In this document: positions 1 to 64,000 of the stretch, one piece after another
Layout of the letters: each line of letters opens with the position of its first letter
Position numbering within the stretch: position 1 is the first letter of the stretch
Sequence record: PP359570
Length of the DNA stretch: 64,000 bases
Strand: one strand, 5' to 3'
From: Escherichia phage ALITA
Notes under the pieces: model-generated
The model's database searches: none
The model's input: only the letters and a program-made list of their open reading frames with translations
What the model was told of the DNA's origin: nothing
Position numbers and translations under genes: made by a program

Positions 1-1
1 A

Positions 2-1726
2 GCCACCCAGTTGAAAGATACAGATGGAGCAGAGTTAATAGGACATAGAAACGCTACGGTTGGCACTACTCTGGATTCAATTGCAGTCCGCTCAGATCAA
101 TTTTCTACTATTCAGGAATGGGCATCATACCCAGCAAAGCACAAAACTTTAGCAGGCGGAACATATACTCTGGACTCTACTCTCAGTGTTGAATGTGAAT
201 CACTGACCACTGAGGGTGTAGTTACTATAAATGCTTCTGGTTCATTCATCGCTATGTATTTTGGTACAAATCAGCGAGATTTACTAACCACTCTTAGCTC
301 TGATATTTCAAAAGGGATAACCAGTCTTACTGTCGATAATGTTCAGGAAGGAGATACTTTATGCTTTTATAATCCTTCTGATTTTTCATGGTCTGGATAC
401 CGGAATTATTATCGTAGTGGAGAGTTTGTTAAGGTTGTTAGATATTCAAATGGGATTGCACACTTCAATGGAGGGACGAAAGCCGCATACCCATCTGGGA
501 CTCAAGTTTACAAGCTAAAAACAAAAAAAGTTTCTGTAAGCGGGGCTTTTGTATTTAATTTTCCTTCATACGACAAAACTGCTATGGCTATGCAATTCGA
601 GCAGATAGCTGATGGTAACTTTGACAATCTCGTTGTCACATCTCACACCGCCCCTTATGCCGTTCAGTTTAAACGTTGTTTCAATCTTACCGGTAAGGGG
701 ATGCGTCTCACACAGGAATCTCCTTCTGTAAGTTTTGGCTTAGAATATGGTTGCTACATCTGCAATAGCCAGAATATTGATTTTGAAGGTATATTCTGTG
801 CAGAGCGCCATGCAGTCACTGTTACAGGTAATGATGAAATCTGCGGTATTGTTAACAGATTTGTCAGTGTTAACGCCAGCGGTGGCGGTGCAATCATGAC
901 CACAGGGCAAGGCAAGGTTGCAGCAGCAGACTGGCACGGAAACACTGAAAAGTGCAGGTATGGTGGATATATTCAAGGGCTTGCTTGTGGTGGGTCTAAA
1001 AATAGCGCACGTGGTGCTCATATCGACCACGTACCTAACACCCCGGCATGGCCTAACATACTCGCTACGGAACTTAAGTCAATTGAGTTTGATTTAAGCA
1101 ATATCCATGTTACAGGGATAGGTGATCCATCTTCAGTAAACAGAGGTTGTATTGATTTTGGAGGTAACTCCACTGCATTTGGAGCTAATACTGTAGAACC
1201 TGGCACTTTGAATCTTTCTGGGGCTGTTATTGATTCTCCCGCAAACGTGTTGATTGAGATAAGGAACAGGGGTTCATTGGCTGCTCACACCATAAATCTT
1301 AATGGAGTTACCGCTAATGCAGAGAGCGGTAAGTACACGGTCAGGATTGCGCCAATTGGAGAAGGTATTTCCCCTTCAGATGTTTACATGGCAGGATTTA
1401 AGATGCCTGACGGCAGTATCTCACAGATAAATAACCTGTCATCAGTGAACGTACACGGGGTGTCCAAAAAAGGTAGATCTTCTATAACCATACCAAGTGG
1501 GGCCAGTTCTGCGGAGTTAACCATCCCTTTCGATTCCACTGTACTTGGTGCTCCGAAATCAGTTCAGTTTAATCGGTCAGGGCTTGTTCCAGCGGCACAA
1601 GCAAGGATTGTATTCTCTGAACGAACTTCGTCACCAACAGGGTTTCGGGTTATCGCGGCAACAGCTAACGGTAATACGCTCTCAGCAGACCTTACTATAC
1701 CGTTCTCATGGCGTGCAGATTGGTAA
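2..1726 (+). CDS. Tail fibre/tailspike-like structural protein; frame is open to window edge, so probably 5'-truncated (ORF track start at 11 is TTG without SD)
   Basis: Long ORF at head of structural block; G/S/T-rich beta-rich composition typical of fibre proteins; no SD upstream of position 11. Confidence 0.55.
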   Translation, partial: ATQLKDTDGAELIGHRNATVGTTLDSIAVRSDQFSTIQEWASYPAKHKTLAGGTYTLDSTLSVECESLTTEGVVTINASGSFIAMYFGTNQRDLLTTLSSDISKGITSLTVDNVQEGDTLCFYNPSDFSWSGYRNYYRSGEFVKVVRYSNGIAHFNGGTKAAYPSGTQVYKLKTKKVSVSGAFVFNFPSYDKTAMAMQFEQIADGNFDNLVVTSHTAPYAVQFKRCFNLTGKGMRLTQESPSVSFGLEYGCYICNSQNIDFEGIFCAERHAVTVTGNDEICGIVNRFVSVNASGGGAIMTTGQGKVAAADWHGNTEKCRYGGYIQGLACGGSKNSARGAHIDHVPNTPAWPNILATELKSIEFDLSNIHVTGIGDPSSVNRGCIDFGGNSTAFGANTVEPGTLNLSGAVIDSPANVLIEIRNRGSLAAHTINLNGVTANAESGKYTVRIAPIGEGISPSDVYMAGFKMPDGSISQINNLSSVNVHGVSKKGRSSITIPSGASSAELTIPFDSTVLGAPKSVQFNRSGLVPAAQARIVFSERTSSPTGFRVIAATANGNTLSADLTIPFSWRADW

Positions 1727-1827
1727 ATATTTATACTAAAAACTAAGACCCCAAACTATGCCTTTATTTATACATATAAAGTTTATTGTTTGTACTACCC
1801 CCATAGGATAGTGGGTGTTATGTCTAG

Positions 1828-2019
1828 ATGTCTTTCAACATACTAAGTATTATCTATGATAAGGAGACGCAAAGGGCGTATTCCCTACCTGCTGATATTG
1901 CCCCAGGTATTACTGCCATTAGTCTTAGTGCTGCTGTACTTGTGCATTCAGCGGGTTCTGTAGACCTTGGGGAATTAGCTGTATATCGTGATTTAAAAAG
2001 TAATGAGAACGCACCATGA
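1828..2019 (+). CDS. Hypothetical small protein
   Basis: 63-aa ORF, no clear SD. Confidence 0.3.
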   Translation: MSFNILSIIYDKETQRAYSLPADIAPGITAISLSAAVLVHSAGSVDLGELAVYRDLKSNENAP

Positions 2020-2261
2020 GAAAATTTTTAATAGGTATGTTTTGTACATATCCTGATAATAAAGTCAGTTCTACTAAAGTTTGGAATGCTATTGGTATGA
2101 TTGTTATGTCCAGTATGTTTATTTATTTGGGAATTGACAAAGAAATTCCTGAATGGATGGGCTGGGCTTTTGTTTTTATGATCACACCATCCAGACTAAT
2201 GAAGAATTTAATAGATTTACGTTGGGGCAGATCACCTGCCCCTGATAAGGAGGATAACTAA
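2016..2261 (+). CDS. Small hydrophobic (membrane) protein
   Basis: 81-aa ORF with two hydrophobic segments; stop overlaps next start. Confidence 0.4.
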   Translation: MRKFLIGMFCTYPDNKVSSTKVWNAIGMIVMSSMFIYLGIDKEIPEWMGWAFVFMITPSRLMKNLIDLRWGRSPAPDKEDN

Positions 2262-3748
2262 TGGCAGATTATGGTTTAACAGATGCTGGTTTTGTCATTC
2301 CAACGTTTGATGATATTCTAAATAATTATATGACAGCATTGAAAAACACTTTCGGTGCAGATACAGCTACATCTGAAGATACAGTCTTTGGTCAACTGTT
2401 TCGTATTATTGCATATACAGATTACACCCTTTGGGAAGGTATGCAAGGTGTTTACAATACCCAAACCTTAGATGGTGCAGAAGGTATTTACCTTGATGAA
2501 ATCTTCTCTAAAAGAGGTTTTTATCGTAAAGCTGCTTCTGCTGGTAGTGGTTATGCTTATGTTAAATCTAACAATAAGGCAGCTTGGACTTATGAACTAA
2601 GCACAGATGTTTATTTTAATGCCGATAACGATTTGACATATTATGTCAGTGCACCAACAATGTTGAATGCTAAGATTGGAGCATATACCATTTCTAAAGC
2701 AAACGCAACAGCTTCTGGTGAAACTTCTATTACTTTCTACATTCAAAGTGCTATTGATGGTGGTCTTAACAGTAAAACACTAAGTCCTAGCAATACAAAC
2801 TTTATTGTAGATCTCACGAATTTCATTAAAGCTAACGTATCAACAACAGATCGTGCTTTAGTATGGAATGATGCTGGTAATGTTTATATGGGTTATAATC
2901 CAGAAGATAATGTTAACCCAATAGGTCTAGTAACACCCGTGAAATTTTATGCATCTATTGCCATTGGTACAAAATGGAGTGAAATTCCAGTTACGTGTTC
3001 AGACGTTGGTTATAATCCAGTAGGTACAGAAAGTATTACAGGTATTTCTTCAACGTTTACAGGCTTTTTAGATACAGGTAACTTCTATCCGTTCTCTCCA
3101 GGTACAGATGTTGAAACAGATGCAGAATTCCGTTCTCGTTTCAATGATAATATGGATGAAGCTAATGCTGCTACTCGTGCTGCTATTGTTAAAGCTCTAT
3201 TACTGACAGATGGTGTGACAAAGGTTAAGATTTACGATAACCCTACACTACACGATCAGGAACATGCTCCAGCTATGACATTCCAGACTATTGTGTATGG
3301 TGGTACAGCAGAAGAAGTTGCACAGGTTATTTATAATACTAAGCCTATTAACACATTAACTTATGGTACGACAGCAATTACTATCGTAACAGAAGATGGT
3401 GGTCAAGAAGTAATTCGTTTTTCTCCTGGTGATAATGCGGAATACTCACTTAAACTGGTATATCAAACTGGTAATGGTAGTGTGTTAAGTACAACAGAAA
3501 GAGAAAATATTGTTTCTGCTCTTGCAAACTTACAGGCTTATTTTGAATTAGGGTCAACAGTAACTAACGATCAGATAAAAGGTGTAATTTATTCTGCACT
3601 TGCGTTCGGACGCTTGACTTCTCTCCGTGTTTATGTTAAACTTAATACTGAGGATGACAGTAAATATAATGAGGGAGATATCACTCCAGCGTACAATGTT
3701 GTACCATCCTTTGACCTTGATAATATTTCCTACGAGTACGGAGTCTAA
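2261..3748 (+). CDS. Baseplate (J-like) structural protein
   Basis: 495-aa ORF with strong SD (AAGGAGG); position upstream of small baseplate-like protein and fibre genes as in P2/Mu-type baseplate modules. Confidence 0.5.
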   Translation: MADYGLTDAGFVIPTFDDILNNYMTALKNTFGADTATSEDTVFGQLFRIIAYTDYTLWEGMQGVYNTQTLDGAEGIYLDEIFSKRGFYRKAASAGSGYAYVKSNNKAAWTYELSTDVYFNADNDLTYYVSAPTMLNAKIGAYTISKANATASGETSITFYIQSAIDGGLNSKTLSPSNTNFIVDLTNFIKANVSTTDRALVWNDAGNVYMGYNPEDNVNPIGLVTPVKFYASIAIGTKWSEIPVTCSDVGYNPVGTESITGISSTFTGFLDTGNFYPFSPGTDVETDAEFRSRFNDNMDEANAATRAAIVKALLLTDGVTKVKIYDNPTLHDQEHAPAMTFQTIVYGGTAEEVAQVIYNTKPINTLTYGTTAITIVTEDGGQEVIRFSPGDNAEYSLKLVYQTGNGSVLSTTERENIVSALANLQAYFELGSTVTNDQIKGVIYSALAFGRLTSLRVYVKLNTEDDSKYNEGDITPAYNVVPSFDLDNISYEYGV

Positions 3749-3750
3749 AA

Positions 3751-4380
3751 ATGGCAGTGAGTGTTGACCATGTGACAACGTGGGATAGTATCAATGAAGA
3801 TGTTAAAGACCTACTGATTGAAGATTTTAAATCTTCTCCGAACATTGTCAAACTACTCTATATCATTTCTAGCGAAAAACAAAAGATAGATCAGGCAATG
3901 ATCTATCTTGCCAAACACCGCTTAATCTCTACTGCAACTGGTAAGTATTTAGATCTTATTGGTGAAGAGATGGGGATGGAAAGAAATGGTGCTACAGATG
4001 AAGAGTATCGTACAATATTAAAAATCAGGGCTTATCGTGTTGCGTCTTCTGGTACGCGAGATGATATCATTGATATGTTCGCTCGTTTTACAGGAACAGA
4101 AAAAGAAACGATTAATACATACGTTGGATTAAATAAAACATTCGACGTATTCTTTTATAATTTGTGTCTACAATCCGATCAGGCAGTAGCACAGTTACTT
4201 AACGTTTTCCCGATCCTAAGTAGTTATCGCTTAGGTGCGAAAGCGGGTGCAGCCTTTGGTTTCACTTCCTATTATGCCACAACTCCACCTCATGGTATAG
4301 GTGGTTTAGGTTCTCTTTACACAGAGGCTGAAGGAGATGATACAGGGCGAATGACTATGCTGATAGCTCAAATAGAATAA
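3751..4380 (+). CDS. Baseplate/tail-fibre-associated protein
   Basis: 209-aa ORF tightly coupled to upstream gene. Confidence 0.45.
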   Translation: MAVSVDHVTTWDSINEDVKDLLIEDFKSSPNIVKLLYIISSEKQKIDQAMIYLAKHRLISTATGKYLDLIGEEMGMERNGATDEEYRTILKIRAYRVASSGTRDDIIDMFARFTGTEKETINTYVGLNKTFDVFFYNLCLQSDQAVAQLLNVFPILSSYRLGAKAGAAFGFTSYYATTPPHGIGGLGSLYTEAEGDDTGRMTMLIAQIE

Positions 4381-4393
4381 GGAGTTACTCTTA

Positions 4394-5377
4394 ATGGCAA
4401 AGCCACAATACTACCCTGACTGGGCGACACAAACAGTAACCCTCCCAGGAACGGGAAACACAAACAAGATTAGACCAAAAGAAACCATCCGTAATGTTGG
4501 TATGGACTTTGGTCAGATTATGACTTGTGAAGAAATGAACTGGATCTTAAACAATATTGGGTCTTGGATTCGCTATATGCAAGATGAATTCTTCCCAACA
4601 TTGCCTACTACATATCTTCCTATAGTCGGTACTAAAATTACAATGGCAGGTGATGCTACAGGTGAAGTTACATGGAATGGTAATGCTGCTGTAACATTAT
4701 CTATTCAAGTCGTAGATAACAGCCATAATCACTTATCAGCTAACATTACAGACGCAACATCAAACCAAGTTGTAGGGAATGTCCTTGTTAAGCGTGATAA
4801 TGGTGGTGCTATCTATGCAGGCGATATTTATACCTGTGGTACAGGTGCTACAGATCCTGCAACATTATTTTTTAGAAACTACAACGGACAAACAGTAGGT
4901 AATATGTCCTCTGAACCAGGTGCAGGTGGTCAACTCTATATTTATAGAATGAACCCATCAACTGGAGGAACATCTTGTGCAGTCCGTTTATATGATGCAG
5001 GTTATGTTTTAATAGACAACCCTCGTTCTAATTCTGGTCAAGATACTGGTAATGGTAATGCTCTTGTAAGATTAGACTATCTTAACTCCAGACTAAACTC
5101 ATTGCAAAGCACACTGCAAAATAATATTAACAACGTTAATAGTAACTTGCAAGGCCAAATTAATAGCATTAACAATAGAGTTTCTTCTGTTGTGTCTGCT
5201 ATCCGTCTTGGAACACGTATCCAAGCTGGTGTGTCTGAGTCTCGTTTCTATGCTGGTCACGTGATCACAGGTTGGGGTTTTGGTGACAAGAAAGAACTTC
5301 GTGGTGCTTGGTATTGGTCAGCCCCGCTACAATATTATATTAATGGTAGCTGGATAACAGTAACCAACGTTTCGTAA
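4394..5377 (+). CDS. Tail fibre protein with C-terminal coiled-coil/N-rich repeat
   Basis: 327-aa ORF, SD AAGGAG; N/Q/S-rich heptad-like segment LNSRLNSLQSTLQNNINNVNSNLQGQINSINN. Confidence 0.55.
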   Translation: MAKPQYYPDWATQTVTLPGTGNTNKIRPKETIRNVGMDFGQIMTCEEMNWILNNIGSWIRYMQDEFFPTLPTTYLPIVGTKITMAGDATGEVTWNGNAAVTLSIQVVDNSHNHLSANITDATSNQVVGNVLVKRDNGGAIYAGDIYTCGTGATDPATLFFRNYNGQTVGNMSSEPGAGGQLYIYRMNPSTGGTSCAVRLYDAGYVLIDNPRSNSGQDTGNGNALVRLDYLNSRLNSLQSTLQNNINNVNSNLQGQINSINNRVSSVVSAIRLGTRIQAGVSESRFYAGHVITGWGFGDKKELRGAWYWSAPLQYYINGSWITVTNVS

Positions 5378-5386
5378 GGAGAGTCT

Positions 5387-5938
5387 ATGAAAAAAGACAT
5401 TATTTTTACAGGTTTTGAATTGTATGAACCAGAATTAACAGAAGAAAATATTCTTTATCTTTCTGTTGGTGGTGGTTTTTTGCAAGACAAAGATGGTAAC
5501 GACTGGTATCAGCTTCAAAAAACTTTGATGGTAGAATATCCCGACGCTTATTTTATTACCTTAGATGATAATAATATTGTACGTGGTGCTACTAAAGATG
5601 TTACTACCTATTTCCCTGCCGGACAATCTATTTTAGTTACATATAATGTACCAGATAAAATAGAAGATGAAAGTAATATTGGCTCTTGGCAATATGTTGA
5701 AGGTAAGTTTGTTCCTCACAATAATCTTGCTATTGAAGATGCTACTCTTAGGTTAGAAAAGGAGCTAACTTGGGCTACGAATCAAGTATCTGCGATTCAA
5801 GATTTAGAGGAATTACAAGGTTTATCTGAAGAACAAAAAGATTGGTTAGGAAAAGTTAAACTCTATCGTGCAACATTAATTCAAATTAACGTTGAAGATG
5901 CACCTAATATAACTTGGCCTACAAGACCTAAGAAATAG
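5387..5938 (+). CDS. Hypothetical structural/fibre-assembly protein
   Basis: 183-aa ORF with SD AAGGAG, in fibre cluster. Confidence 0.45.
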   Translation: MKKDIIFTGFELYEPELTEENILYLSVGGGFLQDKDGNDWYQLQKTLMVEYPDAYFITLDDNNIVRGATKDVTTYFPAGQSILVTYNVPDKIEDESNIGSWQYVEGKFVPHNNLAIEDATLRLEKELTWATNQVSAIQDLEELQGLSEEQKDWLGKVKLYRATLIQINVEDAPNITWPTRPKK

Positions 5939-5947
5939 GGGCAATGT

Positions 5948-6289
5948 ATGGAGCTAACAGAAGTATGGGATATCGCTAAAGAGGCGATTATCCCTCTTAT
6001 TGGCGTAATCTGGGTGGTCTTCAAACAGAAGATAGATGATATGGCAAGTGATTTGGATAAAATGGAAGACAAATACCGCGAACTAGAAAAGAAGTTGGTG
6101 TTTGTTGAATCCACTTATGCTACCAAAGCAGAACTTGCTCAAATGCTTAACCAGATCAACTCTACATTAATGGCAAATAATACTGCCTTAGAACAGAAGA
6201 TTGAAAAAATAATGGATTTAAAAAATGCTCCTGTTCAATTAATGCTAGAGGAGATTACAAAGCGCACACAAAGTAAGGACAAAAATTAA
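5948..6289 (+). CDS. Small membrane-anchored coiled-coil protein
   Basis: 113 aa; N-terminal hydrophobic helix then charged coiled-coil; stop overlaps next ATG. Confidence 0.45.
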   Translation: MELTEVWDIAKEAIIPLIGVIWVVFKQKIDDMASDLDKMEDKYRELEKKLVFVESTYATKAELAQMLNQINSTLMANNTALEQKIEKIMDLKNAPVQLMLEEITKRTQSKDKN

Positions 6290-8703
6290 TGGCGAATTTT
6301 CCAACATATCCTGCTACGACACTAGAACAAGGTGTTGATCTGGTTATATTCTCGTCTAACCAGATGCATGATGTTATTAATGGGGATGCTACAGCAACTG
6401 TAGAAACCGAAACAGGTTTAATACCTACACTGCGTAAAGCACTTGTTGATAACTTCTTCTTTAAGAGTCCTGTTGCTTGGTCAGCAGGATCAACTGAAAC
6501 TGTATTTAACCAGTTACGTTATTTTGAAAACGGTATCTTGAGTGGGTACTATTATGCCCCATCTGCCACTACTGCGAACCCTGTACCTATGCAGGGCACA
6601 CCTGTAGGGGACAGTAACTGGACTCTGTACGCTCTTAAAACTGAACAGTTAGCTTCAGATGTGTATCCTTGGTATTTTAAAGGTGCTACAGGATATGAAA
6701 CAGAAATCAGTCCTCCTTATATCTTTGATAATGCTATTGTCACCATTAACGGTGTAATTCAGATTCAAGGTGAAGCATTTACTATCAAAGATAGTAAAAT
6801 TATTCTGGCAGAACCATTAGGTTTAGATCCGTCTACTGGTCTACCTAACAAATTGTTTGCTTTTATTGGTAAAACAACAGCCTCTACTTCTTACGTAGAG
6901 AAAAACCTTTTGTCATCTACCACTGGTGCAGCAATGGTTGGTCTTCCATCTGGAGGCAACCTGTTACAAGCTCAATACTTTGTAACGCCTGAGCAGTTTG
7001 GTGCAATTGGTGATGGAGTTACCGATGATACTCAAGCAATTTTAAAAACTATTACTTTCGCTAACACGAATAACATTCAAGTACGTGCAGATAAGAATTA
7101 TAGATTCACAAGCTCAATTGCTATGTCTGGTATTCGTTGGTATGGTGGTACATTCACTGGTAACGGTGGAACAATGATTTCTACTGTGTCCTGTTGGATG
7201 GAAAACGTTCGCTTTGAAAAATGTTATGTTAAGATGTTAGGTGGTGATTGCCGATTCTATCGTAATATCTTCTCCAACGCAACATCTACAGCAGCATTCT
7301 TAATGCAAGCAATGACAAGTGAAGGTACGTTGGACTTCAGTTACAACGAAATGTATGGTTGTAAATATGCGATCCTGCAACAAGGTACTGGAGAAGTAAT
7401 GACCTACGGGCGTTACTCTAACAACTATATTCACGATATCAAAGGTGATGCTATTGAACTTAACGTAGTTCAAAAACACTACACTGAAGGTTTGATTATC
7501 GAGAATAACCACATTGCTAACGTAGATGCTTCTGGACAAGGTGCAAACTGGGGTATTGGTATTGGTGTAGCAGGTAGTGGCCCATATGGTGTTGATGTTC
7601 CTGATTCACAATATGTACGTAATTTCAGTATCGTTGGGAATAGGGTTTACAATTGCCGTCAATGTCTACACGTTGAAATGGGTAAAAACTTCACAATACG
7701 TGATAATGAAGTTTATCCTAACACAGCAGTTTCAACAGGTACAGGTTTAACTACTTGTGGTGTTGCATTATACGGATGCCAAGATTTTGAAGTTGATGGT
7801 TTAACTGGTTATCTGCTCAATGATCCGTCTGTTTCAACACGTATGGTCTTTATTGACTGGGGTGTTAACAGTGGAAGATATGCGGGGCCACCAATTAACT
7901 TTACAATTAAGAATTTGGATATTCCAGAATCTTCAATTGAGATTGCAACCTCTGGATCAGATGCTTGGGAAAACTCTACAATTGTTAGTAATATCAATTG
8001 TAATGTTTTTAAATGGCGTGGGCTACCATCTAGCTCTACTTTTAATAATATTCGTTGCCGTAGTATTGACTTTATTGGTCAACACGGAAGCGGAGAAGGA
8101 AGTGGTGGCGGTTTCTATACTCGCAGCCAATTCACGTATATGAAGTGGGTAGGATGTACAGCACTTAGCGGAGATGAAACAACAGTTTCTTTTGCTAAAA
8201 TCTACACTGATCGTTGCGATCAGGTTGGAAATAACTTTGGTGTTCCAACTGCTGTTGATGGTACAGGTCATCGTGGGCCAGTTTTAACTACTATTTCTGA
8301 ACAATATTTTACAGCTTATGATGAATTCCCAGGTGGGCGTGAATTCCCTACTGGAACAGTTATTCATTGTGCAAGCGGTAAAAAACATGTTGTTACAGTA
8401 GGTGGTGCTTTCTTTAGTGCCAACGAGAAAATAAAAGCAACTGTTACAGGTCAAACCTATCTACAGTCTAATGCTTTAAACTGGGCTAGTAATGGCTACG
8501 CTAAAGCAGCAGGTACTAAGATTGTTATTCCAGGTGCAGGTGCAAATGGCGGCGATCTTGTGACAACTATAGCACGTGCTACATATGTGACAAATAGTTT
8601 GTACACAATAGATATTGCAGATCCAATTGTAACACCTACAGCAGAGAATACACAAATTAAAGCTCTGAATCCTGTTACTTTTGTTACTGTCAACAATGCT
8701 TAA
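6289..8703 (+). CDS. Tailspike with pectate-lyase-like right-handed beta-helix (putative polysaccharide depolymerase)
   Basis: 804 aa; motif FGAIGDGVTDDTQAIL characteristic of pectate lyase superfamily tailspikes; followed by hairpin terminator. Confidence 0.8.
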   Translation: MANFPTYPATTLEQGVDLVIFSSNQMHDVINGDATATVETETGLIPTLRKALVDNFFFKSPVAWSAGSTETVFNQLRYFENGILSGYYYAPSATTANPVPMQGTPVGDSNWTLYALKTEQLASDVYPWYFKGATGYETEISPPYIFDNAIVTINGVIQIQGEAFTIKDSKIILAEPLGLDPSTGLPNKLFAFIGKTTASTSYVEKNLLSSTTGAAMVGLPSGGNLLQAQYFVTPEQFGAIGDGVTDDTQAILKTITFANTNNIQVRADKNYRFTSSIAMSGIRWYGGTFTGNGGTMISTVSCWMENVRFEKCYVKMLGGDCRFYRNIFSNATSTAAFLMQAMTSEGTLDFSYNEMYGCKYAILQQGTGEVMTYGRYSNNYIHDIKGDAIELNVVQKHYTEGLIIENNHIANVDASGQGANWGIGIGVAGSGPYGVDVPDSQYVRNFSIVGNRVYNCRQCLHVEMGKNFTIRDNEVYPNTAVSTGTGLTTCGVALYGCQDFEVDGLTGYLLNDPSVSTRMVFIDWGVNSGRYAGPPINFTIKNLDIPESSIEIATSGSDAWENSTIVSNINCNVFKWRGLPSSSTFNNIRCRSIDFIGQHGSGEGSGGGFYTRSQFTYMKWVGCTALSGDETTVSFAKIYTDRCDQVGNNFGVPTAVDGTGHRGPVLTTISEQYFTAYDEFPGGREFPTGTVIHCASGKKHVVTVGGAFFSANEKIKATVTGQTYLQSNALNWASNGYAKAAGTKIVIPGAGANGGDLVTTIARATYVTNSLYTIDIADPIVTPTAENTQIKALNPVTFVTVNNA

Positions 8704-8744
8704 TTAAAAAGGGGCGAAAGCCCCTTTATAAAAGGAGTAGTAAA

Positions 8745-10706
8745 GTGATTTTAACACGTCCAAATAGTGCCATTGCAGACATGGTAGAGTCTCGCTATAG
8801 AAAGCGTAGAAGTTTTGCAAGTGGTTTTACCTTAAGAGATGCTCGTGAAGCATTGCTCTTTGAAACTGACGGTAACTACTATCAGTGGAAAGGTTCTCTA
8901 CCTAAAGTTGTACCTGCTAACTCTACTCCTACATCTACTGGAGGGATTTCAGATACAGCTTGGAAAAATGTGGGTAATGCAGATGACATTGCTCAAATAG
9001 AATCAGAATTAGATGCTATTGAAGCTGAAATTGAAGATCTTAGAGAATCCATTCCAGAGGCTGGTAAATCAGCTTACCAGATTGCCGTAGACAATGGTTT
9101 CCAAGGTACTGAGACAGAGTGGTTGGCTTCTTTAAAAGGTGATCCAGGTGCTCCATTAAAGCTGCTAGGGACGCTATCTAATACCAACCAATTACCTACA
9201 ACTGGAAACAATGCAGGAGATGCATGGATTGTAGGCGAGAATATGTATGCTTGGGATGGTACGGCTTGGAGAAAAGTAAACTCACAGGGGCCAGAAGGTA
9301 AATCCGCTTATCAAGTTTGGCTTGCAGCAGGAAACCAAGGTACAGAACTAGATTATCTTGCTTCAATTAAAGGTGATAAAGGGGAGCCTGGCCCAGAGGG
9401 GCCACAAGGTGTGCCAGGTAACAATGCTAATGGTTTTGATTACCAAGGTGCAGCTAATTCCGTTTCAGATCTTCCTTCTGCATCTCCTGGAAACACATCT
9501 CAAGCATGGAGTATTGGTACATATCTATACGTGTCAAACGGTGTAGAATGGATCAATATGGGTGCTATAGTGGGGCCAAAAGGAGATAAAGGCGACAAAG
9601 GAGATAAGGGTAACACTGGTGATTCTGCTTATCAAGTCTGGTTAAATGCTGGTAACGTTGGTACTATTGACGAATATATTGCCTCTCTGAAAGGAGAAAA
9701 AGGTGATAAGGGAGACAAGGGTGATCAAGGTGAGCAGGGTATACAAGGCTTGACGGGGCCAACTGGTGCAGGGTTGACCATTATTGATATTCTGACTGAC
9801 ACTTCTGAACTACCAGGAACTGGAGAAGATGGTGATGGTTATCTGATCAATAATGAACTTTGGGTTTGGTTGCAAGGAGCCACACAGTGGACAAATGTTG
9901 GTCGTTTAGCTGGTACTCCAATCACTGCAAAAGGACACGTTGCGTCTGCAAGTGCACTTCCTCCTACATCCAATTACGGTGATGCTTATCTGACGGAAGA
10001 TACAGGTCATCTTTACATTTACACCTATGATGAACAAACTCAAACTGCTGAATATGTAGATATGGGTAGTTTGAAAGGTGATAAGGGTGAGAAAGGTGAC
10101 GCTGGTACTAACGGTACGGATGGTGCAACTTGGATTGTTAAAACAACAGATCCAATCTCTAGTGATGGTAAACAAGGTGATTATGCCTTTAATATCTCCA
10201 CTGGCGAGGTGTTCTTAAAAACATCTGCAACTGTCTGGACTTCTCAAGGTACACTACCTAGCATCACAGATGCACCTAGTGACGGTAAGATCTATGCTCG
10301 TAAAGATGGAGCATGGGAAGAACTCACTAGTTCTGTAGATGGTCAAGATATAGTTCCAACAAAAGTAACAACTAATTTTATAGAGGTTACAGCATACACC
10401 AACAACTCTGTTACAGGGGACTGGACACCTCCAGGAACACATAACATGAATGTGTTGAATCTTACTGGTAACTCTACTATAAAAGCATGGCCTGGTGTCG
10501 AAGATAGCACAAAACCTAAACCATTCTCTGCAATAGTTTATCTTATCCAAGATGCCACTGGGGGTCATACTGTTACTTTAGATCCATCTTACAAAGTAAT
10601 TGGTTCTAGTGATATTAATACAGATCCTAACGGAGTAACAATACTACAACTAACATATTGTGGTGTTGGTGATTACGTGGATGCTATTGTTGCTAAACGC
10701 ACATAA
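8745..10706 (+). CDS. Collagen-like tail fibre protein
   Basis: 653 aa, GTG start after SD AAAAGGAG; multiple G-X-Y collagen repeats (GDKGEPGPEGPQGVPG, GDKGDKGDKGNTG, GEKGDKGDKGDQGEQGIQG). Confidence 0.8.
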   Translation: MILTRPNSAIADMVESRYRKRRSFASGFTLRDAREALLFETDGNYYQWKGSLPKVVPANSTPTSTGGISDTAWKNVGNADDIAQIESELDAIEAEIEDLRESIPEAGKSAYQIAVDNGFQGTETEWLASLKGDPGAPLKLLGTLSNTNQLPTTGNNAGDAWIVGENMYAWDGTAWRKVNSQGPEGKSAYQVWLAAGNQGTELDYLASIKGDKGEPGPEGPQGVPGNNANGFDYQGAANSVSDLPSASPGNTSQAWSIGTYLYVSNGVEWINMGAIVGPKGDKGDKGDKGNTGDSAYQVWLNAGNVGTIDEYIASLKGEKGDKGDKGDQGEQGIQGLTGPTGAGLTIIDILTDTSELPGTGEDGDGYLINNELWVWLQGATQWTNVGRLAGTPITAKGHVASASALPPTSNYGDAYLTEDTGHLYIYTYDEQTQTAEYVDMGSLKGDKGEKGDAGTNGTDGATWIVKTTDPISSDGKQGDYAFNISTGEVFLKTSATVWTSQGTLPSITDAPSDGKIYARKDGAWEELTSSVDGQDIVPTKVTTNFIEVTAYTNNSVTGDWTPPGTHNMNVLNLTGNSTIKAWPGVEDSTKPKPFSAIVYLIQDATGGHTVTLDPSYKVIGSSDINTDPNGVTILQLTYCGVGDYVDAIVAKRT

Positions 10707-10745
10707 TCAAAGCCCCTTCGGGGGCTTATTGTTTAAGGAGATTAA

Positions 10746-12905
10746 ATGTATCCTATTCCTTTATTTATGTCAACAACATCAGCTTCAGTAGTAACAGCTA
10801 CATCTATAACTACTTCCTCTATTGGTATTGCAATAGTTGGTGGTAAAAAACAACTGACATACACAGTTACACCCGAAGATGGTGCGTTATTTGATATAGC
10901 TTTTTCATCTTCAGATGATACCAAAATGGTTATAGATAATAGTGGTATGATGGAGTTTGTTGCCGAAGGTGGTTTTGATGCAATAATGACAGCTAAAAAT
11001 AATTTAGGTGCTGTCTTAACTGATCAATCTGGTGGTTATGCTTCAGAATTAAGTGTGTACACTGAAAGTCTATCGGCTATGGATGTAGGCACTACTCAAC
11101 AGTTGGTTGCTACAATCAGTCCAGAAGGTGCTAAAGACCTTCCAGATATGGTAATTACATACACCACAACAGATCCAGAAGTAGCTACTGTAAGCCCTAC
11201 AGGGTTAATAACTGCTCTTAAAGATGGCGGTTGCCGTATAGGTTGTACTGCAACGTATCAAGGAACAGTTGTGGCCTCTGATAGTTCTTATTTAGGTGTT
11301 AATGCTATTCCTGTTATTTCTAATGTAACAGCCGTGGCAAACAGCTATGGAGACGTTCGTGTTGCTTGGGATGTAGCTGATCCGCTAGACGGTGATACTT
11401 ATACTGTAGAAGTATTAGATTTAAGTAATAATAGTGTTCAGTGGACTACAACAACCACGAATACTTACGCCTACTTTGATATCTCTGACTCTATTCCTCT
11501 TTATGGGTTTGCTCCAACATACCTTAAAATTAGCGTTAAGAGCACCAAAGCAGCAGCCGTTATCTTTAATAACTCAATAGCTACAGATGATTCGTTCATT
11601 AAAGAAGTTATTGTCTTTGCTGGACAAGATAACGTAAATGCACACTTTACAGAACTATCTGGTGCAAATAAAGCAGCAATGGGTAGCACAACAGCCCGTA
11701 ATGCATATGCTACGCAACGTGGTTTAGCAAATGCTGAAGTTCTTCCGTTAAATACAGCTTCTGGATCATCAGCAGCAGATAAATATGCTGACGATAAAGC
11801 TGGAACAGGTACACCAGATAACTACTGGTATGATTTGGATAACACAGCAGATGGGCCATGCTTAACTAACTTTATCACTAAAGTCACACCTTATGCAAGT
11901 AAGGTTAAAGCAATTATTTGGGGACAAGGTGAAAATGATGCTGTATCAGCATCTTCGACTGTTGCAGGTAGGTACAGTAACACTACACGTTACCATGATG
12001 CTACGATAGCTATCTTTGATAAGATGCGTACAATAGTTCCTGCTTCTCAAGCAAAAATTGTTTGGCAGATCCTAGGACGTTCTTATTTATATGGTGTAGA
12101 AGTTAATGGTGTGGATTGGCAGAAGTACAGAAATGTACAAAGAACCATCTCTACAGCACGTGATGATGTTATCATTGGTTCTTGGGTAGATGGTGCTGAA
12201 CGTTACAGTGGTTATGTTTATGAAGAAGGTATTGATGGTCGTATCCATTATGTTTCTTCTGTATACCAAACAGCAGCTACAAAACTTGCTAAATCAGCAG
12301 CAGACGGTACAGACTTAACATCAACGTCACCTGTTTGGGTTGATATGGCTGTTCCAACTGGAGCAACAGCTACTTCCCAACCTAATCAAGATACAATTTT
12401 AGCATGGGATGCTCAAGGCTATAGTAAACACTACTTCCGTAATATTAACGTCTTAACCGCATCTGTATTAACTGAACAAACGCTTAATACGAACAGTTAT
12501 ACGTTTACCTATGCAGATCAAGTAGAACAATATGGTTTTGCAGCAGGAACTACTATATTTGATGTTGCATATTATGACGAAGCAAATGATGTGTTATCTC
12601 CTTTAGTACGTTTTAATGTTAACGTTACAGCAGGAACCGTAGAAGATAAACCTGTCGTGATGGACTATGATTTGACGCAAGAAACTCTTCCATCAGATGT
12701 TAAGGTTAATGGTGGGAACTCTTTTGCTCGTGCTTCTGGAGATATACTTGTAGCCACTAACACCTTGGTTGCTCCGTTGGAGTATGTTGGTAATACCCCT
12801 GTAGGTAGACGTGTAACAGCTAACACAGCTTCACAAATTTTTGTCAACAACGCCTTAACAAGTGCAAGCCCGTGGGTAAAGACCAACTTAACTGTTGCAG
12901 CTTAA
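10746..12905 (+). CDS. Tail fibre/receptor-binding protein with Ig-like (Big_2-type) domains and SGNH/sialate-O-acetylesterase-like domain
   Basis: 719 aa; SD AAGGAG; Ig-like repeats near N-terminus; esterase-like blocks FAGQDNVNAHF and WGQGENDA. Confidence 0.7.
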   Translation: MYPIPLFMSTTSASVVTATSITTSSIGIAIVGGKKQLTYTVTPEDGALFDIAFSSSDDTKMVIDNSGMMEFVAEGGFDAIMTAKNNLGAVLTDQSGGYASELSVYTESLSAMDVGTTQQLVATISPEGAKDLPDMVITYTTTDPEVATVSPTGLITALKDGGCRIGCTATYQGTVVASDSSYLGVNAIPVISNVTAVANSYGDVRVAWDVADPLDGDTYTVEVLDLSNNSVQWTTTTTNTYAYFDISDSIPLYGFAPTYLKISVKSTKAAAVIFNNSIATDDSFIKEVIVFAGQDNVNAHFTELSGANKAAMGSTTARNAYATQRGLANAEVLPLNTASGSSAADKYADDKAGTGTPDNYWYDLDNTADGPCLTNFITKVTPYASKVKAIIWGQGENDAVSASSTVAGRYSNTTRYHDATIAIFDKMRTIVPASQAKIVWQILGRSYLYGVEVNGVDWQKYRNVQRTISTARDDVIIGSWVDGAERYSGYVYEEGIDGRIHYVSSVYQTAATKLAKSAADGTDLTSTSPVWVDMAVPTGATATSQPNQDTILAWDAQGYSKHYFRNINVLTASVLTEQTLNTNSYTFTYADQVEQYGFAAGTTIFDVAYYDEANDVLSPLVRFNVNVTAGTVEDKPVVMDYDLTQETLPSDVKVNGGNSFARASGDILVATNTLVAPLEYVGNTPVGRRVTANTASQIFVNNALTSASPWVKTNLTVAA

Positions 12906-13565
12906 TCTGATAAATCTCCGGCTGGAACTACTGCCAATGTATTCAAATTAACTCCGACTACAACCTCTGGTAGTCATATCTTAACTGCAACATATACTAA
13001 CGCGTACAACATATCTGCCGGACGTAACTGGTCTGCCTCTGTTTTCTTGAAAGCGAACGGGATCACTAAGGCCAAACTAAGATTAAAAGCAGGAACTGAA
13101 GTTAATGAGGGTACTTTTGATTTAGCAGCAGGTACATTCACAGGAAGTGAAGCTAATATTATATCTATGGGCAACGGTTGGTATCGTGCTATTCTGCATA
13201 AAACAGGGATAGCCAAACAGTCCTCCATAAGTTTTGAAATAATTGCCTTGGATGCAACTGGTGCGGAGATTTTCGCTGGAGATGGTACTAGTAACCTTGC
13301 AGTTTGGTTGCCACAGCTTGAAGGTGCTTCTACAGGAGAAACATCAAAAGCTGGATCGCCTTATGTCTGCACATATCCTGGAAATTTAGGAGGAGTATCC
13401 TTCACTATACCAAGGAACGGACATACTGGTGTGGATGTTTACTATTCCAACGGAGACGTTGTTCGTGACGTATTCTCTGGTACGGCATCTACTTGGACAA
13501 TAAACTACTCCAGCTTGTACGATTGGGGATCAGTCTTTATTACAGGTTTGAAATATTACGACTAA
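12906..13565 (+). CDS. In-frame continuation of the preceding fibre gene after a single TAA (putative C-terminal distal domain; readthrough, pseudogene or error)
   Basis: Same reading frame as 10746-12905, no ATG or SD for 140 nt after the stop; ORF track start at 13047 is TTG. Confidence 0.4.
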   Translation, partial: SDKSPAGTTANVFKLTPTTTSGSHILTATYTNAYNISAGRNWSASVFLKANGITKAKLRLKAGTEVNEGTFDLAAGTFTGSEANIISMGNGWYRAILHKTGIAKQSSISFEIIALDATGAEIFAGDGTSNLAVWLPQLEGASTGETSKAGSPYVCTYPGNLGGVSFTIPRNGHTGVDVYYSNGDVVRDVFSGTASTWTINYSSLYDWGSVFITGLKYYD

Positions 13566-13598
13566 TAAAAAAGGAGCCATTAGGCTCCTTTTCTTTTA
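13566..13598. terminator. Bidirectional intrinsic terminator between convergent operons
   Basis: AAAAAAGGAGCC-ATTA-GGCTCCTTTTCTTTT hairpin flanked by A/T tracts. Confidence 0.7.
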
Positions 13599-13600
13599 TC

Positions 13601-14032
13601 TTAGTCAGTGAAAATTACGCTTACATCTTCTTTAGAAAAGAGTTTATGATCTTCACCTTTTGTCTCAAGAGTTTCATACAGATTAAGAAGTTCTGAAACA
13701 TCTTTCTCTACCAGTTTCTTCAATGTTGCAATTTTCTGTTTGCGACTCTTAATACGTTCAGCTACAACCTTACGCTGGTATCCGGCAGTACGATAACCTG
13801 AGAAAGTTACACCAGTAAGGCTTGCAGTCACAGGATCGTAGTGACGTTCAATCTGAAACTTATTAAAAGGTACAGCGTCATCACGAATAATCTTACCGCC
13901 ATTACTTACCTGACGAAGACCAGTAACTTGCTCCAGTCGTGCCATAGAAATCTTTGGAGACAGACCAGAGTCCAGGTTCATACCATTGTTAATCAGTGCT
14001 TTCAGGGTGATTTTGCTGTTCAGTGTACTCAT
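13601..14032 (-). CDS. Hypothetical protein co-transcribed with methyltransferase
   Basis: 143 aa; SD GGAGG 9 nt upstream; start overlaps end of MTase gene. Confidence 0.55.
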   Translation of the reverse strand: MSTLNSKITLKALINNGMNLDSGLSPKISMARLEQVTGLRQVSNGGKIIRDDAVPFNKFQIERHYDPVTASLTGVTFSGYRTAGYQRKVVAERIKSRKQKIATLKKLVEKDVSELLNLYETLETKGEDHKLFSKEDVSVIFTD

Positions 14033-14720
14033 TTAGTCGTTCCTCCGCTTGCTTAAAAATATTTACATCGGCTTCACAGCCTAAGTATTCTCTACCTGTT
14101 AAAAGTGCCGCAACTTGTGTTGTTGCACTTCCAGAGAAGAAGTCTAAGACTACATCTCCTTCGTTGGTGTGTATATTAATAAGGTCACAAAACAAAGTCA
14201 AGTGTTTTTGTGTTGGATGAAAACGATCTGCTCCTTGATAGATAGGATACTCAAACACACCCTTATGGTAGGAAGCATTGAAGGTTGGCTTCGAACCTTT
14301 AACACAAACAATAGCCATCTCTTTAGCGTTACTAAGGTAGTTAACACCACTGTTGATGGGTACAGGGTTTGTTTTAATCCATTCGATAGTACGGAACATA
14401 CGAAAACCAAGCGGTTCAAGGATTTCACGTAGCTCCTGGATCTTCCAGATATCATACCAAACTATGCAAGTACCACCTTTTCTAAGCACCCTGTAGGCTT
14501 CTTTGAATACTTCTTTAAAGTAAGGAATATCTACAACATCCCAATCACCGAAGTTGTAAGATACACGGAATCTATCCGTATCTTTTCCAGTCGGCTCTCC
14601 AGATTGAAAATTTGTGTCACGAGAAATAGCATATGGTGGGTCAGTAAGAATCAAATCTACACTATTGCTTTCGAGGGTTTGCAGGTAGTTTAATGCGGTG
14701 TTGTTTACAAATTCGCTCAT
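13989..14720 (-). CDS. DNA methyltransferase, beta-class amino-MTase (N6-adenine or N4-cytosine)
   Basis: 243 aa; DPPY catalytic motif near N-terminus and SAM-binding FFSGSATT near C-terminus (beta-class order); strong SD AAGGAGAT. Confidence 0.85.
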   Translation of the reverse strand: MSEFVNNTALNYLQTLESNSVDLILTDPPYAISRDTNFQSGEPTGKDTDRFRVSYNFGDWDVVDIPYFKEVFKEAYRVLRKGGTCIVWYDIWKIQELREILEPLGFRMFRTIEWIKTNPVPINSGVNYLSNAKEMAIVCVKGSKPTFNASYHKGVFEYPIYQGADRFHPTQKHLTLFCDLINIHTNEGDVVLDFFSGSATTQVAALLTGREYLGCEADVNIFKQAEERLNEYTEQQNHPESTD

Positions 14721-14736
14721 TATATCTCCTTCAAAG

Positions 14737-14758
14737 AAAAGGAGCCGTTAGGCTCCTT
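14737..14758 (-). terminator. Hairpin terminator, near-identical copy of the 13566 hairpin
   Basis: AAAAGGAGCC-GTTA-GGCTCCTT followed on minus strand by TTTTCTTTG. Confidence 0.6.
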
Positions 14759-14780
14759 ATATTCACACAATATTTAACTA

Positions 14781-15728
14781 TTAGAAACAGTGCAGGAAGT
14801 TTCGACCATACTGCAAACCAATAGGAGCAAATGGGATATCATCATCGAAATCTTGAACAACAGGTTCTGGTTCTTTCGGTGCTGGCTCTTTCTTCTCTAC
14901 TTTTTTAGTTTCTTTCTTAACTTCTTGTACCGGGGTAGACATTCCACGGATAGCAGCAGCTACTTTATCAGACAAAGCAAGAACTTCACGAGCAGCTTCA
15001 ATAATCTCTTCTGCCGTTACAGTTTTACCTGTATGATCACGACAAGCGTTAAGAATTGCGTGTCCAACTGAAGCACCAAGATCATAGTCAGTTACATCAA
15101 CGCCACGATCTTTAGCAATTTCTGCTTTCAGAGTAACAGTTGCAGATTGTACCACACCAGCCAAGTCGAAAGCATCACCTTTCACACCAGCACGTAGAAG
15201 CTCCAGAGCGCCGTTTACAGCGTGTCCTGTTTCAATCCCTACGGTATCACGTTTTTTGTAGTTAGGCTTGCTACCTTCGTTATTAGATGGCTTATTTCCA
15301 CCTTTTGAAGAAGATTGTGCTTGCTGAACACCTTCTGTTGAAAGAATAGTGATTTTACCTTTAGAGGAATTGTAGTATGTTTTGCCATTCCATTCAGAAG
15401 GTTTAACATCCATAGTTAGTTCTACACCTTTTTCGATAGTAACCCACTTATCACCATCTTTAACTTGCAGGTTTTCATGTTCTGGGTGCAGTTTAACTTC
15501 ACCTAGGCTAACCCAAACACCTTTATCATCAGCACCAGCACCTTTCTCTTTAATAAGCAGGGATGCTTTGTGAGTTGATTCAATTTTCTTATCTGGCTGA
15601 CCTGCAACCTTAATATAAGAAACTTTCATTTCATCAAACTTATCTAGTTTGACATATTCAACGATACCTTCAGCCCAGAATGCTTCTTTTTTAGTACGAC
15701 GGTCGATTTCAGAATTAATTACTGGCAT
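14781..15728 (-). CDS. Single-stranded DNA-binding protein-like
   Basis: 315 aa; acidic DFDDDIPF motif (as at bacterial SSB C-terminal tip) 15 residues from the end; G/S/N-rich linker; position beside replisome genes. Confidence 0.55.
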   Translation of the reverse strand: MPVINSEIDRRTKKEAFWAEGIVEYVKLDKFDEMKVSYIKVAGQPDKKIESTHKASLLIKEKGAGADDKGVWVSLGEVKLHPEHENLQVKDGDKWVTIEKGVELTMDVKPSEWNGKTYYNSSKGKITILSTEGVQQAQSSSKGGNKPSNNEGSKPNYKKRDTVGIETGHAVNGALELLRAGVKGDAFDLAGVVQSATVTLKAEIAKDRGVDVTDYDLGASVGHAILNACRDHTGKTVTAEEIIEAAREVLALSDKVAAAIRGMSTPVQEVKKETKKVEKKEPAPKEPEPVVQDFDDDIPFAPIGLQYGRNFLHCF

Positions 15729-15744
15729 AAATTCTCCTCTATAA

Positions 15745-16143
15745 TTACATTACTTTAACACAAAACTCTCGTAAAAGAGTAGCGTCAGTTTCTTCCAACA
15801 GGTATTTACCAAGACCAATACCAAATCCTATTTCACCACTTTCGAAATGGAGGATTTGTATCTTTTCTCCACCAAGGTTAATTACTTTTGCTTTTCCAGG
15901 ATTATCCAAAACATCTCGTATTGTATCCTGTAGTAGCATTAGTTCACGTTTTGTGATAGTGGTTTCAGATATCTCTTTGTTTTCTACTCTCACTGTTAAA
16001 CGGTTGTATCCACCAAAGAGACATAGTATTTGAATAAAAAAGGTATTATCTTGAGGTTCAACATCTTTTTTAGTTAGTTCAAGACGATTAGTTTCTCTAC
16101 TATAGAACGTCTCGACTAAGATTTTAGAACGATTATCTGTCAT
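15745..16143 (-). CDS. Hypothetical protein
   Basis: 132-aa ORF in replication block. Confidence 0.45.
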   Translation of the reverse strand: MTDNRSKILVETFYSRETNRLELTKKDVEPQDNTFFIQILCLFGGYNRLTVRVENKEISETTITKRELMLLQDTIRDVLDNPGKAKVINLGGEKIQILHFESGEIGFGIGLGKYLLEETDATLLREFCVKVM

Positions 16144-16186
16144 TCAAGTCCTCATAATAACACATAATTATAATGTTTGTCAACAC

Positions 16187-16780
16187 TTAAATTTTAAATT
16201 CTTCACTGTTAAATGAATCCAGTGTACGTACTTCTGGTTCTTTGGGAATGAAAACATCTTTTACAAAGCGGAACATAGGGAAACGTTCTGCCATTTTACG
16301 GACGTGTGCTTCTTTACCTGTGTATCGGTGATTAATAGTACAAATATTAGTTTTCAGTGCAAATTCAAAATCTGGATGATATACATAATTTTGACCGTCC
16401 CAGTAACACAGGCAAATAGCTACATCAAAGTTCCATACGATTTCACTGCGTACACCTTCTTCCATGATCATAAAGTTAAACTTAAGATCTTTATAGTATG
16501 CTTCAAATACCCATTTCAAATGTGGTAGTTCGGCATAAGTGTGTTCTGTTTGCTTAGTAAGTTGTTTAACATTACGTGCACCAACACCCAACATCAAAAA
16601 TTTCTCTACTAATACGAGTGTATTGTGGTTAGGCATACGCAAGTAAATGTCAATATCTTGCGCAGGTTTCTCTAATCGCCAGTCACGTACAGCGCCGCCA
16701 GCTACAATTGCAAACGGATCTACCAGTTGGCACATACGTAATACTTCTAAAGCTCGTACTTTTTGATCTTCAATATTCAT
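16187..16780 (-). CDS. Nucleotidyltransferase (pol-beta-like head domain; CCA-adding/poly(A)-polymerase family-like)
   Basis: 197 aa; motif FAIVAGGAVRDWRLEKPAQDIDIY resembling GGAVRD...DxD of tRNA nucleotidyltransferases. Confidence 0.55.
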   Translation of the reverse strand: MNIEDQKVRALEVLRMCQLVDPFAIVAGGAVRDWRLEKPAQDIDIYLRMPNHNTLVLVEKFLMLGVGARNVKQLTKQTEHTYAELPHLKWVFEAYYKDLKFNFMIMEEGVRSEIVWNFDVAICLCYWDGQNYVYHPDFEFALKTNICTINHRYTGKEAHVRKMAERFPMFRFVKDVFIPKEPEVRTLDSFNSEEFKI

Positions 16781-16815
16781 ATTTTCTCCTATCTCTTATG
16801 GTCTTTGCGTTATTC

Positions 16816-16833
16816 TAGATGTTCAAACATCTA
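16816..16833. promoter_or_regulatory. Perfect 8-bp-arm palindrome (candidate operator) upstream of nucleotidyltransferase gene
   Basis: TAGATGTT-CA-AACATCTA. Confidence 0.3.
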
Positions 16834-16919
16834 ATTATGAAATAGTTTAAAAGTGCGGAACAACCTTGGCAATCACAGATTGTTCCACATAAAAACTCCT
16901 TATAAAACAATATGTTAGA

Positions 16920-19499
16920 CTAATGACAAGACGCCCATGAGTTACCAACATCGTAACCAGCAGTGAGAGGTACATTAAGATTGTAATACTCACCAGCTTT
17001 ATTAACAGCGATAGATGCTAATTCTCCAGCACGACTGTAGGCTGTAAACCAACCACCTTTCGGAGATTCATGTACGTTAGCCCAAATCTTGCCAGTACGT
17101 TTCTCTTCCTCTTCTTTCCAGGCATTAACCTTATCCAAACATTCTTTATCAATTTTCTTTTGTTCTTCTGGATCATCAACTTGAGTCCAACCTAAAGATT
17201 CTTTAGAGAACCATTTAAAATGCACCAGATCACGAGTTACTTCAAGCTGTGCTTCATCGTGATATGCAATCATTTGTTGAACGAATGACTTATTTTTCCA
17301 GTCATCAACAAAAAAGTCAACAGCTAATCCTTCTTCTTCGATAAGATCGTCGTAGATAACCATTGCTCTTTTTGCACAAATAACACCACCACTCTGGAAC
17401 AGAGAGTTAAGTATTGCGTGTGCAGATCGTGTAGGTACTTTCCTACCATCAATACCAAGAATGTATTTCTTACCTGTTTTAACCCAAAAATCATGCAGAC
17501 GTTCTTTAAGAAGCGCAAGAGGTTTTGCAGCTTCCCAGAAAGCATCGTATACAAGCTGTCCTGTATACATATCACTACCTATAGTTTTTGCTACTTTTGC
17601 AGCTTGAGCACCATAAGTAATACCATACTTAACAGATTTAGCAGGGCTTCGTTCAAACTTACGACCAATAGTGTCAGAAATACGTCGAGCCATCATTGTA
17701 TGAACATCATTAGGTTTTTCCAATAATAGAGCATTACAATATTCGTGTGGTTCCTGCTCGTACCGCCAACAGTAGTGTGATTCTATTTTTGCCTCAAGAG
17801 AATCAAAGTCATAACCAATTTGGAAGTATTTTGGAACTTCTACACCAAATAAGTTACGCATTTCATATCCGTACAGAGATGTTACACGTGGGATATTTGC
17901 TACTAACCTATGTTTCATACGAGACGTAGCTGCATCACACGTTGCAGCAGGAGTTGGTATACGACCATCAGCCCTTACTGCTGCCAGATAACCTTTATCG
18001 TAATCCTCTTCATCTTCTTCCCAATCAGCACCACCCCCTAGAATAGAGTTCCTACGGTGTTTATACGTAAGATACTGCACAATCTGCGTAGCATAAGGAA
18101 ACTTTTCACCTAGTGCTTCCAAGTTAGGACAAATATCTTTCTCTTGCCCTTTTGTAAAGGAAGGGTTAGTAAGCACTTTAACACCACGACCTTTAGCTTT
18201 AGCAATACGATCTCTTAGTTTCCATTCCAAAGTTTCTGGTGTGCACTCCAGATGATCACATCTGTCCTGGCAGAAGTTAGATGCTAACGTTTGATCAACA
18301 TAGTCACGAATAGCTTTCTCCATCTGTGCTTCATCTTTCTTAATCTTAGTGCCAGATTTAAGAGTGATATCTTTATCTTTATATTCAGATGGACTCCAAC
18401 CTAAACCAACTAACCAATTTTTAATATGTGTAGTGTCGTCTAAAGTAGCAGGTACTGTAGGATCACAAATAGGTTCTTCTGCTGGAATAGGCAGTTTAAA
18501 CTCTTTACCTAATGCAAATAACCACCAACCATCTTCTTTTTGTACAAGTTCACCAGAATGTTTCTCTGCAAACTTTATCATGTTACTTGAAGGTTCACCA
18601 TTCTTTTTAAACTGTAGTTTAGGTGGAATGAATGATTTCAAATAACCTTTAGTAGCAGGTTTAGGAGGTAGCACAGGTTCTGCCTCTAAACGACATGCTT
18701 CCATTCGAGCATCCAGATCACGAATATTATCTTCTGCTTGCTTCATATTGAAAGCAAAGCCACGGTGCTCTTGACGTGTAATAATATCAGCTACACGTTG
18801 TTCTAAGTTAAATGGTTCAGACCACTTATTATAATCACCCCACTCTTCCATCAAATAACGGAACACTGCGGTGTTAGCTTTGTTATCGTAAATACAGTAA
18901 TACAGCATATCTGCTGCAAATGTTTTAAATCTTTCAGTTTCAGGGATGTTTTTTCTAAAATCAATTTTAACATCCCCTCCAGCTTTCTTAGATAACTCTG
19001 CCAGACTATGACCACCGAAGCGATCAGGGTTTAGTGTCTTACTTAAGATCATAGTATCACAAATTTCAATGTTACTATTACCCCAAGTATTGTACTTAAT
19101 ACTGTAGTTGAGTTTAAAAAATAATTTAATTGCCAGTAAGTCAAAGTTAATGATGTTATGTCCAACTACTTTGGTAATTTTATAGTTTGAATTACCTTTA
19201 AATTTACCTGTTCCATTTACAAAATCAGGAAAATCTTTAAGAGGGAAATGGGTATATTCTAAATGCTCATATTCCTCCAGTCGGTATTCATACTTTCCGT
19301 CAGTCTCAATATACGGACGACCATCGAAAAGATATTTATCACCATCATGGAAAGCAATAATCTCTCCAGTATCATGACTTTCGCACACAATACAGTGCAT
19401 TGCAAAACTATCTTTTAAACGATATGGACTTGCCAAGTAATCTACACTTTCGTCATTAAGCAAGTTGTTACTTTCAATGTCGAAAGTAAAAGCTCCCAT
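16920..19499 (-). CDS. DNA polymerase, family A (T7 gp5-like)
   Basis: 859 aa; motif A GYDFDSLEAKI, motif B RSPAKSVKYGITYG, motif C YHDEAQ; C-terminus ...NSWASCH like T7 ...NWAICH; SD AAGGAGG. Confidence 0.95.
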   Translation of the reverse strand: MGAFTFDIESNNLLNDESVDYLASPYRLKDSFAMHCIVCESHDTGEIIAFHDGDKYLFDGRPYIETDGKYEYRLEEYEHLEYTHFPLKDFPDFVNGTGKFKGNSNYKITKVVGHNIINFDLLAIKLFFKLNYSIKYNTWGNSNIEICDTMILSKTLNPDRFGGHSLAELSKKAGGDVKIDFRKNIPETERFKTFAADMLYYCIYDNKANTAVFRYLMEEWGDYNKWSEPFNLEQRVADIITRQEHRGFAFNMKQAEDNIRDLDARMEACRLEAEPVLPPKPATKGYLKSFIPPKLQFKKNGEPSSNMIKFAEKHSGELVQKEDGWWLFALGKEFKLPIPAEEPICDPTVPATLDDTTHIKNWLVGLGWSPSEYKDKDITLKSGTKIKKDEAQMEKAIRDYVDQTLASNFCQDRCDHLECTPETLEWKLRDRIAKAKGRGVKVLTNPSFTKGQEKDICPNLEALGEKFPYATQIVQYLTYKHRRNSILGGGADWEEDEEDYDKGYLAAVRADGRIPTPAATCDAATSRMKHRLVANIPRVTSLYGYEMRNLFGVEVPKYFQIGYDFDSLEAKIESHYCWRYEQEPHEYCNALLLEKPNDVHTMMARRISDTIGRKFERSPAKSVKYGITYGAQAAKVAKTIGSDMYTGQLVYDAFWEAAKPLALLKERLHDFWVKTGKKYILGIDGRKVPTRSAHAILNSLFQSGGVICAKRAMVIYDDLIEEEGLAVDFFVDDWKNKSFVQQMIAYHDEAQLEVTRDLVHFKWFSKESLGWTQVDDPEEQKKIDKECLDKVNAWKEEEEKRTGKIWANVHESPKGGWFTAYSRAGELASIAVNKAGEYYNLNVPLTAGYDVGNSWASCH

Positions 19500-19567
19500 T
19501 CTCCCTCCTTAAAATATTTCTAAAGTCTTAATTTGTTAATACTGTACCACAAATTAATTGTTTTGTA

Positions 19568-19589
19568 AAGGGGCTTTCGCCCCTTCTTG
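19568..19589 (-). terminator. Hairpin between small gene and DNA polymerase gene (attenuator or processing site)
   Basis: AGGGGC-TTTC-GCCCCT stem-loop; weak U-tract. Confidence 0.4.
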
Positions 19590-19986
19590 TTATTTATTGT
19601 CAGCACTTAGTTGTACTTTAATAAGGCAATTAGGGACACCATTGGTATTTCTCAAGCCTACACGTTCAATTTTAACAGTGCCTGTCAAACCATTAAAAGT
19701 GGAAACAATGTTATTAATGTTTTCATCCTTACTAGTGATATCAAGAATAACTTTATCACTGACATTTTTCAACATACGATCTACAAGCTCTCCCACAAAA
19801 CCACTGGTAGTTTGAATGAGAAGGTATAGACAACCATCCTCAAACCACAAATGTTCACCATAAGCATAACCGTATGGTTCTAATTCTGATCCGTCTTGAA
19901 ATTTAAACTTAGCAATAGTTTTCGTATAATCATACGCTAAAGCAGAAGGGCATACCCCATAGAGGATGTTTTCGTTGTCTTTCATA
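19590..19986 (-). CDS. Hypothetical protein
   Basis: Start reassigned to internal ATG with SD GGAGAAA (MKDNENIL...); 132 aa. Confidence 0.45.
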
Positions 19987-19995
19987 TTTTTCTCC

Positions 19996-21768
19996 TTAAT
20001 AAGAACCAGCAGAAATATTTTCTGGGTTACTTGTGTATTGATCGTAATCGTGAAGTGTAGCTGTTTTAATCTCATAGAAGAAACTACCTGCTGCACCAGT
20101 CTCTGAGAACTCACGGTTCTTTAGAATGTAGCAATATGTGCGGTTACGTTCCATAGGATCTTCAGCTTGTTTATCACGCTCCAGCGCAATTGTGATACCA
20201 GCACCTTTAGCAAGGAAGCTACTACCCATTGCATCATCTTCTACAATATGTTCATTACTATTGTTAGAAGACTTTTTAACGTGTGAAATTACAACAATGG
20301 TTATTGCATACTCTTTCATAATGCGTTTCAGCCACGTCGCAAGTTCCTCTTGTTGTGACACGTCCATACCAGAAAGCAAATCAGAATAAGGGTCGATAAC
20401 AAGAATGGTTACTCCGAAATAAATAATCATTTCCAGAACCTTCTCTTTAATCACATCTACGTTAGCTCCACGATCATCACAAACATAGAAACGTGGTGTT
20501 CCATCTTCTCGTTCGTAAAAATCACGAATCTTTTCTTCATTATCTTTTAAAATCTTTTCCTTCTCTTCTTTCGTTTTACGGTGAAGAGGGATATGCAAGA
20601 ATGAAGACAGTAAGTTACGAGAATACTTCTTATACGTTGCCTCCAAAGATAAAATACCAAGAGTATGTTCTGGGTGTGCAAGAATAATGTGTTTCGTAAT
20701 CTCGTTAACCAACAGTGTCTTACCGATACTTGTTTTTGCAAGTATAACAGTAATTTCTTCTTCTACCAAGCCTCCACCTAACATATTCGAAGCAACACGC
20801 ATGAATGGAGGAAGGGTGATCATTTTAGCTTCCAGGCATTCCAAGGCTGCTTCATATAGTACGTTAGAAGCGTAAACACCAGCAGGTGTGTACAGTTTAG
20901 CTTTGAAAAAGCGATCAATAAAATGATCAATTTTTCCTTCTACTAGTGCCTGGTTAGGATCTTTAACATCCGTTAGTTCCATCACGTAAACTTTATTACG
21001 TGGTAAGATTTTAACACATTTCTCAACTGCTGCACGTCCAGCTTCATCATTATCCATACATAGAACAATCTTTTTAAATTGATCTAAGAATTTATAACGA
21101 TGTTGAAGCTGCTTATGCAGAGATGTTTCGCCACAAGTACCAGATACTACAGCAGGAACAGGATATTTACCACCCTTGTTATAATCTTTTAGCATCTGTG
21201 TTGCAGCCAGCATATCGTGTTCACCACCAACGATTAGAATAGTACCGCTGTGGTTACGATATTTAAACTCCCCAAAAAGATCACAATCCTTTCCTGTTTC
21301 ACCGATAGGATGTGAGAAATCTTTTGGATCGATACGTTGTTTATACCCAGCAATATTGTAATCTTTAGTTGTAGGGTATAGTGTTGAAATTACTTCGCCA
21401 GTAGCTTCATCGTACATATAACGTACACCGAAAGGCTTAGAGATATCTTCACGAATACCGCGATAACCTTTTGGATTAGTTCCAGTGCTGGCTTTTAGTT
21501 TATCATGTACTTCTGGATTAAACTCACTACCCAAGATATCCTCCTCTTCAATTTCTTCGCCGTGTGCATTTAACCATTTTTGATCAGGGATAGTAAAGCC
21601 ACAAGAAAAACAATGTGCGCCTCGATGGTCTTCATCGGCATCTAAGCCATATACCATCAAATTGTTTTGTGATCGATCACGCCCTCCTTTCATACAACGA
21701 GGACACCCAGTATGTCCTTCTTGACTTAGATCAATGTTATACCCATATTTATTTACAACATAAGACAC
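19996..21768 (-). CDS. Primase-helicase (T7 gp4-like)
   Basis: 590 aa; N-terminal zinc ribbon CPRC...CFSCGF, then DnaB-like helicase with Walker A LAKTSIGKT. Confidence 0.9.
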   Translation of the reverse strand: MSYVVNKYGYNIDLSQEGHTGCPRCMKGGRDRSQNNLMVYGLDADEDHRGAHCFSCGFTIPDQKWLNAHGEEIEEEDILGSEFNPEVHDKLKASTGTNPKGYRGIREDISKPFGVRYMYDEATGEVISTLYPTTKDYNIAGYKQRIDPKDFSHPIGETGKDCDLFGEFKYRNHSGTILIVGGEHDMLAATQMLKDYNKGGKYPVPAVVSGTCGETSLHKQLQHRYKFLDQFKKIVLCMDNDEAGRAAVEKCVKILPRNKVYVMELTDVKDPNQALVEGKIDHFIDRFFKAKLYTPAGVYASNVLYEAALECLEAKMITLPPFMRVASNMLGGGLVEEEITVILAKTSIGKTLLVNEITKHIILAHPEHTLGILSLEATYKKYSRNLLSSFLHIPLHRKTKEEKEKILKDNEEKIRDFYEREDGTPRFYVCDDRGANVDVIKEKVLEMIIYFGVTILVIDPYSDLLSGMDVSQQEELATWLKRIMKEYAITIVVISHVKKSSNNSNEHIVEDDAMGSSFLAKGAGITIALERDKQAEDPMERNRTYCYILKNREFSETGAAGSFFYEIKTATLHDYDQYTSNPENISAGSY

Positions 21769-21780
21769 AGGATTCTCCTA

Positions 21781-22050
21781 CTAAAATGATTCGTTTGTCT
21801 CCATAATATATTGCATTTCCAAATCTTCCATATGTTTCTTAAATTGGTAAACAATTTCCGATGGGGAAATATCTATATCAAAAAGTTCTTTTGTACCAGA
21901 ATAAAACCTAATACCATCAACAATAAGACCACCATAATAATCCCAATCACTTTCTCGTGAGAAAGGGTTAGGTTCTTCATAATAGTAATCTACTTCAACA
22001 ATAATAGGTTCTTTATTATCTTGTTTATACTCAAAATCAAAAGTGTGCAT
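21781..22050 (-). CDS. Hypothetical protein
   Basis: 89 aa, SD GAGGA. Confidence 0.45.
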   Translation of the reverse strand: MHTFDFEYKQDNKEPIIVEVDYYYEEPNPFSRESDWDYYGGLIVDGIRFYSGTKELFDIDISPSEIVYQFKKHMEDLEMQYIMETNESF

Positions 22051-22985
22051 TATAAATCCTCGATAAGCAGTCTGCGGGTTTCATTTAAATTGTAGTTATC
22101 TCTTACATACTTAGCAAGAGCCAATCCTTTCTCAATACAAACATCAGGGGATTCGATTAAGTATTCTACAATATCTTTCCACTCTTTAACTGAATCAGCA
22201 AAGAAGATTAGATCTTTAAATTCTTCAGTATAATAGTTCTCTCGTGGCGAACAAACGAGTGGCAAACCTTTAGCACCAGCTTCAAGAATTTTTAAATTAC
22301 TTTTGGCATTATTAAAATGATTATTTACTAATGGAGCTATGGAGATTTGATGACCATCGTATGCTTCCATATAACACTCATAAGGACGAATACCTTCATA
22401 AACACAATCTGGTTGAATATTTTCTTTAATTTGCAACCATTGAGCACTACTTAACTCTTCGTGATCTCTACGAAATCCACATAAAGTTAAATCTTTACCA
22501 AAATCAGGAAGAATTGCTAAATCATGTTTATGTGTTTCACTTCCCGCCCAAACCAGTGGACTTTTAGAATAACGATCTTTAGTAAGAACAAACTGTCCTT
22601 CATCAAAAGGTAGTCCGTTAGGCACAATATGTACATTATCATTGTATTGGCTTAATTCAACCTTTAATGCCGGAGTTGTTGTAGTTACAAGATCACTTCT
22701 TTCAAGGAACCATTTTAGGTCATCTCGGATTTGATTTTCAAATAATCCTTCAAGCATATGCCCTTCAGGAATAATTAAAGAATCATCCAGATCCATTACC
22801 AATTTAAACCCAAGTTGTTTAAGAGCCAGGAAACCTGGCTTTCCACGTGTTGGTACTCCATTGAACACAAAAATATTATGCTTAGGATTAATTGTCAGTT
22901 TGCGTTTATATGGCAAAATGATTCTATGAAAATCACATACACTATACTTTTCATTTCCGCGTGTGTCAAGAATAATATTAGGCAT
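22050..22985 (-). CDS. Glycosyltransferase (GT-B fold, group-1-like)
   Basis: 311 aa; C-terminal motif ISIAPLVNNHFNNAKSNLKILEAGAKGLPLVCSP; paralog of next gene. Confidence 0.65.
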   Translation of the reverse strand: MPNIILDTRGNEKYSVCDFHRIILPYKRKLTINPKHNIFVFNGVPTRGKPGFLALKQLGFKLVMDLDDSLIIPEGHMLEGLFENQIRDDLKWFLERSDLVTTTTPALKVELSQYNDNVHIVPNGLPFDEGQFVLTKDRYSKSPLVWAGSETHKHDLAILPDFGKDLTLCGFRRDHEELSSAQWLQIKENIQPDCVYEGIRPYECYMEAYDGHQISIAPLVNNHFNNAKSNLKILEAGAKGLPLVCSPRENYYTEEFKDLIFFADSVKEWKDIVEYLIESPDVCIEKGLALAKYVRDNYNLNETRRLLIEDL

Positions 22986-22996
22986 ATATCTCCTTG

Positions 22997-23971
22997 TTAA
23001 AGACTTTCAATAACTTGACGACGCAGTTCATTGGCATCTGCAAGATTATAATTAAGACGAACGTGTTCTGCAAGCATCATACCACGATCTTCTGTGTATC
23101 TAGGGTTCCTCATTAGCTTGACAACTTCATAATGCCAAGATGCTTTAGAGTCTGCATAGATAACAGCCTTTGCATCTACCGGATTGAAGTACGGCAGCAC
23201 AGGAGAACAGATAATAGGAAGACCCTTTGCACCTGCTTCCAAAATCTTCAAATTGCTTTTACAGTTGTTGAAGTCATTATCTACCAGGGGAGCAATTGCA
23301 ATACTGTGACCGTCATACACAGACATATACTCACCTAAATTTTTAATAGCTGGTTTATACTGTGCATTTGGAATCTTACGTTTTATTTTAACCCACTCCG
23401 CAGTAGTTAGATACTGACTATTATTTCCAACAGGTGCAGAAGGATACACTTCATACCCTGCAATTGTCAATAGTGTATCATCAAATGTATTAGCTACAAG
23501 AGATAAATCAGGTTCGTGGCTTGCTCCTCCAGCCCAGATAATAGGCGTGTCAGAATTACGGTCTTTTGTCAAAGTAAATTGACCTTCGTCGTAAGGTAGT
23601 GCGTTTCTAATAACGACAACATTACGATTTAAATGACGAATTTTGTAAGCTAGGTATTCTGTTGTTACAGTAACAACATCTGCTAACTTGACCATCTCTA
23701 CAATAGTCTTTGAGTGATTAGTAAATACGCCAGCCATATAATGTTCAGGATTAAGTGAATAAAAATCATCTAAATCAACAATAATCTTAACACCTTGTGC
23801 CTTCAGGCGTTTAACCTCGTCTGCTCCACGAGAATACACTCTATTAAAAACTAAAACGTCTTTCTTAGGTTTAAACGTATTTCCAGCAAATGGCATTACA
23901 ATACGATGGTAATCACAACCACTGCCTAACTTATTATCACACTTAAGTACAGGAGTATTAGGATTTACCAT
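22997..23971 (-). CDS. Glycosyltransferase (GT-B fold), paralog
   Basis: Start set at ATG with SD AGGAGG (MVNPNTPVL...); motif IAIAPLVDNDFNNCKSNLKILEAGAKGLPIICSP. Confidence 0.65.
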   Translation of the reverse strand: MVNPNTPVLKCDNKLGSGCDYHRIVMPFAGNTFKPKKDVLVFNRVYSRGADEVKRLKAQGVKIIVDLDDFYSLNPEHYMAGVFTNHSKTIVEMVKLADVVTVTTEYLAYKIRHLNRNVVVIRNALPYDEGQFTLTKDRNSDTPIIWAGGASHEPDLSLVANTFDDTLLTIAGYEVYPSAPVGNNSQYLTTAEWVKIKRKIPNAQYKPAIKNLGEYMSVYDGHSIAIAPLVDNDFNNCKSNLKILEAGAKGLPIICSPVLPYFNPVDAKAVIYADSKASWHYEVVKLMRNPRYTEDRGMMLAEHVRLNYNLADANELRRQVIESL

Positions 23972-24644
23972 ATTTTTGAGCCTCCTCATAAGAGATAAAA
24001 GTTTTACCATTGCGAAGATCCTCCAGTGATTGTTTATATTGTTCCCAGTTTACACCAATCCCCTGTTCTTTCTCTTCTTTTGACAGATTCGCAAAAGGTA
24101 AAGGATTATCTCCAAATACATCATCAGGATGGATAAACGCCATAATTCGAATAGGACATGGCACGCCTTGAATACCTCGGTTCAAACCTGCCAGTGGAAC
24201 GCGATGAATCCACTCTGCATCTTCATATCCATAACCGTGGGTGTATGAGCGGAAATAGCCAGCTTTCTCAATAACTGCACGGGAATACATACCAAACTGG
24301 CACATACCTAGTTCCCAAATAACCACTTCCCCTTCAATACCTTTTACTTTATCTTTAAAGTATTCAGGCATACCAAAGAAATCCCAACCATTTTCCTTCG
24401 CCTGTTTTACAAAATATGTTTCCCAACCTTGAACAACAGGATAGCAATCATCATCAAAAATAAACCAGTAATCATACCCTTCATCATAAAACTTTTTCAT
24501 CAGTTCATTACGAGCATATGCAACACCTTTTCGTTCCCGATCATACTGTACAACAAAAGTAGCATTAGGATCAGTCACAAGATAATCTTTAAGAGGACGC
24601 TTACCTACAGTAATAACACCAACACCAATTTTTGTATTTTCCAA
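23958..24644 (-). CDS. Glycosyltransferase (GT-A fold, DxD)
   Basis: 228 aa; YWFIFDDDCYP DxD-type motif. Confidence 0.6.
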   Translation of the reverse strand: MENTKIGVGVITVGKRPLKDYLVTDPNATFVVQYDRERKGVAYARNELMKKFYDEGYDYWFIFDDDCYPVVQGWETYFVKQAKENGWDFFGMPEYFKDKVKGIEGEVVIWELGMCQFGMYSRAVIEKAGYFRSYTHGYGYEDAEWIHRVPLAGLNRGIQGVPCPIRIMAFIHPDDVFGDNPLPFANLSKEEKEQGIGVNWEQYKQSLEDLRNGKTFISYEEAQKYGKS

Positions 24645-24653
24645 AATAACTCC

Positions 24654-25217
24654 TTAAATAATTTTATTCATGTCTTGACAATGTAAAAGGTGTGAAATAG
24701 CTTTTCTAGGATCATCATTACCTAAACGGTATGTGTGAAATAAATATAACCCACGTAGTAAACCTAGCCTTTTATTGTTAGCGTGCAATGCTTTAGAGAA
24801 AATTATATCAAACTGTATTGATCTTTCCTCAAAAGGGATTTCATTCCACAGACTCTTACGAAAGAGAAGAAAGAATCCTGCTAAGATAGCATCTGTAGGT
24901 ACTTCCTCTATTGAGTTTCCCCATTCTAGATGTGCTCTTTTTGCAATCTCAATGTGGTGTAATATATTCGGATCTTCACTTCTTTCATTATTAAATAATT
25001 GATATGTTGATCCCAATCTATTACAAGATGCACCAAGAACATCAAAATCAGGATTTGAACGGACTATTGATTCCAGCCAAGCAGGTTGTTCTGGAAGAAG
25101 AAACATTGTATCAATGTCTCTTAGGCAAATCCAACTATCTTCTGGTAAGACACTTATTGTGTCATTGATACCTTTTCCAATATCTCCAGAAAGATAGGGA
25201 GTTATGTGAAATATCAT
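24654..25217 (-). CDS. Putative glycosyltransferase-like protein
   Basis: 187 aa; CLRDIDTMF acidic motif; adjacent to three GT genes. Confidence 0.4.
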   Translation of the reverse strand: MIFHITPYLSGDIGKGINDTISVLPEDSWICLRDIDTMFLLPEQPAWLESIVRSNPDFDVLGASCNRLGSTYQLFNNERSEDPNILHHIEIAKRAHLEWGNSIEEVPTDAILAGFFLLFRKSLWNEIPFEERSIQFDIIFSKALHANNKRLGLLRGLYLFHTYRLGNDDPRKAISHLLHCQDMNKII

Positions 25218-25274
25218 ACTCCCTCCGTATTATTACTTTAGCATTTTTAGACTAAAAAGTCCAAATGGTTTTAC

Positions 25275-25469
25275 CTATTGATTACGTTTTGCGAGTTCCA
25301 TTTGGATAGCTAAACTGTGATCTCGTGCTTCCATATACTCTTTATATGTTTCATTAAGATGATCACGACAAACATCACGCAGTTTAATCAGTTTATCTGT
25401 AGGGATACCACTAAGATCATCCCAAGATTTTACAACTTCACCAGTATCATTGATCCCAATGGTTTTCAT
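25275..25469 (-). CDS. Hypothetical small protein
   Basis: 64-aa ORF. Confidence 0.4.
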   Translation of the reverse strand: MKTIGINDTGEVVKSWDDLSGIPTDKLIKLRDVCRDHLNETYKEYMEARDHSLAIQMELAKRNQ

Positions 25470-25677
25470 CTACAACCTCCTTAATTGCTACAGCACAGTT
25501 TTTGCAGATACACTGCCCTTTACCTTTAGAAATCTGGATGTAAGGTTCATTTTCATTTTCGCCCTTACGTGAGTCATATATTACAGTATTGAAGCACACA
25601 ACGCAAATATTTTTTAAGATTGTATACTTATCAACTTTCTTTTTTGTTTTAAAGTTAACTTCAATAACATCAGCCAT
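25447..25677 (-). CDS. Small Cys-rich (zinc-ribbon-like) protein
   Basis: Start at internal ATG (MADVIEV...); CxxC...CxxC. Confidence 0.4.
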   Translation of the reverse strand: MADVIEVNFKTKKKVDKYTILKNICVVCFNTVIYDSRKGENENEPYIQISKGKGQCICKNCAVAIKEVVDENHWDQ

Positions 25678-25955
25678 CAGTGTAACACTCCCAGTATGTT
25701 GCTTTGTGACATAACCATAGAACATTCAACATTATCGTGACTACGTGAAAAACGTTCCCAAACATCTTCATCGACTCGTAAAGCTATACAAGGATAGACG
25801 TTATCATTGATCATTTCAATTGAATAAACATCCATATTGTCTTCGTCTTCGATGAACATCATTGCAAACTGTTCTAAATGTTTCCTAATGTAATGTACAT
25901 CCTCTTCTGTAAGACCAATAACAAGATAACTTGCAACGATAACGCCATCTTTCAT
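25677..25955 (-). CDS. Hypothetical protein
   Basis: 92-aa ORF. Confidence 0.45.
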   Translation of the reverse strand: MKDGVIVASYLVIGLTEEDVHYIRKHLEQFAMMFIEDEDNMDVYSIEMINDNVYPCIALRVDEDVWERFSRSHDNVECSMVMSQSNILGVLH

Positions 25956-25965
25956 CTATATCTCC

Positions 25966-26475
25966 TTAGCGATAAAATTGATGTTCTTTGTAGCGGTACA
26001 CTAGAACCATATCTTTTTCCCAGTGTGCTCTTATTGTAGATTTTTTAAAGTATAATGCTCCTTTTGTAATATCTAATGCAATTCGTAATTCTGGAAAATG
26101 CGTATCGAGATAAAGTAGACGTTCTGCTATAGCCTTAGCTTCCTTCCACTTATCACGTTCCATAACGTTGAATGTCTTTGTGTAAGAGAATTGTCCTTTT
26201 TGAAACAAAACTTCTTTTATAGTATCAGGGAAATATGAATCTCTAGCCCTATTCAATACTACATTACCAACAGCAGACATACCGCGCTTTCCTTGATTAC
26301 GACTTTCTGCATAGATTGCACAAGCTAATAGATTTTCTTTACTATCACGCTTTGTACACTTGTGAACTACTTTAGCAGTTTTTACGTTTGCAGCTTCGGC
26401 TTGCGCCACAACAGGTGTAAATGTAAAAGCAGTTAAGGATAGTAACGCAATTGCGACAAAGGTTTTTATTGACAA
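25966..26475 (-). CDS. Cell wall hydrolase (SleB/Hydrolase_2 family) with N-terminal signal peptide; putative secreted endolysin
   Basis: 169 aa; signal peptide MSIKTFVAIALLSLTAFTFTPVVAQA; motif AIYAESRNQGKRGMSAVGNVVLNRAR. Confidence 0.75.
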   Translation of the reverse strand: MSIKTFVAIALLSLTAFTFTPVVAQAEAANVKTAKVVHKCTKRDSKENLLACAIYAESRNQGKRGMSAVGNVVLNRARDSYFPDTIKEVLFQKGQFSYTKTFNVMERDKWKEAKAIAERLLYLDTHFPELRIALDITKGALYFKKSTIRAHWEKDMVLVYRYKEHQFYR

Positions 26476-26538
26476 ACTTGCCTCCTATTTTGTTAAACGA
26501 ACTTTTATTGTAACACAGAAGAGGCTGTTTTGCAAGTG

Positions 26539-26558
26539 GAGGGGGATAATCCCCCTCT
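26539..26558 (-). promoter_or_regulatory. GC-rich hairpin between genes (attenuator/processing site)
   Basis: GGAGGGGGAT-AA-TCCCCCTC. Confidence 0.35.
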
Positions 26559-26567
26559 TACATTCTG

Positions 26568-27170
26568 TTAGATGTTGTAAACCTTTGTATGAGTTACTAC
26601 ACCATCTTCTACAAAATCAATACGTTCTTGATCCGTAACTAGTGCAGACAATACTTTAAATTTAATTGTTACACGTTCAAAAGCTGGTTGACCATCTTTA
26701 AGATAATTATGTTCGGTTGTCACTGTCTTGTTTACAAAATCAACTTTCGCTTTACCGTTTTCGCGCAAGTGGAATGTTTTTCCTGCTTTATACACAATTT
26801 CAACATTACCTTCGAGAGTAATTCCTTCAAAAAGTTCACCCTCTTCTTCATTTTCTTCGCTTTTGAACAGACGACGAAACTCTTCCATATCAAGATAAAC
26901 AACATCTTCAGAATAACTATCAGTAAGGTATGTCTTACCATCCATTAACCCGAAATATTGCCAGATCGCAGAATAAACATCACTAGTTGATCCAAGGGTT
27001 TCTCTGAGTTTAGTTCCACGGATTACTTCATAAACTTCAAAATTGAAACCAGACTGCAAAGCATTAAACAGTACATCACTAACTTCTAAAGCATAATCTT
27101 CATTGTTGTCAATATCCACAAGAAAATTACCGCTGCGAATAAGTTTTTGACCTTCTAAAGTAATACCCAT
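26568..27170 (-). CDS. Hypothetical protein
   Basis: 200-aa ORF. Confidence 0.5.
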   Translation of the reverse strand: MGITLEGQKLIRSGNFLVDIDNNEDYALEVSDVLFNALQSGFNFEVYEVIRGTKLRETLGSTSDVYSAIWQYFGLMDGKTYLTDSYSEDVVYLDMEEFRRLFKSEENEEEGELFEGITLEGNVEIVYKAGKTFHLRENGKAKVDFVNKTVTTEHNYLKDGQPAFERVTIKFKVLSALVTDQERIDFVEDGVVTHTKVYNI

Positions 27171-27197
27171 TGTTTTCTCCTCTTCTATTTAAAATAT

Positions 27198-27213
27198 GCG
27201 CCCCGAAGGGCGC
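27198..27213 (-). terminator. Intrinsic terminator closing the Ter-like operon
   Basis: GCGCCC-CGAA-GGGCGC; on minus strand followed by ATATTTTAAAT. Confidence 0.6.
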
Positions 27214-27222
27214 TATGATTTA

Positions 27223-27819
27223 TTACTCGAACCAATCGTCGCCAGCGCCAAACGCTTTAACTACATCATAAATGTCAAGTCCAGCTTTACCTACACCATA
27301 TGCTTTCAGTTTCCATTCGCTATCTTCCCGCACCAGGGAGGCAACGTGGCAAATGGTATTACCTGCAAGTTCTGGAGCCAAGAAGTCAAAATCCAGCAGT
27401 TCAACGTTACGTTCATCATCGAAGATTTTAAGGAAACCTTCGGTAGCGTGACCAAGGCGTTTCTTACCCGTTTCGTCATCAATAGTGATTACGAATGCAA
27501 TTTCCTGTGCTTCAGCAGAGATATTATCCAGTGTAACATCAATCTGCTCCATTTGTCCTACACCGTCACGAACATCTTCACCTGCAAAAGTAGAACGTTC
27601 AGGATCAAATTTCTGTGCGTAGCATACCAGGTGGCGAGGAGACAACAGTTCCGGCAGACCAGATGCATTGTGTCGGCAAATCAGAGCACTAACATCCAGA
27701 TCCAGTTTTTCGTTAGATTTCCAAGAGAATTCCAGACGAATGCGTTTCAGTGCTGGTGCAATCTTTTTCAGAGAAACTTTTTCGCTAGAACCTTTTTTCA
27801 GGGAAATTTTCTGAGTCAT
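27223..27819 (-). CDS. TerD-family protein (tellurium-resistance/stress-response TerD domain)
   Basis: 198 aa; alignable by eye over full length to E. coli TerD (MTQKISLKKG..VSLKK, LDLDVSAL, IAFVITIDD, EWKLKAYGVGKAGLD). Confidence 0.85.
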   Translation of the reverse strand: MTQKISLKKGSSEKVSLKKIAPALKRIRLEFSWKSNEKLDLDVSALICRHNASGLPELLSPRHLVCYAQKFDPERSTFAGEDVRDGVGQMEQIDVTLDNISAEAQEIAFVITIDDETGKKRLGHATEGFLKIFDDERNVELLDFDFLAPELAGNTICHVASLVREDSEWKLKAYGVGKAGLDIYDVVKAFGAGDDWFE

Positions 27820-27891
27820 AATTTATTATCTCCTTTGTTGTTAATTTACGTTGTCTATTTTACTAATCTTTTCTACAAAGTCAAGCGTTTT

Positions 27892-28686
27892 TTACGCTTT
27901 TGCTCCAAATTTTTTAACCCACTCGCCAAACTCTTCGGATAGCAGTTTATCGTAAAGTTCTTCGTCAGACAAGGACAAATCTGCAATACCGATAAAATCA
28001 ACGTTATCGTATTCTTTTGCCAAGTCTTTCAGGAATTTAAAGTTTGCATTACCTACACCAACCATAAACCAGTAAACAGGAGTGTTGCGGTGTTTGTTCA
28101 GCAAACTACGTACTGCTGAAGTATCCATGTTCTCCCCGTCAGTTTGGAAGAAAATCATTGCAGGAGTACGATCAACTTGTGCATCAGTATCTACAACCTG
28201 TTCTACAACAGTACGTGTAACTTCTACACGTTCTTTTTTACCAGTTAGTTTAGCAAGGAAACCCTTAGCCGGAACTTCTTCATACTCAACGACTTCGCGT
28301 GTAATATTTTTCATAGGTACACTACCGAAGTATGTATCATAGATCTCTTGCATTACTGGAGCATAAGCTGTACCACCATTGATGCAAACATTAGACATAC
28401 AAGAGCCGACATAATCATCATATACATCAGCCGTTGCAGGAGGCAGTTCAAAAGAAGAACTATTGAAAGCCCACATGTCAATCTGTGCATTATCATCAAA
28501 CTTCATACCAAACGGCAGCAGCTTACCTACAAAATCACTAACAGTGCCATCACGATACAGCTCACACATACTACCCGAAATATCTAAGGCGCTACCGACA
28601 CGAAGAACAACATCGTTAATCTTTTTCTTACGCAGAGATACGGTAAGAGTTTCTTGACGTTTTTTAAGACTGATTTTATTGGACAT
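27892..28686 (-). CDS. von Willebrand factor A (vWA) domain protein, TerY-like
   Basis: 264 aa; MIDAS motif DISGSM; adjacent to TerD. Confidence 0.7.
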   Translation of the reverse strand: MSNKISLKKRQETLTVSLRKKKINDVVLRVGSALDISGSMCELYRDGTVSDFVGKLLPFGMKFDDNAQIDMWAFNSSSFELPPATADVYDDYVGSCMSNVCINGGTAYAPVMQEIYDTYFGSVPMKNITREVVEYEEVPAKGFLAKLTGKKERVEVTRTVVEQVVDTDAQVDRTPAMIFFQTDGENMDTSAVRSLLNKHRNTPVYWFMVGVGNANFKFLKDLAKEYDNVDFIGIADLSLSDEELYDKLLSEEFGEWVKKFGAKA

Positions 28687-28687
28687 A

Positions 28688-28957
28688 TTATTTCTCCTTT
28701 CTGAGTGTAATGTTAGTAACTTCTAAATCCACTTCTACCACTTCTGTATCATATAAAATACAGTTAAGTTGACCTCTTTGTGAACCGTTCAGACACATTG
28801 CTTGGTTTGTATTAACCTTAATAAACACTAAGTTTCTGAACGTATCTAAACCAGCATCTTGATAGGCAACATAATATACGAATGTATCACCTGTGTCAAG
28901 TTCTCCAAAACATTTAGGTTCATCTGATTTGTCGTCTTTGATATTAAATTTAAGCAC
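28688..28957 (-). CDS. Hypothetical protein
   Basis: 89-aa ORF. Confidence 0.45.
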   Translation of the reverse strand: MLKFNIKDDKSDEPKCFGELDTGDTFVYYVAYQDAGLDTFRNLVFIKVNTNQAMCLNGSQRGQLNCILYDTEVVEVDLEVTNITLRKEK

Positions 28958-29513
28958 TGTCTTCTCCTTTACCTGCTCTCAAGCCTAAATAGAAAGCCTC
29001 TCTGGTGATCTTTTGCAACTCGTTTAAAGAGATAGTTACAACTAAATCATCTTCAATTTCTAGCTTTGAGTCTTCTTCTGTCTCAATGCAAGTATTATGC
29101 ACTTTGTGGTAAGGATTGTCAACACGTTTAAATTTATTATTTTCAGTGCTGAAGAAGCAATCTGGATCTTCTTCCCCATCACCCCAACCCTGGTTAGGAT
29201 CTTCTTCAGATCTTTCTGTTGGGATCTCGCCTGTAAAGTGCTCTTCTAATACCAGAGCAATCCCATCTCCAAGATCGGAAGAGAACATCAAATTACAAAC
29301 TTCTTCCCAAGGCATAGACCACTTAAATCTTTTACGATTGCCATGTTTATCTTCTTCGTTAGAGAAAACACTACCATAGCTATCATAATTCCCATACATC
29401 TCTTCGACAACCTTACCACCTTTCAAAAGAAATAGGTAGCAAGGAGAGCCATCGAAAGAGGTAGAAAGAGCAGCATTACCAGACTCTTTGCACAAGAAAC
29501 TAAAACACCCCAT
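28950..29513 (-). CDS. Hypothetical acidic protein
   Basis: 187-aa ORF. Confidence 0.5.
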   Translation of the reverse strand: MGCFSFLCKESGNAALSTSFDGSPCYLFLLKGGKVVEEMYGNYDSYGSVFSNEEDKHGNRKRFKWSMPWEEVCNLMFSSDLGDGIALVLEEHFTGEIPTERSEEDPNQGWGDGEEDPDCFFSTENNKFKRVDNPYHKVHNTCIETEEDSKLEIEDDLVVTISLNELQKITREAFYLGLRAGKGEDSA

Positions 29514-29713
29514 TATACACCAGCCTTAAGATCAATTAAAGCCAAAGTTGTTTCAGAGTGTGTTTGCTCGTCTACAGGTGCAGTCATATGATAATACAAA
29601 AAATCTTCGGCATCATACCAATCTGATTCTTGACCTTGTTTCCAACCATCAATGAAAGCATCTTCCATAATGGTTTGCAATTCTTCACGAGTTAAGTGAA
29701 TATCTTTACTCAT
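29513..29713 (-). CDS. Hypothetical small protein
   Basis: 66-aa ORF. Confidence 0.4.
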   Translation of the reverse strand: MSKDIHLTREELQTIMEDAFIDGWKQGQESDWYDAEDFLYYHMTAPVDEQTHSETTLALIDLKAGV

Positions 29714-29919
29714 TACACATTCTCCTCTTTTACCAATTCCATTGTTGAATTGTCAAAACCATCTTTAGAAGAATAGGTATAGACAGCACGTAGTTCTCGC
29801 AGGACAGTGAATACATTAGGATCATCTAACCAAGCATCCTGGAGGAGAACATAACGATCTTCATTGTCATACTGGACAGCAATCATAGAGCCAGACAGTT
29901 TGTAAATTTTAATATTCAT
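29713..29919 (-). CDS. Hypothetical small protein
   Basis: Start at internal ATG with SD AAGGAG (MNIKIYK...). Confidence 0.4.
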   Translation of the reverse strand: MNIKIYKLSGSMIAVQYDNEDRYVLLQDAWLDDPNVFTVLRELRAVYTYSSKDGFDNSTMELVKEENV

Positions 29920-29932
29920 AATATATTTCTCC

Positions 29933-31036
29933 TTAAAGTAGACCACGTTTAACAGTTTGAATCATACCATCTTCAAGAGATTGCACTTCTTGAATGTAAT
30001 CAATACGAGCAGCACGGGCTTCAGTGTTGATTCGGTTAGTTTCTTCCAACATTTTAACTAAGTTTTCTTGATCACGACGCAATGTTTCAATATCCAATAC
30101 TTGACGATTAGCAAGTTGTGTAGCTTCAATCTGGTTTTGTGCAGCCAGATCACTACCCATTGCAATAGCAGCATTAAATTCATTCAGTACGTTGTTCTGT
30201 GTATCGGCTGCTTTCTTCTGGCGCAGACTTTCAATATACATAGAAAAGTTTGCAGAGTAAGCAGGAATAACATTGTTCACAATATTACGGGCTGATCGCA
30301 TCAAACTTGCAGATACTTTCTGCATACTTTGTACACGTGGCCCCATCTGAACGCACAGTAAGCGTAAGGCTTTCAGGTCTGCAATACGAATTTCAAGCAG
30401 ATCCATAGTGTCACGAGTACGTTGACGCTCTTCTACTTCATTTTCAGGTAGTGTATTAAGGCGAACTTCTTCTTTTTCATAAGTAGCTGTTAGAAGCTCT
30501 ATATCCCTGTTTAAGCTAAGAGCATATTTTGCAATAGCCTCCTCTAAACGTTGCAGATATCGTAAAGAATCTTCTTCTTTTTTCAAGTCTGTTTGGAGTG
30601 TCTTTACCAAACCCTCAATACGATTATTGATGGTGTCAAATTCTCCAAACAAATCTTCTTTCATACCTAATACTTTCTTAACTAACTTACCTAAACCTTT
30701 AGATTGTTTAATAGAATTAGGATCAAGTTGCTTTGCTTGCTTAATAAGTGCAGTTAAACGTTCACTCATTTCATCTCCCTGAGATGAACGCTGGTGTTTA
30801 AGCACTTCAGCATTAAGGTTACGAAGAGTAAGTCCTGCATCAGCACCAACTTGTTCAATCTCTTCACGAGACATTGGAGGCAGCATTTGTACAGGTCGTG
30901 CAACAGCAGGGGCATATACAGGACTTGCATCCATAGCACTTGGAGCAAACAAAGACTTACTTTTTTCTGTTGTTGCCGTGAATACACTCATTTCAGACGG
31001 TTTGCTTTTTACGGCACTGATAAAAGGACTGGACAT
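29933..31036 (-). CDS. TelA-like (toxic anion resistance family) coiled-coil protein
   Basis: 367 aa, extended alpha-helical/coiled-coil architecture and length typical of TelA/KlaB; context with TerD/TerC. Confidence 0.55.
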   Translation of the reverse strand: MSSPFISAVKSKPSEMSVFTATTEKSKSLFAPSAMDASPVYAPAVARPVQMLPPMSREEIEQVGADAGLTLRNLNAEVLKHQRSSQGDEMSERLTALIKQAKQLDPNSIKQSKGLGKLVKKVLGMKEDLFGEFDTINNRIEGLVKTLQTDLKKEEDSLRYLQRLEEAIAKYALSLNRDIELLTATYEKEEVRLNTLPENEVEERQRTRDTMDLLEIRIADLKALRLLCVQMGPRVQSMQKVSASLMRSARNIVNNVIPAYSANFSMYIESLRQKKAADTQNNVLNEFNAAIAMGSDLAAQNQIEATQLANRQVLDIETLRRDQENLVKMLEETNRINTEARAARIDYIQEVQSLEDGMIQTVKRGLL

Positions 31037-31104
31037 TCAATTTCCTCCATATTCTTTAGTAGATGGTGATACCTCTGTACCACCATCATAACACAAATTA
31101 AGTA

Positions 31105-31956
31105 TTAAACAAACATATCTAAATAATTTGTAGTAATAAATGCTCCATCTGCTTCCAGATTAACATAACCAGTAGCATTAGTGGTTAAGAAATCCAGATC
31201 GAAGGACTCTTTAACACCCCGTACCTCAACACGAGAGATATCGAATACAGGTAGTGTAACAGCCTCTTCGTGCAATACCGTACCTTTGTAGGTTGCCTTA
31301 ATGATAAACTTGATATTACCCGTTCCAGCATCATACAAAACACTTTCAAACCCTTTGAGAGTATATTTATCACCAGAAGTGAAGTGCAAAGTTGCTTTGT
31401 TTACAGTACGTTTTTTACGAGGAGTTCCTTTCACACGTTTATGATCACTACGTTTTTTGTATTTAGGAATGAATACAAACGATACACTCTCAAGAAAGGT
31501 ATCAACATCAAGGATTTTAATATCCTCTGTTGCAGCAAATTTTGAAGTCGTTGCATCAAAATGCTTTTCCCTGCGATCATACATAAAGATATCAAACCGA
31601 TCTTCTAAATCAAACAAATTATGTATTTTAATTTCAGAATGCTTGCGCATTGCAGCAACCTTGAACTCTTCAAAACGTGGGTGTTCTACAAGTTCTTCAA
31701 GTTTTACACCAAAGACAGTATATTGCTTCGAAGTCTTTTCTGGTGTTGGCATTACAGAAGCATAATCACCGATTGCGCTCTTAAAGCAAAATTGTTCTTG
31801 ACCTGTATTTTTACCAACGAATTTACAGTATTCGTCATTGTGCATACTTTCCTTAGTAGTACCAACAAACTCAAAACCATCTTTATTCTTCTCAAGGATT
31901 TCTTGATTAAAGATCCAACCTTCCAGGCGATATACTTTACCAACTTCTAGTTTCAT
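31105..31956 (-). CDS. Hypothetical protein
   Basis: 283-aa ORF. Confidence 0.5.
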   Translation of the reverse strand: MKLEVGKVYRLEGWIFNQEILEKNKDGFEFVGTTKESMHNDEYCKFVGKNTGQEQFCFKSAIGDYASVMPTPEKTSKQYTVFGVKLEELVEHPRFEEFKVAAMRKHSEIKIHNLFDLEDRFDIFMYDRREKHFDATTSKFAATEDIKILDVDTFLESVSFVFIPKYKKRSDHKRVKGTPRKKRTVNKATLHFTSGDKYTLKGFESVLYDAGTGNIKFIIKATYKGTVLHEEAVTLPVFDISRVEVRGVKESFDLDFLTTNATGYVNLEADGAFITTNYLDMFV

Positions 31957-31991
31957 CTGTTTCTCCTTCTTATTTAATCTGTATTAAATTA

Positions 31992-32582
31992 TTAACGACG
32001 ACGTGAGCTACTAAAACTACGTTTCGACGAAGAATAACTTTTCGAAGACTTACTATAAGAGCTAATAGGGCTTGAGTAAGACTTACGAGCAGAGTAATCA
32101 CTATTCACTTTTGTTGTTGACGGGCGTGAATACGTTTGTACACTTTGCTGCTTAATTGTGTTTTGTTTAGTGGTTGTATATTTATTTCCTTGTTTATCAT
32201 AAAAACTATGCTTTTGTGTTGTATATGCTTTACTGTTAGTTGTAGGAGCAGCGTTGTTATTAATAATTGTTGTACTGCTACCACCATCTCTATAACCGCC
32301 ACCGCCACTATTACCACTCAACATATGACCAAGAAGCATACCTGTAGCAAACTCACCTACACCAGAAGAACCACTGCCGCCTCCTTGCACAACAACTGTT
32401 GAAGGTTGTGCAGGTGCTGCTTGAACAACTTGAGGTGCAGGTTGATTTACATATTGTTCATCTACCATCTGATTTGGTGTTTGTTGGTAACGTTGATTTT
32501 GTACATTTTCAGAATCATCACAACCTACCAGCAATGCACTACCTAATACAACTGCAACAATAAAAGATTTAATGTTTTTCAT
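31992..32582 (-). CDS. Lipoprotein with glycine-zipper segment and S/Y/K-rich low-complexity tail
   Basis: Signal peptide plus lipobox LLVGC; GGGSGSSGVGEFATGMLLGHML glycine zipper; start set at MKNIKS. Confidence 0.55.
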   Translation of the reverse strand: MKNIKSFIVAVVLGSALLVGCDDSENVQNQRYQQTPNQMVDEQYVNQPAPQVVQAAPAQPSTVVVQGGGSGSSGVGEFATGMLLGHMLSGNSGGGGYRDGGSSTTIINNNAAPTTNSKAYTTQKHSFYDKQGNKYTTTKQNTIKQQSVQTYSRPSTTKVNSDYSARKSYSSPISSYSKSSKSYSSSKRSFSSSRRR

Positions 32583-32775
32583 TTGTAACCCTCTCATTTA
32601 AAGTCTCAACACAATTTTTAAAATCCCTAGAGAAACAATACATCTGTTCTCCGTTCCTGTTGATAGTAATTGTATGGTTATCAATATATGTTGTCAAGAT
32701 AAAAATCAAACAAAACAACCCTAGAGCAAAACAAATATTTTCAAACAGAATCCAAAGAACACGTAAAACCACCAT
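32569..32775 (-). CDS. Small membrane protein
   Basis: 68 aa, one hydrophobic helix. Confidence 0.4.
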   Translation of the reverse strand: MVVLRVLWILFENICFALGLFCLIFILTTYIDNHTITINRNGEQMYCFSRDFKNCVETLNERVTNEKH

Positions 32776-32790
32776 CAGATCACCTCAACA

Positions 32791-32808
32791 AAGCCCCCGA
32801 AGGGGCTT
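32791..32808 (-). promoter_or_regulatory. Intra-operon hairpin (partial terminator) after TerC gene
   Basis: AAGCCCC-CGAA-GGGGCTT. Confidence 0.4.
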
Positions 32809-32814
32809 AATGAA

Positions 32815-33792
32815 TTAAGCAACAGTCTGGTCTTCTTTTTCAGGGAAGATTAAACTTGCAATAACACCCAACCCAAGAGTACCTAACACAATATACATAC
32901 TGATCGTCGGATCAATGTGTGCTGGCAGGAAACTCACTTTTGCGTGCAGAGTTTCTGCAAACGGATGATACATCAGTTTTACACCCACAAACACCAGGAC
33001 TACGATAACTGCTTTCTCCAGATGAACCAAATACTTCAGTGCAACACTAAGAACAAAGAACAGAGCACGTAAACCTAAGATTGCACAAAGCATCGAAGAG
33101 AACACCAGCAGAGGTTCTTGTGTCACTGCAATTACTGCTGGAACAGAGTCTACTGCAAAGATTACGTCTACCATTTCCATTACAAACACACAAACCAGAG
33201 CCGGAGTTGCTACACGAACACCATTTTTGATTGTGAAGAACTTCTCACCATCCATCTGATCAGATACAGGGAACAGCTTACGAACAATACGAGTAGCCCA
33301 GTGTTTAGAGTAATCAATTTCTGCATCATTATCCCCAGCGAATACCATTTTAGCCGCACAGAAAAGGATGACAGCACCGAAGAAGATATTAACATACCAG
33401 CCCAAACTCAACAAGTAAGTACCTACTGCTACAAACACACCTCGGAAGACAATTGCACCTGCAATACCCCAAAGTAGAATCTTGTGCTGCAAGTGTGTGC
33501 TTTTAATACCAAAACTTGCGAAGACTGCCACAAATACTACTAAGTTATCTACAGAAAGAGATTTCTCCAACACATAACCACTCAAGAACAAGCTCGCAAA
33601 ATCAGCACCGTGTTGGAAGTATACAAAACCATAGTAGGCTAATGATACCCCAATCCAGAAAATTGACCAGCCAATTGCAGATTTAAATGAGATCTCTTTG
33701 TTTTCTCTGTGTCCAAAGAAGTCAATACAAATCGACAAGACTAAAATACCCACTAAAACAACCACATCAATAATTGGGAAACCCAGTTGCAT
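32815..33792 (-). CDS. TerC-family integral membrane protein
   Basis: 325 aa, multi-pass; motifs EKSLSVDNLVVFVAVF and IFAVDSVPAVIAVTQEPLLVFSSMLCAILGLRALFF. Confidence 0.85.
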   Translation of the reverse strand: MQLGFPIIDVVVLVGILVLSICIDFFGHRENKEISFKSAIGWSIFWIGVSLAYYGFVYFQHGADFASLFLSGYVLEKSLSVDNLVVFVAVFASFGIKSTHLQHKILLWGIAGAIVFRGVFVAVGTYLLSLGWYVNIFFGAVILFCAAKMVFAGDNDAEIDYSKHWATRIVRKLFPVSDQMDGEKFFTIKNGVRVATPALVCVFVMEMVDVIFAVDSVPAVIAVTQEPLLVFSSMLCAILGLRALFFVLSVALKYLVHLEKAVIVVLVFVGVKLMYHPFAETLHAKVSFLPAHIDPTISMYIVLGTLGLGVIASLIFPEKEDQTVA

Positions 33793-33810
33793 TCTTTTCT
33801 CCTCTTTAAT

Positions 33811-33829
33811 GCGGAGGACAATCCTCCGC
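33811..33829 (-). promoter_or_regulatory. Hairpin upstream of TerC gene
   Basis: GCGGAGGA-CAAT-CCTCCGC. Confidence 0.35.
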
Positions 33830-33869
33830 TCTATGTCTTATACTATAAACTGTTTTTAAAGAAAGTCAA

Positions 33870-34118
33870 CTAGTTCAGTTCTGTAATTTTAAGTTTATCT
33901 TCTTTGTTAATGATAGGGAAAGCTACAGCATCACCTACGTCATCAATAAAGCAAATAGCAATACCACCTTCCACTTTGCTAATCTGACCATTAAAGGCAT
34001 GATACGGGGCAGGAACTTGATCTCCATCTTCAAGGAGAATAGCCTCGTAAACCTTGCCGATAGTACAATCACGAGTGTTTCTAAATTTTTCAAGCACTTC
34101 AACATTTACTTTACGCAT
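33870..34118 (-). CDS. Hypothetical protein
   Basis: 82-aa ORF. Confidence 0.45.
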   Translation of the reverse strand: MRKVNVEVLEKFRNTRDCTIGKVYEAILLEDGDQVPAPYHAFNGQISKVEGGIAICFIDDVGDAVAFPIINKEDKLKITELN

Positions 34119-34132
34119 ATAAAAATCCTCTC

Positions 34133-34339
34133 TTATTTGTTAGATTGAAAGATACCACGAAGTACCGCAAGAATGAACGTCACACAGACTACACTCCAAA
34201 ACGTTACAGGAACATGATGCCAGTCTAAACCGATAATGTCAATCATATAGTTGTATGCTAAAAGCAGTAGCCAACTAGGGATTAACACAATCAAGAACAC
34301 AACAATAAAACAACCTAATACTGCTAAAACACCTGCCAT
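34133..34339 (-). CDS. Small two-helix membrane protein
   Basis: 68 aa, two TM segments. Confidence 0.45.
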   Translation of the reverse strand: MAGVLAVLGCFIVVFLIVLIPSWLLLLAYNYMIDIIGLDWHHVPVTFWSVVCVTFILAVLRGIFQSNK

Positions 34340-34348
34340 ACTTTCTCC

Positions 34349-35065
34349 TTATTTCAGTTTGTAAACAATTACATTTAAACCTTTGTTCACTAGAGTTTCT
34401 TCGATCATAAGTTTTACAATATTCCAAGAACCTCCAGCCAAACCACAACCAAGCATTGGTAAACCTACAATTTTACCGCCTGAAGATACAACATCGTCTC
34501 CCATACTATCTAACGCATTGTAGATAGCTTCATAATTCAGGTCACGCTTACCTTCCTCACGACGACTATAACCATATTGTCCATATAAATTATAAATTGT
34601 CAAATTGTTTTCTGTATATTTGGTAAACGTACCTAATTTTTTATAATCACCACGTTTAGTGGCACAATCTGCTTTAAACGCACCAGGCCACTTGCTTTTA
34701 ATTTTTGGTGCAATACCACTACCCATAGTGCAAAAACAGTTACAGCAGTGTGCTATAGCGTCTATATCGCCTCTCTCGGCTGCTGCTAAAAGATCACCGT
34801 ATACCTCAATGATACCTGCCGGATAACTTGTTACAATTTCATCTTCCCAATACATTTTCTCTACACCACCGATCAGTGCAAAGTTTTGTGTAATGCGATC
34901 ATCAATATAGTTAAGACCTGAAACATACACAGCGTATTCATCCTGTGCTGTAATACCTTGCACACGAATTCTTAAGACACCATCTTTATCTGTTGCTACA
35001 CGCCCAAAATCTTTTTCTGTAATATTGGTGATAGGATCTCCGAAAGTCATTACTTTATTAGACAT
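34349..35065 (-). CDS. Macro-domain-like protein (putative ADP-ribose/nucleotide-derivative processing)
   Basis: Start at ATG with SD AAAGGGG (MSNKVMTFGD...); DAIAHCCNCFCTMGSGIA resembles macro DAIVNAAN..GGGV block; later GLPMLGCGLAGG. Confidence 0.45.
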   Translation of the reverse strand: MSNKVMTFGDPITNITEKDFGRVATDKDGVLRIRVQGITAQDEYAVYVSGLNYIDDRITQNFALIGGVEKMYWEDEIVTSYPAGIIEVYGDLLAAAERGDIDAIAHCCNCFCTMGSGIAPKIKSKWPGAFKADCATKRGDYKKLGTFTKYTENNLTIYNLYGQYGYSRREEGKRDLNYEAIYNALDSMGDDVVSSGGKIVGLPMLGCGLAGGSWNIVKLMIEETLVNKGLNVIVYKLK

Positions 35066-35915
35066 AATAATCCCCTTTAACATTAGGTTTGTTGATAATG
35101 TTGCTTTCAAAAAATTGACGTAGGAAATCAAAGTTCTCTTTGTATTTTTCAATGTTATTGTAACCTTCTGCAAGGCAACCAAAGAACAGTTGTTCTACAT
35201 AATACAAAGGAAGTTGTGAAAGTGCAATTTTAAAATCAACTTCGCTTTGACTCATTAGATACTTAATAGGACGAACCAAACATTTAGCATCAGCTTCTTG
35301 CTTAATCATTTTAATAAAAGCTGCCAGATTATTGATATAGTTGAAGTTAAGTGCAGCTTCGGTGTTGGCTTCTGTACCTTCATACTTTGCAAAGTACAGG
35401 AAAAACGTATCGTTTTCAACACCTTCTTTGTCTAAAATTTCAATAAGTTTTTCTTCGTGTGTTCCTGTAATATTAACATCATCAATGAAAATCAGAGTTT
35501 TATTACCCCAGAAATCACGATTGATAGAGAAAGTGTCACCATCGATCAAAGCCTTACGATCTTCTTTGCTAAGAAATCCATAATCATTGATATAGCTCAC
35601 TTTACGATGAACGATATCCCACTCCACTGGTTTACCACCTTTGATAGAGATTAGGTAGTTGAGGTGATCTACAAAATGTTCAGATAACACTGTAGCTGCA
35701 TTTTTCACATAGTTATATGGAGATGGAATAACAACAAAACTTTCATTTACCAGTCGTTCTTCATACTTAGAAAAGAAACTTTCAGCCAGAATGCGCCCCA
35801 TTCTTTTTGCTGCCTGGTTACTACCAAACTTTAGTTTGGAATAATCTGCAATGTTAAATTTTGCTTCCTTCAGGTTAGTAAAAGTATTAGCAAAATGTTG
35901 AATTTGATTACGCAT
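35058..35915 (-). CDS. Phosphoribosyltransferase (PRTase) family protein
   Basis: 285 aa; PRPP-binding-type motif LIFIDDVNITGTH. Confidence 0.7.
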   Translation of the reverse strand: MRNQIQHFANTFTNLKEAKFNIADYSKLKFGSNQAAKRMGRILAESFFSKYEERLVNESFVVIPSPYNYVKNAATVLSEHFVDHLNYLISIKGGKPVEWDIVHRKVSYINDYGFLSKEDRKALIDGDTFSINRDFWGNKTLIFIDDVNITGTHEEKLIEILDKEGVENDTFFLYFAKYEGTEANTEAALNFNYINNLAAFIKMIKQEADAKCLVRPIKYLMSQSEVDFKIALSQLPLYYVEQLFFGCLAEGYNNIEKYKENFDFLRQFFESNIINKPNVKGDYYV

Positions 35916-36564
35916 TAATAAGTTCCTCTTTTTTAAGTTTAGCCAACAAGTCTTCTGGATTAATAATATGACAGAACTTCATCCCTATGTCAACAGCTTT
36001 TCCATCATAAATCAAACTATCTCCAACGTGTAAAATCTCTTCTGGTGCGAGATCAAACGTCACCATTTCATCAAAAGAGAGTTTAAAAAACCTAGGATCT
36101 GGTTTACACAAGCAAAACTCGTCAGAAAAATGCATAAAGTCAAATGGTAATTTTGTTAAGCCAGAATATACAGCTAAGAAACTACCTGGTACAAAATTAG
36201 TATTGCTCTTAATACTCAAAGAGTAGGTTGAACTTAGCTCTTCCAACTTCTTGCAAAGTTCAGGATTCAATGTTGGAGGATGTTTTATAAACATTGCCAA
36301 ACAATCTCTTTTTAACCCATCCACTTTATCAAGATCAATGTTCAAACGAGTAGAAAGTGTTACCCAAGCATCCTTAGACGTTCCACAAATGCCTTTTTCT
36401 GCTTTTAAATCCAAGAAAGTTTTTACCTCTTTGTATACGGTAGCTGCTTCTGCCTCAGAGCAAGAGGCATACTCGGCAATAACCTTGTTGCGCTCTTCTG
36501 CATACAAAGGGTTAGCAGTAATAAGAGTATTCCATACATCAAAAGAAATATGCTTAACAGTCAT
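35908..36564 (-). CDS. HAD-superfamily hydrolase (phosphatase-like)
   Basis: Start at ATG with SD GGAGG (MTVKHISFDVWNTL); HAD motif I FDVWNTL and motif IV HVGDSLIYD. Confidence 0.6.
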   Translation of the reverse strand: MTVKHISFDVWNTLITANPLYAEERNKVIAEYASCSEAEAATVYKEVKTFLDLKAEKGICGTSKDAWVTLSTRLNIDLDKVDGLKRDCLAMFIKHPPTLNPELCKKLEELSSTYSLSIKSNTNFVPGSFLAVYSGLTKLPFDFMHFSDEFCLCKPDPRFFKLSFDEMVTFDLAPEEILHVGDSLIYDGKAVDIGMKFCHIINPEDLLAKLKKEELINA

Positions 36565-36566
36565 TT

Positions 36567-36722
36567 TTAATCCTCCGTCCAAAAGAATATCATCTGCTTA
36601 ATTTTATTGATTTCTTGATGTAGTAACTTTCCAGCATGTGATTGATCTTTAATATTGACAGCAAGAATTTCAAGTTCCGTTAGTTTTTCTTGGATAGCTT
36701 TATATTCATCATCTGTAAGCAT
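36567..36722 (-). CDS. Small hypothetical protein
   Basis: 51 aa (below ORF-track cutoff); SD AAGGGGAAG; stop 2 nt before HAD gene start. Confidence 0.3.
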   Translation of the reverse strand: MLTDDEYKAIQEKLTELEILAVNIKDQSHAGKLLHQEINKIKQMIFFWTED

Positions 36723-36733
36723 TTTCTTCCCCT

Positions 36734-36925
36734 TTAGAATGGTAATCTTTGTATGTCACTTATCCCCACACCAAGAAGTCTAGCAATATCCTTATCTAAA
36801 AGCAACTCTTTTTGTTCTAAAATGTTAATCAGATCTCCTAATACTTCTTTAATGTCACGATCATTTTTAGCAACGTGACCACCTGCTGTATCAACTTTAT
36901 CTTTAAAAACAAAGTAATGATCCAT
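36734..36925 (-). CDS. Small hypothetical protein
   Basis: Start at ATG with SD GGAGGG (MDHYFVF...). Confidence 0.4.
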   Translation of the reverse strand: MDHYFVFKDKVDTAGGHVAKNDRDIKEVLGDLINILEQKELLLDKDIARLLGVGISDIQRLPF

Positions 36926-36944
36926 AATACCCTCCATATAAATA

Positions 36945-36966
36945 AAGGAGGCTTTCGCCTCCTTTT
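36945..36966 (-). promoter_or_regulatory. Hairpin between AAA ATPase gene and downstream genes
   Basis: AAAGGAGGC-TTTC-GCCTCCTTT. Confidence 0.4.
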
Positions 36967-36971
36967 ATCAC

Positions 36972-38132
36972 TTAGTAAGAACGACCACCAAACACATACT
37001 CTGTGTAGTTTTTACGTTCTTTGTTTTTAATAACAACTTCAATGTTGTTGCCTTTATCATCGGTGAACACAAAGTGATAACCGTCACCACCCATTGTACG
37101 GATGTGTTTTTCATCATACGTCAGCAAGATACGGTCTACACCCCAGTAGTAGTCACCTTCTTCATCTTTGTCTTCTACTGTAACGACCCCTTCCATTTCA
37201 GGAAGATGCTCTTCTCCTAGCTTATGGTCTACAGCTACAACATAACGATTACCGCTAAACAAACCCTGTGCTGTCATACCGTCAATATCGGTATCTGCCG
37301 AAACATCTCCTGTACGATCTACACCGTTAACTTTCAGGAGTTTAACTTCTTTTGCAGCATAGCGGTGTTCAGTAATACTGATACCCATTAATGCAAGTGC
37401 ATCAGAGAATTTGTCATTAGGGTAACGGTTAAGTTCTTCTACTAGTGACTGAACAATATCAAAGTTCAAGTCCACGGAAAGATTATAAAGCGTTTCAAAA
37501 TCTGGTAAAAAGGCTTTGTTCTCCAGATTTTTAGCCAGATAGTCATCCATAGTAGCTTTAGGTAGTTTCTTATAGCTAAAACTGTAGAAAATACGGCTAG
37601 GACGATTACGCAAAAATTCTGATACATAACCATCATTTTTAGTCAATACAAACAGCTTGTCATAGCCACCTACACCATCCAGCAGAGTAAGCAAACCATC
37701 CTGTGCATCTTTTTCAGCATACAGTTTATCAAATTCATCGATCATAATCATCACAGGTTGTGTGATTTTAGACATAAAATTGATAAAGCCTTCGCCATTA
37801 AAAGCACTACCGATAGAAATAGTAGGAATACCCATTTCACGAAGAGCAGAAGACAGCATTTTAGCTTGCAAAGTTTTACCACTACCCTTCGTACCCTCAA
37901 GGAGAACACCTGTGTTTTTACCTTTGCGGCTAAGGAACGTCTTGATAATACGTTCTGATTTATCATCAGTATCACCGTATGTTACTGAAGGGACTTCCAT
38001 ATCGTTTTTAGGATACAGGAAGAACTCACCACTTTGAGTAACACCTACACCAAAAGTTCCTGCTGGAATTTCTTCAATATCTGTACCAGATTTCTGACGC
38101 AGGAAGATTTGATTGCCGAATACTGTAAACAT
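36972..38132 (-). CDS. P-loop AAA-type ATPase (paralog of 53127-54254)
   Basis: 386 aa; Walker A LLEGTKGSGKT, Walker B MIMIDEFDK. Confidence 0.75.
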   Translation of the reverse strand: MFTVFGNQIFLRQKSGTDIEEIPAGTFGVGVTQSGEFFLYPKNDMEVPSVTYGDTDDKSERIIKTFLSRKGKNTGVLLEGTKGSGKTLQAKMLSSALREMGIPTISIGSAFNGEGFINFMSKITQPVMIMIDEFDKLYAEKDAQDGLLTLLDGVGGYDKLFVLTKNDGYVSEFLRNRPSRIFYSFSYKKLPKATMDDYLAKNLENKAFLPDFETLYNLSVDLNFDIVQSLVEELNRYPNDKFSDALALMGISITEHRYAAKEVKLLKVNGVDRTGDVSADTDIDGMTAQGLFSGNRYVVAVDHKLGEEHLPEMEGVVTVEDKDEEGDYYWGVDRILLTYDEKHIRTMGGDGYHFVFTDDKGNNIEVVIKNKERKNYTEYVFGGRSY

Positions 38133-38152
38133 AGTTTTCTCCTCTATTTAAT

Positions 38153-38623
38153 TTAGTCAGATTCCCAAATGTTGTCTTTCTTAACCCACATTCGTTGATT
38201 ATCTGAACCTCTATAACGTTTCGTTGTTGGTTGATTCATATCATACTTACCATCTATCACTATGTCAACCAGTTTTTTAATTTTCTCTGGAATTTCTTCA
38301 AAAAGATATCCTGTATATAAGACAATATCTTTTTTGTTTCCAAAACAATCTCTTACCTTCTCAAGAACATACTCTACAGTGTCAATGTTCTCTTTGTCAA
38401 GAGGTTCACCACCTAAAACTGTTAATCCTTTAATGAAAGGTCGAGATAAATCTTCCAAGATAAGATCTAATGTTTCAGTAGTGAACTCTTGTCCGTAGTT
38501 ATACGACCAGGCTTTCTGGTTAAAGCAGCCACGGCAACCGTGGCTACAACCGCTCACCCACAAAGAGCATCTTACACCATCACCGTTGAGCATGTCAACA
38601 GGTTCATATCCGGCGTAATTCAA
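38153..38623 (-). CDS. nrdG: Anaerobic ribonucleotide reductase activating protein (radical SAM)
   Basis: 156 aa; CSHGCRGCFN CxxxCxxC cluster; immediately downstream of NrdD. Confidence 0.85.
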   Translation of the reverse strand: MNYAGYEPVDMLNGDGVRCSLWVSGCSHGCRGCFNQKAWSYNYGQEFTTETLDLILEDLSRPFIKGLTVLGGEPLDKENIDTVEYVLEKVRDCFGNKKDIVLYTGYLFEEIPEKIKKLVDIVIDGKYDMNQPTTKRYRGSDNQRMWVKKDNIWESD

Positions 38624-40419
38624 AAATGTTTCTCCCTTTCTAGTACCTCTTGCATTTTACCTTTATTATAAGGGCGAGAGTTAGGGGCAGAAAGGTATCC
38701 TGACACTCTTCTGATTACAGATATAGATTCTTCCTCATGATTGCCACAACTTGGACACTCGAAGCCTTTAGCTGTTGCCTTAAATTCACCATGAAAACCA
38801 CATTTGAAACACTGATCTACAGGTTGGTTCACGCCAAAATAAGGAATTTTGTTGTAGGCATAATCTACAAGAGTTTCCAGTGCTTGCAAGTTATTTTTAA
38901 GGTTTGGTGTTTCTACATAACCTATGTTCCCACCGTTACTGATTTGTGCAAAACCTTCCTCATAATCCCACTTTTGGAACGGGGTAGTGTGCATCCACAC
39001 AGGTTGATGGAAAGAGTTTGTCAAGTAGTCACGATCAATAGAACCAGGATAGCGATCATTTAATGCTTTGGCAAATTTATAGCACAAGGATTCTGCTGGT
39101 GTTCCATACAAACTAAAAGCTAAACCAGAACGTTCTTTAAATGTGCCACAGATATCCTTCATATATTGAAGGATGTTTTTACCCATTGCTTTTGGATTGG
39201 TGTTACCTGGGTATAAAATCTCCATAGCTTCTGCTAAACCTACATAACCGATACTAATAGAGGCATAACCACCTTCAAATAGTTTACCAATCTCTTCATT
39301 AGCTTCTAGTCGAGCTAAAGCCCCTTCCATAAACAATGTAGGGTTTTGAGATGCTTTGGTATGTCTAATACGGTTAACACGTAGCATATGTGCCTTATAC
39401 GCCACCTCCATATGTTGTTCCAACAGTTCAGTAAATAAGATGCCCTTTTCACGGGACTCTGCTGCAATGATAGGTAAGTTTAAAGAAACTACGCCTAAGT
39501 TGAAACGACCATCATATTTTTCACCTTGCTCTGTTGCATAGTATGACAAGAAGCTACGGCAACCCATGCTTGTGACGCGACCATCTGAAGATCCTGTAAC
39601 TTCTTTATTTAAAGGTACAGAGATAAAATCAGGATAAATGCGTTCAGCACAACACTCCATTGCCAGTTGCTTCAAATCATAGTTTGGATCGCCAGCTTTC
39701 ATGTTAACACCATCTTCCAAGAAGAAGATAACTTTAGGAAACACAGGAGTTACCCTATCTTTTCCCAATCCTTGTTTGTGCACCATTAGGTAGTTTTTAG
39801 TGATCATTCTACCAAAAGCAGAGGTATCCAAACCTAAACTAATTGTTATAAAAGGTGACTGACCATTTACACTCATTAGAGTGTTCACCTGGTAGATTAA
39901 AGTTTGCATTGCATCATAGACCTGTTTATCTACCATACGCATAGCAATATCATAATCGCCAACATCGGCATATATTTTATTAAAACTTGCTTTAACGTAT
40001 TGACTAAGCCCAGTATCAACATGTGCACAAGTTTGTCCACCATATTGGCTAGAAGCTACTGCTTGAATAATTTGAGTTAGGACAGTAGTCGCTACACCGA
40101 TAGATTTTGGTTTTTCAATATGTGCATTACCAATACGGAAACCGTTCTCAAGCATATCTTGGTAATTTACCAGGCAACAATTAGTTAAAGGTGAGAGTAA
40201 ATAATCTAAATCGTGAATGTGACCATACCCACTTTTATGCCATTCTGCCAGATCTTCCGGTAAAATATGGGTCATTGCCATGTGCTTGCTTAGGATACCT
40301 GCTAGTAAGTCTCGGTGAGTATTAACAATCATTGCAGGTTTGTTTGCATTTTCACGAGTAAATTCTTCGGATGTTTGTTCGAGGAATCCGATTACATCCT
40401 CATATAGTTTTTGGGTCAT
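38620..40419 (-). CDS. nrdD: Anaerobic ribonucleoside-triphosphate reductase
   Basis: C-terminal zinc ribbon CFKCGF...CPSCGN and glycyl-radical motif RRVSGY; start set at ATG with SD GGAGG (MTQKLYEDV). Confidence 0.9.
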   Translation of the reverse strand: MTQKLYEDVIGFLEQTSEEFTRENANKPAMIVNTHRDLLAGILSKHMAMTHILPEDLAEWHKSGYGHIHDLDYLLSPLTNCCLVNYQDMLENGFRIGNAHIEKPKSIGVATTVLTQIIQAVASSQYGGQTCAHVDTGLSQYVKASFNKIYADVGDYDIAMRMVDKQVYDAMQTLIYQVNTLMSVNGQSPFITISLGLDTSAFGRMITKNYLMVHKQGLGKDRVTPVFPKVIFFLEDGVNMKAGDPNYDLKQLAMECCAERIYPDFISVPLNKEVTGSSDGRVTSMGCRSFLSYYATEQGEKYDGRFNLGVVSLNLPIIAAESREKGILFTELLEQHMEVAYKAHMLRVNRIRHTKASQNPTLFMEGALARLEANEEIGKLFEGGYASISIGYVGLAEAMEILYPGNTNPKAMGKNILQYMKDICGTFKERSGLAFSLYGTPAESLCYKFAKALNDRYPGSIDRDYLTNSFHQPVWMHTTPFQKWDYEEGFAQISNGGNIGYVETPNLKNNLQALETLVDYAYNKIPYFGVNQPVDQCFKCGFHGEFKATAKGFECPSCGNHEEESISVIRRVSGYLSAPNSRPYNKGKMQEVLEREKHF

Positions 40420-40436
40420 TAATCCTCCGTGGAAAA

Positions 40437-40460
40437 TAAAAGCCAGCATTAAGCTGGCTT
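40437..40460 (-). terminator. Hairpin terminator upstream of nrdD
   Basis: AAAAGCCAGC-ATTA-AGCTGGCTTT. Confidence 0.5.
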
Positions 40461-40508
40461 TAGGGTGGATCTTTATTTTAAATCTTTTTCGTAAGATTGT
40501 CCTTGATC

Positions 40509-41459
40509 TTAGTCAAGGTTTTTGGTAATACGTGTACAACCATCAGAAGTCAAACCGTCAACTTGAGTTTCCCAAGTGCCATGAATATTTCGGAACAATG
40601 TTGTTACACCTTTTGGTTCATTAATAATGATTGCCATAACAAGTTTAGGATCGATAACAGACATAATCTTTTCCTCAATACCCTCTGTAATAACATTATT
40701 ACGCACAATATTAATTACATCTTCTTGTACAGAAAGGGTACTTACGTTCTTAAGAGTATATACCTGCTGCGTAGTGTAAATGATACGAACATAACTTACA
40801 GAACGAGTAGGCACAGGTTTACGCGGTCGGCGAAAACGTGGTTTTGGTGAAGATTCAGTCTTACTTTCATTTTTTGAATAATACTCCTCAAACAGTTTAG
40901 TAAATGTTTTTACATCAACTACAAACCGATCTTTCCTATATGGAGAATTCTTATGTGCACCATTAATACCACTGTTTTCATCGAAGAAAGTAATGTTTTC
41001 TTCAGTTGAATATGTTAGATAATGGTCTGCATCTTTCCAATGTGGTTGTGGACAATGCGGATTACAAACGGAAAGCAGATAACTAATATCTTCTTCCGTT
41101 GCACTAGTATCCAGGAAACACGTATTATGCACAGTCAGTTCTACTTTTGCAACCATATCCATTTCTTTATCCTCGTTGGCAAGATATTCAGTACGAATAA
41201 TCTCCAGAAAACCTTCAGGTGTTACTTCCATAAATGTGTATTCAGGGTGAAGTTCCATATATTCAAATCCACAACCATCTAATTGCTGTAGGAAGTTAGG
41301 ATAGAAGAACAAATCATTAACACTGTGAATCAGATCATTGATTTCTGCTTCAGTTGTGTAACCAAAACTCTTGTGAATTGCTTCGTTAAGAATATGCAGG
41401 ATACCCATCTCTTCTGCTGCTTTTTTAACTTCCAGTTTATTAGCGTAAAATGCAATCAT
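40509..41459 (-). CDS. Hypothetical protein
   Basis: 316-aa ORF. Confidence 0.5.
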   Translation of the reverse strand: MIAFYANKLEVKKAAEEMGILHILNEAIHKSFGYTTEAEINDLIHSVNDLFFYPNFLQQLDGCGFEYMELHPEYTFMEVTPEGFLEIIRTEYLANEDKEMDMVAKVELTVHNTCFLDTSATEEDISYLLSVCNPHCPQPHWKDADHYLTYSTEENITFFDENSGINGAHKNSPYRKDRFVVDVKTFTKLFEEYYSKNESKTESSPKPRFRRPRKPVPTRSVSYVRIIYTTQQVYTLKNVSTLSVQEDVINIVRNNVITEGIEEKIMSVIDPKLVMAIIINEPKGVTTLFRNIHGTWETQVDGLTSDGCTRITKNLD

Positions 41460-41476
41460 TATGTTCTCCTTCTAAA

Positions 41477-41911
41477 TTAGTTTAAAATTTCTTTTGCAAT
41501 GGTAGAAGCAAGTTTTCCATCATATTGATTCGGATACTCTGCTTTAAGGTGTTTCATCATATCTGGCATTTTCTTGCCTGTCAAGGCAAATTCTTCAGCA
41601 ATAGCTCGAAGATCATCTTCAGATAGCATTTCTGGCAAATATTTTTCCAGAGTGGTGATATCACGCATAGCTCGCTCACACTTGCTAATGGAGGCATTAA
41701 CTTTCTTAAGCGAGTCTAGTTCCTCTTTAGCGTGTGCAATACCAATCTTAACAATGTTAATCATAATATCGTCTTCTGATTTGTTTAGATTTGCCTTTTG
41801 AGTACGAGCAAGGTCAAACTCACCAATAATATTAGTTAACAAAGCAAAAGCACCTTTATCGGTTGTACGTGCTAAGATACGATCTGCTTTCATTTGTGTC
41901 ACAATAGACAT
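41477..41911 (-). CDS. GatB/YqeY-domain protein
   Basis: 144 aa; alignable to B. subtilis YqeY (LEKYLPEMLSEDDLRAIA; YDGKLASTIAKEIL). Confidence 0.7.
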   Translation of the reverse strand: MSIVTQMKADRILARTTDKGAFALLTNIIGEFDLARTQKANLNKSEDDIMINIVKIGIAHAKEELDSLKKVNASISKCERAMRDITTLEKYLPEMLSEDDLRAIAEEFALTGKKMPDMMKHLKAEYPNQYDGKLASTIAKEILN

Positions 41912-41923
41912 TCTATTCTCCTC

Positions 41924-42496
41924 TTATTTGCTAATGCTTTGAATCTTATTTACAACACGGTTTATTGCCAGTGAAGCCCTAGGCTCCGCAATACCTGTTG
42001 CATAGATATAAGGATGACCTCTTGGAGACTCCCTCATACCGAATGAACCTAATTCTAAACCATATTTATCCTCTACGTCAACCCCAATATTAGTGGGTAC
42101 TAAATATGTTTTAACTCCATAATAAGTAGAGAAGAAACAGCGCATAGCGTTAGCATACTCTTCAATTGTAGCATCAGGGTAGAACTCAATCAACTCCAAT
42201 TTCAAGAAAATATTGAAATGAGTGTCATCTAAATTTTCTTCTGTACGGTAACATGGTGTTAGTGCCATATAAGGATTACCTGCTGCAAATTCAAAACCAT
42301 CCTTCTCCATTTGCAGGAAAGATTGTTCTGCACTGGCTACATAGTATTTACCGTTAGGATGCCCTAATGGGCGATCCTCTTTATTTTCTGGTAGTGTGTA
42401 CGCCAGTATATCAGCATCCACGAGATATGGAACTTCCAACATTTGTGCAAACCGACCATAGTAATCAATAGCTTGAGCTATTACTTCAACATTCAT
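41924..42496 (-). CDS. Class II aminoacyl-tRNA-synthetase-like catalytic-core fragment (function unknown)
   Basis: 190 aa; motif-2-like CYRTEENLDDTHFNIFLKLELIEF and motif-3-like GLELGSFGMRESPRG. Confidence 0.45.
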   Translation of the reverse strand: MNVEVIAQAIDYYGRFAQMLEVPYLVDADILAYTLPENKEDRPLGHPNGKYYVASAEQSFLQMEKDGFEFAAGNPYMALTPCYRTEENLDDTHFNIFLKLELIEFYPDATIEEYANAMRCFFSTYYGVKTYLVPTNIGVDVEDKYGLELGSFGMRESPRGHPYIYATGIAEPRASLAINRVVNKIQSISK

Positions 42497-42744
42497 GAGC
42501 GACCTCCATTGCGGAATGCACGTTTAGTAATGTTCGACATAGTGATCAAATCTTGAAGCGTCATATCAGGAAAATGCTGTTCAAGAACACCTTCAACAGC
42601 GCCTACAATATCTGATAACTCAATAAGTTGCATCAGCTTGCAATCTTGATCAATAGCATCCTGAAGTTCATAAAGCTCTTCTTGAATTTTAGCAATAGAA
42701 CCATATTCCTCTTTGCTAATCTCCTTCAAATGATACCCTGCCAC
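42493..42744 (-). CDS. MazG-like nucleotide pyrophosphohydrolase (small)
   Basis: 83 aa; EExxE-type acidic helices (EEYGSIAKIQEELYELQDAI). Confidence 0.45.
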   Translation of the reverse strand: MAGYHLKEISKEEYGSIAKIQEELYELQDAIDQDCKLMQLIELSDIVGAVEGVLEQHFPDMTLQDLITMSNITKRAFRNGGRS

Positions 42745-42754
42745 TTTAACCCCC

Positions 42755-45529
42755 TTAGTTTACCAGTTTATTTATATCTGGTAAAAGATTTATTTCACCT
42801 AAGAAATCACCTTCACCTTCCTCTAGCCAACTCTCATATGCTTGTGCATGATTATAGTTACCATCAAAAGAATCTGCAACAAATTTTTCTACAGTTTTTC
42901 GAGATGTGCCAGCACCAAATACACCAAGTTTAATACCATTGATCGGTAAAGTGGTGCTTGTGGGTACTTTCTCTGTTGCAACACGGTTGATATCTATAAT
43001 CTCCTGTACGGTTGTGTTCCATTGTAAGCATTTAACACAACGGGTATGCGCTACATACAGTAGGTTTCGCTCTGCCTCTTCCAGTCCTACCCATTCACCA
43101 GTCTTTTTATCATAGTTGGAAGGAAAATCATTAGCAACAATAACCTGATCCCACTCCAAACCTTTAGACTTGTGTGCTGTAGTCAGTGTGACTTTTGCTG
43201 TAGGAGAATTTCTATGCGTTCTAAGTGTATGTGCTATAGTGTTTGCCTTACCAGAAACTACGATGTTTAACAAGCGTTTAGCATCTGGATCAGCCTCTGC
43301 ACACTCAACAAATTCATCCCAGTCTGCGTAAGGTAATACAGTTTCATGTTTTACTTTCTCAATATCTCCTCTCCGAAGAGCATTAACACTATCTACCATA
43401 GAGATAAAATCCCTGGTATCTACGTTAATAATAATTTCTTCCCCATCTGCAATACGATCCATTGCCTCCATAAGCAAGGTTAAATTCTTGCGAAAGATGA
43501 TAGTGTAAGGTTTTGTATAGTCTACAACATCTGATTTGTAGCTACCTACTACAGTATCAAAGCCTTTACCAACCAAAGGATGACGCAAAGGTTCTTTATC
43601 GCTTAAAATCATATTGGCAATGTTTGCCACTTTGGGGCCAAAACGGAAGCAAGCAGTTAATGGAAGTTCTGCCCCATACTTAGCTGTTTCAATCATCATA
43701 TTAGAGCTACCTCTAAATTGATAAATGCAGTTGTGGCTAAGAATTTCATTGCCAAAGAAGTTAGCAGTATCCTCTACTTCAATATCATAATAGATACCCT
43801 CACTATCTACAATGTCCACAATCTCTTCTGCCGTTACAGTATCACCATCTTTTACCAACACAGACATGCCTTTAAACAAACCCGCTGCCGGAATTAAGTT
43901 ATATTTGGCACTGTTCACAGAGGACATGCATTCTTTTAAAGATGCAAACGGAACTATTTCAAGGATCTTTTGTGCAAAACTCAATGCTTCACGATAAGAA
44001 TTGAAATATTTACGTACACGGTAACGACCTTCCAATTTAGCAGCACTTACGCTTACACCTGCTTTAATCAGTGAAGAATAGATCGGCATTTCACTTTCTG
44101 TCCACTCAAAACTAACTTGTGTTCCTTTACAACCTTGTGCTCGCAAAGTCACTGTTAGCATTTTTCTTTCATCTACTGCACAATTGATGCTGTGCCAGTG
44201 TGGATAAGCAAAATGATAATCTTTATCCTCTAAAAGTTTAAAACCATTTTGTCCGAATTGTTCAAAGATGTTATTGATCCTTTCTTGATTAATGCCGCGT
44301 GAACTTGCTTCAAATACACAAGTAGGAATGCCATATTGTAAACTGTAAGCCATTTCTTTTTCCATAGCAGCTTCACGGTTTTCAACAATATCCAACACCC
44401 ATAATTTCTGTGCTTTTTCAGAACGTGTACGTTGCCCCAGTTTAGAAAAACCTTCTTTATCATCGAATTTGTTAGTGATCCCTACTCGGAAACCTAAATC
44501 TTTCCTCCACATTAGGTATACCACCATCTGATCATCTTTCAGAACATAGGATGAAGCCCAAATACGATGGTTATGTGTCATATCTAAAGTTTTACCTGTG
44601 GCAGTAATAATATTCCTACCTTTTGTACGTGTAGATAAAGTCTTATTTGTTACTTTTCTAAATGTAACTTTACCATTAGAATAAGACTCTACCTTATCAC
44701 CGATTTGCAGGTCTTTCATTGTAACCTGACCATTCTCGGTATTAAGTACCGTGTTTTCCGACACACATTGGAATTCATCGCCCACTACCACAATTTGTTT
44801 TGCAGATTTAGCATTTCGCAGAATAGACAAGAATGCAGGGTTAACATCCTGGAATTCATCACCAAAAATAATATCATAACCAAGATCAGCACCAGACAAT
44901 TCAAACAATTTTACATAGGTGTCATGCGTCATTAAAGTATCTGTGTTAGGATCGATGCGCTCTCGCCACAATTGTTTTGCATACTTAACTACTTCTGTAA
45001 TTAGTTTGTGTTCGTTAATACCTTTTCTTTTAATATCTGCAAGATGTACACTAGGAAAATGTTTACGGCTGATAAAAGGATCATCCGAAAATTCAAACTT
45101 ACCTACGGTTTGCTTGATCATTAAACCGATCATAGCACGAGTTAAAAGTGTTTTACCTCGTTTATCAATAAGATTATTAATCTTAAATTTCTTTGCTATC
45201 TCACTACCTGTACCTGCAACGTTAACATACTGTCCTTCTGGTCGTGACAGTTTTGCACGTAAACGATGATCCAGGAATTGATAGCAAATAGAATGCAATG
45301 TACGGCATTCTACATTTAGTGGCATCTTACGTCGTGCTTCTTCTGCCATGCTTTTATTGAAAGCTAAGTAAAGAATGCGATCTTCTGTACTGTTAGCCAG
45401 CAAATAAAGTGTTGACGTTTTGCCTGATCCAGATTTAGCTTGGATAGTTAAAAAGCGATGGTCTGGAAAAGCCTCCTTAATAGCTGTTTGCTCTTCTGTT
45501 GGAGTGAAGCTCAACTCTTTCTTAGCCAT
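42755..45529 (-). CDS. UvrD/Rep-family SF1 helicase interrupted by an intein
   Basis: Walker A AKSGSGKTS; motif II IFGDEFQDVN; motif III split as VVVGDEFQ | intein | CIYQFRGS; start set at ATG with SD (MAKKELS). Confidence 0.85.
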   Translation of the reverse strand: MAKKELSFTPTEEQTAIKEAFPDHRFLTIQAKSGSGKTSTLYLLANSTEDRILYLAFNKSMAEEARRKMPLNVECRTLHSICYQFLDHRLRAKLSRPEGQYVNVAGTGSEIAKKFKINNLIDKRGKTLLTRAMIGLMIKQTVGKFEFSDDPFISRKHFPSVHLADIKRKGINEHKLITEVVKYAKQLWRERIDPNTDTLMTHDTYVKLFELSGADLGYDIIFGDEFQDVNPAFLSILRNAKSAKQIVVVGDEFQCVSENTVLNTENGQVTMKDLQIGDKVESYSNGKVTFRKVTNKTLSTRTKGRNIITATGKTLDMTHNHRIWASSYVLKDDQMVVYLMWRKDLGFRVGITNKFDDKEGFSKLGQRTRSEKAQKLWVLDIVENREAAMEKEMAYSLQYGIPTCVFEASSRGINQERINNIFEQFGQNGFKLLEDKDYHFAYPHWHSINCAVDERKMLTVTLRAQGCKGTQVSFEWTESEMPIYSSLIKAGVSVSAAKLEGRYRVRKYFNSYREALSFAQKILEIVPFASLKECMSSVNSAKYNLIPAAGLFKGMSVLVKDGDTVTAEEIVDIVDSEGIYYDIEVEDTANFFGNEILSHNCIYQFRGSSNMMIETAKYGAELPLTACFRFGPKVANIANMILSDKEPLRHPLVGKGFDTVVGSYKSDVVDYTKPYTIIFRKNLTLLMEAMDRIADGEEIIINVDTRDFISMVDSVNALRRGDIEKVKHETVLPYADWDEFVECAEADPDAKRLLNIVVSGKANTIAHTLRTHRNSPTAKVTLTTAHKSKGLEWDQVIVANDFPSNYDKKTGEWVGLEEAERNLLYVAHTRCVKCLQWNTTVQEIIDINRVATEKVPTSTTLPINGIKLGVFGAGTSRKTVEKFVADSFDGNYNHAQAYESWLEEGEGDFLGEINLLPDINKLVN
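43730..44767 (-). mobile_element. Intein (~346 aa) inserted in helicase motif III, with a central putative homing-endonuclease region
   Basis: N-terminal Cys (CVSENTVL), block B TxxH (LDMTHNH), C-terminal ...FFGNEILSHN followed by extein Cys. Confidence 0.7.
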
Positions 45530-45530
45530 T

Positions 45531-46007
45531 TCAACCTCTCTTAATTTGTTTAACAAGCATAGGAACAAAGTCTCGTTTTAAAATTTGTTCAATAATATGA
45601 TCAGGTAGCTGTTGGAAATTATAATTAAAAGCTACTGTCTCACCTTTAGGCGTTTCTACCCGCACATATAACATGTTACGAAGTTTATCAACTTGTGCTG
45701 TATATTCTAAACCATGTAATTGATGTAATGCAAACATCAAATCATCAGTTTCAGTTTGGAATCTATCCCTTCCCTGCATCAAGGACAAGGAAAAAGGTAG
45801 ATTTTCCCTAAGAGCCACCTTCTTAGGAACTAGTGAAGGAAAATACTCACCAATAACTTCCTGTGTAAGCTGGATACACTCTTTTTCAAGTTGGTTTTGT
45901 TCCTTAAGTTCACAAACACTTTTTTGTAAAGTGTTAACCTCTTTTTGCAAAGCTGCTAGTTGAGCACTTAACTTTCTTTTTTGATTACGACCAAAACGTT
46001 TAGACAT
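45531..46007 (-). CDS. Hypothetical coiled-coil protein
   Basis: 158-aa ORF. Confidence 0.5.
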   Translation of the reverse strand: MSKRFGRNQKRKLSAQLAALQKEVNTLQKSVCELKEQNQLEKECIQLTQEVIGEYFPSLVPKKVALRENLPFSLSLMQGRDRFQTETDDLMFALHQLHGLEYTAQVDKLRNMLYVRVETPKGETVAFNYNFQQLPDHIIEQILKRDFVPMLVKQIKRG

Positions 46008-46015
46008 ATTTCCCC

Positions 46016-46531
46016 CTAGTAAAACCCTTTAACAATCTGTATTAACTCGGCACAACGGTTGACCAACTTTTCCTCATACAATACACGTTGTGGCATATGT
46101 TGTATAATATACTCCATTTGCTCATGCCATGTCCACTTTTCTTTTTTGTCTGGGATAACATCACTAGCACGAGAATTATCTTTTAATGTTTGTATAATCC
46201 AATTGCTTGGAAAGTGCTCTCCACCTTTCTTAAATGGTTTATAGTGGCCTAGAGTGAATTGAGAATCCCCTGTTAGAGCACCCAATTTATTTAGATGGAT
46301 AATCAAACTACGAAACACGTAGTATTCATAGATGTTATCCACCGTATAGCAAGCATAATATTTCAAGATGCCCTTATCTCGCGGATACTTACCAACATCC
46401 AGATTACACCAGTTGACATTTTCTGGATCATAGTTGTGTTCCTTAAGCCATATTTCTCTTTCATCAAAGTCTGGGTATATTACCGCCCTGCTTACAGAGT
46501 CAACAAGTGGAGATTGAGCATCAAAAAACAT
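46016..46531 (-). CDS. Hypothetical protein
   Basis: 171-aa ORF. Confidence 0.5.
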   Translation of the reverse strand: MFFDAQSPLVDSVSRAVIYPDFDEREIWLKEHNYDPENVNWCNLDVGKYPRDKGILKYYACYTVDNIYEYYVFRSLIIHLNKLGALTGDSQFTLGHYKPFKKGGEHFPSNWIIQTLKDNSRASDVIPDKKEKWTWHEQMEYIIQHMPQRVLYEEKLVNRCAELIQIVKGFY

Positions 46532-46552
46532 TATATTTTCCTTATTGGTTTA

Positions 46553-46915
46553 TTAAACGTTTTCTAAATCTTTTAAGGCATTACCCAACGTTAGAACAAT
46601 AACATCGTTTGCTGCCTCTTCCCCATTGATATTGGTGAAATTTGGTGTGACAAAAGTAACCATATAAAACTCGTCCACCTGGAAGACAGCAATAACACCA
46701 TCCATCTTAACATCTTGACGAAAGGAAAAACCAATCATCTTCTCTTGCAAAGGCATATCCCCTTCCTTCATTACTGCCAGGGAGTTTTCAGGAATGTTAT
46801 ATTTATCTGCTCCGATGTAGATGTACGTAATGTTATCTTTATCGTGATGATACAGGGTTGCTTTTTCCATATCTAAACCTGACAGATCAAATACGTTAAT
46901 TTCTTGTGTAGTCTT
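46553..46915 (-). CDS. Hypothetical protein
   Basis: Start moved to internal ATG to avoid overlap. Confidence 0.4.
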   Translation of the reverse strand, partial: KTTQEINVFDLSGLDMEKATLYHHDKDNITYIYIGADKYNIPENSLAVMKEGDMPLQEKMIGFSFRQDVKMDGVIAVFQVDEFYMVTFVTPNFTNINGEEAANDVIVLTLGNALKDLENV

Positions 46916-47282
46916 CATAAATATCCTCCCAAATCCAATAATCATCTGTGTAAGTAGGATGCCTTTTATCCCACTCTGTTCTAGCCCAAGCAACCGCTGC
47001 TACCAACACATCACCATGACAAGGTTGAGGTGAGCAGAAGCAAACTAAATCTTTCCCTTCTAATTCTAACAAATCTTCAAGAGTGATTTTACCACAACGA
47101 ATTTGCTCCCACAACCACTCTTTATATCTTTGTATAGTTGATCCTCGTGGTTCATCATCCTTTAACTTAAAAGGATTTGCAAACTTTGAGGCTTTTAACC
47201 CCATATGAGGCATAGCTCTGCCAATGTACACTGCACCTTCAGGTATTACTTTACCTAAATGGTAGAAATTTAATACTTTCAT
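46896..47282 (-). CDS. DUF4326-like protein
   Basis: Start at ATG (MKVLNF...) one nt after upstream stop; motifs VYIGR, ANPF, LVCFCSPQPCHGDVL. Confidence 0.5.
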   Translation of the reverse strand: MKVLNFYHLGKVIPEGAVYIGRAMPHMGLKASKFANPFKLKDDEPRGSTIQRYKEWLWEQIRCGKITLEDLLELEGKDLVCFCSPQPCHGDVLVAAVAWARTEWDKRHPTYTDDYWIWEDIYEDYTRN

Positions 47283-47283
47283 A

Positions 47284-47634
47284 TTAACCCAAACACATCT
47301 GTGCAATCAAGCCCTGTATAAATTTATTAGCTTCTTTACTGTCGTAATCAGTTTCTTCTGGATATCCATCTTCATCGTACACAACTGTACCTTCAATATA
47401 CCCTGCCTCAATTAAGGCACGGATCATATCAAATTGCCAGCATGAGTTACCAAATGGACGTTTACCATTAAAACACTCTTCTTCTCTCCATAACGTAGAG
47501 AGTAGTTGTCGGAAATATTCCCGTACAGTGACAGTACCAAGATCTGAATCCTCAAACATAACATCCAGGGCATCAGGATTGCTTTTCTCTACATAAGGAA
47601 TATATTTAACACCATTAATAGTTACATCAAGCAT
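47284..47634 (-). CDS. Hypothetical protein
   Basis: 116-aa ORF. Confidence 0.5.
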   Translation of the reverse strand: MLDVTINGVKYIPYVEKSNPDALDVMFEDSDLGTVTVREYFRQLLSTLWREEECFNGKRPFGNSCWQFDMIRALIEAGYIEGTVVYDEDGYPEETDYDSKEANKFIQGLIAQMCLG

Positions 47635-47997
47635 TTATTTCTCCTTATCATCATATTCTAGGAACATATCTGCACGATATGCTTTACGCTCTTCAAACTT
47701 AGCAGGATCTACAACAATAAGCAATACAAGGTTAACATCTAAATACTTCTTAACAAATAGAAATAAATCTTTTCCACAGTTAAAACCTACACCAGTATAG
47801 GCATCCCCATATTGATCTACTGATTTAATCTTCTTACTAACCGTACATTCTATGCTATTCTTTTCTTCTTGGTATAAGGCTTTCCCACCCCAATATGTAA
47901 AGAATTTAGTACCGTCAGCACCAAGTTTAAAACCTTCTGTTGCATGCCCAGCAAATGAAAGTAAACATAACCAAGTGATCATCAGGTACTTTAGCAT
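47635..47997 (-). CDS. Secreted/periplasmic hypothetical protein
   Basis: Start at MLKYLMITW with SD GGTGG; signal-peptide-like N-terminus ending AGHA. Confidence 0.45.
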   Translation of the reverse strand: MLKYLMITWLCLLSFAGHATEGFKLGADGTKFFTYWGGKALYQEEKNSIECTVSKKIKSVDQYGDAYTGVGFNCGKDLFLFVKKYLDVNLVLLIVVDPAKFEERKAYRADMFLEYDDKEK

Positions 47998-47998
47998 T

Positions 47999-48481
47999 TT
48001 AACCACCCAATTGCAAATGTTTAGAAAGAACAATATCCCACTGATCACCACAACCGTTATCTATGCGGAACATAATGTACGTATCATCTTCTTCTACAAC
48101 ATATAACACCTCATAGGAATTACAACAGCCTTCCCAATTTTTAACAGCCTCTGGTGTGTCATGTGTAAAAATTTCATTACCATCATACGACCAAAACAAA
48201 GGGGTGAGGTTTTCGAACGTCAGTGAAGTAGGGTTCACTTCATCTTTAACTGCTTCCTCATACTCCTTATGCGTTTGTACTGCTTTAGTTAGTGTACTCA
48301 TGTCTATCTCCTTTTCTCCTTCTTGACTATGGAGGATAGCGAACTCTCTAAACTCCACTTCACGCCATGTTTTTAGGTAGTGCTTTATAATTTTATCAAC
48401 ATCTGCCTGTTCAACATTACTTTTCAAGCAATAGTAATCATGGTCTTCGCCCATTCTACCCCATATGCTATACCTTGTCAT
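47999..48481 (-). CDS. Hypothetical protein
   Basis: 160-aa ORF. Confidence 0.5.
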   Translation of the reverse strand: MTRYSIWGRMGEDHDYYCLKSNVEQADVDKIIKHYLKTWREVEFREFAILHSQEGEKEIDMSTLTKAVQTHKEYEEAVKDEVNPTSLTFENLTPLFWSYDGNEIFTHDTPEAVKNWEGCCNSYEVLYVVEEDDTYIMFRIDNGCGDQWDIVLSKHLQLGG

Positions 48482-48749
48482 CTGATTGATCCTTTACATT
48501 GCTCTTGGTATACACAGGAATAACATCGTGTTGATCTTTATTACTTTCATCTGTTAAAGCCCAAAACAACTTACCTGCTGGATGTTTAAAGATATAGGCA
48601 ATAGGTTCCTCTTCCTGTGCTTCTTTGCTACGGATACCATCCCTCCAGGCAAGCCAAGTGTAGATCATCACTTCTTGACGTTCTTCTTCGTTAGGCCACA
48701 TATGTGGTGGGAAGGTTTTATCAAACCATTGCTTAAATTCTTCGGTCAT
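48468..48749 (-). CDS. Hypothetical protein
   Basis: 93-aa ORF. Confidence 0.45.
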   Translation of the reverse strand: MTEEFKQWFDKTFPPHMWPNEEERQEVMIYTWLAWRDGIRSKEAQEEEPIAYIFKHPAGKLFWALTDESNKDQHDVIPVYTKSNVKDQSDDKV

Positions 48750-48759
48750 AATCTACTCC

Positions 48760-48924
48760 TTAGCGTACAAAGTTAACTTCTGCTTCTTTCAGCTTTGACA
48801 CTTCTACATAACCACCATGATCATCTTTAATCCATTCTTTTCCTTTACGGATGATAACAGGGTATGTAGAGTGAGTAAGTTTAGGTACAGATCTTTTTGT
48901 TTTAGTGATAGAAATGTTTTGCAT
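48760..48924 (-). CDS. Small hypothetical protein
   Basis: 54 aa, below ORF-track cutoff; SD GGAGAC. Confidence 0.3.
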   Translation of the reverse strand: MQNISITKTKRSVPKLTHSTYPVIIRKGKEWIKDDHGGYVEVSKLKEAEVNFVR

Positions 48925-48984
48925 AGTAGTCTCCTTAGTAAATTTTACATAGAGTCTAGATTATTTAGTAGATAGAGTCAATAA

Positions 48985-49251
48985 CTAATTACTGTTAGAT
49001 CTGTATTCTGTCTTCCATTCGCAATGGTAAACTTCAACAGGTTCTAACTTCCAGTGTTCAGGAACTAATTCAGGGCAATATCTACAAAAGAGAAATAGAT
49101 AGATAATTAAGACAGGTATTAAATAGTAAAATGGTATACGATCATAACCATACTTACGAGATAACATGTAGACATATAGATAGGGTATAACAATTAATCC
49201 TATAACTATAAGTAAGAAGAGAAGTATAAACCTTAGTGTAGTAACATCCAT
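48985..49251 (-). CDS. Small membrane protein
   Basis: 88 aa, two hydrophobic helices. Confidence 0.45.
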   Translation of the reverse strand: MDVTTLRFILLFLLIVIGLIVIPYLYVYMLSRKYGYDRIPFYYLIPVLIIYLFLFCRYCPELVPEHWKLEPVEVYHCEWKTEYRSNSN

Positions 49252-49415
49252 AGTATTCTCCTATACAGTAATATACTCTGTTCCTGCCCCTCCATGAGTG
49301 ACAGGAACAATATCTATAGAGAATACTAACTCGCTTCGCTCGTCACCTTTCAGGTTTAGGGTAGCATGTTTTTCTGAAAAAGTCAATACTCTCCACAAAA
49401 CTTTACAAAATACTT

Positions 49416-49688
49416 TTACATAGGTACAACAGAGTCTGTTTTGAAGTCGTACATATGATTTACACCTGTGATTTTTGACATAGAGATTGCACGTTTAGCA
49501 CCTGCAATTACCTGGTCTGTCTTCTTAATCTCTTCACGGAAATTACGTACAGTTAGAGAGAAGAAACGATGATCCATCCATTGACGATTCACACGATCAC
49601 GCTTGAAGTGACGGAAATCTTCAATCTGTTTATTGCGCAATCGGCGCAGTACATGCAATAATTTATAGTAAGGGTGTTTATTTTTCAT
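49416..49688 (-). CDS. Hypothetical basic protein
   Basis: 90-aa ORF. Confidence 0.45.
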   Translation of the reverse strand: MKNKHPYYKLLHVLRRLRNKQIEDFRHFKRDRVNRQWMDHRFFSLTVRNFREEIKKTDQVIAGAKRAISMSKITGVNHMYDFKTDSVVPM

Positions 49689-49691
49689 AAT

Positions 49692-50120
49692 TTATTCTCC
49701 AAATCGAAAATCGTCAATATCATCAAACCATACACAATGGCGAGTCCTTTCTTTTTCTGTTGCAGACATTGTTTCAACAGCTTTAGGACTAAGCACAACA
49801 GGAATGTAACGAACAGGTCGTTCATAATAGTAGCCATACTTTTCTGTATTAGCTGCCTCAAAGACTTTACGGCGTTCTTCAAGATCTTCTATGGTGAATC
49901 CTACCATATAACCATCATGTTTGCTACCCCATCCTTCCTCACTTTCAACAATCGGGATATAAAAGCCGTTACGCGTCCCTGACGCTGGTTCTTCTTGAGC
50001 CTGAAGGCAAGCCTCCCATCCTGCTTTAAAGACGTTATAGAGCGATTTACGCACGTTATGAGTGCCGCTTTCGCTTGCTGGATAGAGTTCATTAAATTTA
50101 TCTTGGATTTGTTGCGTCAT
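49692..50120 (-). CDS. Hypothetical protein
   Basis: 142-aa ORF. Confidence 0.5.
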   Translation of the reverse strand: MTQQIQDKFNELYPASESGTHNVRKSLYNVFKAGWEACLQAQEEPASGTRNGFYIPIVESEEGWGSKHDGYMVGFTIEDLEERRKVFEAANTEKYGYYYERPVRYIPVVLSPKAVETMSATEKERTRHCVWFDDIDDFRFGE

Positions 50121-50263
50121 ACTCGCCCCTTAGTGATTATTTGACCAGCTAAACAAATAGCTTGCAGTACAGTAAAGAAGTAGCCTAATTTTACACTACC
50201 TAATACCCAGAATGCAATGTTTGCAAACAAACAGAAAGCAATATTAAGTCTAAAGAATAACAT
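50117..50263 (-). CDS. Small hydrophobic protein
   Basis: 48 aa; SD AAGGGG; ATGA overlap with downstream gene. Confidence 0.3.
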   Translation of the reverse strand: MLFFRLNIAFCLFANIAFWVLGSVKLGYFFTVLQAICLAGQIITKGRV

Positions 50264-50530
50264 TTAATCCCCTTCGTATTTAGGTAAAGGCATATATGCC
50301 ACAATAGGAGGGTAATCAAAGTGAAAATGATGGTTCACCACAATAATCTTACCAGACATACTTTTATGCACTTCACAATACCCTTTTCCACCATCTTCCA
50401 TTACCACCACATACTCACCTAGTGGGATATCGTATGGATCTTCTACTTTTACCCATTCTGTCATTTTGTAAACTCCTCGTAGTAAGGTAAAGCCTTGATC
50501 AGTTGTTCTGAAGTGCCATTTTGCACCCAC
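50264..50530 (-). CDS. Hypothetical protein
   Basis: 88-aa ORF. Confidence 0.45.
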   Translation of the reverse strand: MGAKWHFRTTDQGFTLLRGVYKMTEWVKVEDPYDIPLGEYVVVMEDGGKGYCEVHKSMSGKIIVVNHHFHFDYPPIVAYMPLPKYEGD

Positions 50531-50596
50531 GTAACACCATTGTCAACAGAAACATACCCTTTTTTGTCAATAAATTTACGCAGACAGCCAGTGAAC

Positions 50597-50776
50597 TTAT
50601 TTTTGTAGATCATTTCTTCTTTCCTTTTTGATTACAGCCCCATCACTCCCTTGCCAAACTTCCGATCTGAATTCCATCTCAAACCACTCACCACCGCAAA
50701 AACGGCTATGTTCAACACGTCTATCTTCCTTCATTGCTTCTTTAGCTTCGATAGAAGTTAGTTCGATGTTTTGCAT
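50597..50776 (-). CDS. Small hypothetical protein, first gene of minus-strand block
   Basis: Start at ATG with SD AGGAGA (MQNIELTS...). Confidence 0.4.
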   Translation of the reverse strand: MQNIELTSIEAKEAMKEDRRVEHSRFCGGEWFEMEFRSEVWQGSDGAVIKKERRNDLQK

Positions 50777-50807
50777 TTGTTTTTCTCCTTTCATTTGGTA
50801 TGCGCTA

Positions 50808-50835
50808 ATCTTAACAAAATAAAAATGTATGTCAA
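50808..50835 (-). promoter_or_regulatory. Sigma70-like promoter for minus-strand block
   Basis: TTGACA-16 nt-TAAGAT on minus strand. Confidence 0.45.
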
Positions 50836-50894
50836 TACTTGATTTGAAATTAGTTTCTGGTACTCTGTGTGTATCGTAACAAAAGAGGTTAGAT

Positions 50895-51185
50895 ATGAAC
50901 ATCACACTAGCAACTAAGAATATTACAGAAACTTTTGATGGTTTTGGCATTATTATTGCTGTTCATGGGCATAACGAAAAATGGTTAGCCTCTTTTGAAG
51001 AGGACAAAGAACGCAATGTACGTTTGAATGCACCAATCAAAGTTTTACACCAGGTAGGTGAGAATAAGAAACAATGGAGATCATACAAAGAGTGGAACAT
51101 TACGAACGAGTTAATACACAAACTTGACAAAGTGATAAACATGTTCGACAATGCACCAAGCAGTGCAAAACGTGTTTTACTATAA
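50895..51185 (+). CDS. Hypothetical early protein
   Basis: 96 aa, SD AAGAGG. Confidence 0.5.
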   Translation: MNITLATKNITETFDGFGIIIAVHGHNEKWLASFEEDKERNVRLNAPIKVLHQVGENKKQWRSYKEWNITNELIHKLDKVINMFDNAPSSAKRVLL

Positions 51186-51196
51186 AGGAGAGTGAT

Positions 51197-51550
51197 ATGA
51201 AAATTGTACACGATGAAATTCAATTTGAAGACAGTGATCTTCTTGATCTGGATGTGACACTAAGTAAACTGATCTACAACGCACTTTCTGCATATCGTGC
51301 AAAAGTGATAGCCACAAACAATGTTAAAATTCCTAGTGGGTTACTTCGTCGGATGTACCCACACGCTAAAGGTGACTATCTACCTTATATGGAAGAACGA
51401 GCAGCAGAACACTGGTTAGAAATTCTTGAAAAAATGGAGTCCTCTTTTAAAGATTCAACTCCACCGGAAGAAGTTAATGAAAAACAACGGCAAGAGCGTT
51501 TAGAAGGTCGTATTTTGTTTGCTAAGTATTTCCATAATTTGTGGAGCTAA
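51197..51550 (+). CDS. Hypothetical protein
   Basis: 117 aa, SD AAGGAG. Confidence 0.5.
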   Translation: MKIVHDEIQFEDSDLLDLDVTLSKLIYNALSAYRAKVIATNNVKIPSGLLRRMYPHAKGDYLPYMEERAAEHWLEILEKMESSFKDSTPPEEVNEKQRQERLEGRILFAKYFHNLWS

Positions 51551-51626
51551 ACATATCTGGTAAAATCACTTATATGTTCTTAGTATACTTGTGTAAAGAA
51601 GTTATCGGTCTAATTAAGGGGAAGAT

Positions 51627-51878
51627 ATGATTCAGTTTCAAAAAGGTCAAAAGATGACAGTTCACAATGCAGAGGAAATGGAATTTGCACTTAAACTTCT
51701 CGAAAATGCTGGGTTTGTGTGGATCAACGGTGGAGAGAAGCCTACAGCTTGGCTTCCACATGAGAAAATAGCCAACCACACCTTTCCTGATAGTATCAAT
51801 TGGCATTCTGATGGTAAGATTTGCCGTGGAAGTTACCCAACAGGTGTTGAGTGGACTATTAAATTAGGAGGGCTTTAA
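51627..51878 (+). CDS. Hypothetical protein
   Basis: 83 aa, SD AAGGGG. Confidence 0.5.
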   Translation: MIQFQKGQKMTVHNAEEMEFALKLLENAGFVWINGGEKPTAWLPHEKIANHTFPDSINWHSDGKICRGSYPTGVEWTIKLGGL

Positions 51879-51879
51879 T

Positions 51880-52218
51880 ATGTTTAGTAAAGAAATGAGA
51901 GAAGTAATTGCCACTTTGGTAGTTGATCATGGTGTTGAAGTTGAGCGTCACGTTTGGAACGATGAACCTCCTTTCTTCGATTTGGCATCACGAGCTAAAA
52001 GTCATATGCACCTGCTGGAAGACGGTAATGAGTTTGTTCTCCGTATGCGTTATGATCGAGAGTTTCGAATTCCGCTTGACACTGAACCAGATGGTGTAGT
52101 AATGTGGTTGGCAGAACATTTCGCATACGATGCACTACATGGAAGAAGTTTTGGTAATGAGCGTTGGGATGCCATTTGTCGTAAGCATAATATTGAACCA
52201 GAGTACGGGAGTATGTAA
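51880..52218 (+). CDS. Hypothetical protein
   Basis: 112 aa, SD AGGAGG. Confidence 0.5.
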   Translation: MFSKEMREVIATLVVDHGVEVERHVWNDEPPFFDLASRAKSHMHLLEDGNEFVLRMRYDREFRIPLDTEPDGVVMWLAEHFAYDALHGRSFGNERWDAICRKHNIEPEYGSM

Positions 52219-52469
52219 TGTTAAGTATCAAACCTAAAATGATAACGGAAGATGAAGCAGACTTTATTTTCAAATGTGGACGTGTATGGAGAGAATTCAC
52301 AAAAGGAAATGAAGTGGTTGTTGTTGTCGAACACAAGATATCTATCCAGGATCTGTTTGGACAATATGTTGATGTTATTAAATTAGGTATTGACAAGGGT
52401 TTAGTTGAGGTGTTAACATTAGATCAAGTTGAAGCAGAGCACCTCGATAAAGTAGTGGTTGAATTTTAA
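52218..52469 (+). CDS. Hypothetical protein
   Basis: 83 aa, TAATG overlap. Confidence 0.5.
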   Translation: MLSIKPKMITEDEADFIFKCGRVWREFTKGNEVVVVVEHKISIQDLFGQYVDVIKLGIDKGLVEVLTLDQVEAEHLDKVVVEF

Positions 52470-52489
52470 AATACAGACGGGAGAAAGGT

Positions 52490-52663
52490 ATGAGTTTCTT
52501 TGTTACAGTATTTATGGCTATCTGGATTGTAGTCTCACTCGTTCTTTTCCTGGTGGGTTGTCTGGAAGAGATTAAGAAAGCGGTTATTTGCGGTTTCTTT
52601 GGCTTTATTATCTCTCCTGCCTGGATGTGGTTCTTCATTATGATTGGTTTCCTTAAAAGGTAA
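52490..52663 (+). CDS. Small membrane protein
   Basis: 57 aa (below ORF-track cutoff), SD GGGAGAAAGG, two hydrophobic helices. Confidence 0.35.
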   Translation: MSFFVTVFMAIWIVVSLVLFLVGCLEEIKKAVICGFFGFIISPAWMWFFIMIGFLKR

Positions 52664-52677
52664 GTGAGGAATAAAGA

Positions 52678-53115
52678 ATGAGTAAAACAAACGCAATTGC
52701 AGATAAAGCAACGGATGTACTTCTGAACATGGTTAACGTCACTATTCAAACAATGAGTGATGTTGTAGAGTTTGGAAAACAACAAATTCCAGAAGTAATC
52801 CATCAATTATTAGTGTGGAAAGCAGTATCCGCAGGTTTATGGCAACTTTTTAGTATTTGCTTTATGTTTATTACTTTTATTGCTGTGCGGAACCTCGTAA
52901 AAGCAATTAAAGATAAAGAATGCCTGTGGTCACGAGATCGCTATGGTGAAGTATCTGCTTTACCTATTGTTGGTCTTGTTGTCTGTGCTTTCTTTTTCTT
53001 TTTAGGATTTGTTATTTTCTTTTCGAATTTTGATTGGCTAAAAATCATTATTGCACCAAAAGTGTATCTGATTGAATTTGCTGCTGATTTAATTCGTTCA
53101 TCTCAACAAAAATAA
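52678..53115 (+). CDS. Membrane protein
   Basis: 145 aa, SD GAGGA, hydrophobic helices. Confidence 0.5.
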   Translation: MSKTNAIADKATDVLLNMVNVTIQTMSDVVEFGKQQIPEVIHQLLVWKAVSAGLWQLFSICFMFITFIAVRNLVKAIKDKECLWSRDRYGEVSALPIVGLVVCAFFFFLGFVIFFSNFDWLKIIIAPKVYLIEFAADLIRSSQQK

Positions 53116-53126
53116 AAGGGGTTAAA

Positions 53127-54254
53127 ATGAAATACACGATTTATGGTGATATTGTAAGTGTAAATAAAGATATGGGCGTGGAATCTAACTATCTTCCACC
53201 TGGATTCTATACTGTTAGTCGTGATCCCCTTGGCAATTATTTTTTAAGCCGTGGTAATCTAACAGGTGTACCGGATGTTTTGTATGGTGAAACAGAAAAA
53301 CGAGCAAATCACGTTATCCGTACATTCCATCGCCGGAGTGCACAAGGTAAAAACACAGGCTTGCTTCTGACAGGAACTAAGGGCAGTGGTAAAACTATGT
53401 TAGCCAAACTCATTAGTCGTGACCTTGTAGAAGAAGGTATTCCAACTATTATGGTTACTCAAGCCTACAGCGATGCTAATTTCATTGAACTTATTAGCAA
53501 GATCACCGACAAAGCAGTGATTATTTTTGACGAGTTTGATAAAGTATATGAGAAGAAACAAGATCAAGAAGCACTTCTCACTTTGTTAGATGGTACTGGG
53601 AGTGGTAATAAACTGTTTATTCTAACTAAAAACAGTGGTTTTATCTCTGAATTCTTTTTAAATCGTCCTAGTCGTGTGTTTTATAATTTTAATTATGATA
53701 AAATCTCACTAGAAACTATGATTGACTATTTAGATAAAAACTTGGATAACAAAGCACACTTTGATAATTTCCAAAGGCTTTGGGATGTAAGTTTAGAGTT
53801 GTCCTTTGATGTGATCCAAGGTATAGTAGAAGAACTTAATTTCTACCCTGATTTATCCTTTAAAGAATGCATCTCTATGATGGGCGTTTCTTTGGGTGGT
53901 GGTAATAAATGGGATATCAGCAGCGTTGTTATTAATGGAAAACTTCAGAAAGTTAGCTGGGTATCTAGTTGGCATAACTTCACACCTGCAATCTTCTTAG
54001 GTGGCTCGTGCACACTAGACGTGTACTTGTCATCTCCAAGTGATGCAGACTCTAAAGAAGCCCTTGCTAATAGCTCTTACGTGGTTTTTGATGATGAAGG
54101 CGATGCTCGAATTCCATTGAATGCGACAAAAATGAAAGCAGATCTTATTACAGGCGGTAAAATCGTTGTGTTTAGTGATGATCCAGAAGATTCTTTCCGT
54201 ATTGTTCTGGAACCAACTATCACCAATGGTGCAACTTTGGCAAGCGTGTTTTAA
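53127..54254 (+). CDS. P-loop AAA-type ATPase (paralog of 36972-38132)
   Basis: 375 aa; Walker A LLTGTKGSGKT, Walker B IIFDEFDK; co-linear similarity to the minus-strand paralog. Confidence 0.75.
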   Translation: MKYTIYGDIVSVNKDMGVESNYLPPGFYTVSRDPLGNYFLSRGNLTGVPDVLYGETEKRANHVIRTFHRRSAQGKNTGLLLTGTKGSGKTMLAKLISRDLVEEGIPTIMVTQAYSDANFIELISKITDKAVIIFDEFDKVYEKKQDQEALLTLLDGTGSGNKLFILTKNSGFISEFFLNRPSRVFYNFNYDKISLETMIDYLDKNLDNKAHFDNFQRLWDVSLELSFDVIQGIVEELNFYPDLSFKECISMMGVSLGGGNKWDISSVVINGKLQKVSWVSSWHNFTPAIFLGGSCTLDVYLSSPSDADSKEALANSSYVVFDDEGDARIPLNATKMKADLITGGKIVVFSDDPEDSFRIVLEPTITNGATLASVF

Positions 54255-54268
54255 GTAAGCCAGCAAAT

Positions 54269-54295
54269 AAAAACCCGCTTCGGCGGGTTTTCTTG
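54269..54295 (+). terminator. Intrinsic terminator
   Basis: AAAAACCCGC-TTCG-GCGGGTTTTCTTG. Confidence 0.75.
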
Positions 54296-54328
54296 TATTG
54301 ATACCAGATTTAATAAGAGGAGTAATAG

Positions 54329-55735
54329 ATGCCAGCACCAAAATCATGGGAACAATATAAAGAAGAATTAACACCCCTTGCTAAAAATCACAACATTCAG
54401 ATTCTGGGTTATATTGGTGAATGGAAAGGGAGCAAGACTAAACTTAAGCTATCTTGCTCTGATCATGGGGAGTGGGAAAGTACCATAATCAATAGCTTTA
54501 AAACTAAAGGCGGTAAATGTTGCCCCGATTGCAATGGTCGTAGAAAAGTAACAGAAGAAAAGGAATGTATTTCCCTTGTTGATGTTGCTAAAGAAAGAGG
54601 GTTTACTTTTATAGGTCTTGCCGAAGAGTGGCGAGGTGTGCTAACAAAAATCCGCATAGTTTGCCCTAAACATGGAGAGTGGAACACCACGACCATTAGT
54701 GGTTTTAGGAAGGGACGTGGTTGTCCGGCATGTGCAAGTAATAAGCCGTTAACATGGGAAACAGAATTACCGATCTTGGAAGAGATAGCACAGAAGAAGG
54801 GGTATCAGGTGTTAGGGTACGTGGGAGAATGGAAAGGGATTGATACAAAACTTGATTTGTTGTGTCACTGTGGTAACAGATGGGATACTACAAGTATTAA
54901 CAGTTTTAAACATGATCATGGTTGTCCTTTATGTGGGTATGAGAATACAAGGAAGGCACAAACAATACCCGACGATCAACATATTGCAGATTTCTTTTCT
55001 ACAGGGAAATTTAAGGAAGGCACTATCTTTACCAATACAGGGAAACGTAGTTGTAGTAAAAACAAGGACATTATCTGGATGATCGAATGTCCTGTTTGCT
55101 CTCATGATGAGTATGTGCAAGCAGGTGTATGTGATGGTAAGTTTTATATGACACGTAGCGATCTTAAGGCTGGACACTTGCCCTGCCGCTGTGCAACTAA
55201 CTCTCATTATACAGAAAATCAGATTACCTACAGGGTAAAAAAGGAAGTAGAAGGGAGAGGGTATGTCTGGGTAGGTTGGATCGGTAAACCGTCTATAAGA
55301 CTGGGTAATTTTAAATATCTTTGTCTTGTTCATGGGGAACAAATTGGTAGTGCTTATCGCTTACTATATCAGGATAATGGTTGTCCACAATGTGCAGGTC
55401 ATAGTCAGCAGCAATTGTATGTTAATGTTGTTAAAGATAATGGTATTATAGTTGCTCTTAAGTTTGGTATATCTAAAGATAGTGCTAGGAGATTAAACAT
55501 TCAAAATAGGCGTAATATGTTTTTTATGGAGCGTATTTGTTTATATGATTTTAGTACAGTGAAGCAGTGTAAGGCTGCTGAAAGAGCTATAAAGAAAAAA
55601 TTAAAAACTGGTATCTTAACAGCAAGAGAGTTGAAAGATGGTTATACAGAAACAGTAAGTGTTTCTGATTTGGAAAATCTTCAAAAAATTATTACACAAT
55701 ATGGTGGCAAATTAGTATACAGTAAGGAGGTGTAA
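54329..55735 (+). CDS. Zinc-ribbon repeat protein with C-terminal T5orf172/GIY-YIG-like domain
   Basis: 468 aa; four or more repeats of C..HGEW...F...GCP.C; C-terminal LYVNVVKDNGIIVALKFGIS...RRL block. Confidence 0.55.
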   Translation: MPAPKSWEQYKEELTPLAKNHNIQILGYIGEWKGSKTKLKLSCSDHGEWESTIINSFKTKGGKCCPDCNGRRKVTEEKECISLVDVAKERGFTFIGLAEEWRGVLTKIRIVCPKHGEWNTTTISGFRKGRGCPACASNKPLTWETELPILEEIAQKKGYQVLGYVGEWKGIDTKLDLLCHCGNRWDTTSINSFKHDHGCPLCGYENTRKAQTIPDDQHIADFFSTGKFKEGTIFTNTGKRSCSKNKDIIWMIECPVCSHDEYVQAGVCDGKFYMTRSDLKAGHLPCRCATNSHYTENQITYRVKKEVEGRGYVWVGWIGKPSIRLGNFKYLCLVHGEQIGSAYRLLYQDNGCPQCAGHSQQQLYVNVVKDNGIIVALKFGISKDSARRLNIQNRRNMFFMERICLYDFSTVKQCKAAERAIKKKLKTGILTARELKDGYTETVSVSDLENLQKIITQYGGKLVYSKEV

Positions 55736-56287
55736 ATGCGGATTACTGATAAGTATGTGTTCTTCTTCTCGGCAAAAGATGAATTTAGCAACTGGTATCT
55801 ATCATCTTTTATTGAACCTTTAGCTCCCAAGTATAATAATTCTATTACAAGTTCTGTTGAATTTACTTGTGTGGAACAATATATGATGTGGAGAAAAGCA
55901 TGTTTGTTTTATGATTACAGTATTGCATCTTCTATTTTAACCGGAGATCTAAGATATACAGGAGAAAAAGAACAAGCATATTATAAACGACTAGGCAGAT
56001 TAGTTAAAGATTATGATGAAGATACCTGGGCTTCTTTACGGGAGAAGATTGTCAAGCGTGGTTTGTATCTTAAATACACACAAAATGAAGATCTCAAAAA
56101 TAAACTTATCGCTTACGCAGATAAGGAGTTCGTAGAGGCAAGCCCCTATGATTCTATTTATGGTATCAAAATGGGGATGTGGGATCGGGACGTGGAAAAT
56201 AAGGATTGTTGGAAAGGGCAAAATCTTTTAGGAAAATGGCATACAGACCTTGCTGTTTATCTAAAATCACAATCTGATATTTCCTGA
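55736..56287 (+). CDS. NADAR (YbiA/DUF1768)-family protein
   Basis: 183 aa; strong SD AAGGAGG; blocks FFFSAKDEFSNW, VEQYMMWRKACLF, LGRLV, FVEASPYDSIYGIKMG alignable to E. coli YbiA. Confidence 0.75.
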   Translation: MRITDKYVFFFSAKDEFSNWYLSSFIEPLAPKYNNSITSSVEFTCVEQYMMWRKACLFYDYSIASSILTGDLRYTGEKEQAYYKRLGRLVKDYDEDTWASLREKIVKRGLYLKYTQNEDLKNKLIAYADKEFVEASPYDSIYGIKMGMWDRDVENKDCWKGQNLLGKWHTDLAVYLKSQSDIS

Positions 56288-56506
56288 TATTTTGAAAATT
56301 TTTATTTTTATAAAAAGGGGTGTGGGTTTCATGTACGGAAATCCACCCTCTGAATAATATATCCAGAGTAAGTAGTATTCTGTACTCTGTTAATAAAGTA
56401 TTTAATTTGTTTGTTGGATTATGGTGGCTGATCTTTAAAAGGCATACTATCTCTTAACTACTACTTATAACAAAACAGTAAAATCCTTTTTATAAAAGTA
56501 CAAAAT

Positions 56507-56703
56507 TATTTAAAGTTTTTACAGATTTTCGGGTACAAATTTTGAAAATGAAAAGTTCAAGTTTGGTCAAAATTATTTAAAGTTTTTGTACGTATTTCTG
56601 TCCAGATTTTGAAAATGAAAACTTCAATTTTTTAAAAATTCCCCAGTTTATTTAAAGTTTTTTTGCCTTTTTCCGTAGAAAAATCAAAAATGAAAAGTTC
56701 AAT
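56507..56703. repeat. Three tandem direct repeats (~55-60 bp) in noncoding region
   Basis: Each unit starts TTATTTAAAGTTTTT and ends GAAAATGAAAAGTTCAA with a variable centre. Confidence 0.8.
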
Positions 56704-56724
56704 TTCGTGTTTTTATAGGTGTGT

Positions 56725-56841
56725 TAATGAGAATCATTTTCGTTTGTAAATGAGAATCATTATCATTTAACTATGTAAGTGATAATCATTCTCAGTAAGA
56801 GAATGAGAATCATTAGCAAATGAGAATTTTTCTCATTTACA
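56725..56841. promoter_or_regulatory. Cluster of five palindromic sites with Fur-box-like core (candidate repressor sites or origin iterons)
   Basis: AATGAGAATCATT variants; AATGAGAATCATTATCATT and GTGATAATCATTCTCAG; last copy is perfect inverted repeat AAATGAGAA-TTT-TTCTCATTT. Confidence 0.6.
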
Positions 56842-57098
56842 GAATAACGCGCAGGGGCGGTGTTTGTCTCGCGCTCCCGTGTCCCCTCGCCATACAATAA
56901 GAATAGCATAACCAATAACAAAAGCAAGCGATTATTTTTATCTTTACATTTCTTTACAAATTTATTTTAGACGAGCTACCGGCGATCAACCTTCCAACCA
57001 GTGCCCCCTGGTATGTTAGCCCCGCCTTTACGCCGTGGGGTGGCGTTTCCTCTTCTGTATGTAAAACAGTATAAGCCCGATCCCTGGGCTTGTCAAGA

Positions 57099-57365
57099 TT
57101 ATTTTTTGTTTTCTTGCCAGGATAGGACACCTAACCAAAAATACATGTCGCCCCGCGCCCCTGGTGGGATCTTGCTTTCCCCGCCGCCACTGCAAGCCCA
57201 TAAATAACCATCAGCGAACGGATCAAAGTGATCTATCTCTTCCACCTTATGATCGCCCAGGTTGAGAACGGTTTCAACCTTTAAGCCCGTTGCGCTTGCT
57301 ACCTGGTGCACCGTGCCGCCTTGCCAGCCCAGTGAGTGCATGAGATGTAAAGAAGTATTTGTCAT
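57099..57365 (-). CDS. Hypothetical protein, divergent from early array, GC-rich codon usage
   Basis: 88-aa ORF; hairpin AGCCCAGGGATCGGGCT downstream. Confidence 0.4.
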   Translation of the reverse strand: MTNTSLHLMHSLGWQGGTVHQVASATGLKVETVLNLGDHKVEEIDHFDPFADGYLWACSGGGESKIPPGARGDMYFWLGVLSWQENKK

Positions 57366-57736
57366 GGTATCGCCCTTTCTTTGTTGTGCGCCCTGGTTGG
57401 CGCGGTAGAAAGATGATAGCCGTTTCCTTCATATATAGCAAGCAAAAAAGAAATGAAAAAAAGATTAAAAAATGGTTGACGTTCCTCACCTGGTAGCGTA
57501 GTATTCATCTTGTCGAGGGGGGCAAGACACAACGACAATAAACAATAGGCGGGTGCAATGCAAGACGGGCAAAGGTGAGGATCTCCACAATCCACCGTCA
57601 CAATAACATTACTTATAAAAGGTTGATAACGATGATCAAGAAAGAAAATAGCTTGACGGTTGGAACGATTAACGCTATCATTCTTGCCGTTCCATTTTGG
57701 ATTGTAGTTGCGGTTATTATTTTCTAAAAAAATATT

Positions 57737-57764
57737 CTTGACAACGTTTTTTAATCTGATAAGA
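57737..57764 (+). promoter_or_regulatory. Sigma70-like promoter
   Basis: TTGACA-16-TAAGAT, followed by leader hairpin 57775-57794. Confidence 0.6.
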
Positions 57765-57817
57765 TGTATCACATAGGGCGGCAATAGTGCCGCTCATAAC
57801 AGAAGAGAGAAATAATC

Positions 57818-58090
57818 ATGGCATCATATAGCGCATCAATGATTGTAAAGGGTATCACTGGTAAACCTATGCGCGGTGGCGGATCTTTCGCTAACATCAA
57901 TATTGATGGACGTTTATCCCTGGACGCAGCGATCACAGTGGCACGGGAAACATTTAAAAAAGAATGTAATTTCAATAAACAAGATTATCTCGGTTTTGCT
58001 ATTGAAAAAACCGCGCGCTTTGTGGATTATAAAAGCCCGAAAATGATCGACACTACACTAAAAGCGCAAGATGTAGCGTTTTTGCTTTAA
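57818..58090 (+). CDS. Hypothetical early protein
   Basis: 90 aa; promoter-hairpin-SD unit upstream. Confidence 0.55.
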   Translation: MASYSASMIVKGITGKPMRGGGSFANINIDGRLSLDAAITVARETFKKECNFNKQDYLGFAIEKTARFVDYKSPKMIDTTLKAQDVAFLL

Positions 58091-58093
58091 GAC

Positions 58094-58122
58094 TTGACAC
58101 TGAAAAATAATTTGATAATATA
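58094..58122 (+). promoter_or_regulatory. Sigma70-like promoter
   Basis: TTGACA-17-TAATAT, leader hairpin GGCGGGGAAATGGTTTCCCGCC at 58133-58154. Confidence 0.6.
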
Positions 58123-58176
58123 TACCACATAAGGCGGGGAAATGGTTTCCCGCCAAATCAAAGAAAGGGTAATGCA

Positions 58177-58539
58177 ATGAGCAAGCAAATCAATACTATC
58201 ATGTTTAATCTGGTATCTTTCCGCGATGACGTGAAAAACCTTTCGCGTGATGCAGTGGATGCACGGATCGAAAGCTATCGCACACAGATCGCAACGTTAC
58301 CGCTGAAACGTGATCAACATGCCGCTAATATGATGCTTGATGCTATGATTAAAAAGATGATTCAATGTGATCTTACCCTGGCTTATGAATATGCTGGCGA
58401 TCTCTTTGTAACATATAGCAAGCCCGTTCCAGGTATGAGCACCACGGAAGAATTGCATGCCTTAAATCTGCGACAAGATGCATGGGATAACATGCGCCGT
58501 GTTATGGTATGGGTAGAAAGCGGTAAAATTTACGAATAA
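58177..58539 (+). CDS. Hypothetical early protein
   Basis: 120-aa ORF. Confidence 0.55.
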   Translation: MSKQINTIMFNLVSFRDDVKNLSRDAVDARIESYRTQIATLPLKRDQHAANMMLDAMIKKMIQCDLTLAYEYAGDLFVTYSKPVPGMSTTEELHALNLRQDAWDNMRRVMVWVESGKIYE

Positions 58540-58545
58540 AAACGG

Positions 58546-58573
58546 TTGACATTGCACTAAAACCTGATAAGCT
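58546..58573 (+). promoter_or_regulatory. Sigma70-like promoter
   Basis: TTGACA-16-TAAGCT, hairpin AGCGGGAATAGTTCCCGCT 58581-58599. Confidence 0.55.
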
Positions 58574-58617
58574 ATCTTAAAGCGGGAATAGTTCCCGCTT
58601 ACATAGGATAAAACTTT

Positions 58618-58764
58618 ATGAAACAATATGTAATGAGTATTCACACCAAAAACGGCGCTACTGTTACGACTCCGGCACGGTTTGCACTTGTAAACCGTTG
58701 CAAGAGACTAAAACGAGAGCTAAAAAACAACCGTGCAACGGGCTTTAAACGCTGGGGAGGATAA
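58618..58764 (+). CDS. Small basic protein
   Basis: 48 aa, below ORF-track cutoff. Confidence 0.35.
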   Translation: MKQYVMSIHTKNGATVTTPARFALVNRCKRLKRELKNNRATGFKRWGG

Positions 58765-58766
58765 TC

Positions 58767-59027
58767 TTGTTTTTTCTAAAAGTTTTTGATAATGTGATCG
58801 CTTTTGAACATGCTACAACGTTCGACCTGGCGAGATACGCTATCAGGTTTAAAGATAATGTTTATCCCCGTGCTGGCGGCGGTTACACTATTTTTAATCA
58901 TCGCAACGCGCAACTAACTGATATAACTAATCCAGATCCTGGAGTGTATCGGATAGGCTGGCTACCGTCAAAAGATGCGGCAAGCATGTTTAAGGTATGT
59001 AAACTACTAACAGAAGAGGCGAACTAA
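58767..59027 (+). CDS. Hypothetical protein (TTG start)
   Basis: 86 aa; SD GGGGAGG 9 nt before TTG; coupled to upstream small ORF. Confidence 0.4.
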   Translation: MFFLKVFDNVIAFEHATTFDLARYAIRFKDNVYPRAGGGYTIFNHRNAQLTDITNPDPGVYRIGWLPSKDAASMFKVCKLLTEEAN

Positions 59028-59028
59028 C

Positions 59029-59583
59029 ATGGGGCGTGAATATGTGATCCAGTCCTGGGTAAAGCATGATGCTAATGATCCGCGCATAATACCAGATGAC
59101 ATGATCGATCACATGGTAGGGTATAGCGGGGAGCAGATAGGAAATCGAGCGGCAAAGAGCAACGGCAACACCAGGACGCGATCCGTTCGCCCTGGATGGC
59201 TGGCAAATGGTAACGCTGACATTGCAAGCGCCGCAGATCCAAGCGATGACGCTAAAAATAATCCCTTATACAGTATTGATCCGGCTTTTAAGGTGTTGGA
59301 AGAGTATCCCGCTAAATTAGCCGCACTAGATAAAGCATACGAAGAAAAACGGGTGGCATGGACTGTATACAACACCGCTAAAATGGTGCTAGATGCAAAA
59401 TTGATTAAAGCCCAGGAGAAGATCAATAAACTTGTTACCATAGCGCAAGAGGAAGACCAGGACGACCAGGAGGAAGAGGAAGAAATCATGCCTAACCTGG
59501 AAGAGGAAGAGATCCAGCCATACACGCCGACAGAAGAGGAAAAAATACAAGCCTTAAAAAATTATAAAAATTGTATTGTGTAA
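59029..59583 (+). CDS. Hypothetical protein with acidic D/E-rich C-terminal tail
   Basis: 184 aa; EEDQDDQEEEEEIMPNLEEEE. Confidence 0.5.
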   Translation: MGREYVIQSWVKHDANDPRIIPDDMIDHMVGYSGEQIGNRAAKSNGNTRTRSVRPGWLANGNADIASAADPSDDAKNNPLYSIDPAFKVLEEYPAKLAALDKAYEEKRVAWTVYNTAKMVLDAKLIKAQEKINKLVTIAQEEDQDDQEEEEEIMPNLEEEEIQPYTPTEEEKIQALKNYKNCIV

Positions 59584-59586
59584 GGC

Positions 59587-59615
59587 TTGACATATGCAAA
59601 CAAGCCCCGTAATAT
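59587..59615 (+). promoter_or_regulatory. Sigma70-like promoter
   Basis: TTGACA-17-TAATAT. Confidence 0.5.
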
Positions 59616-59663
59616 GTACCACATAGAGCGGGGCAACCCCCTCAAAGGTGAAATAAAAATCAC

Positions 59664-59691
59664 TTGACAACTGAAATCAGTAAGCTATAAT
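59664..59691 (+). promoter_or_regulatory. Sigma70 consensus-like promoter
   Basis: TTGACA-16-TATAAT. Confidence 0.65.
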
Positions 59692-59728
59692 GCTTATATA
59701 AATTAAAGCGTTACTAAGGAATAAAATC

Positions 59729-60094
59729 ATGGCTAAAAATATCAATGTTTCTGCTTATGCTACCCTGGCTAACACTGCTAAAATTGAACTATCCAGCATT
59801 GAAGCGGTACATATTAGCGCCCGTCGCTGGTTTCAAAAGTCTTATGGTAATACTTATTTCTCTTTGATGGTTGACGTTGAGATCGGCGGTAAACTGATTG
59901 AAGTCGTTAACGTTCCGTTTCAATATGGTTATGGTGATCATTTTGATACCGTTGCCCTAGAAGAGTTTAGCAAGGTTATCAACCTGGAAGGTAAAGACTT
60001 TTCAAATTATGCTTACCTTTCCCGTTTTTGCCGTGATAATGGGATCGCTGTATACAGTCATGCAAGCGATGTTAAACGTAAAAAAGATTTATAA
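59729..60094 (+). CDS. Hypothetical early protein
   Basis: 121 aa, SD AAGGA. Confidence 0.55.
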   Translation: MAKNINVSAYATLANTAKIELSSIEAVHISARRWFQKSYGNTYFSLMVDVEIGGKLIEVVNVPFQYGYGDHFDTVALEEFSKVINLEGKDFSNYAYLSRFCRDNGIAVYSHASDVKRKKDL

Positions 60095-60100
60095 AAAGTA

Positions 60101-60128
60101 TTGACAGCACGAATAAAAAGCGTAAAAT
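60101..60128 (+). promoter_or_regulatory. Sigma70-like promoter
   Basis: TTGACA-16-TAAAAT, hairpin GGGGGAACGGTTTCCCC 60144-60160. Confidence 0.6.
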
Positions 60129-60183
60129 GTTTTATATCAGGACGGGGGAACGGTTTCCCCTCCTAACAAAGAGAGAAATAAAA

Positions 60184-60366
60184 ATGGCTAAATGCACTAT
60201 CTGTAAGAAAGAAATAGTATTAGTTCCAAGCGCCCGTGAACGTGCCGCTAAGTTTGGTGGCAAACCGTCAGACTATACAAAAATGTTCACTACCCATGCA
60301 GCTTGCCAGGTAGCGAAACGTTCACAAGAAAGCGTAGAATTAATGCGTAAACTTTCCAAAAAATAA
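60184..60366 (+). CDS. Small Cys-containing protein
   Basis: Start at ATG after SD (MAKCTICKK...), 60 aa. Confidence 0.5.
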   Translation: MAKCTICKKEIVLVPSARERAAKFGGKPSDYTKMFTTHAACQVAKRSQESVELMRKLSKK

Positions 60367-60368
60367 TA

Positions 60369-60396
60369 TTGACAAAGTATTTTATTACTATATAAT
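60369..60396 (+). promoter_or_regulatory. Sigma70 consensus-like promoter
   Basis: TTGACA-16-TATAAT, hairpin GCGGGAATAGTTCCCGC 60411-60427. Confidence 0.65.
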
Positions 60397-60451
60397 GGTT
60401 TACATCGAGAGCGGGAATAGTTCCCGCCTCACTGAAAAAGAGATTAACATC

Positions 60452-60691
60452 ATGGCTAAATCTAAAATGTACAACGGTCACAAAAACAAAACTCATTGGA
60501 ATGTAAGCCTTTGGATCAACAACGATGAAGGTTTTTATAATCTTGCGCGTGAATTTATCGCAGCTAACACCAATAAGAATGACGCAGCGCGGGATATGAT
60601 GTTATTTCTTGAAAGTATGGATCAAGATAAAACGCCAGACGGTTACAAGTTCAGTAAAACTGCAATCCGTGCCGCTATGGTTGGAATGTAA
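60452..60691 (+). CDS. Hypothetical early protein
   Basis: 79-aa ORF. Confidence 0.55.
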   Translation: MAKSKMYNGHKNKTHWNVSLWINNDEGFYNLAREFIAANTNKNDAARDMMLFLESMDQDKTPDGYKFSKTAIRAAMVGM

Positions 60692-60786
60692 AGGAGACAT
60701 AAAAATGAAACATCGTTCGACCTATCTGACAAAACGTTTTAGCTTAGATCATAAATTAGGCTATTACGGAAGAAATAGAAAATAAT

Positions 60787-60814
60787 TTGACAACGTTTAA
60801 AATTAGTGTAAGAT
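60787..60814 (+). promoter_or_regulatory. Sigma70-like promoter
   Basis: TTGACA-16-TAAGAT, hairpin GGGCGGGAAATGGTTTCCCGCC 60826-60846. Confidence 0.6.
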
Positions 60815-60868
60815 GTATCACATAGGGCGGGAAATGGTTTCCCGCCAAATCAAAGAAAGGTTATCATT

Positions 60869-61096
60869 ATGGCTATCGTTATTGTTCGCGTATCCGGTAC
60901 GGTTGGGATCTCCCAGGTAGTAGCAGTTATCACCGAGAAGAAAGGAGATGATCTTCACTCCTCCTTGAATAGCTGGGCGGTCGCTAACTTTGGGCAATGG
61001 TCGAGCGTTGAGTACATCGAATCCTACCAGGTGCCAACGATTAGCCTAACCGATCTAAATGTTGATCGCTTGTTGTGCCTGGATCAATTAAACTAA
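60869..61096 (+). CDS. Hypothetical early protein
   Basis: 75-aa ORF. Confidence 0.5.
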   Translation: MAIVIVRVSGTVGISQVVAVITEKKGDDLHSSLNSWAVANFGQWSSVEYIESYQVPTISLTDLNVDRLLCLDQLN

Positions 61097-61104
61097 AAAT
61101 AATA

Positions 61105-61132
61105 TTGACAAGATAACTAAAATCAGTAAAAT
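61105..61132 (+). promoter_or_regulatory. Sigma70-like promoter
   Basis: TTGACA-16-TAAAAT, hairpin GGGCGGCAATAGTGCCGCTC 61143-61162. Confidence 0.6.
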
Positions 61133-61183
61133 GTAATGCATAGGGCGGCAATAGTGCCGCTCCTAGTGAGAGAGATTATCAAG

Positions 61184-61399
61184 ATGGCTAATATCCGCAC
61201 ACTGTTAAAAAATGCAAGTCAAGTTTTATTTTCAGATGACGAGTATTTCAACAAAGACATTACAGGCGTGAAAAATTTAAAAGACGTGAAGGATGTTATC
61301 GGTATCCGTGGATCTTTACGTAAAGGTGACATATACGGTAACAAGGTGCAATATAAACTGTCAAAAGATTATGATTTTACTTTGACATTTATTTCATAA
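61184..61399 (+). CDS. Hypothetical early protein
   Basis: Start at ATG after SD (MANIRT...), 71 aa. Confidence 0.5.
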   Translation: MANIRTLLKNASQVLFSDDEYFNKDITGVKNLKDVKDVIGIRGSLRKGDIYGNKVQYKLSKDYDFTLTFIS

Positions 61400-61405
61400 A
61401 ACCGC

Positions 61406-61433
61406 TTGCAATACTGCAAAAATAAAGTAAACT
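61406..61433 (+). promoter_or_regulatory. Sigma70-like promoter
   Basis: TTGCAA-16-TAAACT, hairpin GGCGGTGGAATAGCCCACCGCC 61446-61467. Confidence 0.45.
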
Positions 61434-61489
61434 GTATTCATCAAGGCGGTGGAATAGCCCACCGCCTAACAAAGAGAAGAGGAAACATC

Positions 61490-61660
61490 ATGATCACTTT
61501 CGCTACCCGTGAAGCCGCTCGCAACGTTGCACGTAAAGTTAACGCCGCCAACCTGGGCGCTACGCTTAAAGCCCCGGTAAAAGATGAATCAGGTAAATGG
61601 ATCTTCCCTGGTCTGCGTCACGCTGATAAGCTGGGAACGTTAACGCTAAAAAATAAATAA
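61490..61660 (+). CDS. Small basic protein
   Basis: 56 aa. Confidence 0.45.
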   Translation: MITFATREAARNVARKVNAANLGATLKAPVKDESGKWIFPGLRHADKLGTLTLKNK

Positions 61661-61667
61661 AATCCGC

Positions 61668-61696
61668 TTGACAGTAGCATCATTTATAAGTAAAGT
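61668..61696 (+). promoter_or_regulatory. Sigma70-like promoter
   Basis: TTGACA-17-TAAAGT, hairpin GGCGGGAAATGGTTTCCCGCC 61706-61726. Confidence 0.5.
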
Positions 61697-61746
61697 AACA
61701 ACAACGGCGGGAAATGGTTTCCCGCCATCAATAAAGAGATAAGATC

Positions 61747-62106
61747 ATGAAATCAGTAAAAGCAATTAAAACTTACATTGTGTCGGCTATTTCTTTTGAT
61801 GGTACTACAACCGAAAAAGAAAAGATCACCGAACTGATGCGCCGTTTTAACTCTGAATACTGGTATCCCGATAATCAAAAACGTTACAATTATAACGTGA
61901 TCAAGGCAATAGCCTCATGGTTACAAGGTTTACCGTCAGAAATCAATATTGCTTTTGATTATAACGAGATCGATCACTTGTTAATTGAATGGAAGTACAT
62001 AAAAGAAACAAGCAAAGAAACAACCGTTACCCGTGAGCGGGAAAATTATTGGTTATATATTGCAAGCATGATCGTAATCCTGGCAAAACAGCATAACGCG
62101 GCGTAA
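61747..62106 (+). CDS. Hypothetical early protein
   Basis: 119-aa ORF. Confidence 0.55.
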   Translation: MKSVKAIKTYIVSAISFDGTTTEKEKITELMRRFNSEYWYPDNQKRYNYNVIKAIASWLQGLPSEINIAFDYNEIDHLLIEWKYIKETSKETTVTRERENYWLYIASMIVILAKQHNAA

Positions 62107-62120
62107 TTAAGAGGAAAAAA

Positions 62121-62258
62121 CATGAACGCATCACAGCAGATCGAAAAATTCAACCGCAGCAAGGCGCGTAAAGATTGGAACGAAGAGATCACCAAAAAAG
62201 GCGACAAGCGGAACAAAACAAAAAGAGATCGCAGCACAAAAAGATACTGGAACGAATA
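62121..62258 (+). CDS. Small highly basic protein
   Basis: 45 aa, K/R-rich, SD AAGAGGA; followed by terminator. Confidence 0.35.
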
Positions 62259-62260
62259 AC

Positions 62261-62289
62261 AAAAAGGGCGCAATAAGCGCCCTTTTAGC
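62261..62289 (+). terminator. Intrinsic terminator
   Basis: AAAAAGGGCGC-AATA-AGCGCCCTTTTAGC. Confidence 0.8.
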
Positions 62290-62376
62290 TTATATAGAGG
62301 CTTGTTACCCATAGGCAATGGTAACGCCAGGGCAAGCCTATAAATCAACGTTAGACGGCTTTACAGGAGCTTTAAA

Positions 62377-62559
62377 ATGAGATTAGAAGAAATAAGCAAG
62401 GCACTAGCCCAGGGGCAAAGGTTAAACGCCCGTTATCGTGATCAATATGGCTTCATAACTAGCGGCGTGATCCTGGGGATTGAAGGCAATAAGATTTTTA
62501 TTGACACGTTGAAAAACGTTGTATATAGTGACAATATAATCTCAATAAAACATATATGA
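62377..62559 (+). CDS. Hypothetical small protein
   Basis: 60 aa, SD CAGGAGC. Confidence 0.4.
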   Translation: MRLEEISKALAQGQRLNARYRDQYGFITSGVILGIEGNKIFIDTLKNVVYSDNIISIKHI

Positions 62560-62567
62560 GGCAAGAA

Positions 62568-62969
62568 ATGAAAAAATTATTGATCGCTGGTTTAATCTCT
62601 TTTGGCATGGTTGGAACATCTAGCGCGGCGATATCCTCCACAGTAGCAGAATTAAGCGCCGTTGATGCAATGGAAAACGTCATGCTTATTAATAATGCGA
62701 TCCCCGATGAAATCATGGAGGATTCACACATGATCGCTTATGGTGCTGTTACACAACTAACGGCAAAAATAGATAAATCTATTGTTAATGGCTTAAATGA
62801 AGATGTACCATGTGAAATTATTACCAGTGTGCTCACTACTCAAAATTTTACGCCGTGGTTAAAAAGTATTCAAAAAGTACACAGTACAGCCGCAGATCGT
62901 AGCAATGAAAAACTAGTGTCAGCACTTGCAACGTATACCCTAGCAAAATGCACTGAAATAAAAGATTGA
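62568..62969 (+). CDS. Secreted/periplasmic small protein
   Basis: Start at MKKLL after SD GAGG; signal peptide LIAGLISFGMVGTSSAAIS. Confidence 0.5.
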   Translation: MKKLLIAGLISFGMVGTSSAAISSTVAELSAVDAMENVMLINNAIPDEIMEDSHMIAYGAVTQLTAKIDKSIVNGLNEDVPCEIITSVLTTQNFTPWLKSIQKVHSTAADRSNEKLVSALATYTLAKCTEIKD

Positions 62970-62994
62970 CAGCATAGAAAGCACGTTATAAGAT
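62966..62994 (+). promoter_or_regulatory. Sigma70-like promoter
   Basis: TTGACA-17-TAAGAT. Confidence 0.5.
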
Positions 62995-63016
62995 ACACAC
63001 AACAAAGGAGAACTAC

Positions 63017-63319
63017 ATGAACGGCATAGCTAAAACGTTTTTTCTTTTTTCTGGTGTAAATGATCCATCAATAAAAGTCGATAGTGTAAAAGAAAACAAT
63101 ACTATCACCGCTAAATTGTTTCAAGATGAAACAAATAACGTGCTAATCATTAATCTTAAAGAAATAACTAAAGGTTATTATACTATTGCTTACCATGCGA
63201 TCTATCATGCTGGTACTAGCGAGGAAGTGCAAACAAGCAACAACGAAAGCGCGGCGCTACCTGGTGATCTGGTGCTGGGTGTTATTAGTTTAATTGTCAA
63301 TGATTTTTTTAAGGAGTAA
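63017..63319 (+). CDS. Hypothetical protein
   Basis: 100 aa, SD AAAGGAG. Confidence 0.5.
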   Translation: MNGIAKTFFLFSGVNDPSIKVDSVKENNTITAKLFQDETNNVLIINLKEITKGYYTIAYHAIYHAGTSEEVQTSNNESAALPGDLVLGVISLIVNDFFKE

Positions 63320-63577
63320 AACCATGCCCTATTTACATTTATTTTTCGGGATCTTATTGTCAGGATCTTTTTTCTTCTGTATGCTTGTTTCTATTGTAAA
63401 CCACGTTTTAAGACATTAAGGAAACAGCATGAAAATTATTCCCGTACAATATAGCGTAATAAATCCAGCATATGAGGAAGGAAGGAAAACAAGCATGGCT
63501 TTATGTTGTATTGTTACTATAGCCATGTTGTTATATATTGTGTTTTAATAGGTTTTATAGTTGTACGCTTTAAAGGC

Positions 63578-63605
63578 TTGACAATTTTTTGTTATGCTTT
63601 AAAAT
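63578..63605 (+). promoter_or_regulatory. Sigma70-like promoter
   Basis: TTGACA-16-TAAAAT. Confidence 0.5.
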
Positions 63606-63648
63606 ATATCTTGAAAACGGCAAAGGCCGCAAACAAAAGGGTAAAATT

Positions 63649-63972
63649 ATGAAATCTGTGATCGGTGTTTATTTGGATAACTCTGATTTTTTCTATCATC
63701 GCGCGCGTTTACTTGATGCTATTGAAATGATAGAATCAGGCTTTAAAGAGTATCGCCTTGCACATGATGACCTGGAAGCATTACAGGGCAATAGTGTTTT
63801 TACATTGCAAGCGAAAGCACTATGCAAAAGCCGGATCGAGATTGCAAGTAAAAAGATAGAGCGCGGCATGTCCTGGTTACGCACCGCAGAAATCAACATG
63901 GGGCAATGGTACGGCAAAAACTTAGAAAATAAACATGCTTTTGTAAATGTAGAAAATATTGAAGATTATTGA
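63649..63972 (+). CDS. Hypothetical protein
   Basis: Start at internal ATG (MKSVIGVY...) downstream of promoter. Confidence 0.45.
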   Translation: MKSVIGVYLDNSDFFYHRARLLDAIEMIESGFKEYRLAHDDLEALQGNSVFTLQAKALCKSRIEIASKKIERGMSWLRTAEINMGQWYGKNLENKHAFVNVENIEDY

Positions 63973-64000
63973 TTGACAGCACACCTGATAAGGAGTATAT

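Follow-up and report, generated by a model that had tools for sequence, protein, structure and literature searches.

The adsorption apparatus of phage phi92 and its genus has been described as a 'Swiss army knife' (PMC11984140; PMC8594841; PMC12210895). According to the account of Schwarzer et al. (2012) given in PMC11984140 and PMC13450770, the phi92 apparatus (gp141-gp153) comprises several co-expressed tailspikes and fibres, and three types of fibre are seen on the phi92 baseplate by cryo-EM (PMC13450770). For one of the tailspikes, gp150, cleavage of colanic acid has been reported (Xu et al., 2025, cited in PMC13450770).

Two other systems are relevant here. In the branched tailspike systems of the CBA120/G7C type several receptor-binding proteins are likewise encoded side by side. 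In the podovirus N4, gp65 (PDB 9LC0, 9YF4) is a receptor-binding, non-contractile sheath protein, a 1382-aa subunit of ten domains. On E. coli K-12, N4 and phi92-like phages alike require the NGR glycan (PMC8669472), and a GMSHY motif in gp65 has been proposed to bind NGR (preprint 10.64898/2026.04.02.716166).

Here we analyse a stretch of 64,000 nucleotides from Escherichia phage ALITA (record PP359570), referred to as the window. An earlier note on this DNA had read positions 6289-13565 as three consecutive receptor-binding proteins of a branched, multi-adhesin tail. The three-gene observation holds, but most of it had been known before: these are tailspike and fibre genes of the phi92 type. 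What goes beyond it is a stop codon inside the third gene, and a domain that this gene has in common with N4 gp65, where it is found twice.

The tail-fibre locus of phage ALITA

The closest DNA is that of phage inny (99.5% identity), and identities of 95-99% extend to approximately 50 Justusliebigvirus genomes. Synteny with the phi92 tail-fibre cluster gp144-gp159 is complete, with the same gene order and with orthologs of gp148, gp149, gp150 and gp151 at 80%, 99%, 99.6% and 97.9% identity, respectively. We regard the region as the 3' end of the late tail-fibre and tailspike cluster of a phi92-like myophage of the genus Justusliebigvirus, and hold the overall explanation given here to be highly probable. 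One slot of the cluster is variable, being occupied by the endosialidase gp143 in phi92 but by a different beta-helix tailspike in ALITA (2-1726); this partial ORF, previously taken for a fibre, matches the Pfam Gp49 pectin-lyase-like and TSP Ig-like families.

Three successive plus-strand genes, here called genes 1, 2 and 3, follow a gp149-like gene whose stop codon TAA overlaps the gene 1 start codon ATG (TAATG) (Table 1). Each has its own Shine-Dalgarno sequence, as the earlier note had said: AAGGA at 6275-6279 for gene 1, and AAGGAG at 8732-8737 and 10735-10740 for genes 2 and 3. A terminator hairpin had also been claimed for each, and a GC-rich hairpin does follow every gene, but a proper T-tract is present only at the third, where T-tracts flank both sides and a terminator is annotated in phage Paula. 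The hairpin after gene 1 was absent from the output of the terminator-like scan, and the one after gene 2 has a poor run of T behind it (ATTGTTTAAG); the two may act as weak terminators or stabilise the RNA. A sigma-70 promoter scan was uninformative, because it returned 23 sites where chance alone would give 22.

Table 1. Features of the tail-fibre locus in the ALITA window.
Feature	Coordinates	Strand	Basis
gp149-like 113-aa protein, hydrophobic segment and coiled coil	5948..6289	+	112/113 identical to phi92 gp149; PHROG 15210 'lipoprotein'
Gene 1, colanidase tailspike, phi92 gp150 ortholog, 804 aa	6289..8703	+	801/804 identical to gp150
Gene 1 N-terminal attachment module, residues 12-126	6322..6666	+	PDB 9CUY chain g, E 9.4e-18
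Gene 1 beta-helix core, WcaM homolog (colanic acid gene cluster), residues 358-553	7360..7947	+	NCBIfam TIGR04004, E 6.5e-29, local match
Gene 1 C-terminal tailspike Ig-like domain, residues 704-792	8398..8664	+	Pfam PF20745, 54 bits vs cutoff 27.9
Hairpin 3' of gene 1, AAAGGGGC-GAAA-GCCCCTTT, weak T-tract	8708..8727	+	dG -14.5 kcal/mol, z -3.1
Gene 2, collagen-like fibre, phi92 gp151 ortholog, 653 aa, GTG start	8745..10706	+	639/653 identical; PHROG 15437 'tail fiber protein', full length
Gene 2 tailspike-type N-terminal domain, residues 11-77	8775..8975	+	Pfam PF18668 Tail_spike_N, 75.5 bits vs cutoff 25
Gene 2 central region with G-X-Y runs	9372..10130	+	Regex and repeat analysis; Pfam Collagen; NCBIfam SclA-like E 1e-13
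Gene 2 foldon-like motif, residues 507-533, ...DAPSDGKIYARKDGAWEELTS...	10263..10343	+	Pfam Fibritin_C 19.1 bits, under cutoff 21
Hairpin 3' of gene 2, AAGCCCC-TTCG-GGGGCTT	10710..10727	+	dG -13.1 kcal/mol, z -1.8; found by terminator-like scan
Gene 3 as read in window, 719-aa truncated product	10746..12905	+	ORF list and translation; exact sequence only in WWP17711.1 (phage ALITA)
Gene 3 Ig-like (Big_2) region, residues ~30-187	10833..11306	+	Pfam Big_2, E 4e-12
Gene 3 SGNH/SASA-fold domain, residues 283-520	11592..12305	+	D295 (nucleophile position), N397 (block III), H501 (block V)
Gene 3 beta-sandwich domain, residues 528-628	12327..12629	+	Natural 628-aa allele (phage muut) stops here
Gene 3 remainder 3' of the stop, residues 721-939 of full-length form	12906..13565	+	Includes NF048003 domain
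Bidirectional terminator hairpin, gene 3 / convergent gp154-like gene	13569..13592	.	dG -15.4 (+), -18.2 (-) kcal/mol

A colanidase tailspike and a collagen-like fibre

The pectate-lyase-like beta-helix tailspike proposed for gene 1 was borne out by matches to WcaM and to the crystal structure of phi92 gp150 (PDB 6E0V/6E0W), the crystallised part of which is fully covered (1430 bits to 6E0V_A over residues 180-804). Only three substitutions separate the two proteins (I282V, S528N and A711D, window residue first), and gene 1 also matches PHROG 6117 'colanic acid degradation' (E 5e-270). The N-terminal module aligns with a tail fibre protein (residues 15-130) in the model of the phage phiTE baseplate; in the phiTE paper the fibre N-termini are modelled as wedge-bound (PDB 9CUY). 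We propose that the gene 1 product is a trimeric colanidase tailspike, in which an N-terminal module of ~126 aa would act as the anchor, probably at the baseplate periphery. By analogy with the activity reported for gp150, its WcaM-like beta-helix would cut colanic acid and the virion would thus be able to cross the slime layer.

For gene 2 the reading as a collagen-repeat fibre likewise held, with four G-X-Y runs (residues 210-227, 277-294, 317-343 and 445-462; 6, 6, 9 and 6 triplets) and a Pfam Collagen score of 32.5 bits, above the cutoff of 27.2. Three modules of ~30 aa with the pattern 'SAYQ...LKG' are present, the second and third within the central region and the first (residues 109-138) just upstream. 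The N-terminus matches the N-terminal domains of CBA120 TSP1, TSP3 and TSP4 and of other solved tailspikes, although gene 2 differs from such systems in having no enzymatic beta-helix, and no enzymatic family was matched in Pfam, PHROGs or NCBIfam. The foldon-like motif has 12/27 identities to the T4 foldon. The gene 2 product, a putative adhesin, would be a non-enzymatic trimeric fibre in which globular modules alternate with short collagen-like triple helices; besides its tailspike-type N-terminal domain it would have a foldon-like motif for trimerisation and, at the C-terminus, a knob of ~120 aa.

An esterase fold without the catalytic serine

In close relatives gene 3 is a single gene of 939 aa (10746-13565 in the window). 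It combines Ig-like domains with an SGNH/SASA-fold domain, a beta-sandwich and, at the C-terminus, a variable domain that belongs to the GTA head-spike fibre type. The Big_2 module is common to alternative tail proteins with RCC1 domains, and clusters P0039-P0061 match gene 3 across only 24-26% of the protein, that is, over this Ig-like module, at 54-74% identity. The SGNH alpha/beta/alpha fold was confirmed. The Ig-like and SGNH parts of the fibre described in the earlier note are present, but the nucleophile serine is absent and the reading frame is interrupted by a TAA codon.

Specifically, the nucleophile position is occupied by Asp295 (11628-11630), so that the motif reads GQDN, whereas SASA/CE6-type SGNH esterases (E. 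coli NanS 3PT5, 1ZMB, 2APJ; PF03629) have the serine of GQSN; Asn397 of block III (GQGENDA) and His501 of block V (GRIHY) are kept. GQDN is invariant among 31 close clusters, phage muut and phi92. Homologs of the domain were collected by an exhaustive representative search, a word-indexed profile search having given three fragments only. Serine stands at the nucleophile position in 92/112 related domain copies and aspartate in five, which include P0002, the cluster representative of ALITA's genus, and the divergent P0032-34 group. In this sister group the asparagine is lost as well (GEQD) and histidine has become glutamine in two of the three. The domain, which is embedded in a phage structural protein, scores 14.9-16.8 bits against Pfam SASA (PF03629), under the gathering cutoff of 24.8, while distant relatives found with the domain profile pass as members of this esterase family. 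The earlier note had named a lack of catalytic residues in the enzymatic domains as evidence against its reading, and in this one domain the nucleophile is indeed missing (Asp for Ser in 31/31 close clusters).

The GenBank product name 'tail carbohydrate esterase' and the earlier note both imply that gene 3 has esterase activity. If it did, gene 3 would be an active carbohydrate esterase or deacetylase tailspike that deacetylates a surface glycan, like phage G7C gp63.1. The presence of the fold, the bona fide Pfam SASA esterases among its distant relatives and the retention of Asn397 and His501 together with an invariant Asp295, which suggests selection on the site, are in keeping with this, and the site that these three residues form could be catalytic in an unconventional way instead of inactive. 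However, aspartate stands at the defining nucleophile position, the site appears to decay in P0032-34 and the Pfam score is below threshold, and we consider an active enzyme improbable; we know of no SGNH hydrolase with an aspartate nucleophile. As aspartate replaces the nucleophile serine genus-wide, we infer that a glycan, which may carry acetyl groups, is bound by the esterase-fold domain but not hydrolysed. With the catalytic serine missing across the genus, the label 'tail carbohydrate esterase' probably overstates the function.

A variable distal domain and a premature stop codon

Downstream of the beta-sandwich gene 3 is variable. The phage muut ortholog is a natural short allele of 628 aa (terminus ...VNVT), and residues 629-939 of the long allele show only 60-67% identity in relatives that are 98-100% identical upstream of this point, as is typical for a specificity domain. 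The distal domain of the full-length form (residues 723-863; 12912-13334) matches NCBIfam NF048003 at 60.8 bits (cutoff 36), and the region downstream of the ALITA stop codon matches positions 653-870 of PHROG 11922, with zero Pfam matches at E up to 10. No homologs were retrieved with the 219 aa downstream of the stop as query, and the alignment used for structure prediction therefore held three sequences only; for the distal domain this gave a low-confidence model (pLDDT 49.7). We propose that gene 3 encodes a modular glycan-recognition protein with Ig-like spacers, the SGNH/SASA-fold domain and a beta-sandwich, to which the long allele would add a variable distal domain similar to a carbohydrate-binding module.

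In the window, 10746-13565 is not the one open frame it had been taken for. An in-frame ochre TAA at 12903-12905 (codon 720) replaces the TCA (Ser) of relatives, as compared with phage Paula, through a single C to A difference at position 12904, and leaves a 719-aa ORF and an orphan fragment. The first in-frame start of the orphaned part is TTG at 13047, with no Shine-Dalgarno sequence upstream. The 719-aa product retains all of the natural 628-aa short allele but is without the distal domain. Phage inny has an intact 939-aa CDS, and close clusters are all 936-939 aa. The phi92 copy is broken in another way, into gp152 and gp153, by a 226-nt deletion plus a 2-nt insertion, whereas ALITA has the long allele with a nonsense codon. 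The TAA is followed by T, and TAAT is a strong termination context in E. coli. Suppression by a tRNA or programmed readthrough was rejected, as there are no tRNA genes in the window and none of the 15 tRNAs of inny, the closest relative, reads UAA.

The TAA might instead have arisen through faulty sequencing or assembly of the deposited ALITA genome, with the normal 939-aa protein being made. Such an error would need only the one C to A difference, and the 719-aa form comes from one contig as against dozens of clusters at 936-939 aa. However, substitution errors are uncommon in finished phage assemblies, and the gene is dispensable or labile elsewhere, as seen in the gp152/gp153 split and the 628-aa short allele, so we think an error unlikely. 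We take the stop codon as it stands in the record.

Placement of the putative adhesins in the virion

The multi-adhesin tail suggested by the earlier note agrees with the published multivalent model of phi92 and with the complete synteny, although one of its members is truncated and lacks the SGNH nucleophile. A 'branched' tail, with gp150, gp151 and the gene 3 product mounted on it, is presumptive: in the 2026 cryo-EM study of phi92, neither gp150 nor gp151 could be fitted into the unassigned fibre II (PMC13450770).

Alternatively, gp150 alone may be a baseplate tailspike, with the products of genes 2 and 3 placed elsewhere on the virion as accessory adhesins, such as head or neck spikes or tail decoration, which would raise reversible sticking to glycans, with no branched fibre. 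The poor fit to fibre II and the resemblance of phi92 gp151 to the head spike gp52 of phage Pa223 (PMC13450770) are consistent with this, as are the match of the gene 3 distal domain to a 'phage head spike fiber' family (NF048003), the Big_2 Ig-like domains at its N-terminus, as in lambda gpV and decoration proteins, and the phi92 annotation of gp152 as 'lambda protein V like fold'. However, the genes lie within the baseplate and fibre cluster, directly 3' of the short-fibre gene and that of its chaperone, the gene 2 N-terminal domain is of the family that makes up the N-termini of tailspikes attached to the baseplate, e.g. in CBA120, and a conserved N-terminus with a swapped C-terminus, as in gene 3, is typical of receptor-binding proteins. 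We consider placement away from the baseplate unlikely, and prefer a multivalent tail of the phi92 type.

A domain in common with phage N4 gp65

With the gene 3 SASA-like domain as profile, N4 gp65 (9LC0_I) was found at E 1.4e-35, with two domains at residues 431-598 and 732-979; in its size, its ten domains and its role as a podovirus sheath subunit, gp65 is unlike gene 3. The SASA-like domain occurs together with the GMSHY motif in 13 gp65-like proteins. The motif itself is absent from gene 3 and from all six frames of the window, and in relatives it is located in a gp141/gp142-like protein.

As the SASA-like domain is common to gp65 and co-occurs with GMSHY, gene 3 could help recognise NGR. 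We therefore offer, as a speculative and rather doubtful idea, that the Asp-bearing SASA-fold domain is a pseudo-esterase glycan-binding module common to gene 3 and N4 gp65, and that, together with the gp142-like protein, gene 3 helps to recognise NGR or another acetylated exopolysaccharide, e.g. colanic acid. The conserved aspartate might then contact the amino or acetyl group of a sugar.

Implications

The cluster illustrates how the very broad host range of phi92-like phages comes about, a principle published since 2012. Because ALITA and phi92 both carry defective copies of gene 3, comparisons of host range between isolates should allow for the state of this gene. If the proposed role is true, the ALITA truncation and the broken phi92 copy would mark parts of gene 3 as dispensable on laboratory hosts. 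The domain common to gene 3 and N4 gp65 is a testable lead on glycan recognition by phi92-like myophages, and may help to assign fibre II of phi92.

Genomic setting and upstream genes

The stretch 6289-13565, which carries three consecutive tail genes (genes 1, 2 and 3), is 99.5% identical in DNA to Escherichia phage inny and 95-99% identical to about 50 other Justusliebigvirus genomes (Stephanstirmvirinae, phi92-like myophages). All three proteins have exact counterparts on record in Escherichia phage ALITA (genome of 147,398 bp). In the annotated records of Paula, PaulScherrer, inny and phi92 (here L001, L002, L003 and L004, respectively), the order of phi92 genes gp144-gp159 is that of the window. 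An intein is annotated in the DNA polymerase gene of PaulScherrer (L002 19118-22432), not in that of Paula or inny.

Upstream of the three genes lie further components of the tail, listed together with the translation signals in the table. A 2026 cryo-EM study of phi92 assigned gp147 as fibre III (PMC13450770). Where phi92 has the endosialidase gp143, the window has in the same slot a beta-helix tailspike, whose top database match is only 90.5% identical and is found in phages of E. coli O177. For most Justusliebigvirus genomes the match to the window starts only at about 1850, and the tailspike gene has the look of a specificity gene that is exchanged horizontally. The 63-amino acid reading frame that follows may be left over from the variable tailspike or may serve it as an adaptor piece; a "tailspike protein" of about 101 amino acids is annotated at this position in PaulScherrer and BME3. 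The gp149-like protein, immediately upstream of gene 1, shows weak matches to Rz-like spanins, and its stop codon shares bases with the gene 1 start codon (TAATG), which suggests that the two genes may be translationally coupled.

Features of the tail gene region (window positions)
Feature	Position	Strand	Remarks
Beta-helix tailspike ORF, 5'-truncated	2-1726	+	Pfam Gp49 pectin-lyase-like and TSP Ig-like domains
63-aa ORF	1828-2019	+	Stretch 98-99% conserved across the genus, match starting at about 1840-1850
gp147 short fibre	4394-5377		Counterpart of phi92 gp147
Tfa-type chaperone of the gp147 short fibre	5387-5938
gp149-like protein, 113 aa	5948-6289	+	Hydrophobic segment and coiled coil; PHROG "lipoprotein"
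Shine-Dalgarno, gene 1	6275-6279		AAGGA
Gene 1, 804 aa	6289-8703	+	801/804 residues identical to phi92 gp150
Shine-Dalgarno, gene 2	8732-8737		AAGGAG
Gene 2, 653 aa, GTG start	8745-10706	+	639/653 residues identical to phi92 gp151
Shine-Dalgarno, gene 3	10735-10740		AAGGAG
Gene 3	10746-13565	+

An earlier note, made from the sequence alone, gave each of the three genes its own Shine-Dalgarno sequence and terminator hairpin. All three genes do have a Shine-Dalgarno sequence and a hairpin behind them (dG of -14.5, -13.1 and -15.4 kcal/mol after genes 1, 2 and 3), but T-tracts accompany only the last hairpin (13569-13592), where they occur on both strands, between convergent genes. A scan for terminator-like sites returned 8, against 4.7 +/- 2.0 expected by chance; the weight of the hairpins lies in their position in intergenic gaps, not in their number.

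Genes 1 and 2

The description of gene 1 as a pectate-lyase-like beta-helix tailspike proved right. The protein is nearly identical to phi92 gp150, residues 180-804 align end to end with PDB 6E0V/6E0W, and WcaM, encoded in the colanic acid gene cluster, is a homologue of the beta-helix core (residues 358-553; E 6.5e-29). The protein is already characterised, as phi92 gp150, which reportedly hydrolyses colanic acid at the beta-1,4 bond between glucose and fucose (Xu et al. 2025, as cited in PMC13450770). The match of residues 12-126 to the N-terminus of a tail fibre protein in the baseplate model of phiTE (Vequintavirinae; PDB 9CUY, E 9.4e-18) suggests that the gene 1 product may be attached directly to the baseplate.

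Gene 2 was fairly called a collagen-repeat fibre; it contains four G-X-Y runs of 6, 6, 9 and 6 triplets, although these collagen-like segments are short. Its tailspike N-terminal domain (PF18668, 75.5 bits) is shared with CBA120 TSP1/3/4 and other solved spikes. A module of about 30 amino acids ("SAYQ...LKG") occurs three times, and a weakly foldon-like motif at residues 507-533 (Fibritin_C 19.1 bits, cutoff 21; 12/27 residues as in the T4 foldon) is followed by a C-terminal domain of about 120 amino acids. Pfam, PHROGs and NCBIfam gave no enzymatic family match for this protein, and the phi92 cryo-EM paper noted that gp151 resembles gp52, the Pa223 head spike (PMC13450770).

Gene 3 alleles and the stop codon

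The earlier note's observation stands, except for an in-frame stop in gene 3 (10746-13565) that it missed. Codon 720, TCA in the relatives, is TAA in the window (12903-12905), and the product therefore ends at 719 amino acids, a form recorded solely for ALITA. Paula, PaulScherrer and inny have a single coding sequence of 939 amino acids, and the 31 close protein clusters measure 936-939 amino acids, bar one 899-amino acid entry from a 3-kb contig. Neither the window nor phage inny has a suppressor tRNA for the TAA, and no Shine-Dalgarno sequence precedes TTG 13047, the first in-frame start past the stop.

Gene 3 has other alleles as well. A natural short allele of 628 amino acids (e.g., in phage muut) stops precisely at the point from which the long form extends, and everything in it is kept in the truncated ALITA protein. 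Compared with muut and the window, the phi92 copy has lost 226 nt and gained 2 nt, which splits the gene into gp152 and gp153 (L004 5911-7573), with gp153 lacking a ribosome-binding site by phi92's own annotation. The extension itself (residues 629-939) has only 60-67% identity in relatives that are 98-100% identical upstream of it, a pattern seen with exchangeable specificity domains. Past the stop, the full-length protein matches the family "phage head spike fiber domain" at residues 723-863 (NF048003; 60.8 bits, cutoff 36). Matches of the extension to carbohydrate-binding modules are only suggestive because the AF2 model is poor (pLDDT 49.7).

The esterase-fold domain of gene 3

For the Ig-like/SGNH-esterase fibre proposed earlier, the architecture holds: Big_2 Ig-like domains occupy residues ~30-187, the N-terminal quarter is common (54-74% identity) to tail proteins in related phages, which have RCC1-type domains instead, and the SGNH/SASA fold is confirmed. 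A profile of the esterase-fold domain, run against 1.84 billion representative proteins, found 230 relatives. Of ten that were scanned, seven cleared the Pfam SASA threshold by a wide margin and two only marginally, and one fell short of it. The relatives carry the motifs GQSN (block I), GGS (block II), WxQGExD (block III) and the block V His, and 92 of the 112 domain copies have Ser where the nucleophile sits.

Block I of Justusliebigvirus gene 3 is GQDN, which places D295 (codon 11628-11630) at the nucleophile position and makes conventional serine-esterase chemistry unlikely. GQDN is invariant in 31/31 close clusters, muut and phi92, and such a strictly conserved Asp could be a sign of unusual chemistry, N397 and H501 being kept. 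In a sister group (41-44% identity) the motif is GGDN, the block III Asn is also lost and the block V His is replaced by Gln in two of three members. We favour the reading that the domain is a glycan-binding pseudo-enzyme.

The domain also provides a link to phage N4, where the match is gp65, the receptor-binding protein. In gp65-like phage tail proteins with a SASA-like domain (our entries P0171-P0219), Ala, Met, Leu, Val or Asp often stands in place of the nucleophile Ser and the tandem copies are incomplete, and GQSN is kept in many shorter, more distant relatives. The varied replacements, with GQSN in the distant relatives, suggest that the esterase fold may have been converted repeatedly to a binding module in phages.

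Published comparisons connect N4 with these myophages by another route, through the GMSHY motif of a deacetylase-like domain in the gp142-like fibre (PMC8594841; preprint 10.64898/2026.04.02.716166), and GMSHY has been proposed as a mark of NGR-binding fibres (10.64898/2026.04.02.716166). GMSHY has no match in any of the six frames of the 64-kb window. It is found in the gp141/gp142 homologues of Paula (L001 2652), PaulScherrer (L002 341) and inny (L003 1652), and that of ALITA presumably lies upstream of the window. Thirteen gp65-like proteins carry both GMSHY and a SASA-like domain, a co-occurrence that points towards a common glycan target but does not prove it.

Significance

Against the phi92 background the finding is already known, and the branched multi-adhesin tail that the earlier note proposed restates the established phi92 model. 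The additions are modest, namely the stop codon in gene 3, the genus-wide replacement of Ser by Asp and the domain common to gp65, and they are worth noting in annotation.

Follow-up and report, generated by a model that had tools for sequence, protein, structure and literature searches.

The side tail fibre gene stf of phage lambda PaPa is, as far as analogy goes, the closest analogue of the locus described here. In this laboratory strain the gene is split into two open reading frames (ORFs) by a frameshift, which Hendrix and Duda are said to have described in 1992, and the loss of the fibre and its effect on the plaques have reportedly been demonstrated experimentally. The loss of stf in lambda PaPa may improve spread or plaque formation. 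Bacteriophage Qbeta is the second system to be considered, because its coat protein is extended to the A1 protein by readthrough of a conserved, leaky UGA codon and the extension is essential. The tail fibre gene of Escherichia phage ALITA can be compared with both. It has in common with lambda PaPa stf that, in a propagated phage stock, one disruptive mutation in an accessory side-fibre gene leaves two consecutive ORFs, where the wild relatives have one gene; the lambda PaPa mutation, however, is a frameshift, whereas that of ALITA is a nonsense codon. With Qbeta it shares an in-frame stop codon in the gene for a virion protein, followed by a long open extension, but in every feature tested the ALITA stop is unlike that of Qbeta, being a non-conserved UAA-U and lying inside a domain. 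As a feature of the sequence the stop in ALITA is real, and it belongs to an ordinary and well-understood class.

The records closest to ALITA, the genome of which is 147,398 bp in size, are those of Justusliebigvirus phages (Stephanstirmvirinae, phi92-like). No paper on phage ALITA itself was found in the literature, and the paper on the phi92 structure (PMC13450770) does not cover a fibre protein of the ALITA type; by the annotation of phage Paula, phi92 carries different genes, gp152/153, at the position of the fibre gene. Two of the forms that the gene takes among the relatives are the closest to that of ALITA. The 939-aa orthologues in Justusliebigvirus (PaulScherrer bas60_0037, Paula_0165, alia gp033 and KMB37 WQN06861.1) are collinear with ALITA over all 939 codons, with about 98.6-99.4% nucleotide identity and with the same neighbours, Shine-Dalgarno (SD) sequence and terminator, but they have TCA or TCG at codon 720, where ALITA has TAA, so that its product is limited to 719 residues at most. 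The other form is a natural 628-aa allele of phages muut, arall and AV123, which has the same N-terminal 628 residues as ALITA and lacks the distal module. In this allele the whole cassette of 311 codons is absent, whereas in ALITA the cassette DNA is present and is interrupted 91 codons in.

The features of the locus are given below in coordinates of the window, that is, the whole stretch of 64,000 nucleotides of ALITA DNA that was analysed.

10735 to 10740, plus strand: SD sequence AAGGAG of the fibre gene (upstream string TTATTGTTTAAGGAGATT; anti-SD duplex of -9.2 kcal/mol).
10746 to 12905, plus strand: truncated fibre ORF of 719 aa (GenBank WWP17711.1, "tail carbohydrate esterase").
12630 to 13565, plus strand: C-terminal cassette, codons 629-939 of the ancestral 939-aa gene, interrupted at codon 720.
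12903 to 12905, plus strand: premature ochre stop TAA, in which C-to-A at 12904 turns Ser-720 (TCA) into a stop.
12906 to 13565, plus strand: presumed untranslated remnant, 219 codons of the distal beta-sandwich and fibre-tip region with the native stop.
13047 to 13565, plus strand: 172-aa CDS with a TTG start, annotated in GenBank as "tail protein" (WWP17712.1).
13569 to 13592, plus strand: strong intrinsic terminator hairpin that ends the fibre gene and is common to the convergent downstream gene.

A preliminary description of this DNA, made from the letters of the window, had reported a 719-aa fibre ORF ending at TAA 12903-12905 and the same frame staying open for 220 more codons up to 13565. 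The ORF and its end were confirmed from the sequence, and the frame is indeed open, although the count has to be corrected to 219 sense codons plus the stop. This native stop of the fibre gene, TAA 13563-13565, is in frame with the premature TAA (coordinates all 0 mod 3), and the terminator 3' of the gene is also annotated as a terminator in phage Paula. At a random-codon stop probability of 0.065 (38% G+C), 219 open codons have P = 4e-7, and none of 20,000 shuffles of the post-stop segment was free of stops; the open frame is therefore not a product of chance. The description had further noted that neither an ATG nor an SD follows the stop for about 140 nt and that the other genes of the window have clear SDs. 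Both observations hold, since the first in-frame start codon is TTG 13047, 141 nt downstream, the first ATG is at 13167, and the median anti-SD duplex of 52 real genes in the window is -8.8 kcal/mol.

The comparison with related phages, which had been suggested as a check for a fused ORF, was carried out and gave one CDS in 7 of 7 annotated relatives: 939 aa in each of inny, Paula, alia, PaulScherrer and KMB37, and 942 aa in each of the more distant EmilieFrey and VivaForever. Two separate genes with their own starts, the alternative outcome, were found in no annotated relative examined. The fibre gene of ALITA is 99.4% identical to those of inny and Paula, and tblastn over residues 1-939 likewise gives 99.4% identity with one stop within the alignment. 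Codon 720 is TCA or TCG (Ser) in all seven relatives at the DNA level, and at the protein level all 40 of the 40 homologues with the flanking motif have Ser at this position; what separates ALITA from its relatives at codon 720 is one C-to-A transversion at 12904. Over a stretch of 251 bp at the stop, all of 20 other phage records differ from the window, the two closest by exactly one base, and this single base is the C-to-A change. In addition, an exact protein look-up found the 719-aa protein to be encoded by ALITA alone. About 30 homologue clusters (90% identity) have lengths of 936-939 aa, with no second 719-aa form among the clusters, and an exact scan of IMG/VR contigs gave no TAA variant, a degenerate pattern matching one contig. 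PHROG 11922 is a profile of the tail-protein family to which the gene belongs; the match to it reaches profile position 650 before the stop and resumes at 653-870 after it. Taken with the single CDS of the relatives, this continuity across the stop means that the two ORFs of ALITA are one gene, interrupted by a private nonsense codon. Judged by homology, the locus belongs to the 939-aa lateral fibre/esterase family (PHROG 11922 / 32204), in which it represents a truncated allele or a partial pseudogene.

The 719-aa ORF comprises a Big_2/Ig-like region at the N-terminus, a region with a weak SASA-like esterase signal and the opening 91 codons of the cassette. Residues 1-628 constitute a conserved core, which is covered by PHROG 32204 over the same 1-628 and whose fold resembles the tail appendage proteins of phage N4. 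The Pfam match to Big_2 in the N-terminal region has an E value of 4e-12; the match to SASA is sub-threshold (E 0.0047; 17 bits, where the curated cut-off is 24.8), the esterase region is of low confidence in the AF2 model, and the name "carbohydrate esterase" is taken from GenBank annotations. In muut, arall and AV123 the cassette that follows the core is cleanly missing; their alleles have a stop after codon 628, and the same terminator follows it. In EmilieFrey and VivaForever it is a strongly diverged allele, with dS of about 0.7-2.0 against 0.035-0.054 in the N-terminal part, and a dN/dS of 0.15-0.32 indicates purifying selection; for the remnant region the dN/dS between the two diverged cassette alleles is 0.15-0.16. 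The cassette is also joined to other Big_2 N-termini in the metagenomic proteins P0154-P0156, with 97-99% cassette coverage. The part downstream of the stop had been described as an apparent C-terminal domain, which is right in substance, but the module begins at codon 629, that is, 91 codons before the stop.

The AF2 model was made of an intact homologue at full length and has a moderate pLDDT of 67.5, with poor esterase and linker regions, so it was relied on solely for residues 700-865, where its confidence is high. A single confident beta-sandwich (block pLDDT 71-96) is predicted to extend from about residue 697 to residue 865, and its strands lie at 697-700, 710-713 and 715-719 before the stop and at 732-861 after it. 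The stop falls inside the cassette and inside the predicted beta-sandwich, not at a domain boundary. In a PDB sequence search the 219 post-stop residues matched 9occ_C, "tail fiber protein gp17" (E 3e-15; residues 254-455 of gp17), and the head spike fibre 6tb9 of the Rhodobacter capsulatus gene transfer agent RcGTA (E 3.5e-9), both of which can be aligned by sequence; no Pfam family matched this piece. Foldseek matches of the fibre tip are baseplate or tail-fibre chains of Pseudomonas phages Pa193 and E217, whose identity to the ALITA-type tip is only 20-24%. From these matches the lost part is the distal tip of the fibre, which probably binds a surface glycan.

Programmed readthrough giving two fibre isoforms had been put forward in the preliminary description as one meaning of the stop. 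Readthrough, whether programmed or mediated by a suppressor, would yield two isoforms, of 719 aa and 939 aa, and it would agree with the 219 open codons, with a downstream part that is a genuine conserved protein module and with a phage family that has 15-16 tRNAs, several of which would need a single anticodon change to become an ochre suppressor. The base after the premature TAA, however, is T, and the resulting UAA-U context is not of the leaky UGA or UAG type; in E. coli, translation is terminated most efficiently by UAA followed by U, as Poole, Brown and Tate are said to have reported in 1995. The 98 nt from the stop have no significant RNA structure, with a z of -1.38 and 19 of 200 shuffles folding as well. 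A search for an Rfam recoding element near the stop gave none, the sub-threshold Rfam-like matches being only on the terminator hairpin. There are no tRNA genes in the 64,000-nt window, the tRNA cluster of ALITA lying outside it. A suppressor anticodon is absent among the 15 tRNAs in the complete genome of inny, the closest relative (cluster at 43.4-46.2 kb), and phage BME3 has 16 tRNAs with no suppressor among them (PMC12210895).

The most probable explanation is a very recent C-to-A nonsense mutation at 12904, in the ALITA lineage or stock, which breaks the lateral fibre gene. As proposed here, the change from TCA (Ser-720) to TAA would have arisen in that lineage or stock as an ordinary premature ochre stop in an accessory lateral tail-fibre/carbohydrate-esterase gene that has 939 codons in relatives. 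Translation would stop at codon 720, and the product would retain the 628-residue core together with 91 residues of an incomplete C-terminal module but would be without nearly all of the distal beta-sandwich, a fibre-tip-like domain. The 219 downstream codons would then be an untranslated remnant whose decay has not yet begun, and the gene would be dispensable on the propagation host, the mutation being tolerated or possibly selected. Codons 629-719 are identical in ALITA and Paula, and the post-stop part has two synonymous changes and one non-synonymous change, the latter (S/F, residue 827) being polymorphic among the intact relatives. This near-identity, with no decay after the stop, shows that the stop is very recent. 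A recent nonsense mutation and a sequencing error had also been among the meanings considered at the outset, and it is these two that gain support from the relatives, in which the 939-aa ORF is fused and codon 720 encodes Ser (TCA/TCG).

What would remain of the protein can be considered by analogy with the natural short allele. The viable 628-aa alleles of the muut type indicate that the distal module is dispensable. Because the 628-aa core is the whole protein in muut-type phages, the truncated protein should be one that can be built into the virion, and probably it still attaches to the virion and keeps the esterase region, without the distal binding domain. The 91 extra residues probably cannot complete the fold and form an unfolded tail, and the ALITA allele would thus in part phenocopy that of the muut type. 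Phages of the Justusliebigvirus type carry several parallel receptor-binding proteins (PMC8594841; PMC11984140, which discusses the NGR glycan in the host recognition of Justusliebigvirus), so that on the propagation host the phage would tolerate losing a single tip.

The nonsense mutation has to be weighed against a sequencing, assembly or consensus error, in which case codon 720 of the actual phage is TCA and its 939-aa gene is intact. Such an error is unlikely, but it is the alternative that deserves the most weight. The difference is a single base, it is private to one record and the sequence downstream of it is without decay, all of which an error would produce, and the same facts fit a very recent mutation. 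Against an error, what changed is one base by substitution (GCTTCATCT to GCTTAATCT), and not in a homopolymer, and typical consensus errors are homopolymer indels. Moreover, a comparison with inny that covered 66 other CDS found every one of them intact (one with an in-frame intein) and zero frameshifts, so the assembly looks accurate, and a rare random error would create a stop with only about a 4% chance. Among the coding differences between ALITA and inny, about 400 in number, there is a single nonsense change, against about 17 expected in the absence of constraint, and it sits in a module known to be dispensable.

Very improbable, by comparison, is an arrangement of two genes, in which the downstream piece has its own translation start at TTG 13047 and becomes a separate subunit of the fibre. 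Fibres divided between two polypeptides are known from some phages (Maffei et al. 2021, PMC8594841), and GenBank does list the 172-aa "tail protein" WWP17712.1 at this place. However, all of the in-frame starts that would give more than 44 aa have SD interactions at background level, 0.7 to -2.2 kcal/mol, against the gene median of -8.8; the anti-SD duplex is -2.2 kcal/mol for TTG 13047 and -0.2 kcal/mol for ATG 13167, where the background median is -0.9. Furthermore, a product starting from residue 768 would be without the first strands of the sandwich in the AF2 model, and a separate gene occurs here in no relative examined. With no ribosome-binding site and with the first strands missing, independent initiation is unlikely, and the 172-aa "tail protein" is most likely an artefact of gene calling. 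Readthrough is the least probable of all, since programmed readthrough needs a conserved stop and that of ALITA is private, missing from every relative examined and with nothing evolved around it, and since the short isoform would end inside the beta-sandwich, in a UAA-U context and with neither an RNA structure nor a suppressor tRNA found in the searches described above; even taken together, readthrough and independent translation have only a slight chance of being correct.

The two CDS annotated in ALITA, of 719 aa and 172 aa, are accordingly to be read as one interrupted gene, and the 172-aa "tail protein" should not be propagated as a member of a protein family. If the nonsense mutation is real, then ALITA, a "Swiss army knife" phage with several receptor-binding proteins, is a natural knockout for the distal module of one of them, and its comparison with the near-identical inny or Paula could help to assign a receptor to this module. 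As to translational recoding, nothing new is to be learnt from the ALITA stop.

It is also conceivable, though on balance doubtful, that the stop is one instance of a recurrent and selected loss of the distal glycan-binding module, for example by better spread or better plaques on the isolation host. A link between isolation on K-12 and loss of the module was considered and rejected, because phages with the intact gene (inny, alia) and without the cassette (muut) were all isolated on K-12 MG1655. Recurrent loss would fit the cassette-less 628-aa alleles. Other shortened forms that would fit it are an independent frameshift allele of 687 aa, P0133, which ends in ...NTPCR, and the N-terminally shortened calls P0131 and P0115 in public assemblies.

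The 172-aa "tail protein" that GenBank places after the premature stop of the tail-fibre gene is the remnant of that broken gene annotated as a coding sequence of its own. It is listed here with the features that are compared below with phage inny, the closest relative.

Features discussed, in window positions
13047-13565, + strand: 172-aa "tail protein" WWP17712.1 (GenBank), TTG start
11..1726: ORF with matches to tailspike Ig-like and pectate-lyase-like (Gp49) domains
5387-5938, + strand: 183-aa protein, 80% identical to its inny counterpart
42755-45568, - strand: UvrD-type helicase ORF, insertion at about 43702-44773

The TTG at 13047 has no ribosome-binding site, and WWP17712.1 is probably not a protein. 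Further shortened versions of the tail-fibre gene are present among public assemblies, namely the homologues P0133, P0131, P0115 and P0116. P0133 has 687 aa, ends in ...NTPCR and lies on contigs of up to 145.7 kb, and its shape suggests a +1 frameshift at about codon 685; the remaining ones have been called with a shortened N-terminus, beginning at M312, M111 and M61. These may be independent disruptions or contig-end artefacts.

At the window start, the domains of the ORF at 11..1726, together with the lack of a megablast match to inny for positions 1-2015 (the first 2 kb) between flanks about 99% identical to inny, identify this as a swapped tailspike allele, a case of the receptor-binding-protein mosaicism typical for Justusliebigvirus. 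The 183-aa protein, whose neighbours are 98-100% identical to inny, is a further tail-module allele with local divergence.

Outside the window, a 1.7-kb stretch of inny (137188-138954; 17857-19623 of inny locus L012) carries zero annotated genes. ARAGORN found no tRNA in it and no Rfam family reached the gathering threshold; the inny record annotates a repeat region inside it.

The helicase ORF encodes 937 aa in ALITA versus 578 aa in inny. The additional stretch (about residues 267-613) is in-frame and matches the Intein_splicing and Hint domains, so the ALITA helicase contains an intein that is absent from the inny version.

Follow-up and report, generated by a model that had tools for sequence, protein, structure and literature searches.

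In the phage DNA analyzed here, a gene for a DNA methyltransferase and a small gene that overlaps it lie between two nearly identical hairpins, and the question is what these hairpins are doing there. An earlier note on this DNA offered two answers, a moron-type insertion or a terminator motif reused on both sides, and suggested that the product of the overlapping 143-aa ORF, as a partner, might set the specificity or regulation of the methyltransferase. We examined the locus in the window (the whole stretch analyzed, 64,000 nt) and in related phages. Our preferred reading, which we consider probable, is that twin terminators delimit an accessory module of gp155 (the methyltransferase) and gp154 (the 143-aa protein) in a variable slot of a phi92-like phage, with the scheme of expression set out below.

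The window comes from a phi92-like myovirus (Justusliebigvirus) and represents another isolate of that group. It is 99.2% identical to phage alia (147,009 bp) over 12900-16200, and in genes, gene order, and both hairpins it matches gp154/gp155 of phi92 (FR775895) and the annotated copies in 55 Justusliebigvirus genomes at 97-100% identity; nothing sets it apart from the phi92 gp154/gp155 records. The methyltransferase pair sits between plus-strand tail genes (last stop at 13565) and minus-strand replication genes, which near the cassette encode an SSB-like protein, a nucleotidyltransferase, and a DNA polymerase (Table 1). The DFDDDIPF motif of the SSB-like protein lies internally, with a 15-aa extension after it. 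As a side observation, the tail gene is broken in the window by a TAA at 12903-12905.

Table 1. Features of the locus, in window coordinates
Feature	Position	Strand	Remarks
Convergent tail protein gene	10746..13565	+	ends at hairpin 1
Hairpin 1, predicted bidirectional intrinsic terminator	13569..13592	both	stem AAAAGGAGCC/GGCTCCTTTT, loop ATTA; T-runs on both strands
gp154-like gene	13601..14032	-	143 aa, basic (pI 9.6)
Methyltransferase gene (gp155-like)	13989..14720	-	243 aa; orphan DNA methyltransferase, beta class, compact M1.HpyAVI/DpnA type
RBS of gp154, GGAGG	14042..14046	-	within the 3' end of the methyltransferase gene; same site annotated in the phi92 record
RBS of methyltransferase gene, AAGGAG	14726..14731	-	annotated in the phi92 record
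Hairpin 2, predicted intrinsic terminator or attenuator	14737..14758	- only	AAGGAGCC-TAAC-GGCTCCTT, then TTCTTTG; after the SSB-like gene
gp156-like SSB-type gene	14781..15728	-	315 aa; upstream gene of the transcription unit
Sigma-70-type promoter (predicted)	16154..16183	-	TTGACA, 18 nt, TATTAT, with TG; upstream of gp157

The twin hairpins as predicted terminators

Both copies follow the pattern AAAAGGAGCC-(A/G)TTA-GGCTCCTT: hairpin 1 reads AAAAGGAGCCATTAGGCTCCTT (13569-13590) and hairpin 2 reads AAAAGGAGCCGTTAGGCTCCTT (14737-14758). They agree at 21 of 22 positions, the sole mismatch falling in the loop, and no further copy exists in the window or in the alia genome. Even when up to 3 mismatches are allowed, these two remain the only matches in 64 kb (none in 100 shuffles), and the core GGAGCC-N4-GGCTCC likewise occurs just twice in the window and twice in the whole alia genome. 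The near-identical 22-bp pair of the earlier note is thus confirmed, and so is its position for the second copy; the first copy starts at 13569 rather than at 13571. Hairpin 1 begins 4 nt past the stop of the tail gene and lies 9 nt from the gp154 stop, while hairpin 2 is separated by 22 nt from the SSB stop codon and by 17 nt from the methyltransferase ATG.

In each hairpin a G+C-rich stem of 8-10 bp carries a 4-nt loop and adjoins a T-run, and both hairpins stand just after stop codons, as in intrinsic (Rho-independent) terminators; nothing essential differs from these, and the 21/22 identity of two neighbors is the sole oddity. Fold energies range from -13.6 to -18.3 kcal/mol, and the hairpin-centered stretches are more stable than shuffled sequence (z from -4.9 to -6.0). 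In a terminator scan of 8000-22000 the two hairpins rank first and second, and they already carry terminator annotations in GenBank (phages Paula and vB_Eco_PATM; hairpin 1 on both strands in Paula, hairpin 2 in both records), which agrees with the idea of a terminator motif on both sides. A U-run follows the stem-loop directly on both strands at hairpin 1 and on the minus strand only at hairpin 2. As hairpin 1 has both an A-run and a T-run, it is predicted to work in both directions, in the manner of bidirectional terminators between convergent operons. By anatomy and by annotation in sister records, then, both hairpins are putative Rho-independent terminators. Rfam searches returned only sub-threshold sRNA matches centered on the terminator hairpins, all far under their gathering scores. 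We also considered, and rejected, an alternative pairing of the hairpin 2 3' arm (CUCCUU) with the RBS of the methyltransferase gene (AAGGAG): the terminator fold dominates, and the pairing is impossible in the relatives L010 and L012.

Orthologues of hairpin 1 with the same flanks (ATAAAAGAAAAGG ... CCTTTTTTATTA) are found in phAPEC8_ev052, ZCKP1, Mt1B1_P17, the relatives L010-L012 and L146-148, and the outgroup Seu621. Their stems differ and remain complementary (GGAGCC, GGGAACC, GGGAGCCTC, GGCTCCC), and at 10 orthologous sites at gene or operon ends, each folded individually, the stems vary yet stay paired through compensatory changes. This comparison shows hairpin 1 to be an ancient, putatively bidirectional terminator at the point where tail and replication transcription converge. 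Hairpin 2 is 98.5-100% identical in all 55 Justusliebigvirus records, and a hairpin occupies the same position in L010, L011, L012, and L146-148. Indeed, every cargo-bearing relative has a hairpin after the SSB gene, even where its sequence is different, which shows hairpin 2 as the predicted terminator of the gp157-gp156 (SSB) message.

An accessory module in a variable slot

In comparison with genomes of the sister genus Phapecoctavirus, the cassette stands out as a clean indel of 1.18 kb (~13600-14780). ZCKP1 is 97% identical to window positions 12657-13599, a match that halts 2 nt short of the gp154 stop codon, and in the same comparison the SSB homology ends at 14781. The synteny comparison proposed in the earlier note could be made directly: within Phapecoctavirus, phAPEC8_ev052 has nothing at the site and both ZCKP1 and Mt1B1_P17 have an HNH-type endonuclease there, and in the outgroup Mydovirus Seu621 the site is again empty. 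On the other side, all 55 records with a phi92-type SSB (that is, all phi92-like genomes searched) have gp154, the methyltransferase, and hairpin 2, with no case of cassette loss among them. The note had weighed whether the hairpin might be common genome-wide and the cassette present in all relatives; the exact hairpin is not reused, and some relatives have no cassette.

Across the relatives we count at least five states of the slot: empty; HNH alone; the methyltransferase-gp154 pair; this pair together with HNH; and gp154 without the methyltransferase. The last is the cargo of L146-148, in which a GGAGCC/GGCTCC hairpin stands on either side of the gp154-like gene (loops GAAA and TTTC) and a promoter (TTGACG-N17-TAATAT) comes after the upstream one. 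The insertion reading is backed by the Phapecoctavirus site being empty or HNH-filled, and the comparison shows the cassette as a lineage-specific accessory module in a slot bounded by the end of the SSB-like gene and by the convergent tail gene. Hairpin 1 is, on its flanks, ancestral rather than imported with the cassette, because both flanks match those of the single hairpin at the empty site. A derivation of the ZCKP1 arrangement by deletion between two hairpins was rejected, as both flanks of the ZCKP1 hairpin are of the hairpin-1 type.

How far does this resemble a moron? Morons of lambdoid phages were reportedly described by Juhala, Hendrix and colleagues in 2000. Like them, the cassette is an extra block, present or absent at one site in syntenic relatives and closed by a terminator. 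It differs in that no promoter of its own was detected, in that the phage is lytic, so that there is no prophage expression, and in that the terminator downstream of the cassette is hairpin 1, which is ancestral to the site and not cassette-borne. The moron-type insertion of the earlier note therefore stands as regards the indel and not as regards an own promoter: the minus strand of 14720-14800 gave no match in a scan for sigma-70 promoters (phage-specific middle or late promoters would escape such a scan). We think it very unlikely that the cassette is an autonomous moron transcribed apart from the SSB operon from its own promoter. Such promoters do lie upstream of the module elsewhere (TTGACT-N17-TATAAT in L021, TTTACA-N16-TACAAT in L022) and, as noted, of the gp154-alone cargo in L146-148; in the window, however, hairpin 2 is just 17 nt away from the ATG, and the 22 nt between the SSB stop and hairpin 2 hold no promoter match and are not conserved in L010-L012.

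We instead favor expression from upstream. A sigma-70 promoter at 16183-16154, which matches 11 of 12 consensus positions, is the top promoter match of the region, and has its -35 and -10 elements kept in phi92, L010, L012, and Phapecoctavirus, would drive transcription from upstream of gp157. The majority of transcripts would end at hairpin 2, giving much SSB, and the fraction reading through would enter the methyltransferase gene and give little enzyme; cassette expression by read-through is probable because hairpin 2 lies just 17 nt before the methyltransferase start. Translation of gp154 would be coupled through its 44-nt overlap with the methyltransferase gene, and hairpin 1 would halt both the cassette transcripts and the opposing tail-gene transcripts. 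Termination efficiency and read-through are what we infer from the sequence.

Why the hairpins are so alike

The alia genome reuses at least four other terminator sequences, each at 2-4 sites (AAGGGGCTTTCGCCCCTT at four sites, AAACCCGCTTCGGCGGGTTT at two plus a near copy, AAGGGCGCTTATTGCGCCCTT at two, and AAGCCCCTTCGGGGGCTT at two). Outside it, the stem AAGGAGCC-N4-GGCTCCTT is found in at least 120 unrelated IMG/VR viral contigs, with A or T runs beside 110 of 121 such hairpins, and sequences like hairpin 1 turn up in 278 phage records, jumbo, T4-like, and small siphoviruses among them. Since the genome repeats other terminators too and unrelated phages commonly have the stem, near-identity of hairpins is, at the level of these comparisons, not special to the methyltransferase cassette.

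These same recurrences speak for a likeness that has nothing to do with the cassette, in which two terminators independently arrived at one of the few good terminator sequences of the phage group. We regard this as possible but doubtful. The shared loop TAAY is unusual for the stem: among the 121 same-stem IMG/VR hairpins TAAT appears twice, and TAAC/GTTA is outside the 20 commonest loops. Moreover, the sole two copies in 147 kb bracket one cassette at a spacing of 1.17 kb, and in L146-148 the same stem again stands on both sides.

The rarity of the loop, together with identical stems and loops one transition apart, would fit a common origin of the two hairpins, through duplication or gene conversion when cargo entered the site, with the 22-bp direct repeats serving as recombination linkers for gain, swap, or loss of cargo. 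The precedent is the PeSL (promoter-early stem-loop) mobile regulatory cassette of T4-type phages (PMC2839356, PMC4122927). As with PeSLs, repeated terminator stem-loops surround non-essential genes in a variable region in which close relatives carry different cargo. L146-148, with a different cargo in the same slot between two GGAGCC/GGCTCC hairpins, even has the PeSL layout of a stem-loop followed by a sigma-70 promoter, and the variety of slot contents points in the same direction. The window itself, however, has just two stem-loops and no promoter part: the composite of sigma-70 promoter and stem-loop, which in PeSLs is repeated many times, was seen only in L146-148. Nor does any empty-site or hybrid hairpin in the relatives read combine a hairpin-2 left flank with a hairpin-1 right flank; in ZCKP1 and phAPEC8_ev052 both flanks are of the hairpin-1 type. 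The genome holds two copies only, the cassette persists in all 55 phi92-like genomes, and in L010 and L012, more divergent carriers of it, the two hairpins are unlike each other, the upstream one being the one that differs. Paralogy of the hairpins is thus an explanation we hold only tentatively and would not expect to be the right one.

A further explanation is that the GGAGCC-N4-GGCTCC duplexes are operators of a dimeric gp154, or methyltransferase targets, instead of or besides being terminators. The protein is basic, with a long helix suited to dimerization and a weakly winged-helix-like domain, the palindrome flanks gp154-like genes in both the window and L146-148, and the stem contains GGAG, the target of M1.HpyAVI, the closest solved relative of gp155, being GAGG/GGAG (PMC5173035). 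We nevertheless find this highly improbable. The palindrome is present where gp154 is absent (ZCKP1 and Mt1B1_P17, with variants in phAPEC8_ev052 and Seu621), it is missing around the distant gp154 homologues of L017, L018, L021, and L022, and the upstream hairpin is different in L010 and L012.

The methyltransferase and its small partner

The enzyme gp155 matches PF01555 (N6_N4_Mtase; E = 1.9e-30, 106.9 bits against a cut-off of 26.7), phrog_67, PADLOC MTase_II, and, over its full length, PDB entries 5HEK/5HFJ (E = 1e-28). Its DPPY (motif IV, residues 26-29) precedes FSGSATT (motif I, residues 195-201), the order of the beta class. The family match, this motif order, and the 44-nt gene overlap (13989-14032) uphold the description of a beta-class methyltransferase with an overlapping 143-aa ORF between the structural and replication blocks. 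Compared with M1.HpyAVI/DpnA (5HEK, 5HFJ; PMC5173035), gp155 is of similar size (243 aa versus 232-240 aa), shows the same beta order of DPPY and FxGxG, likewise has a short region for target recognition, and shares ~30-35% identity; it is an orphan, without a restriction enzyme partner. It differs from M1.HpyAVI, which has no such neighbor, in being followed by a small conserved partner gene. As for a Type II restriction-modification system, no endonuclease gene adjoins, the neighbors being an SSB-like gene and a tail gene; because of these neighbors, and because gp154 matches no nuclease or defense family, we take gp155 to be an orphan. Most likely it would place N6-methyladenine at a short site and shield phage DNA from some host restriction enzymes. 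Any protection would be narrow, because the BASEL study reports phi92-like phages to be exceptionally sensitive to the restriction systems it tested (PMC8594841).

For gp154, the profile search suggested in the earlier note matched no annotated family (Pfam, PADLOC, NCBIfam, PDB sequences). In particular, PADLOC and NCBIfam gave nothing, the family profile found only coiled-coil noise among PDB sequences, and Pfam scans of each family member returned no consistent family (one weak NUMOD4 match, E = 0.011). Neither does it look like a controller (C) protein of restriction-modification systems, which would be a small helix-turn-helix protein of Xre type: none of the 29 family members has an HTH family match, and the model has no canonical recognition helix. 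In that AF2 model (pLDDT 95, from an alignment of 29 sequences) the N-terminal part forms a globular domain that weakly resembles a winged helix; a 43-residue helix follows, and a short helix closes the C-terminus. By homology searches, gp154 is the founding member of an unannotated family (130-140 aa) with ~30 known cluster relatives; a search with a narrowed family alignment recovered 5 loci only.

A gp154 homologue directly follows a close gp155 homologue in 13 of 15 sampled lineages. The partner methyltransferases there are 233-260 aa long, belong to PF01555, and, in the case of complete genes, are 54-86% identical to gp155. Overlaps of 4-44 nt are kept in the relatives, except for a 32-nt gap in L022, and the 44-nt overlap in the window suggests translational coupling of gp154. 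The pair also turns up near thymidylate synthase, ribonucleotide reductase, PhoH/ClpP, and T7-like genes, which shows it, as far as gene neighborhoods can, to be a conserved module that occurs in unrelated phage neighborhoods too. Context thus strongly supports a partnership with the methyltransferase. The partnership is not exclusive: Pseudoalteromonas phage J2-1 has a gp154 homologue and no gp155 homologue in its whole genome, and L146-148 have the gp154-like gene with its own promoter and no gp155-type methyltransferase within 2.5 kb. Because of these two lineages, gp154 appears not to depend strictly on the enzyme.

In our scheme gp154 would most likely be a coiled-coil dimer that binds nucleic acid and acts together with gp155. 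A bolder joint reading, which we judge unlikely, casts the gp154 family as the subunit that binds or targets DNA in a two-component phage methyltransferase and, separately, the twin terminators as recombination linkers that move cargo at the SSB/tail junction. Its enzymatic part supposes that the compact enzyme, with its short target-recognition region, might lean for its sites on a translationally coupled, dimeric, winged-helix-like partner.

The junction of the SSB-like gene and the tail gene appears to be a small hot spot at which phi92-like and phAPEC8-like phages swap accessory genes. As it tolerates cargo and comes with ready-made terminators, the slot may be useful for engineering broad-host-range therapeutic phages. 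The cassette also brings to light an unannotated family of 130-140 aa whose members nearly always accompany one clade of compact orphan methyltransferases, and hence a testable case of an accessory factor. If such a role of gp154 were confirmed, it would affect the reading of phage methylomes and of anti-restriction strategies.

The cassette and its terminators

Positions 12900-16200 of the window are 99.2% identical to Escherichia phage alia, a 147,009-bp relative, and 98-99% identical to dozens of further genomes of Justusliebigvirus, the phi92-like myoviruses of the Stephanstirmvirinae. The layout is as the earlier note described it, with a methyltransferase gene and an overlapping 143-aa ORF placed between tail and replication genes. 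Their counterparts in phi92 are the putative site-specific DNA methyltransferase gp155 and the hypothetical protein gp154.

Features of the cassette region and other sites mentioned in the text
Feature	Position	Strand	Remark
Recurrent terminator hairpins	10710-10727, 19568-19585, 36945-36966
Tail gene	10746-13565	+	stop at 13565
In-frame TAA in tail gene	12903-12905	+	C to A at 12904
Hairpin 1	13569-13592		22-mer at 13569-13590
Cassette indel	about 13600-14780		1.18 kb
143-aa ORF (gp154)	13601-14032	-
243-aa ORF (methyltransferase)	13989-14720	-	44-nt overlap with gp154 ORF
GGAGG site	14042-14046
Hairpin 2	14737-14758		22-mer
SSB-like gp156	14781-15728	-
C-terminal part of gp156	14781-14828	-
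gp157, nucleotidyltransferase, DNA polymerase		-	further upstream than gp156
Sigma-70 match	16183-16154	-	just ahead of gp157
Gap at HNH site of alia	16781-16919		139 nt

The cassette is bracketed by a near-identical hairpin pair, whose 22-mers differ solely in the first loop base (A versus G). The two are the sole matches in the window at up to 3 mismatches, with none in shuffles, and the core GGAGCC-N4-GGCTCC occurs only twice in the window and only twice in the complete 147-kb alia genome, so that the hairpin is not common across the genome. Both are top-ranked in an intrinsic-terminator scan of the region, have predicted fold stabilities of -13.6 and -18.3 kcal/mol, and are already annotated as terminators in the GenBank entries of two phages, Paula and vB_Eco_PATM; an Rfam search at the hairpins gave no match above threshold. 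Hairpin 1 starts 4 nt past the stop codon of the tail gene and lies 9 nt from that of gp154, and its A-run on one flank and T-run on the other point to a terminator on both strands. Hairpin 2 lies 22 nt past the SSB stop and 17 nt ahead of the methyltransferase ATG, and has a T-rich tail, TTTTCTTTG, on the minus strand only. The suggestion of a terminator motif on both sides is thereby borne out: these are ordinary predicted terminators, known from sister-genome annotation.

Three further observations concern the window and its records. The tail protein gene is a single 939-codon ORF in alia and Paula, where the window's TAA is TCA; the change cuts the protein at residue 719 and could be a real nonsense mutation or a sequencing error. 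Between its nucleotidyltransferase and DNA polymerase genes, alia carries a 198-aa HNH endonuclease gene (37790-38386), and the window has a gap alone at that site. Finally, several MG0656xx records named “Campylobacter phage” (e.g., MG065645, MG065689, MG065639) are 98-100% identical here to E. coli phi92-like phages, and others match rV5-like phages over the same region, which looks like mislabelling or contamination.

Content of the slot across relatives

A tblastn search identified other phages with a homologue of the SSB-like gene, and in each we examined what follows that gene, i.e., the slot before the convergent tail gene.

Slot content in the window and its relatives
Genome or contig	Content
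phAPEC8_ev052 (Phapecoctavirus)	64 nt with one hairpin, AAAAGGGAACC-TTTGCG-GGTTCCCTTTTTT, between SSB-like and tail genes
Seu621 (Mydovirus, outgroup subfamily)	empty; one hairpin, same flanks, stem flipped
ZCKP1, Mt1B1_P17 (Phapecoctavirus)	one hairpin, preceded by a gene for a 136-aa HNH-type endonuclease
Window and all 55 phi92-type records	hairpin 2, methyltransferase, gp154, hairpin 1
L010, L012/L013 (metagenomic)	hairpin, methyltransferase, gp154, hairpin; hairpins mutually unlike
L011 (metagenomic)	HNH gene, hairpin equal to window hairpin 2, methyltransferase, gp154, different downstream hairpin
L146-148 (IMG/VR)	hairpin, promoter, gp154-like gene alone, hairpin

This synteny comparison, which the earlier note had proposed, yields relatives without the cassette: it is absent from the Phapecoctavirus loci and from Seu621. 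The single hairpin of ZCKP1 is identical to window hairpin 1, and that of phAPEC8_ev052 has the flanks of window hairpin 1, ATAAAAGAAAAGG and CCTTTTTTATTAGTCGTAA. A blastn alignment pairs ZCKP1 with window positions 12657-13599 at 97% identity and stops 2 nt before the gp154 stop, and SSB homology has its boundary at 14781; these boundaries define the cassette as a clean indel. Hairpin 1 is the site's ancestral terminator, and the extra DNA includes hairpin 2. The gp154, methyltransferase and hairpin-2 region is present in 55/55 phage records with a phi92-type SSB, at 98.5-100% identity. Because the sister genus and the outgroup subfamily both show the empty state, parsimony, though not proof, favours a gain of the cassette by the phi92-like lineage. 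The proposal of a moron-type insertion survives in the loose sense of an accessory module that is specific to its lineage and occupies a variable slot, and fails on the strict definition of a moron.

The order SSB, hairpin, methyltransferase, overlapping gp154, hairpin, convergent tail gene is kept in L010, L011 and L012/L013, whose gp154 proteins are 56-66% identical to that of the window. The upstream and downstream hairpins are unlike in L010 (AAGGGGC-TTCG-GCCCCTT versus GGGAGCCTC-TTGC-GAGGTTCCC) and also in L012. In L011, the upstream hairpin, its tail and the ribosome-binding site equal window hairpin 2 over 34 nt, while the coding DNA is only ~71% identical. The three L146-148 contigs share the synteny (SSB 59% identical), with no methyltransferase within 2.5 kb; GGAGCC/GGCTCC hairpins flank the gp154-like gene on both sides, with loops GAAA upstream and TTTC downstream, and the upstream one has the TTTTCTTT tail of window hairpin 2, then a TTGACG-N17-TAATAT promoter. 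What these layouts conserve is a terminator past the SSB gene and another before the tail gene; the same stem at both positions is recurrent in some lineages, not all.

An HNH-type endonuclease gene (CxxCG...KP...F plus a second Cys pair) lies directly past the SSB gene in several relatives, starting within a few nt of the SSB stop (L011, 270-700, between the SSB gene and the upstream hairpin; L006/L007, 4434-4899), and homing may contribute to slot turnover. The SSB-like protein itself varies at its C-terminus: in the window, the classic tip DFDDDIPF is followed by 15 extra residues, APIGLQYGRNFLHCF, kept in phi92, ZCKP1, Mt1B1_P17 and the outgroup Seu621 and absent from phAPEC8_ev052, L010, L011, L012 and L146, where the proteins end at DIPF. 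It is unusual for the tip to be buried in this way, and the binding of partners may be altered.

Hairpin reuse and expression

The near-identity of the two hairpins could reflect convergence of two terminators or duplication or gene conversion of one, and we give these similar weight. In a census of alia terminators (perfect stems only; 28 strand-sites), AAGGGGCTTTCGCCCCTT occupies four separate sites, AAACCCGCTTCGGCGGGTTT two plus one near copy, and AAGGGCGCTTATTGCGCCCTT and AAGCCCCTTCGGGGGCTT two each, pointing to a limited set of terminator sequences, or to their spread within the genome. At least 120 unrelated IMG/VR contigs contain the stem AAGGAGCC-N4-GGCTCCTT; among the matches listed, A or T runs adjoin 110 of the 121 occurrences and the loops are mostly TTTC, CGAA, GAAA or TTCG. 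Hairpin-1-like sequences match 278 phage records, many unrelated. Terminator reuse is therefore normal here and the stem generic, as convergence would have it. Two facts speak against pure coincidence: the TAAY loop that both hairpins have is rare with this stem (among the IMG/VR matches listed, TAAT in 2/121, with TAAC/GTTA outside the 20 commonest loops), and the sole two copies in the genome bracket one cassette. Separately, unrelated ~49 kb siphoviruses, Salmonella phage phSE-2 (NC_031026.1) and Klebsiella K50-type phages (PQ569662.1, PQ569676.1), have a stretch of 37-38 nt that matches hairpin 1 at 94-95% identity; it separates an SSB gene from a tail fibre gene, a junction of the type seen here.

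The best sigma-70 match of the region, TTGACA-18-TATTAT with an upstream TG, has its -35 and -10 kept in phi92, L010, L012 and Phapecoctavirus. The spacer running from the SSB stop to the methyltransferase ATG contains no sigma-70 promoter match and is not conserved. We propose that this promoter drives gp157 and the SSB-like gene, that hairpin 2 would halt most transcripts, and that read-through would supply methyltransferase expression; gp154 may be translated by coupling, through the gene overlap and the GGAGG site, and hairpin 1 would terminate both read-through and opposing tail-gene transcripts. In other phages (L021, L022), the two-gene module has its own promoters, so the regulatory parts appear to be a property of the host site, not of the module. 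In L010 and L012, the -35 hexamer of the gp157 promoter lies inside a GGGGTTGACAAACCCC hairpin, the stem-loop overlapping the promoter.

The methyltransferase and its probable partner gp154

The methyltransferase matches PF01555 at 106.9 bits, and DPPY followed by FSGSATT is the beta-class motif order. Its closest solved relative, of similar size and matched over its full length, is M1.HpyAVI (5HEK/5HFJ; E=1e-28). M1.HpyAVI is a dimeric N6-adenine methyltransferase whose target-recognition region is short and disordered, and it methylates GAGG, GGAG and GAAG (PMC5173035). With no nuclease gene next to it, the phage enzyme is an orphan. Across 50,697 phage records, relatives above 56% identity are confined to Justusliebigvirus, the next-best being DpnA-like enzymes of Gram-positive phages (30-38%). 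In the BASEL study, phi92-like phages were still exceptionally sensitive to the restriction systems tested (PMC8594841), so any protection by the methyltransferase would be narrow.

For gp154, which the earlier note thought might set specificity or regulation, the sole match is phrog_20244, of unknown function; Pfam, NCBIfam, PADLOC and PDB sequences gave none. When 1.84 billion representative proteins were searched with a profile, 32 relatives came up, almost all of them small (about 100-143 aa). In a 29-sequence alignment, G23, S25, R50, D52, F77 and G79 are invariant and a stretch G-x-R-Q-x-S-N-G-x-x-I-I-R-x-D-x-x-P-F is conserved. The AF2 model from this alignment (pLDDT 95, pTM 0.73) has helices at 4-15 and 30-37, a conserved loop, a beta-hairpin (59-65/72-80), a 43-residue helix (83-125) and a short C-terminal helix.

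A gp154 homologue lies directly 3' of a PF01555 methyltransferase gene in 13 of 15 sampled lineages, with junctions overlapping by 4-44 nt (one 32-nt gap). Where the gene is complete (the L152 contig holds only the last 35 residues), the paired methyltransferases share 54-86% identity with the window enzyme; the gp154 homologues share only 24-66% with gp154. The exceptions are L146-148 and Pseudoalteromonas phage J2-1, whose whole genome has no homologue of the window methyltransferase, only an alpha-class Dam-type enzyme; gp154 is not strictly dependent on the methyltransferase. Given this adjacency in mutually unrelated neighbourhoods, we regard the pair as a conserved mobile module in which gp154 probably works together with the methyltransferase, gene context being the strongest evidence. 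This association, together with the high-confidence model of the unannotated gp154 family, is the most useful new point of the analysis.
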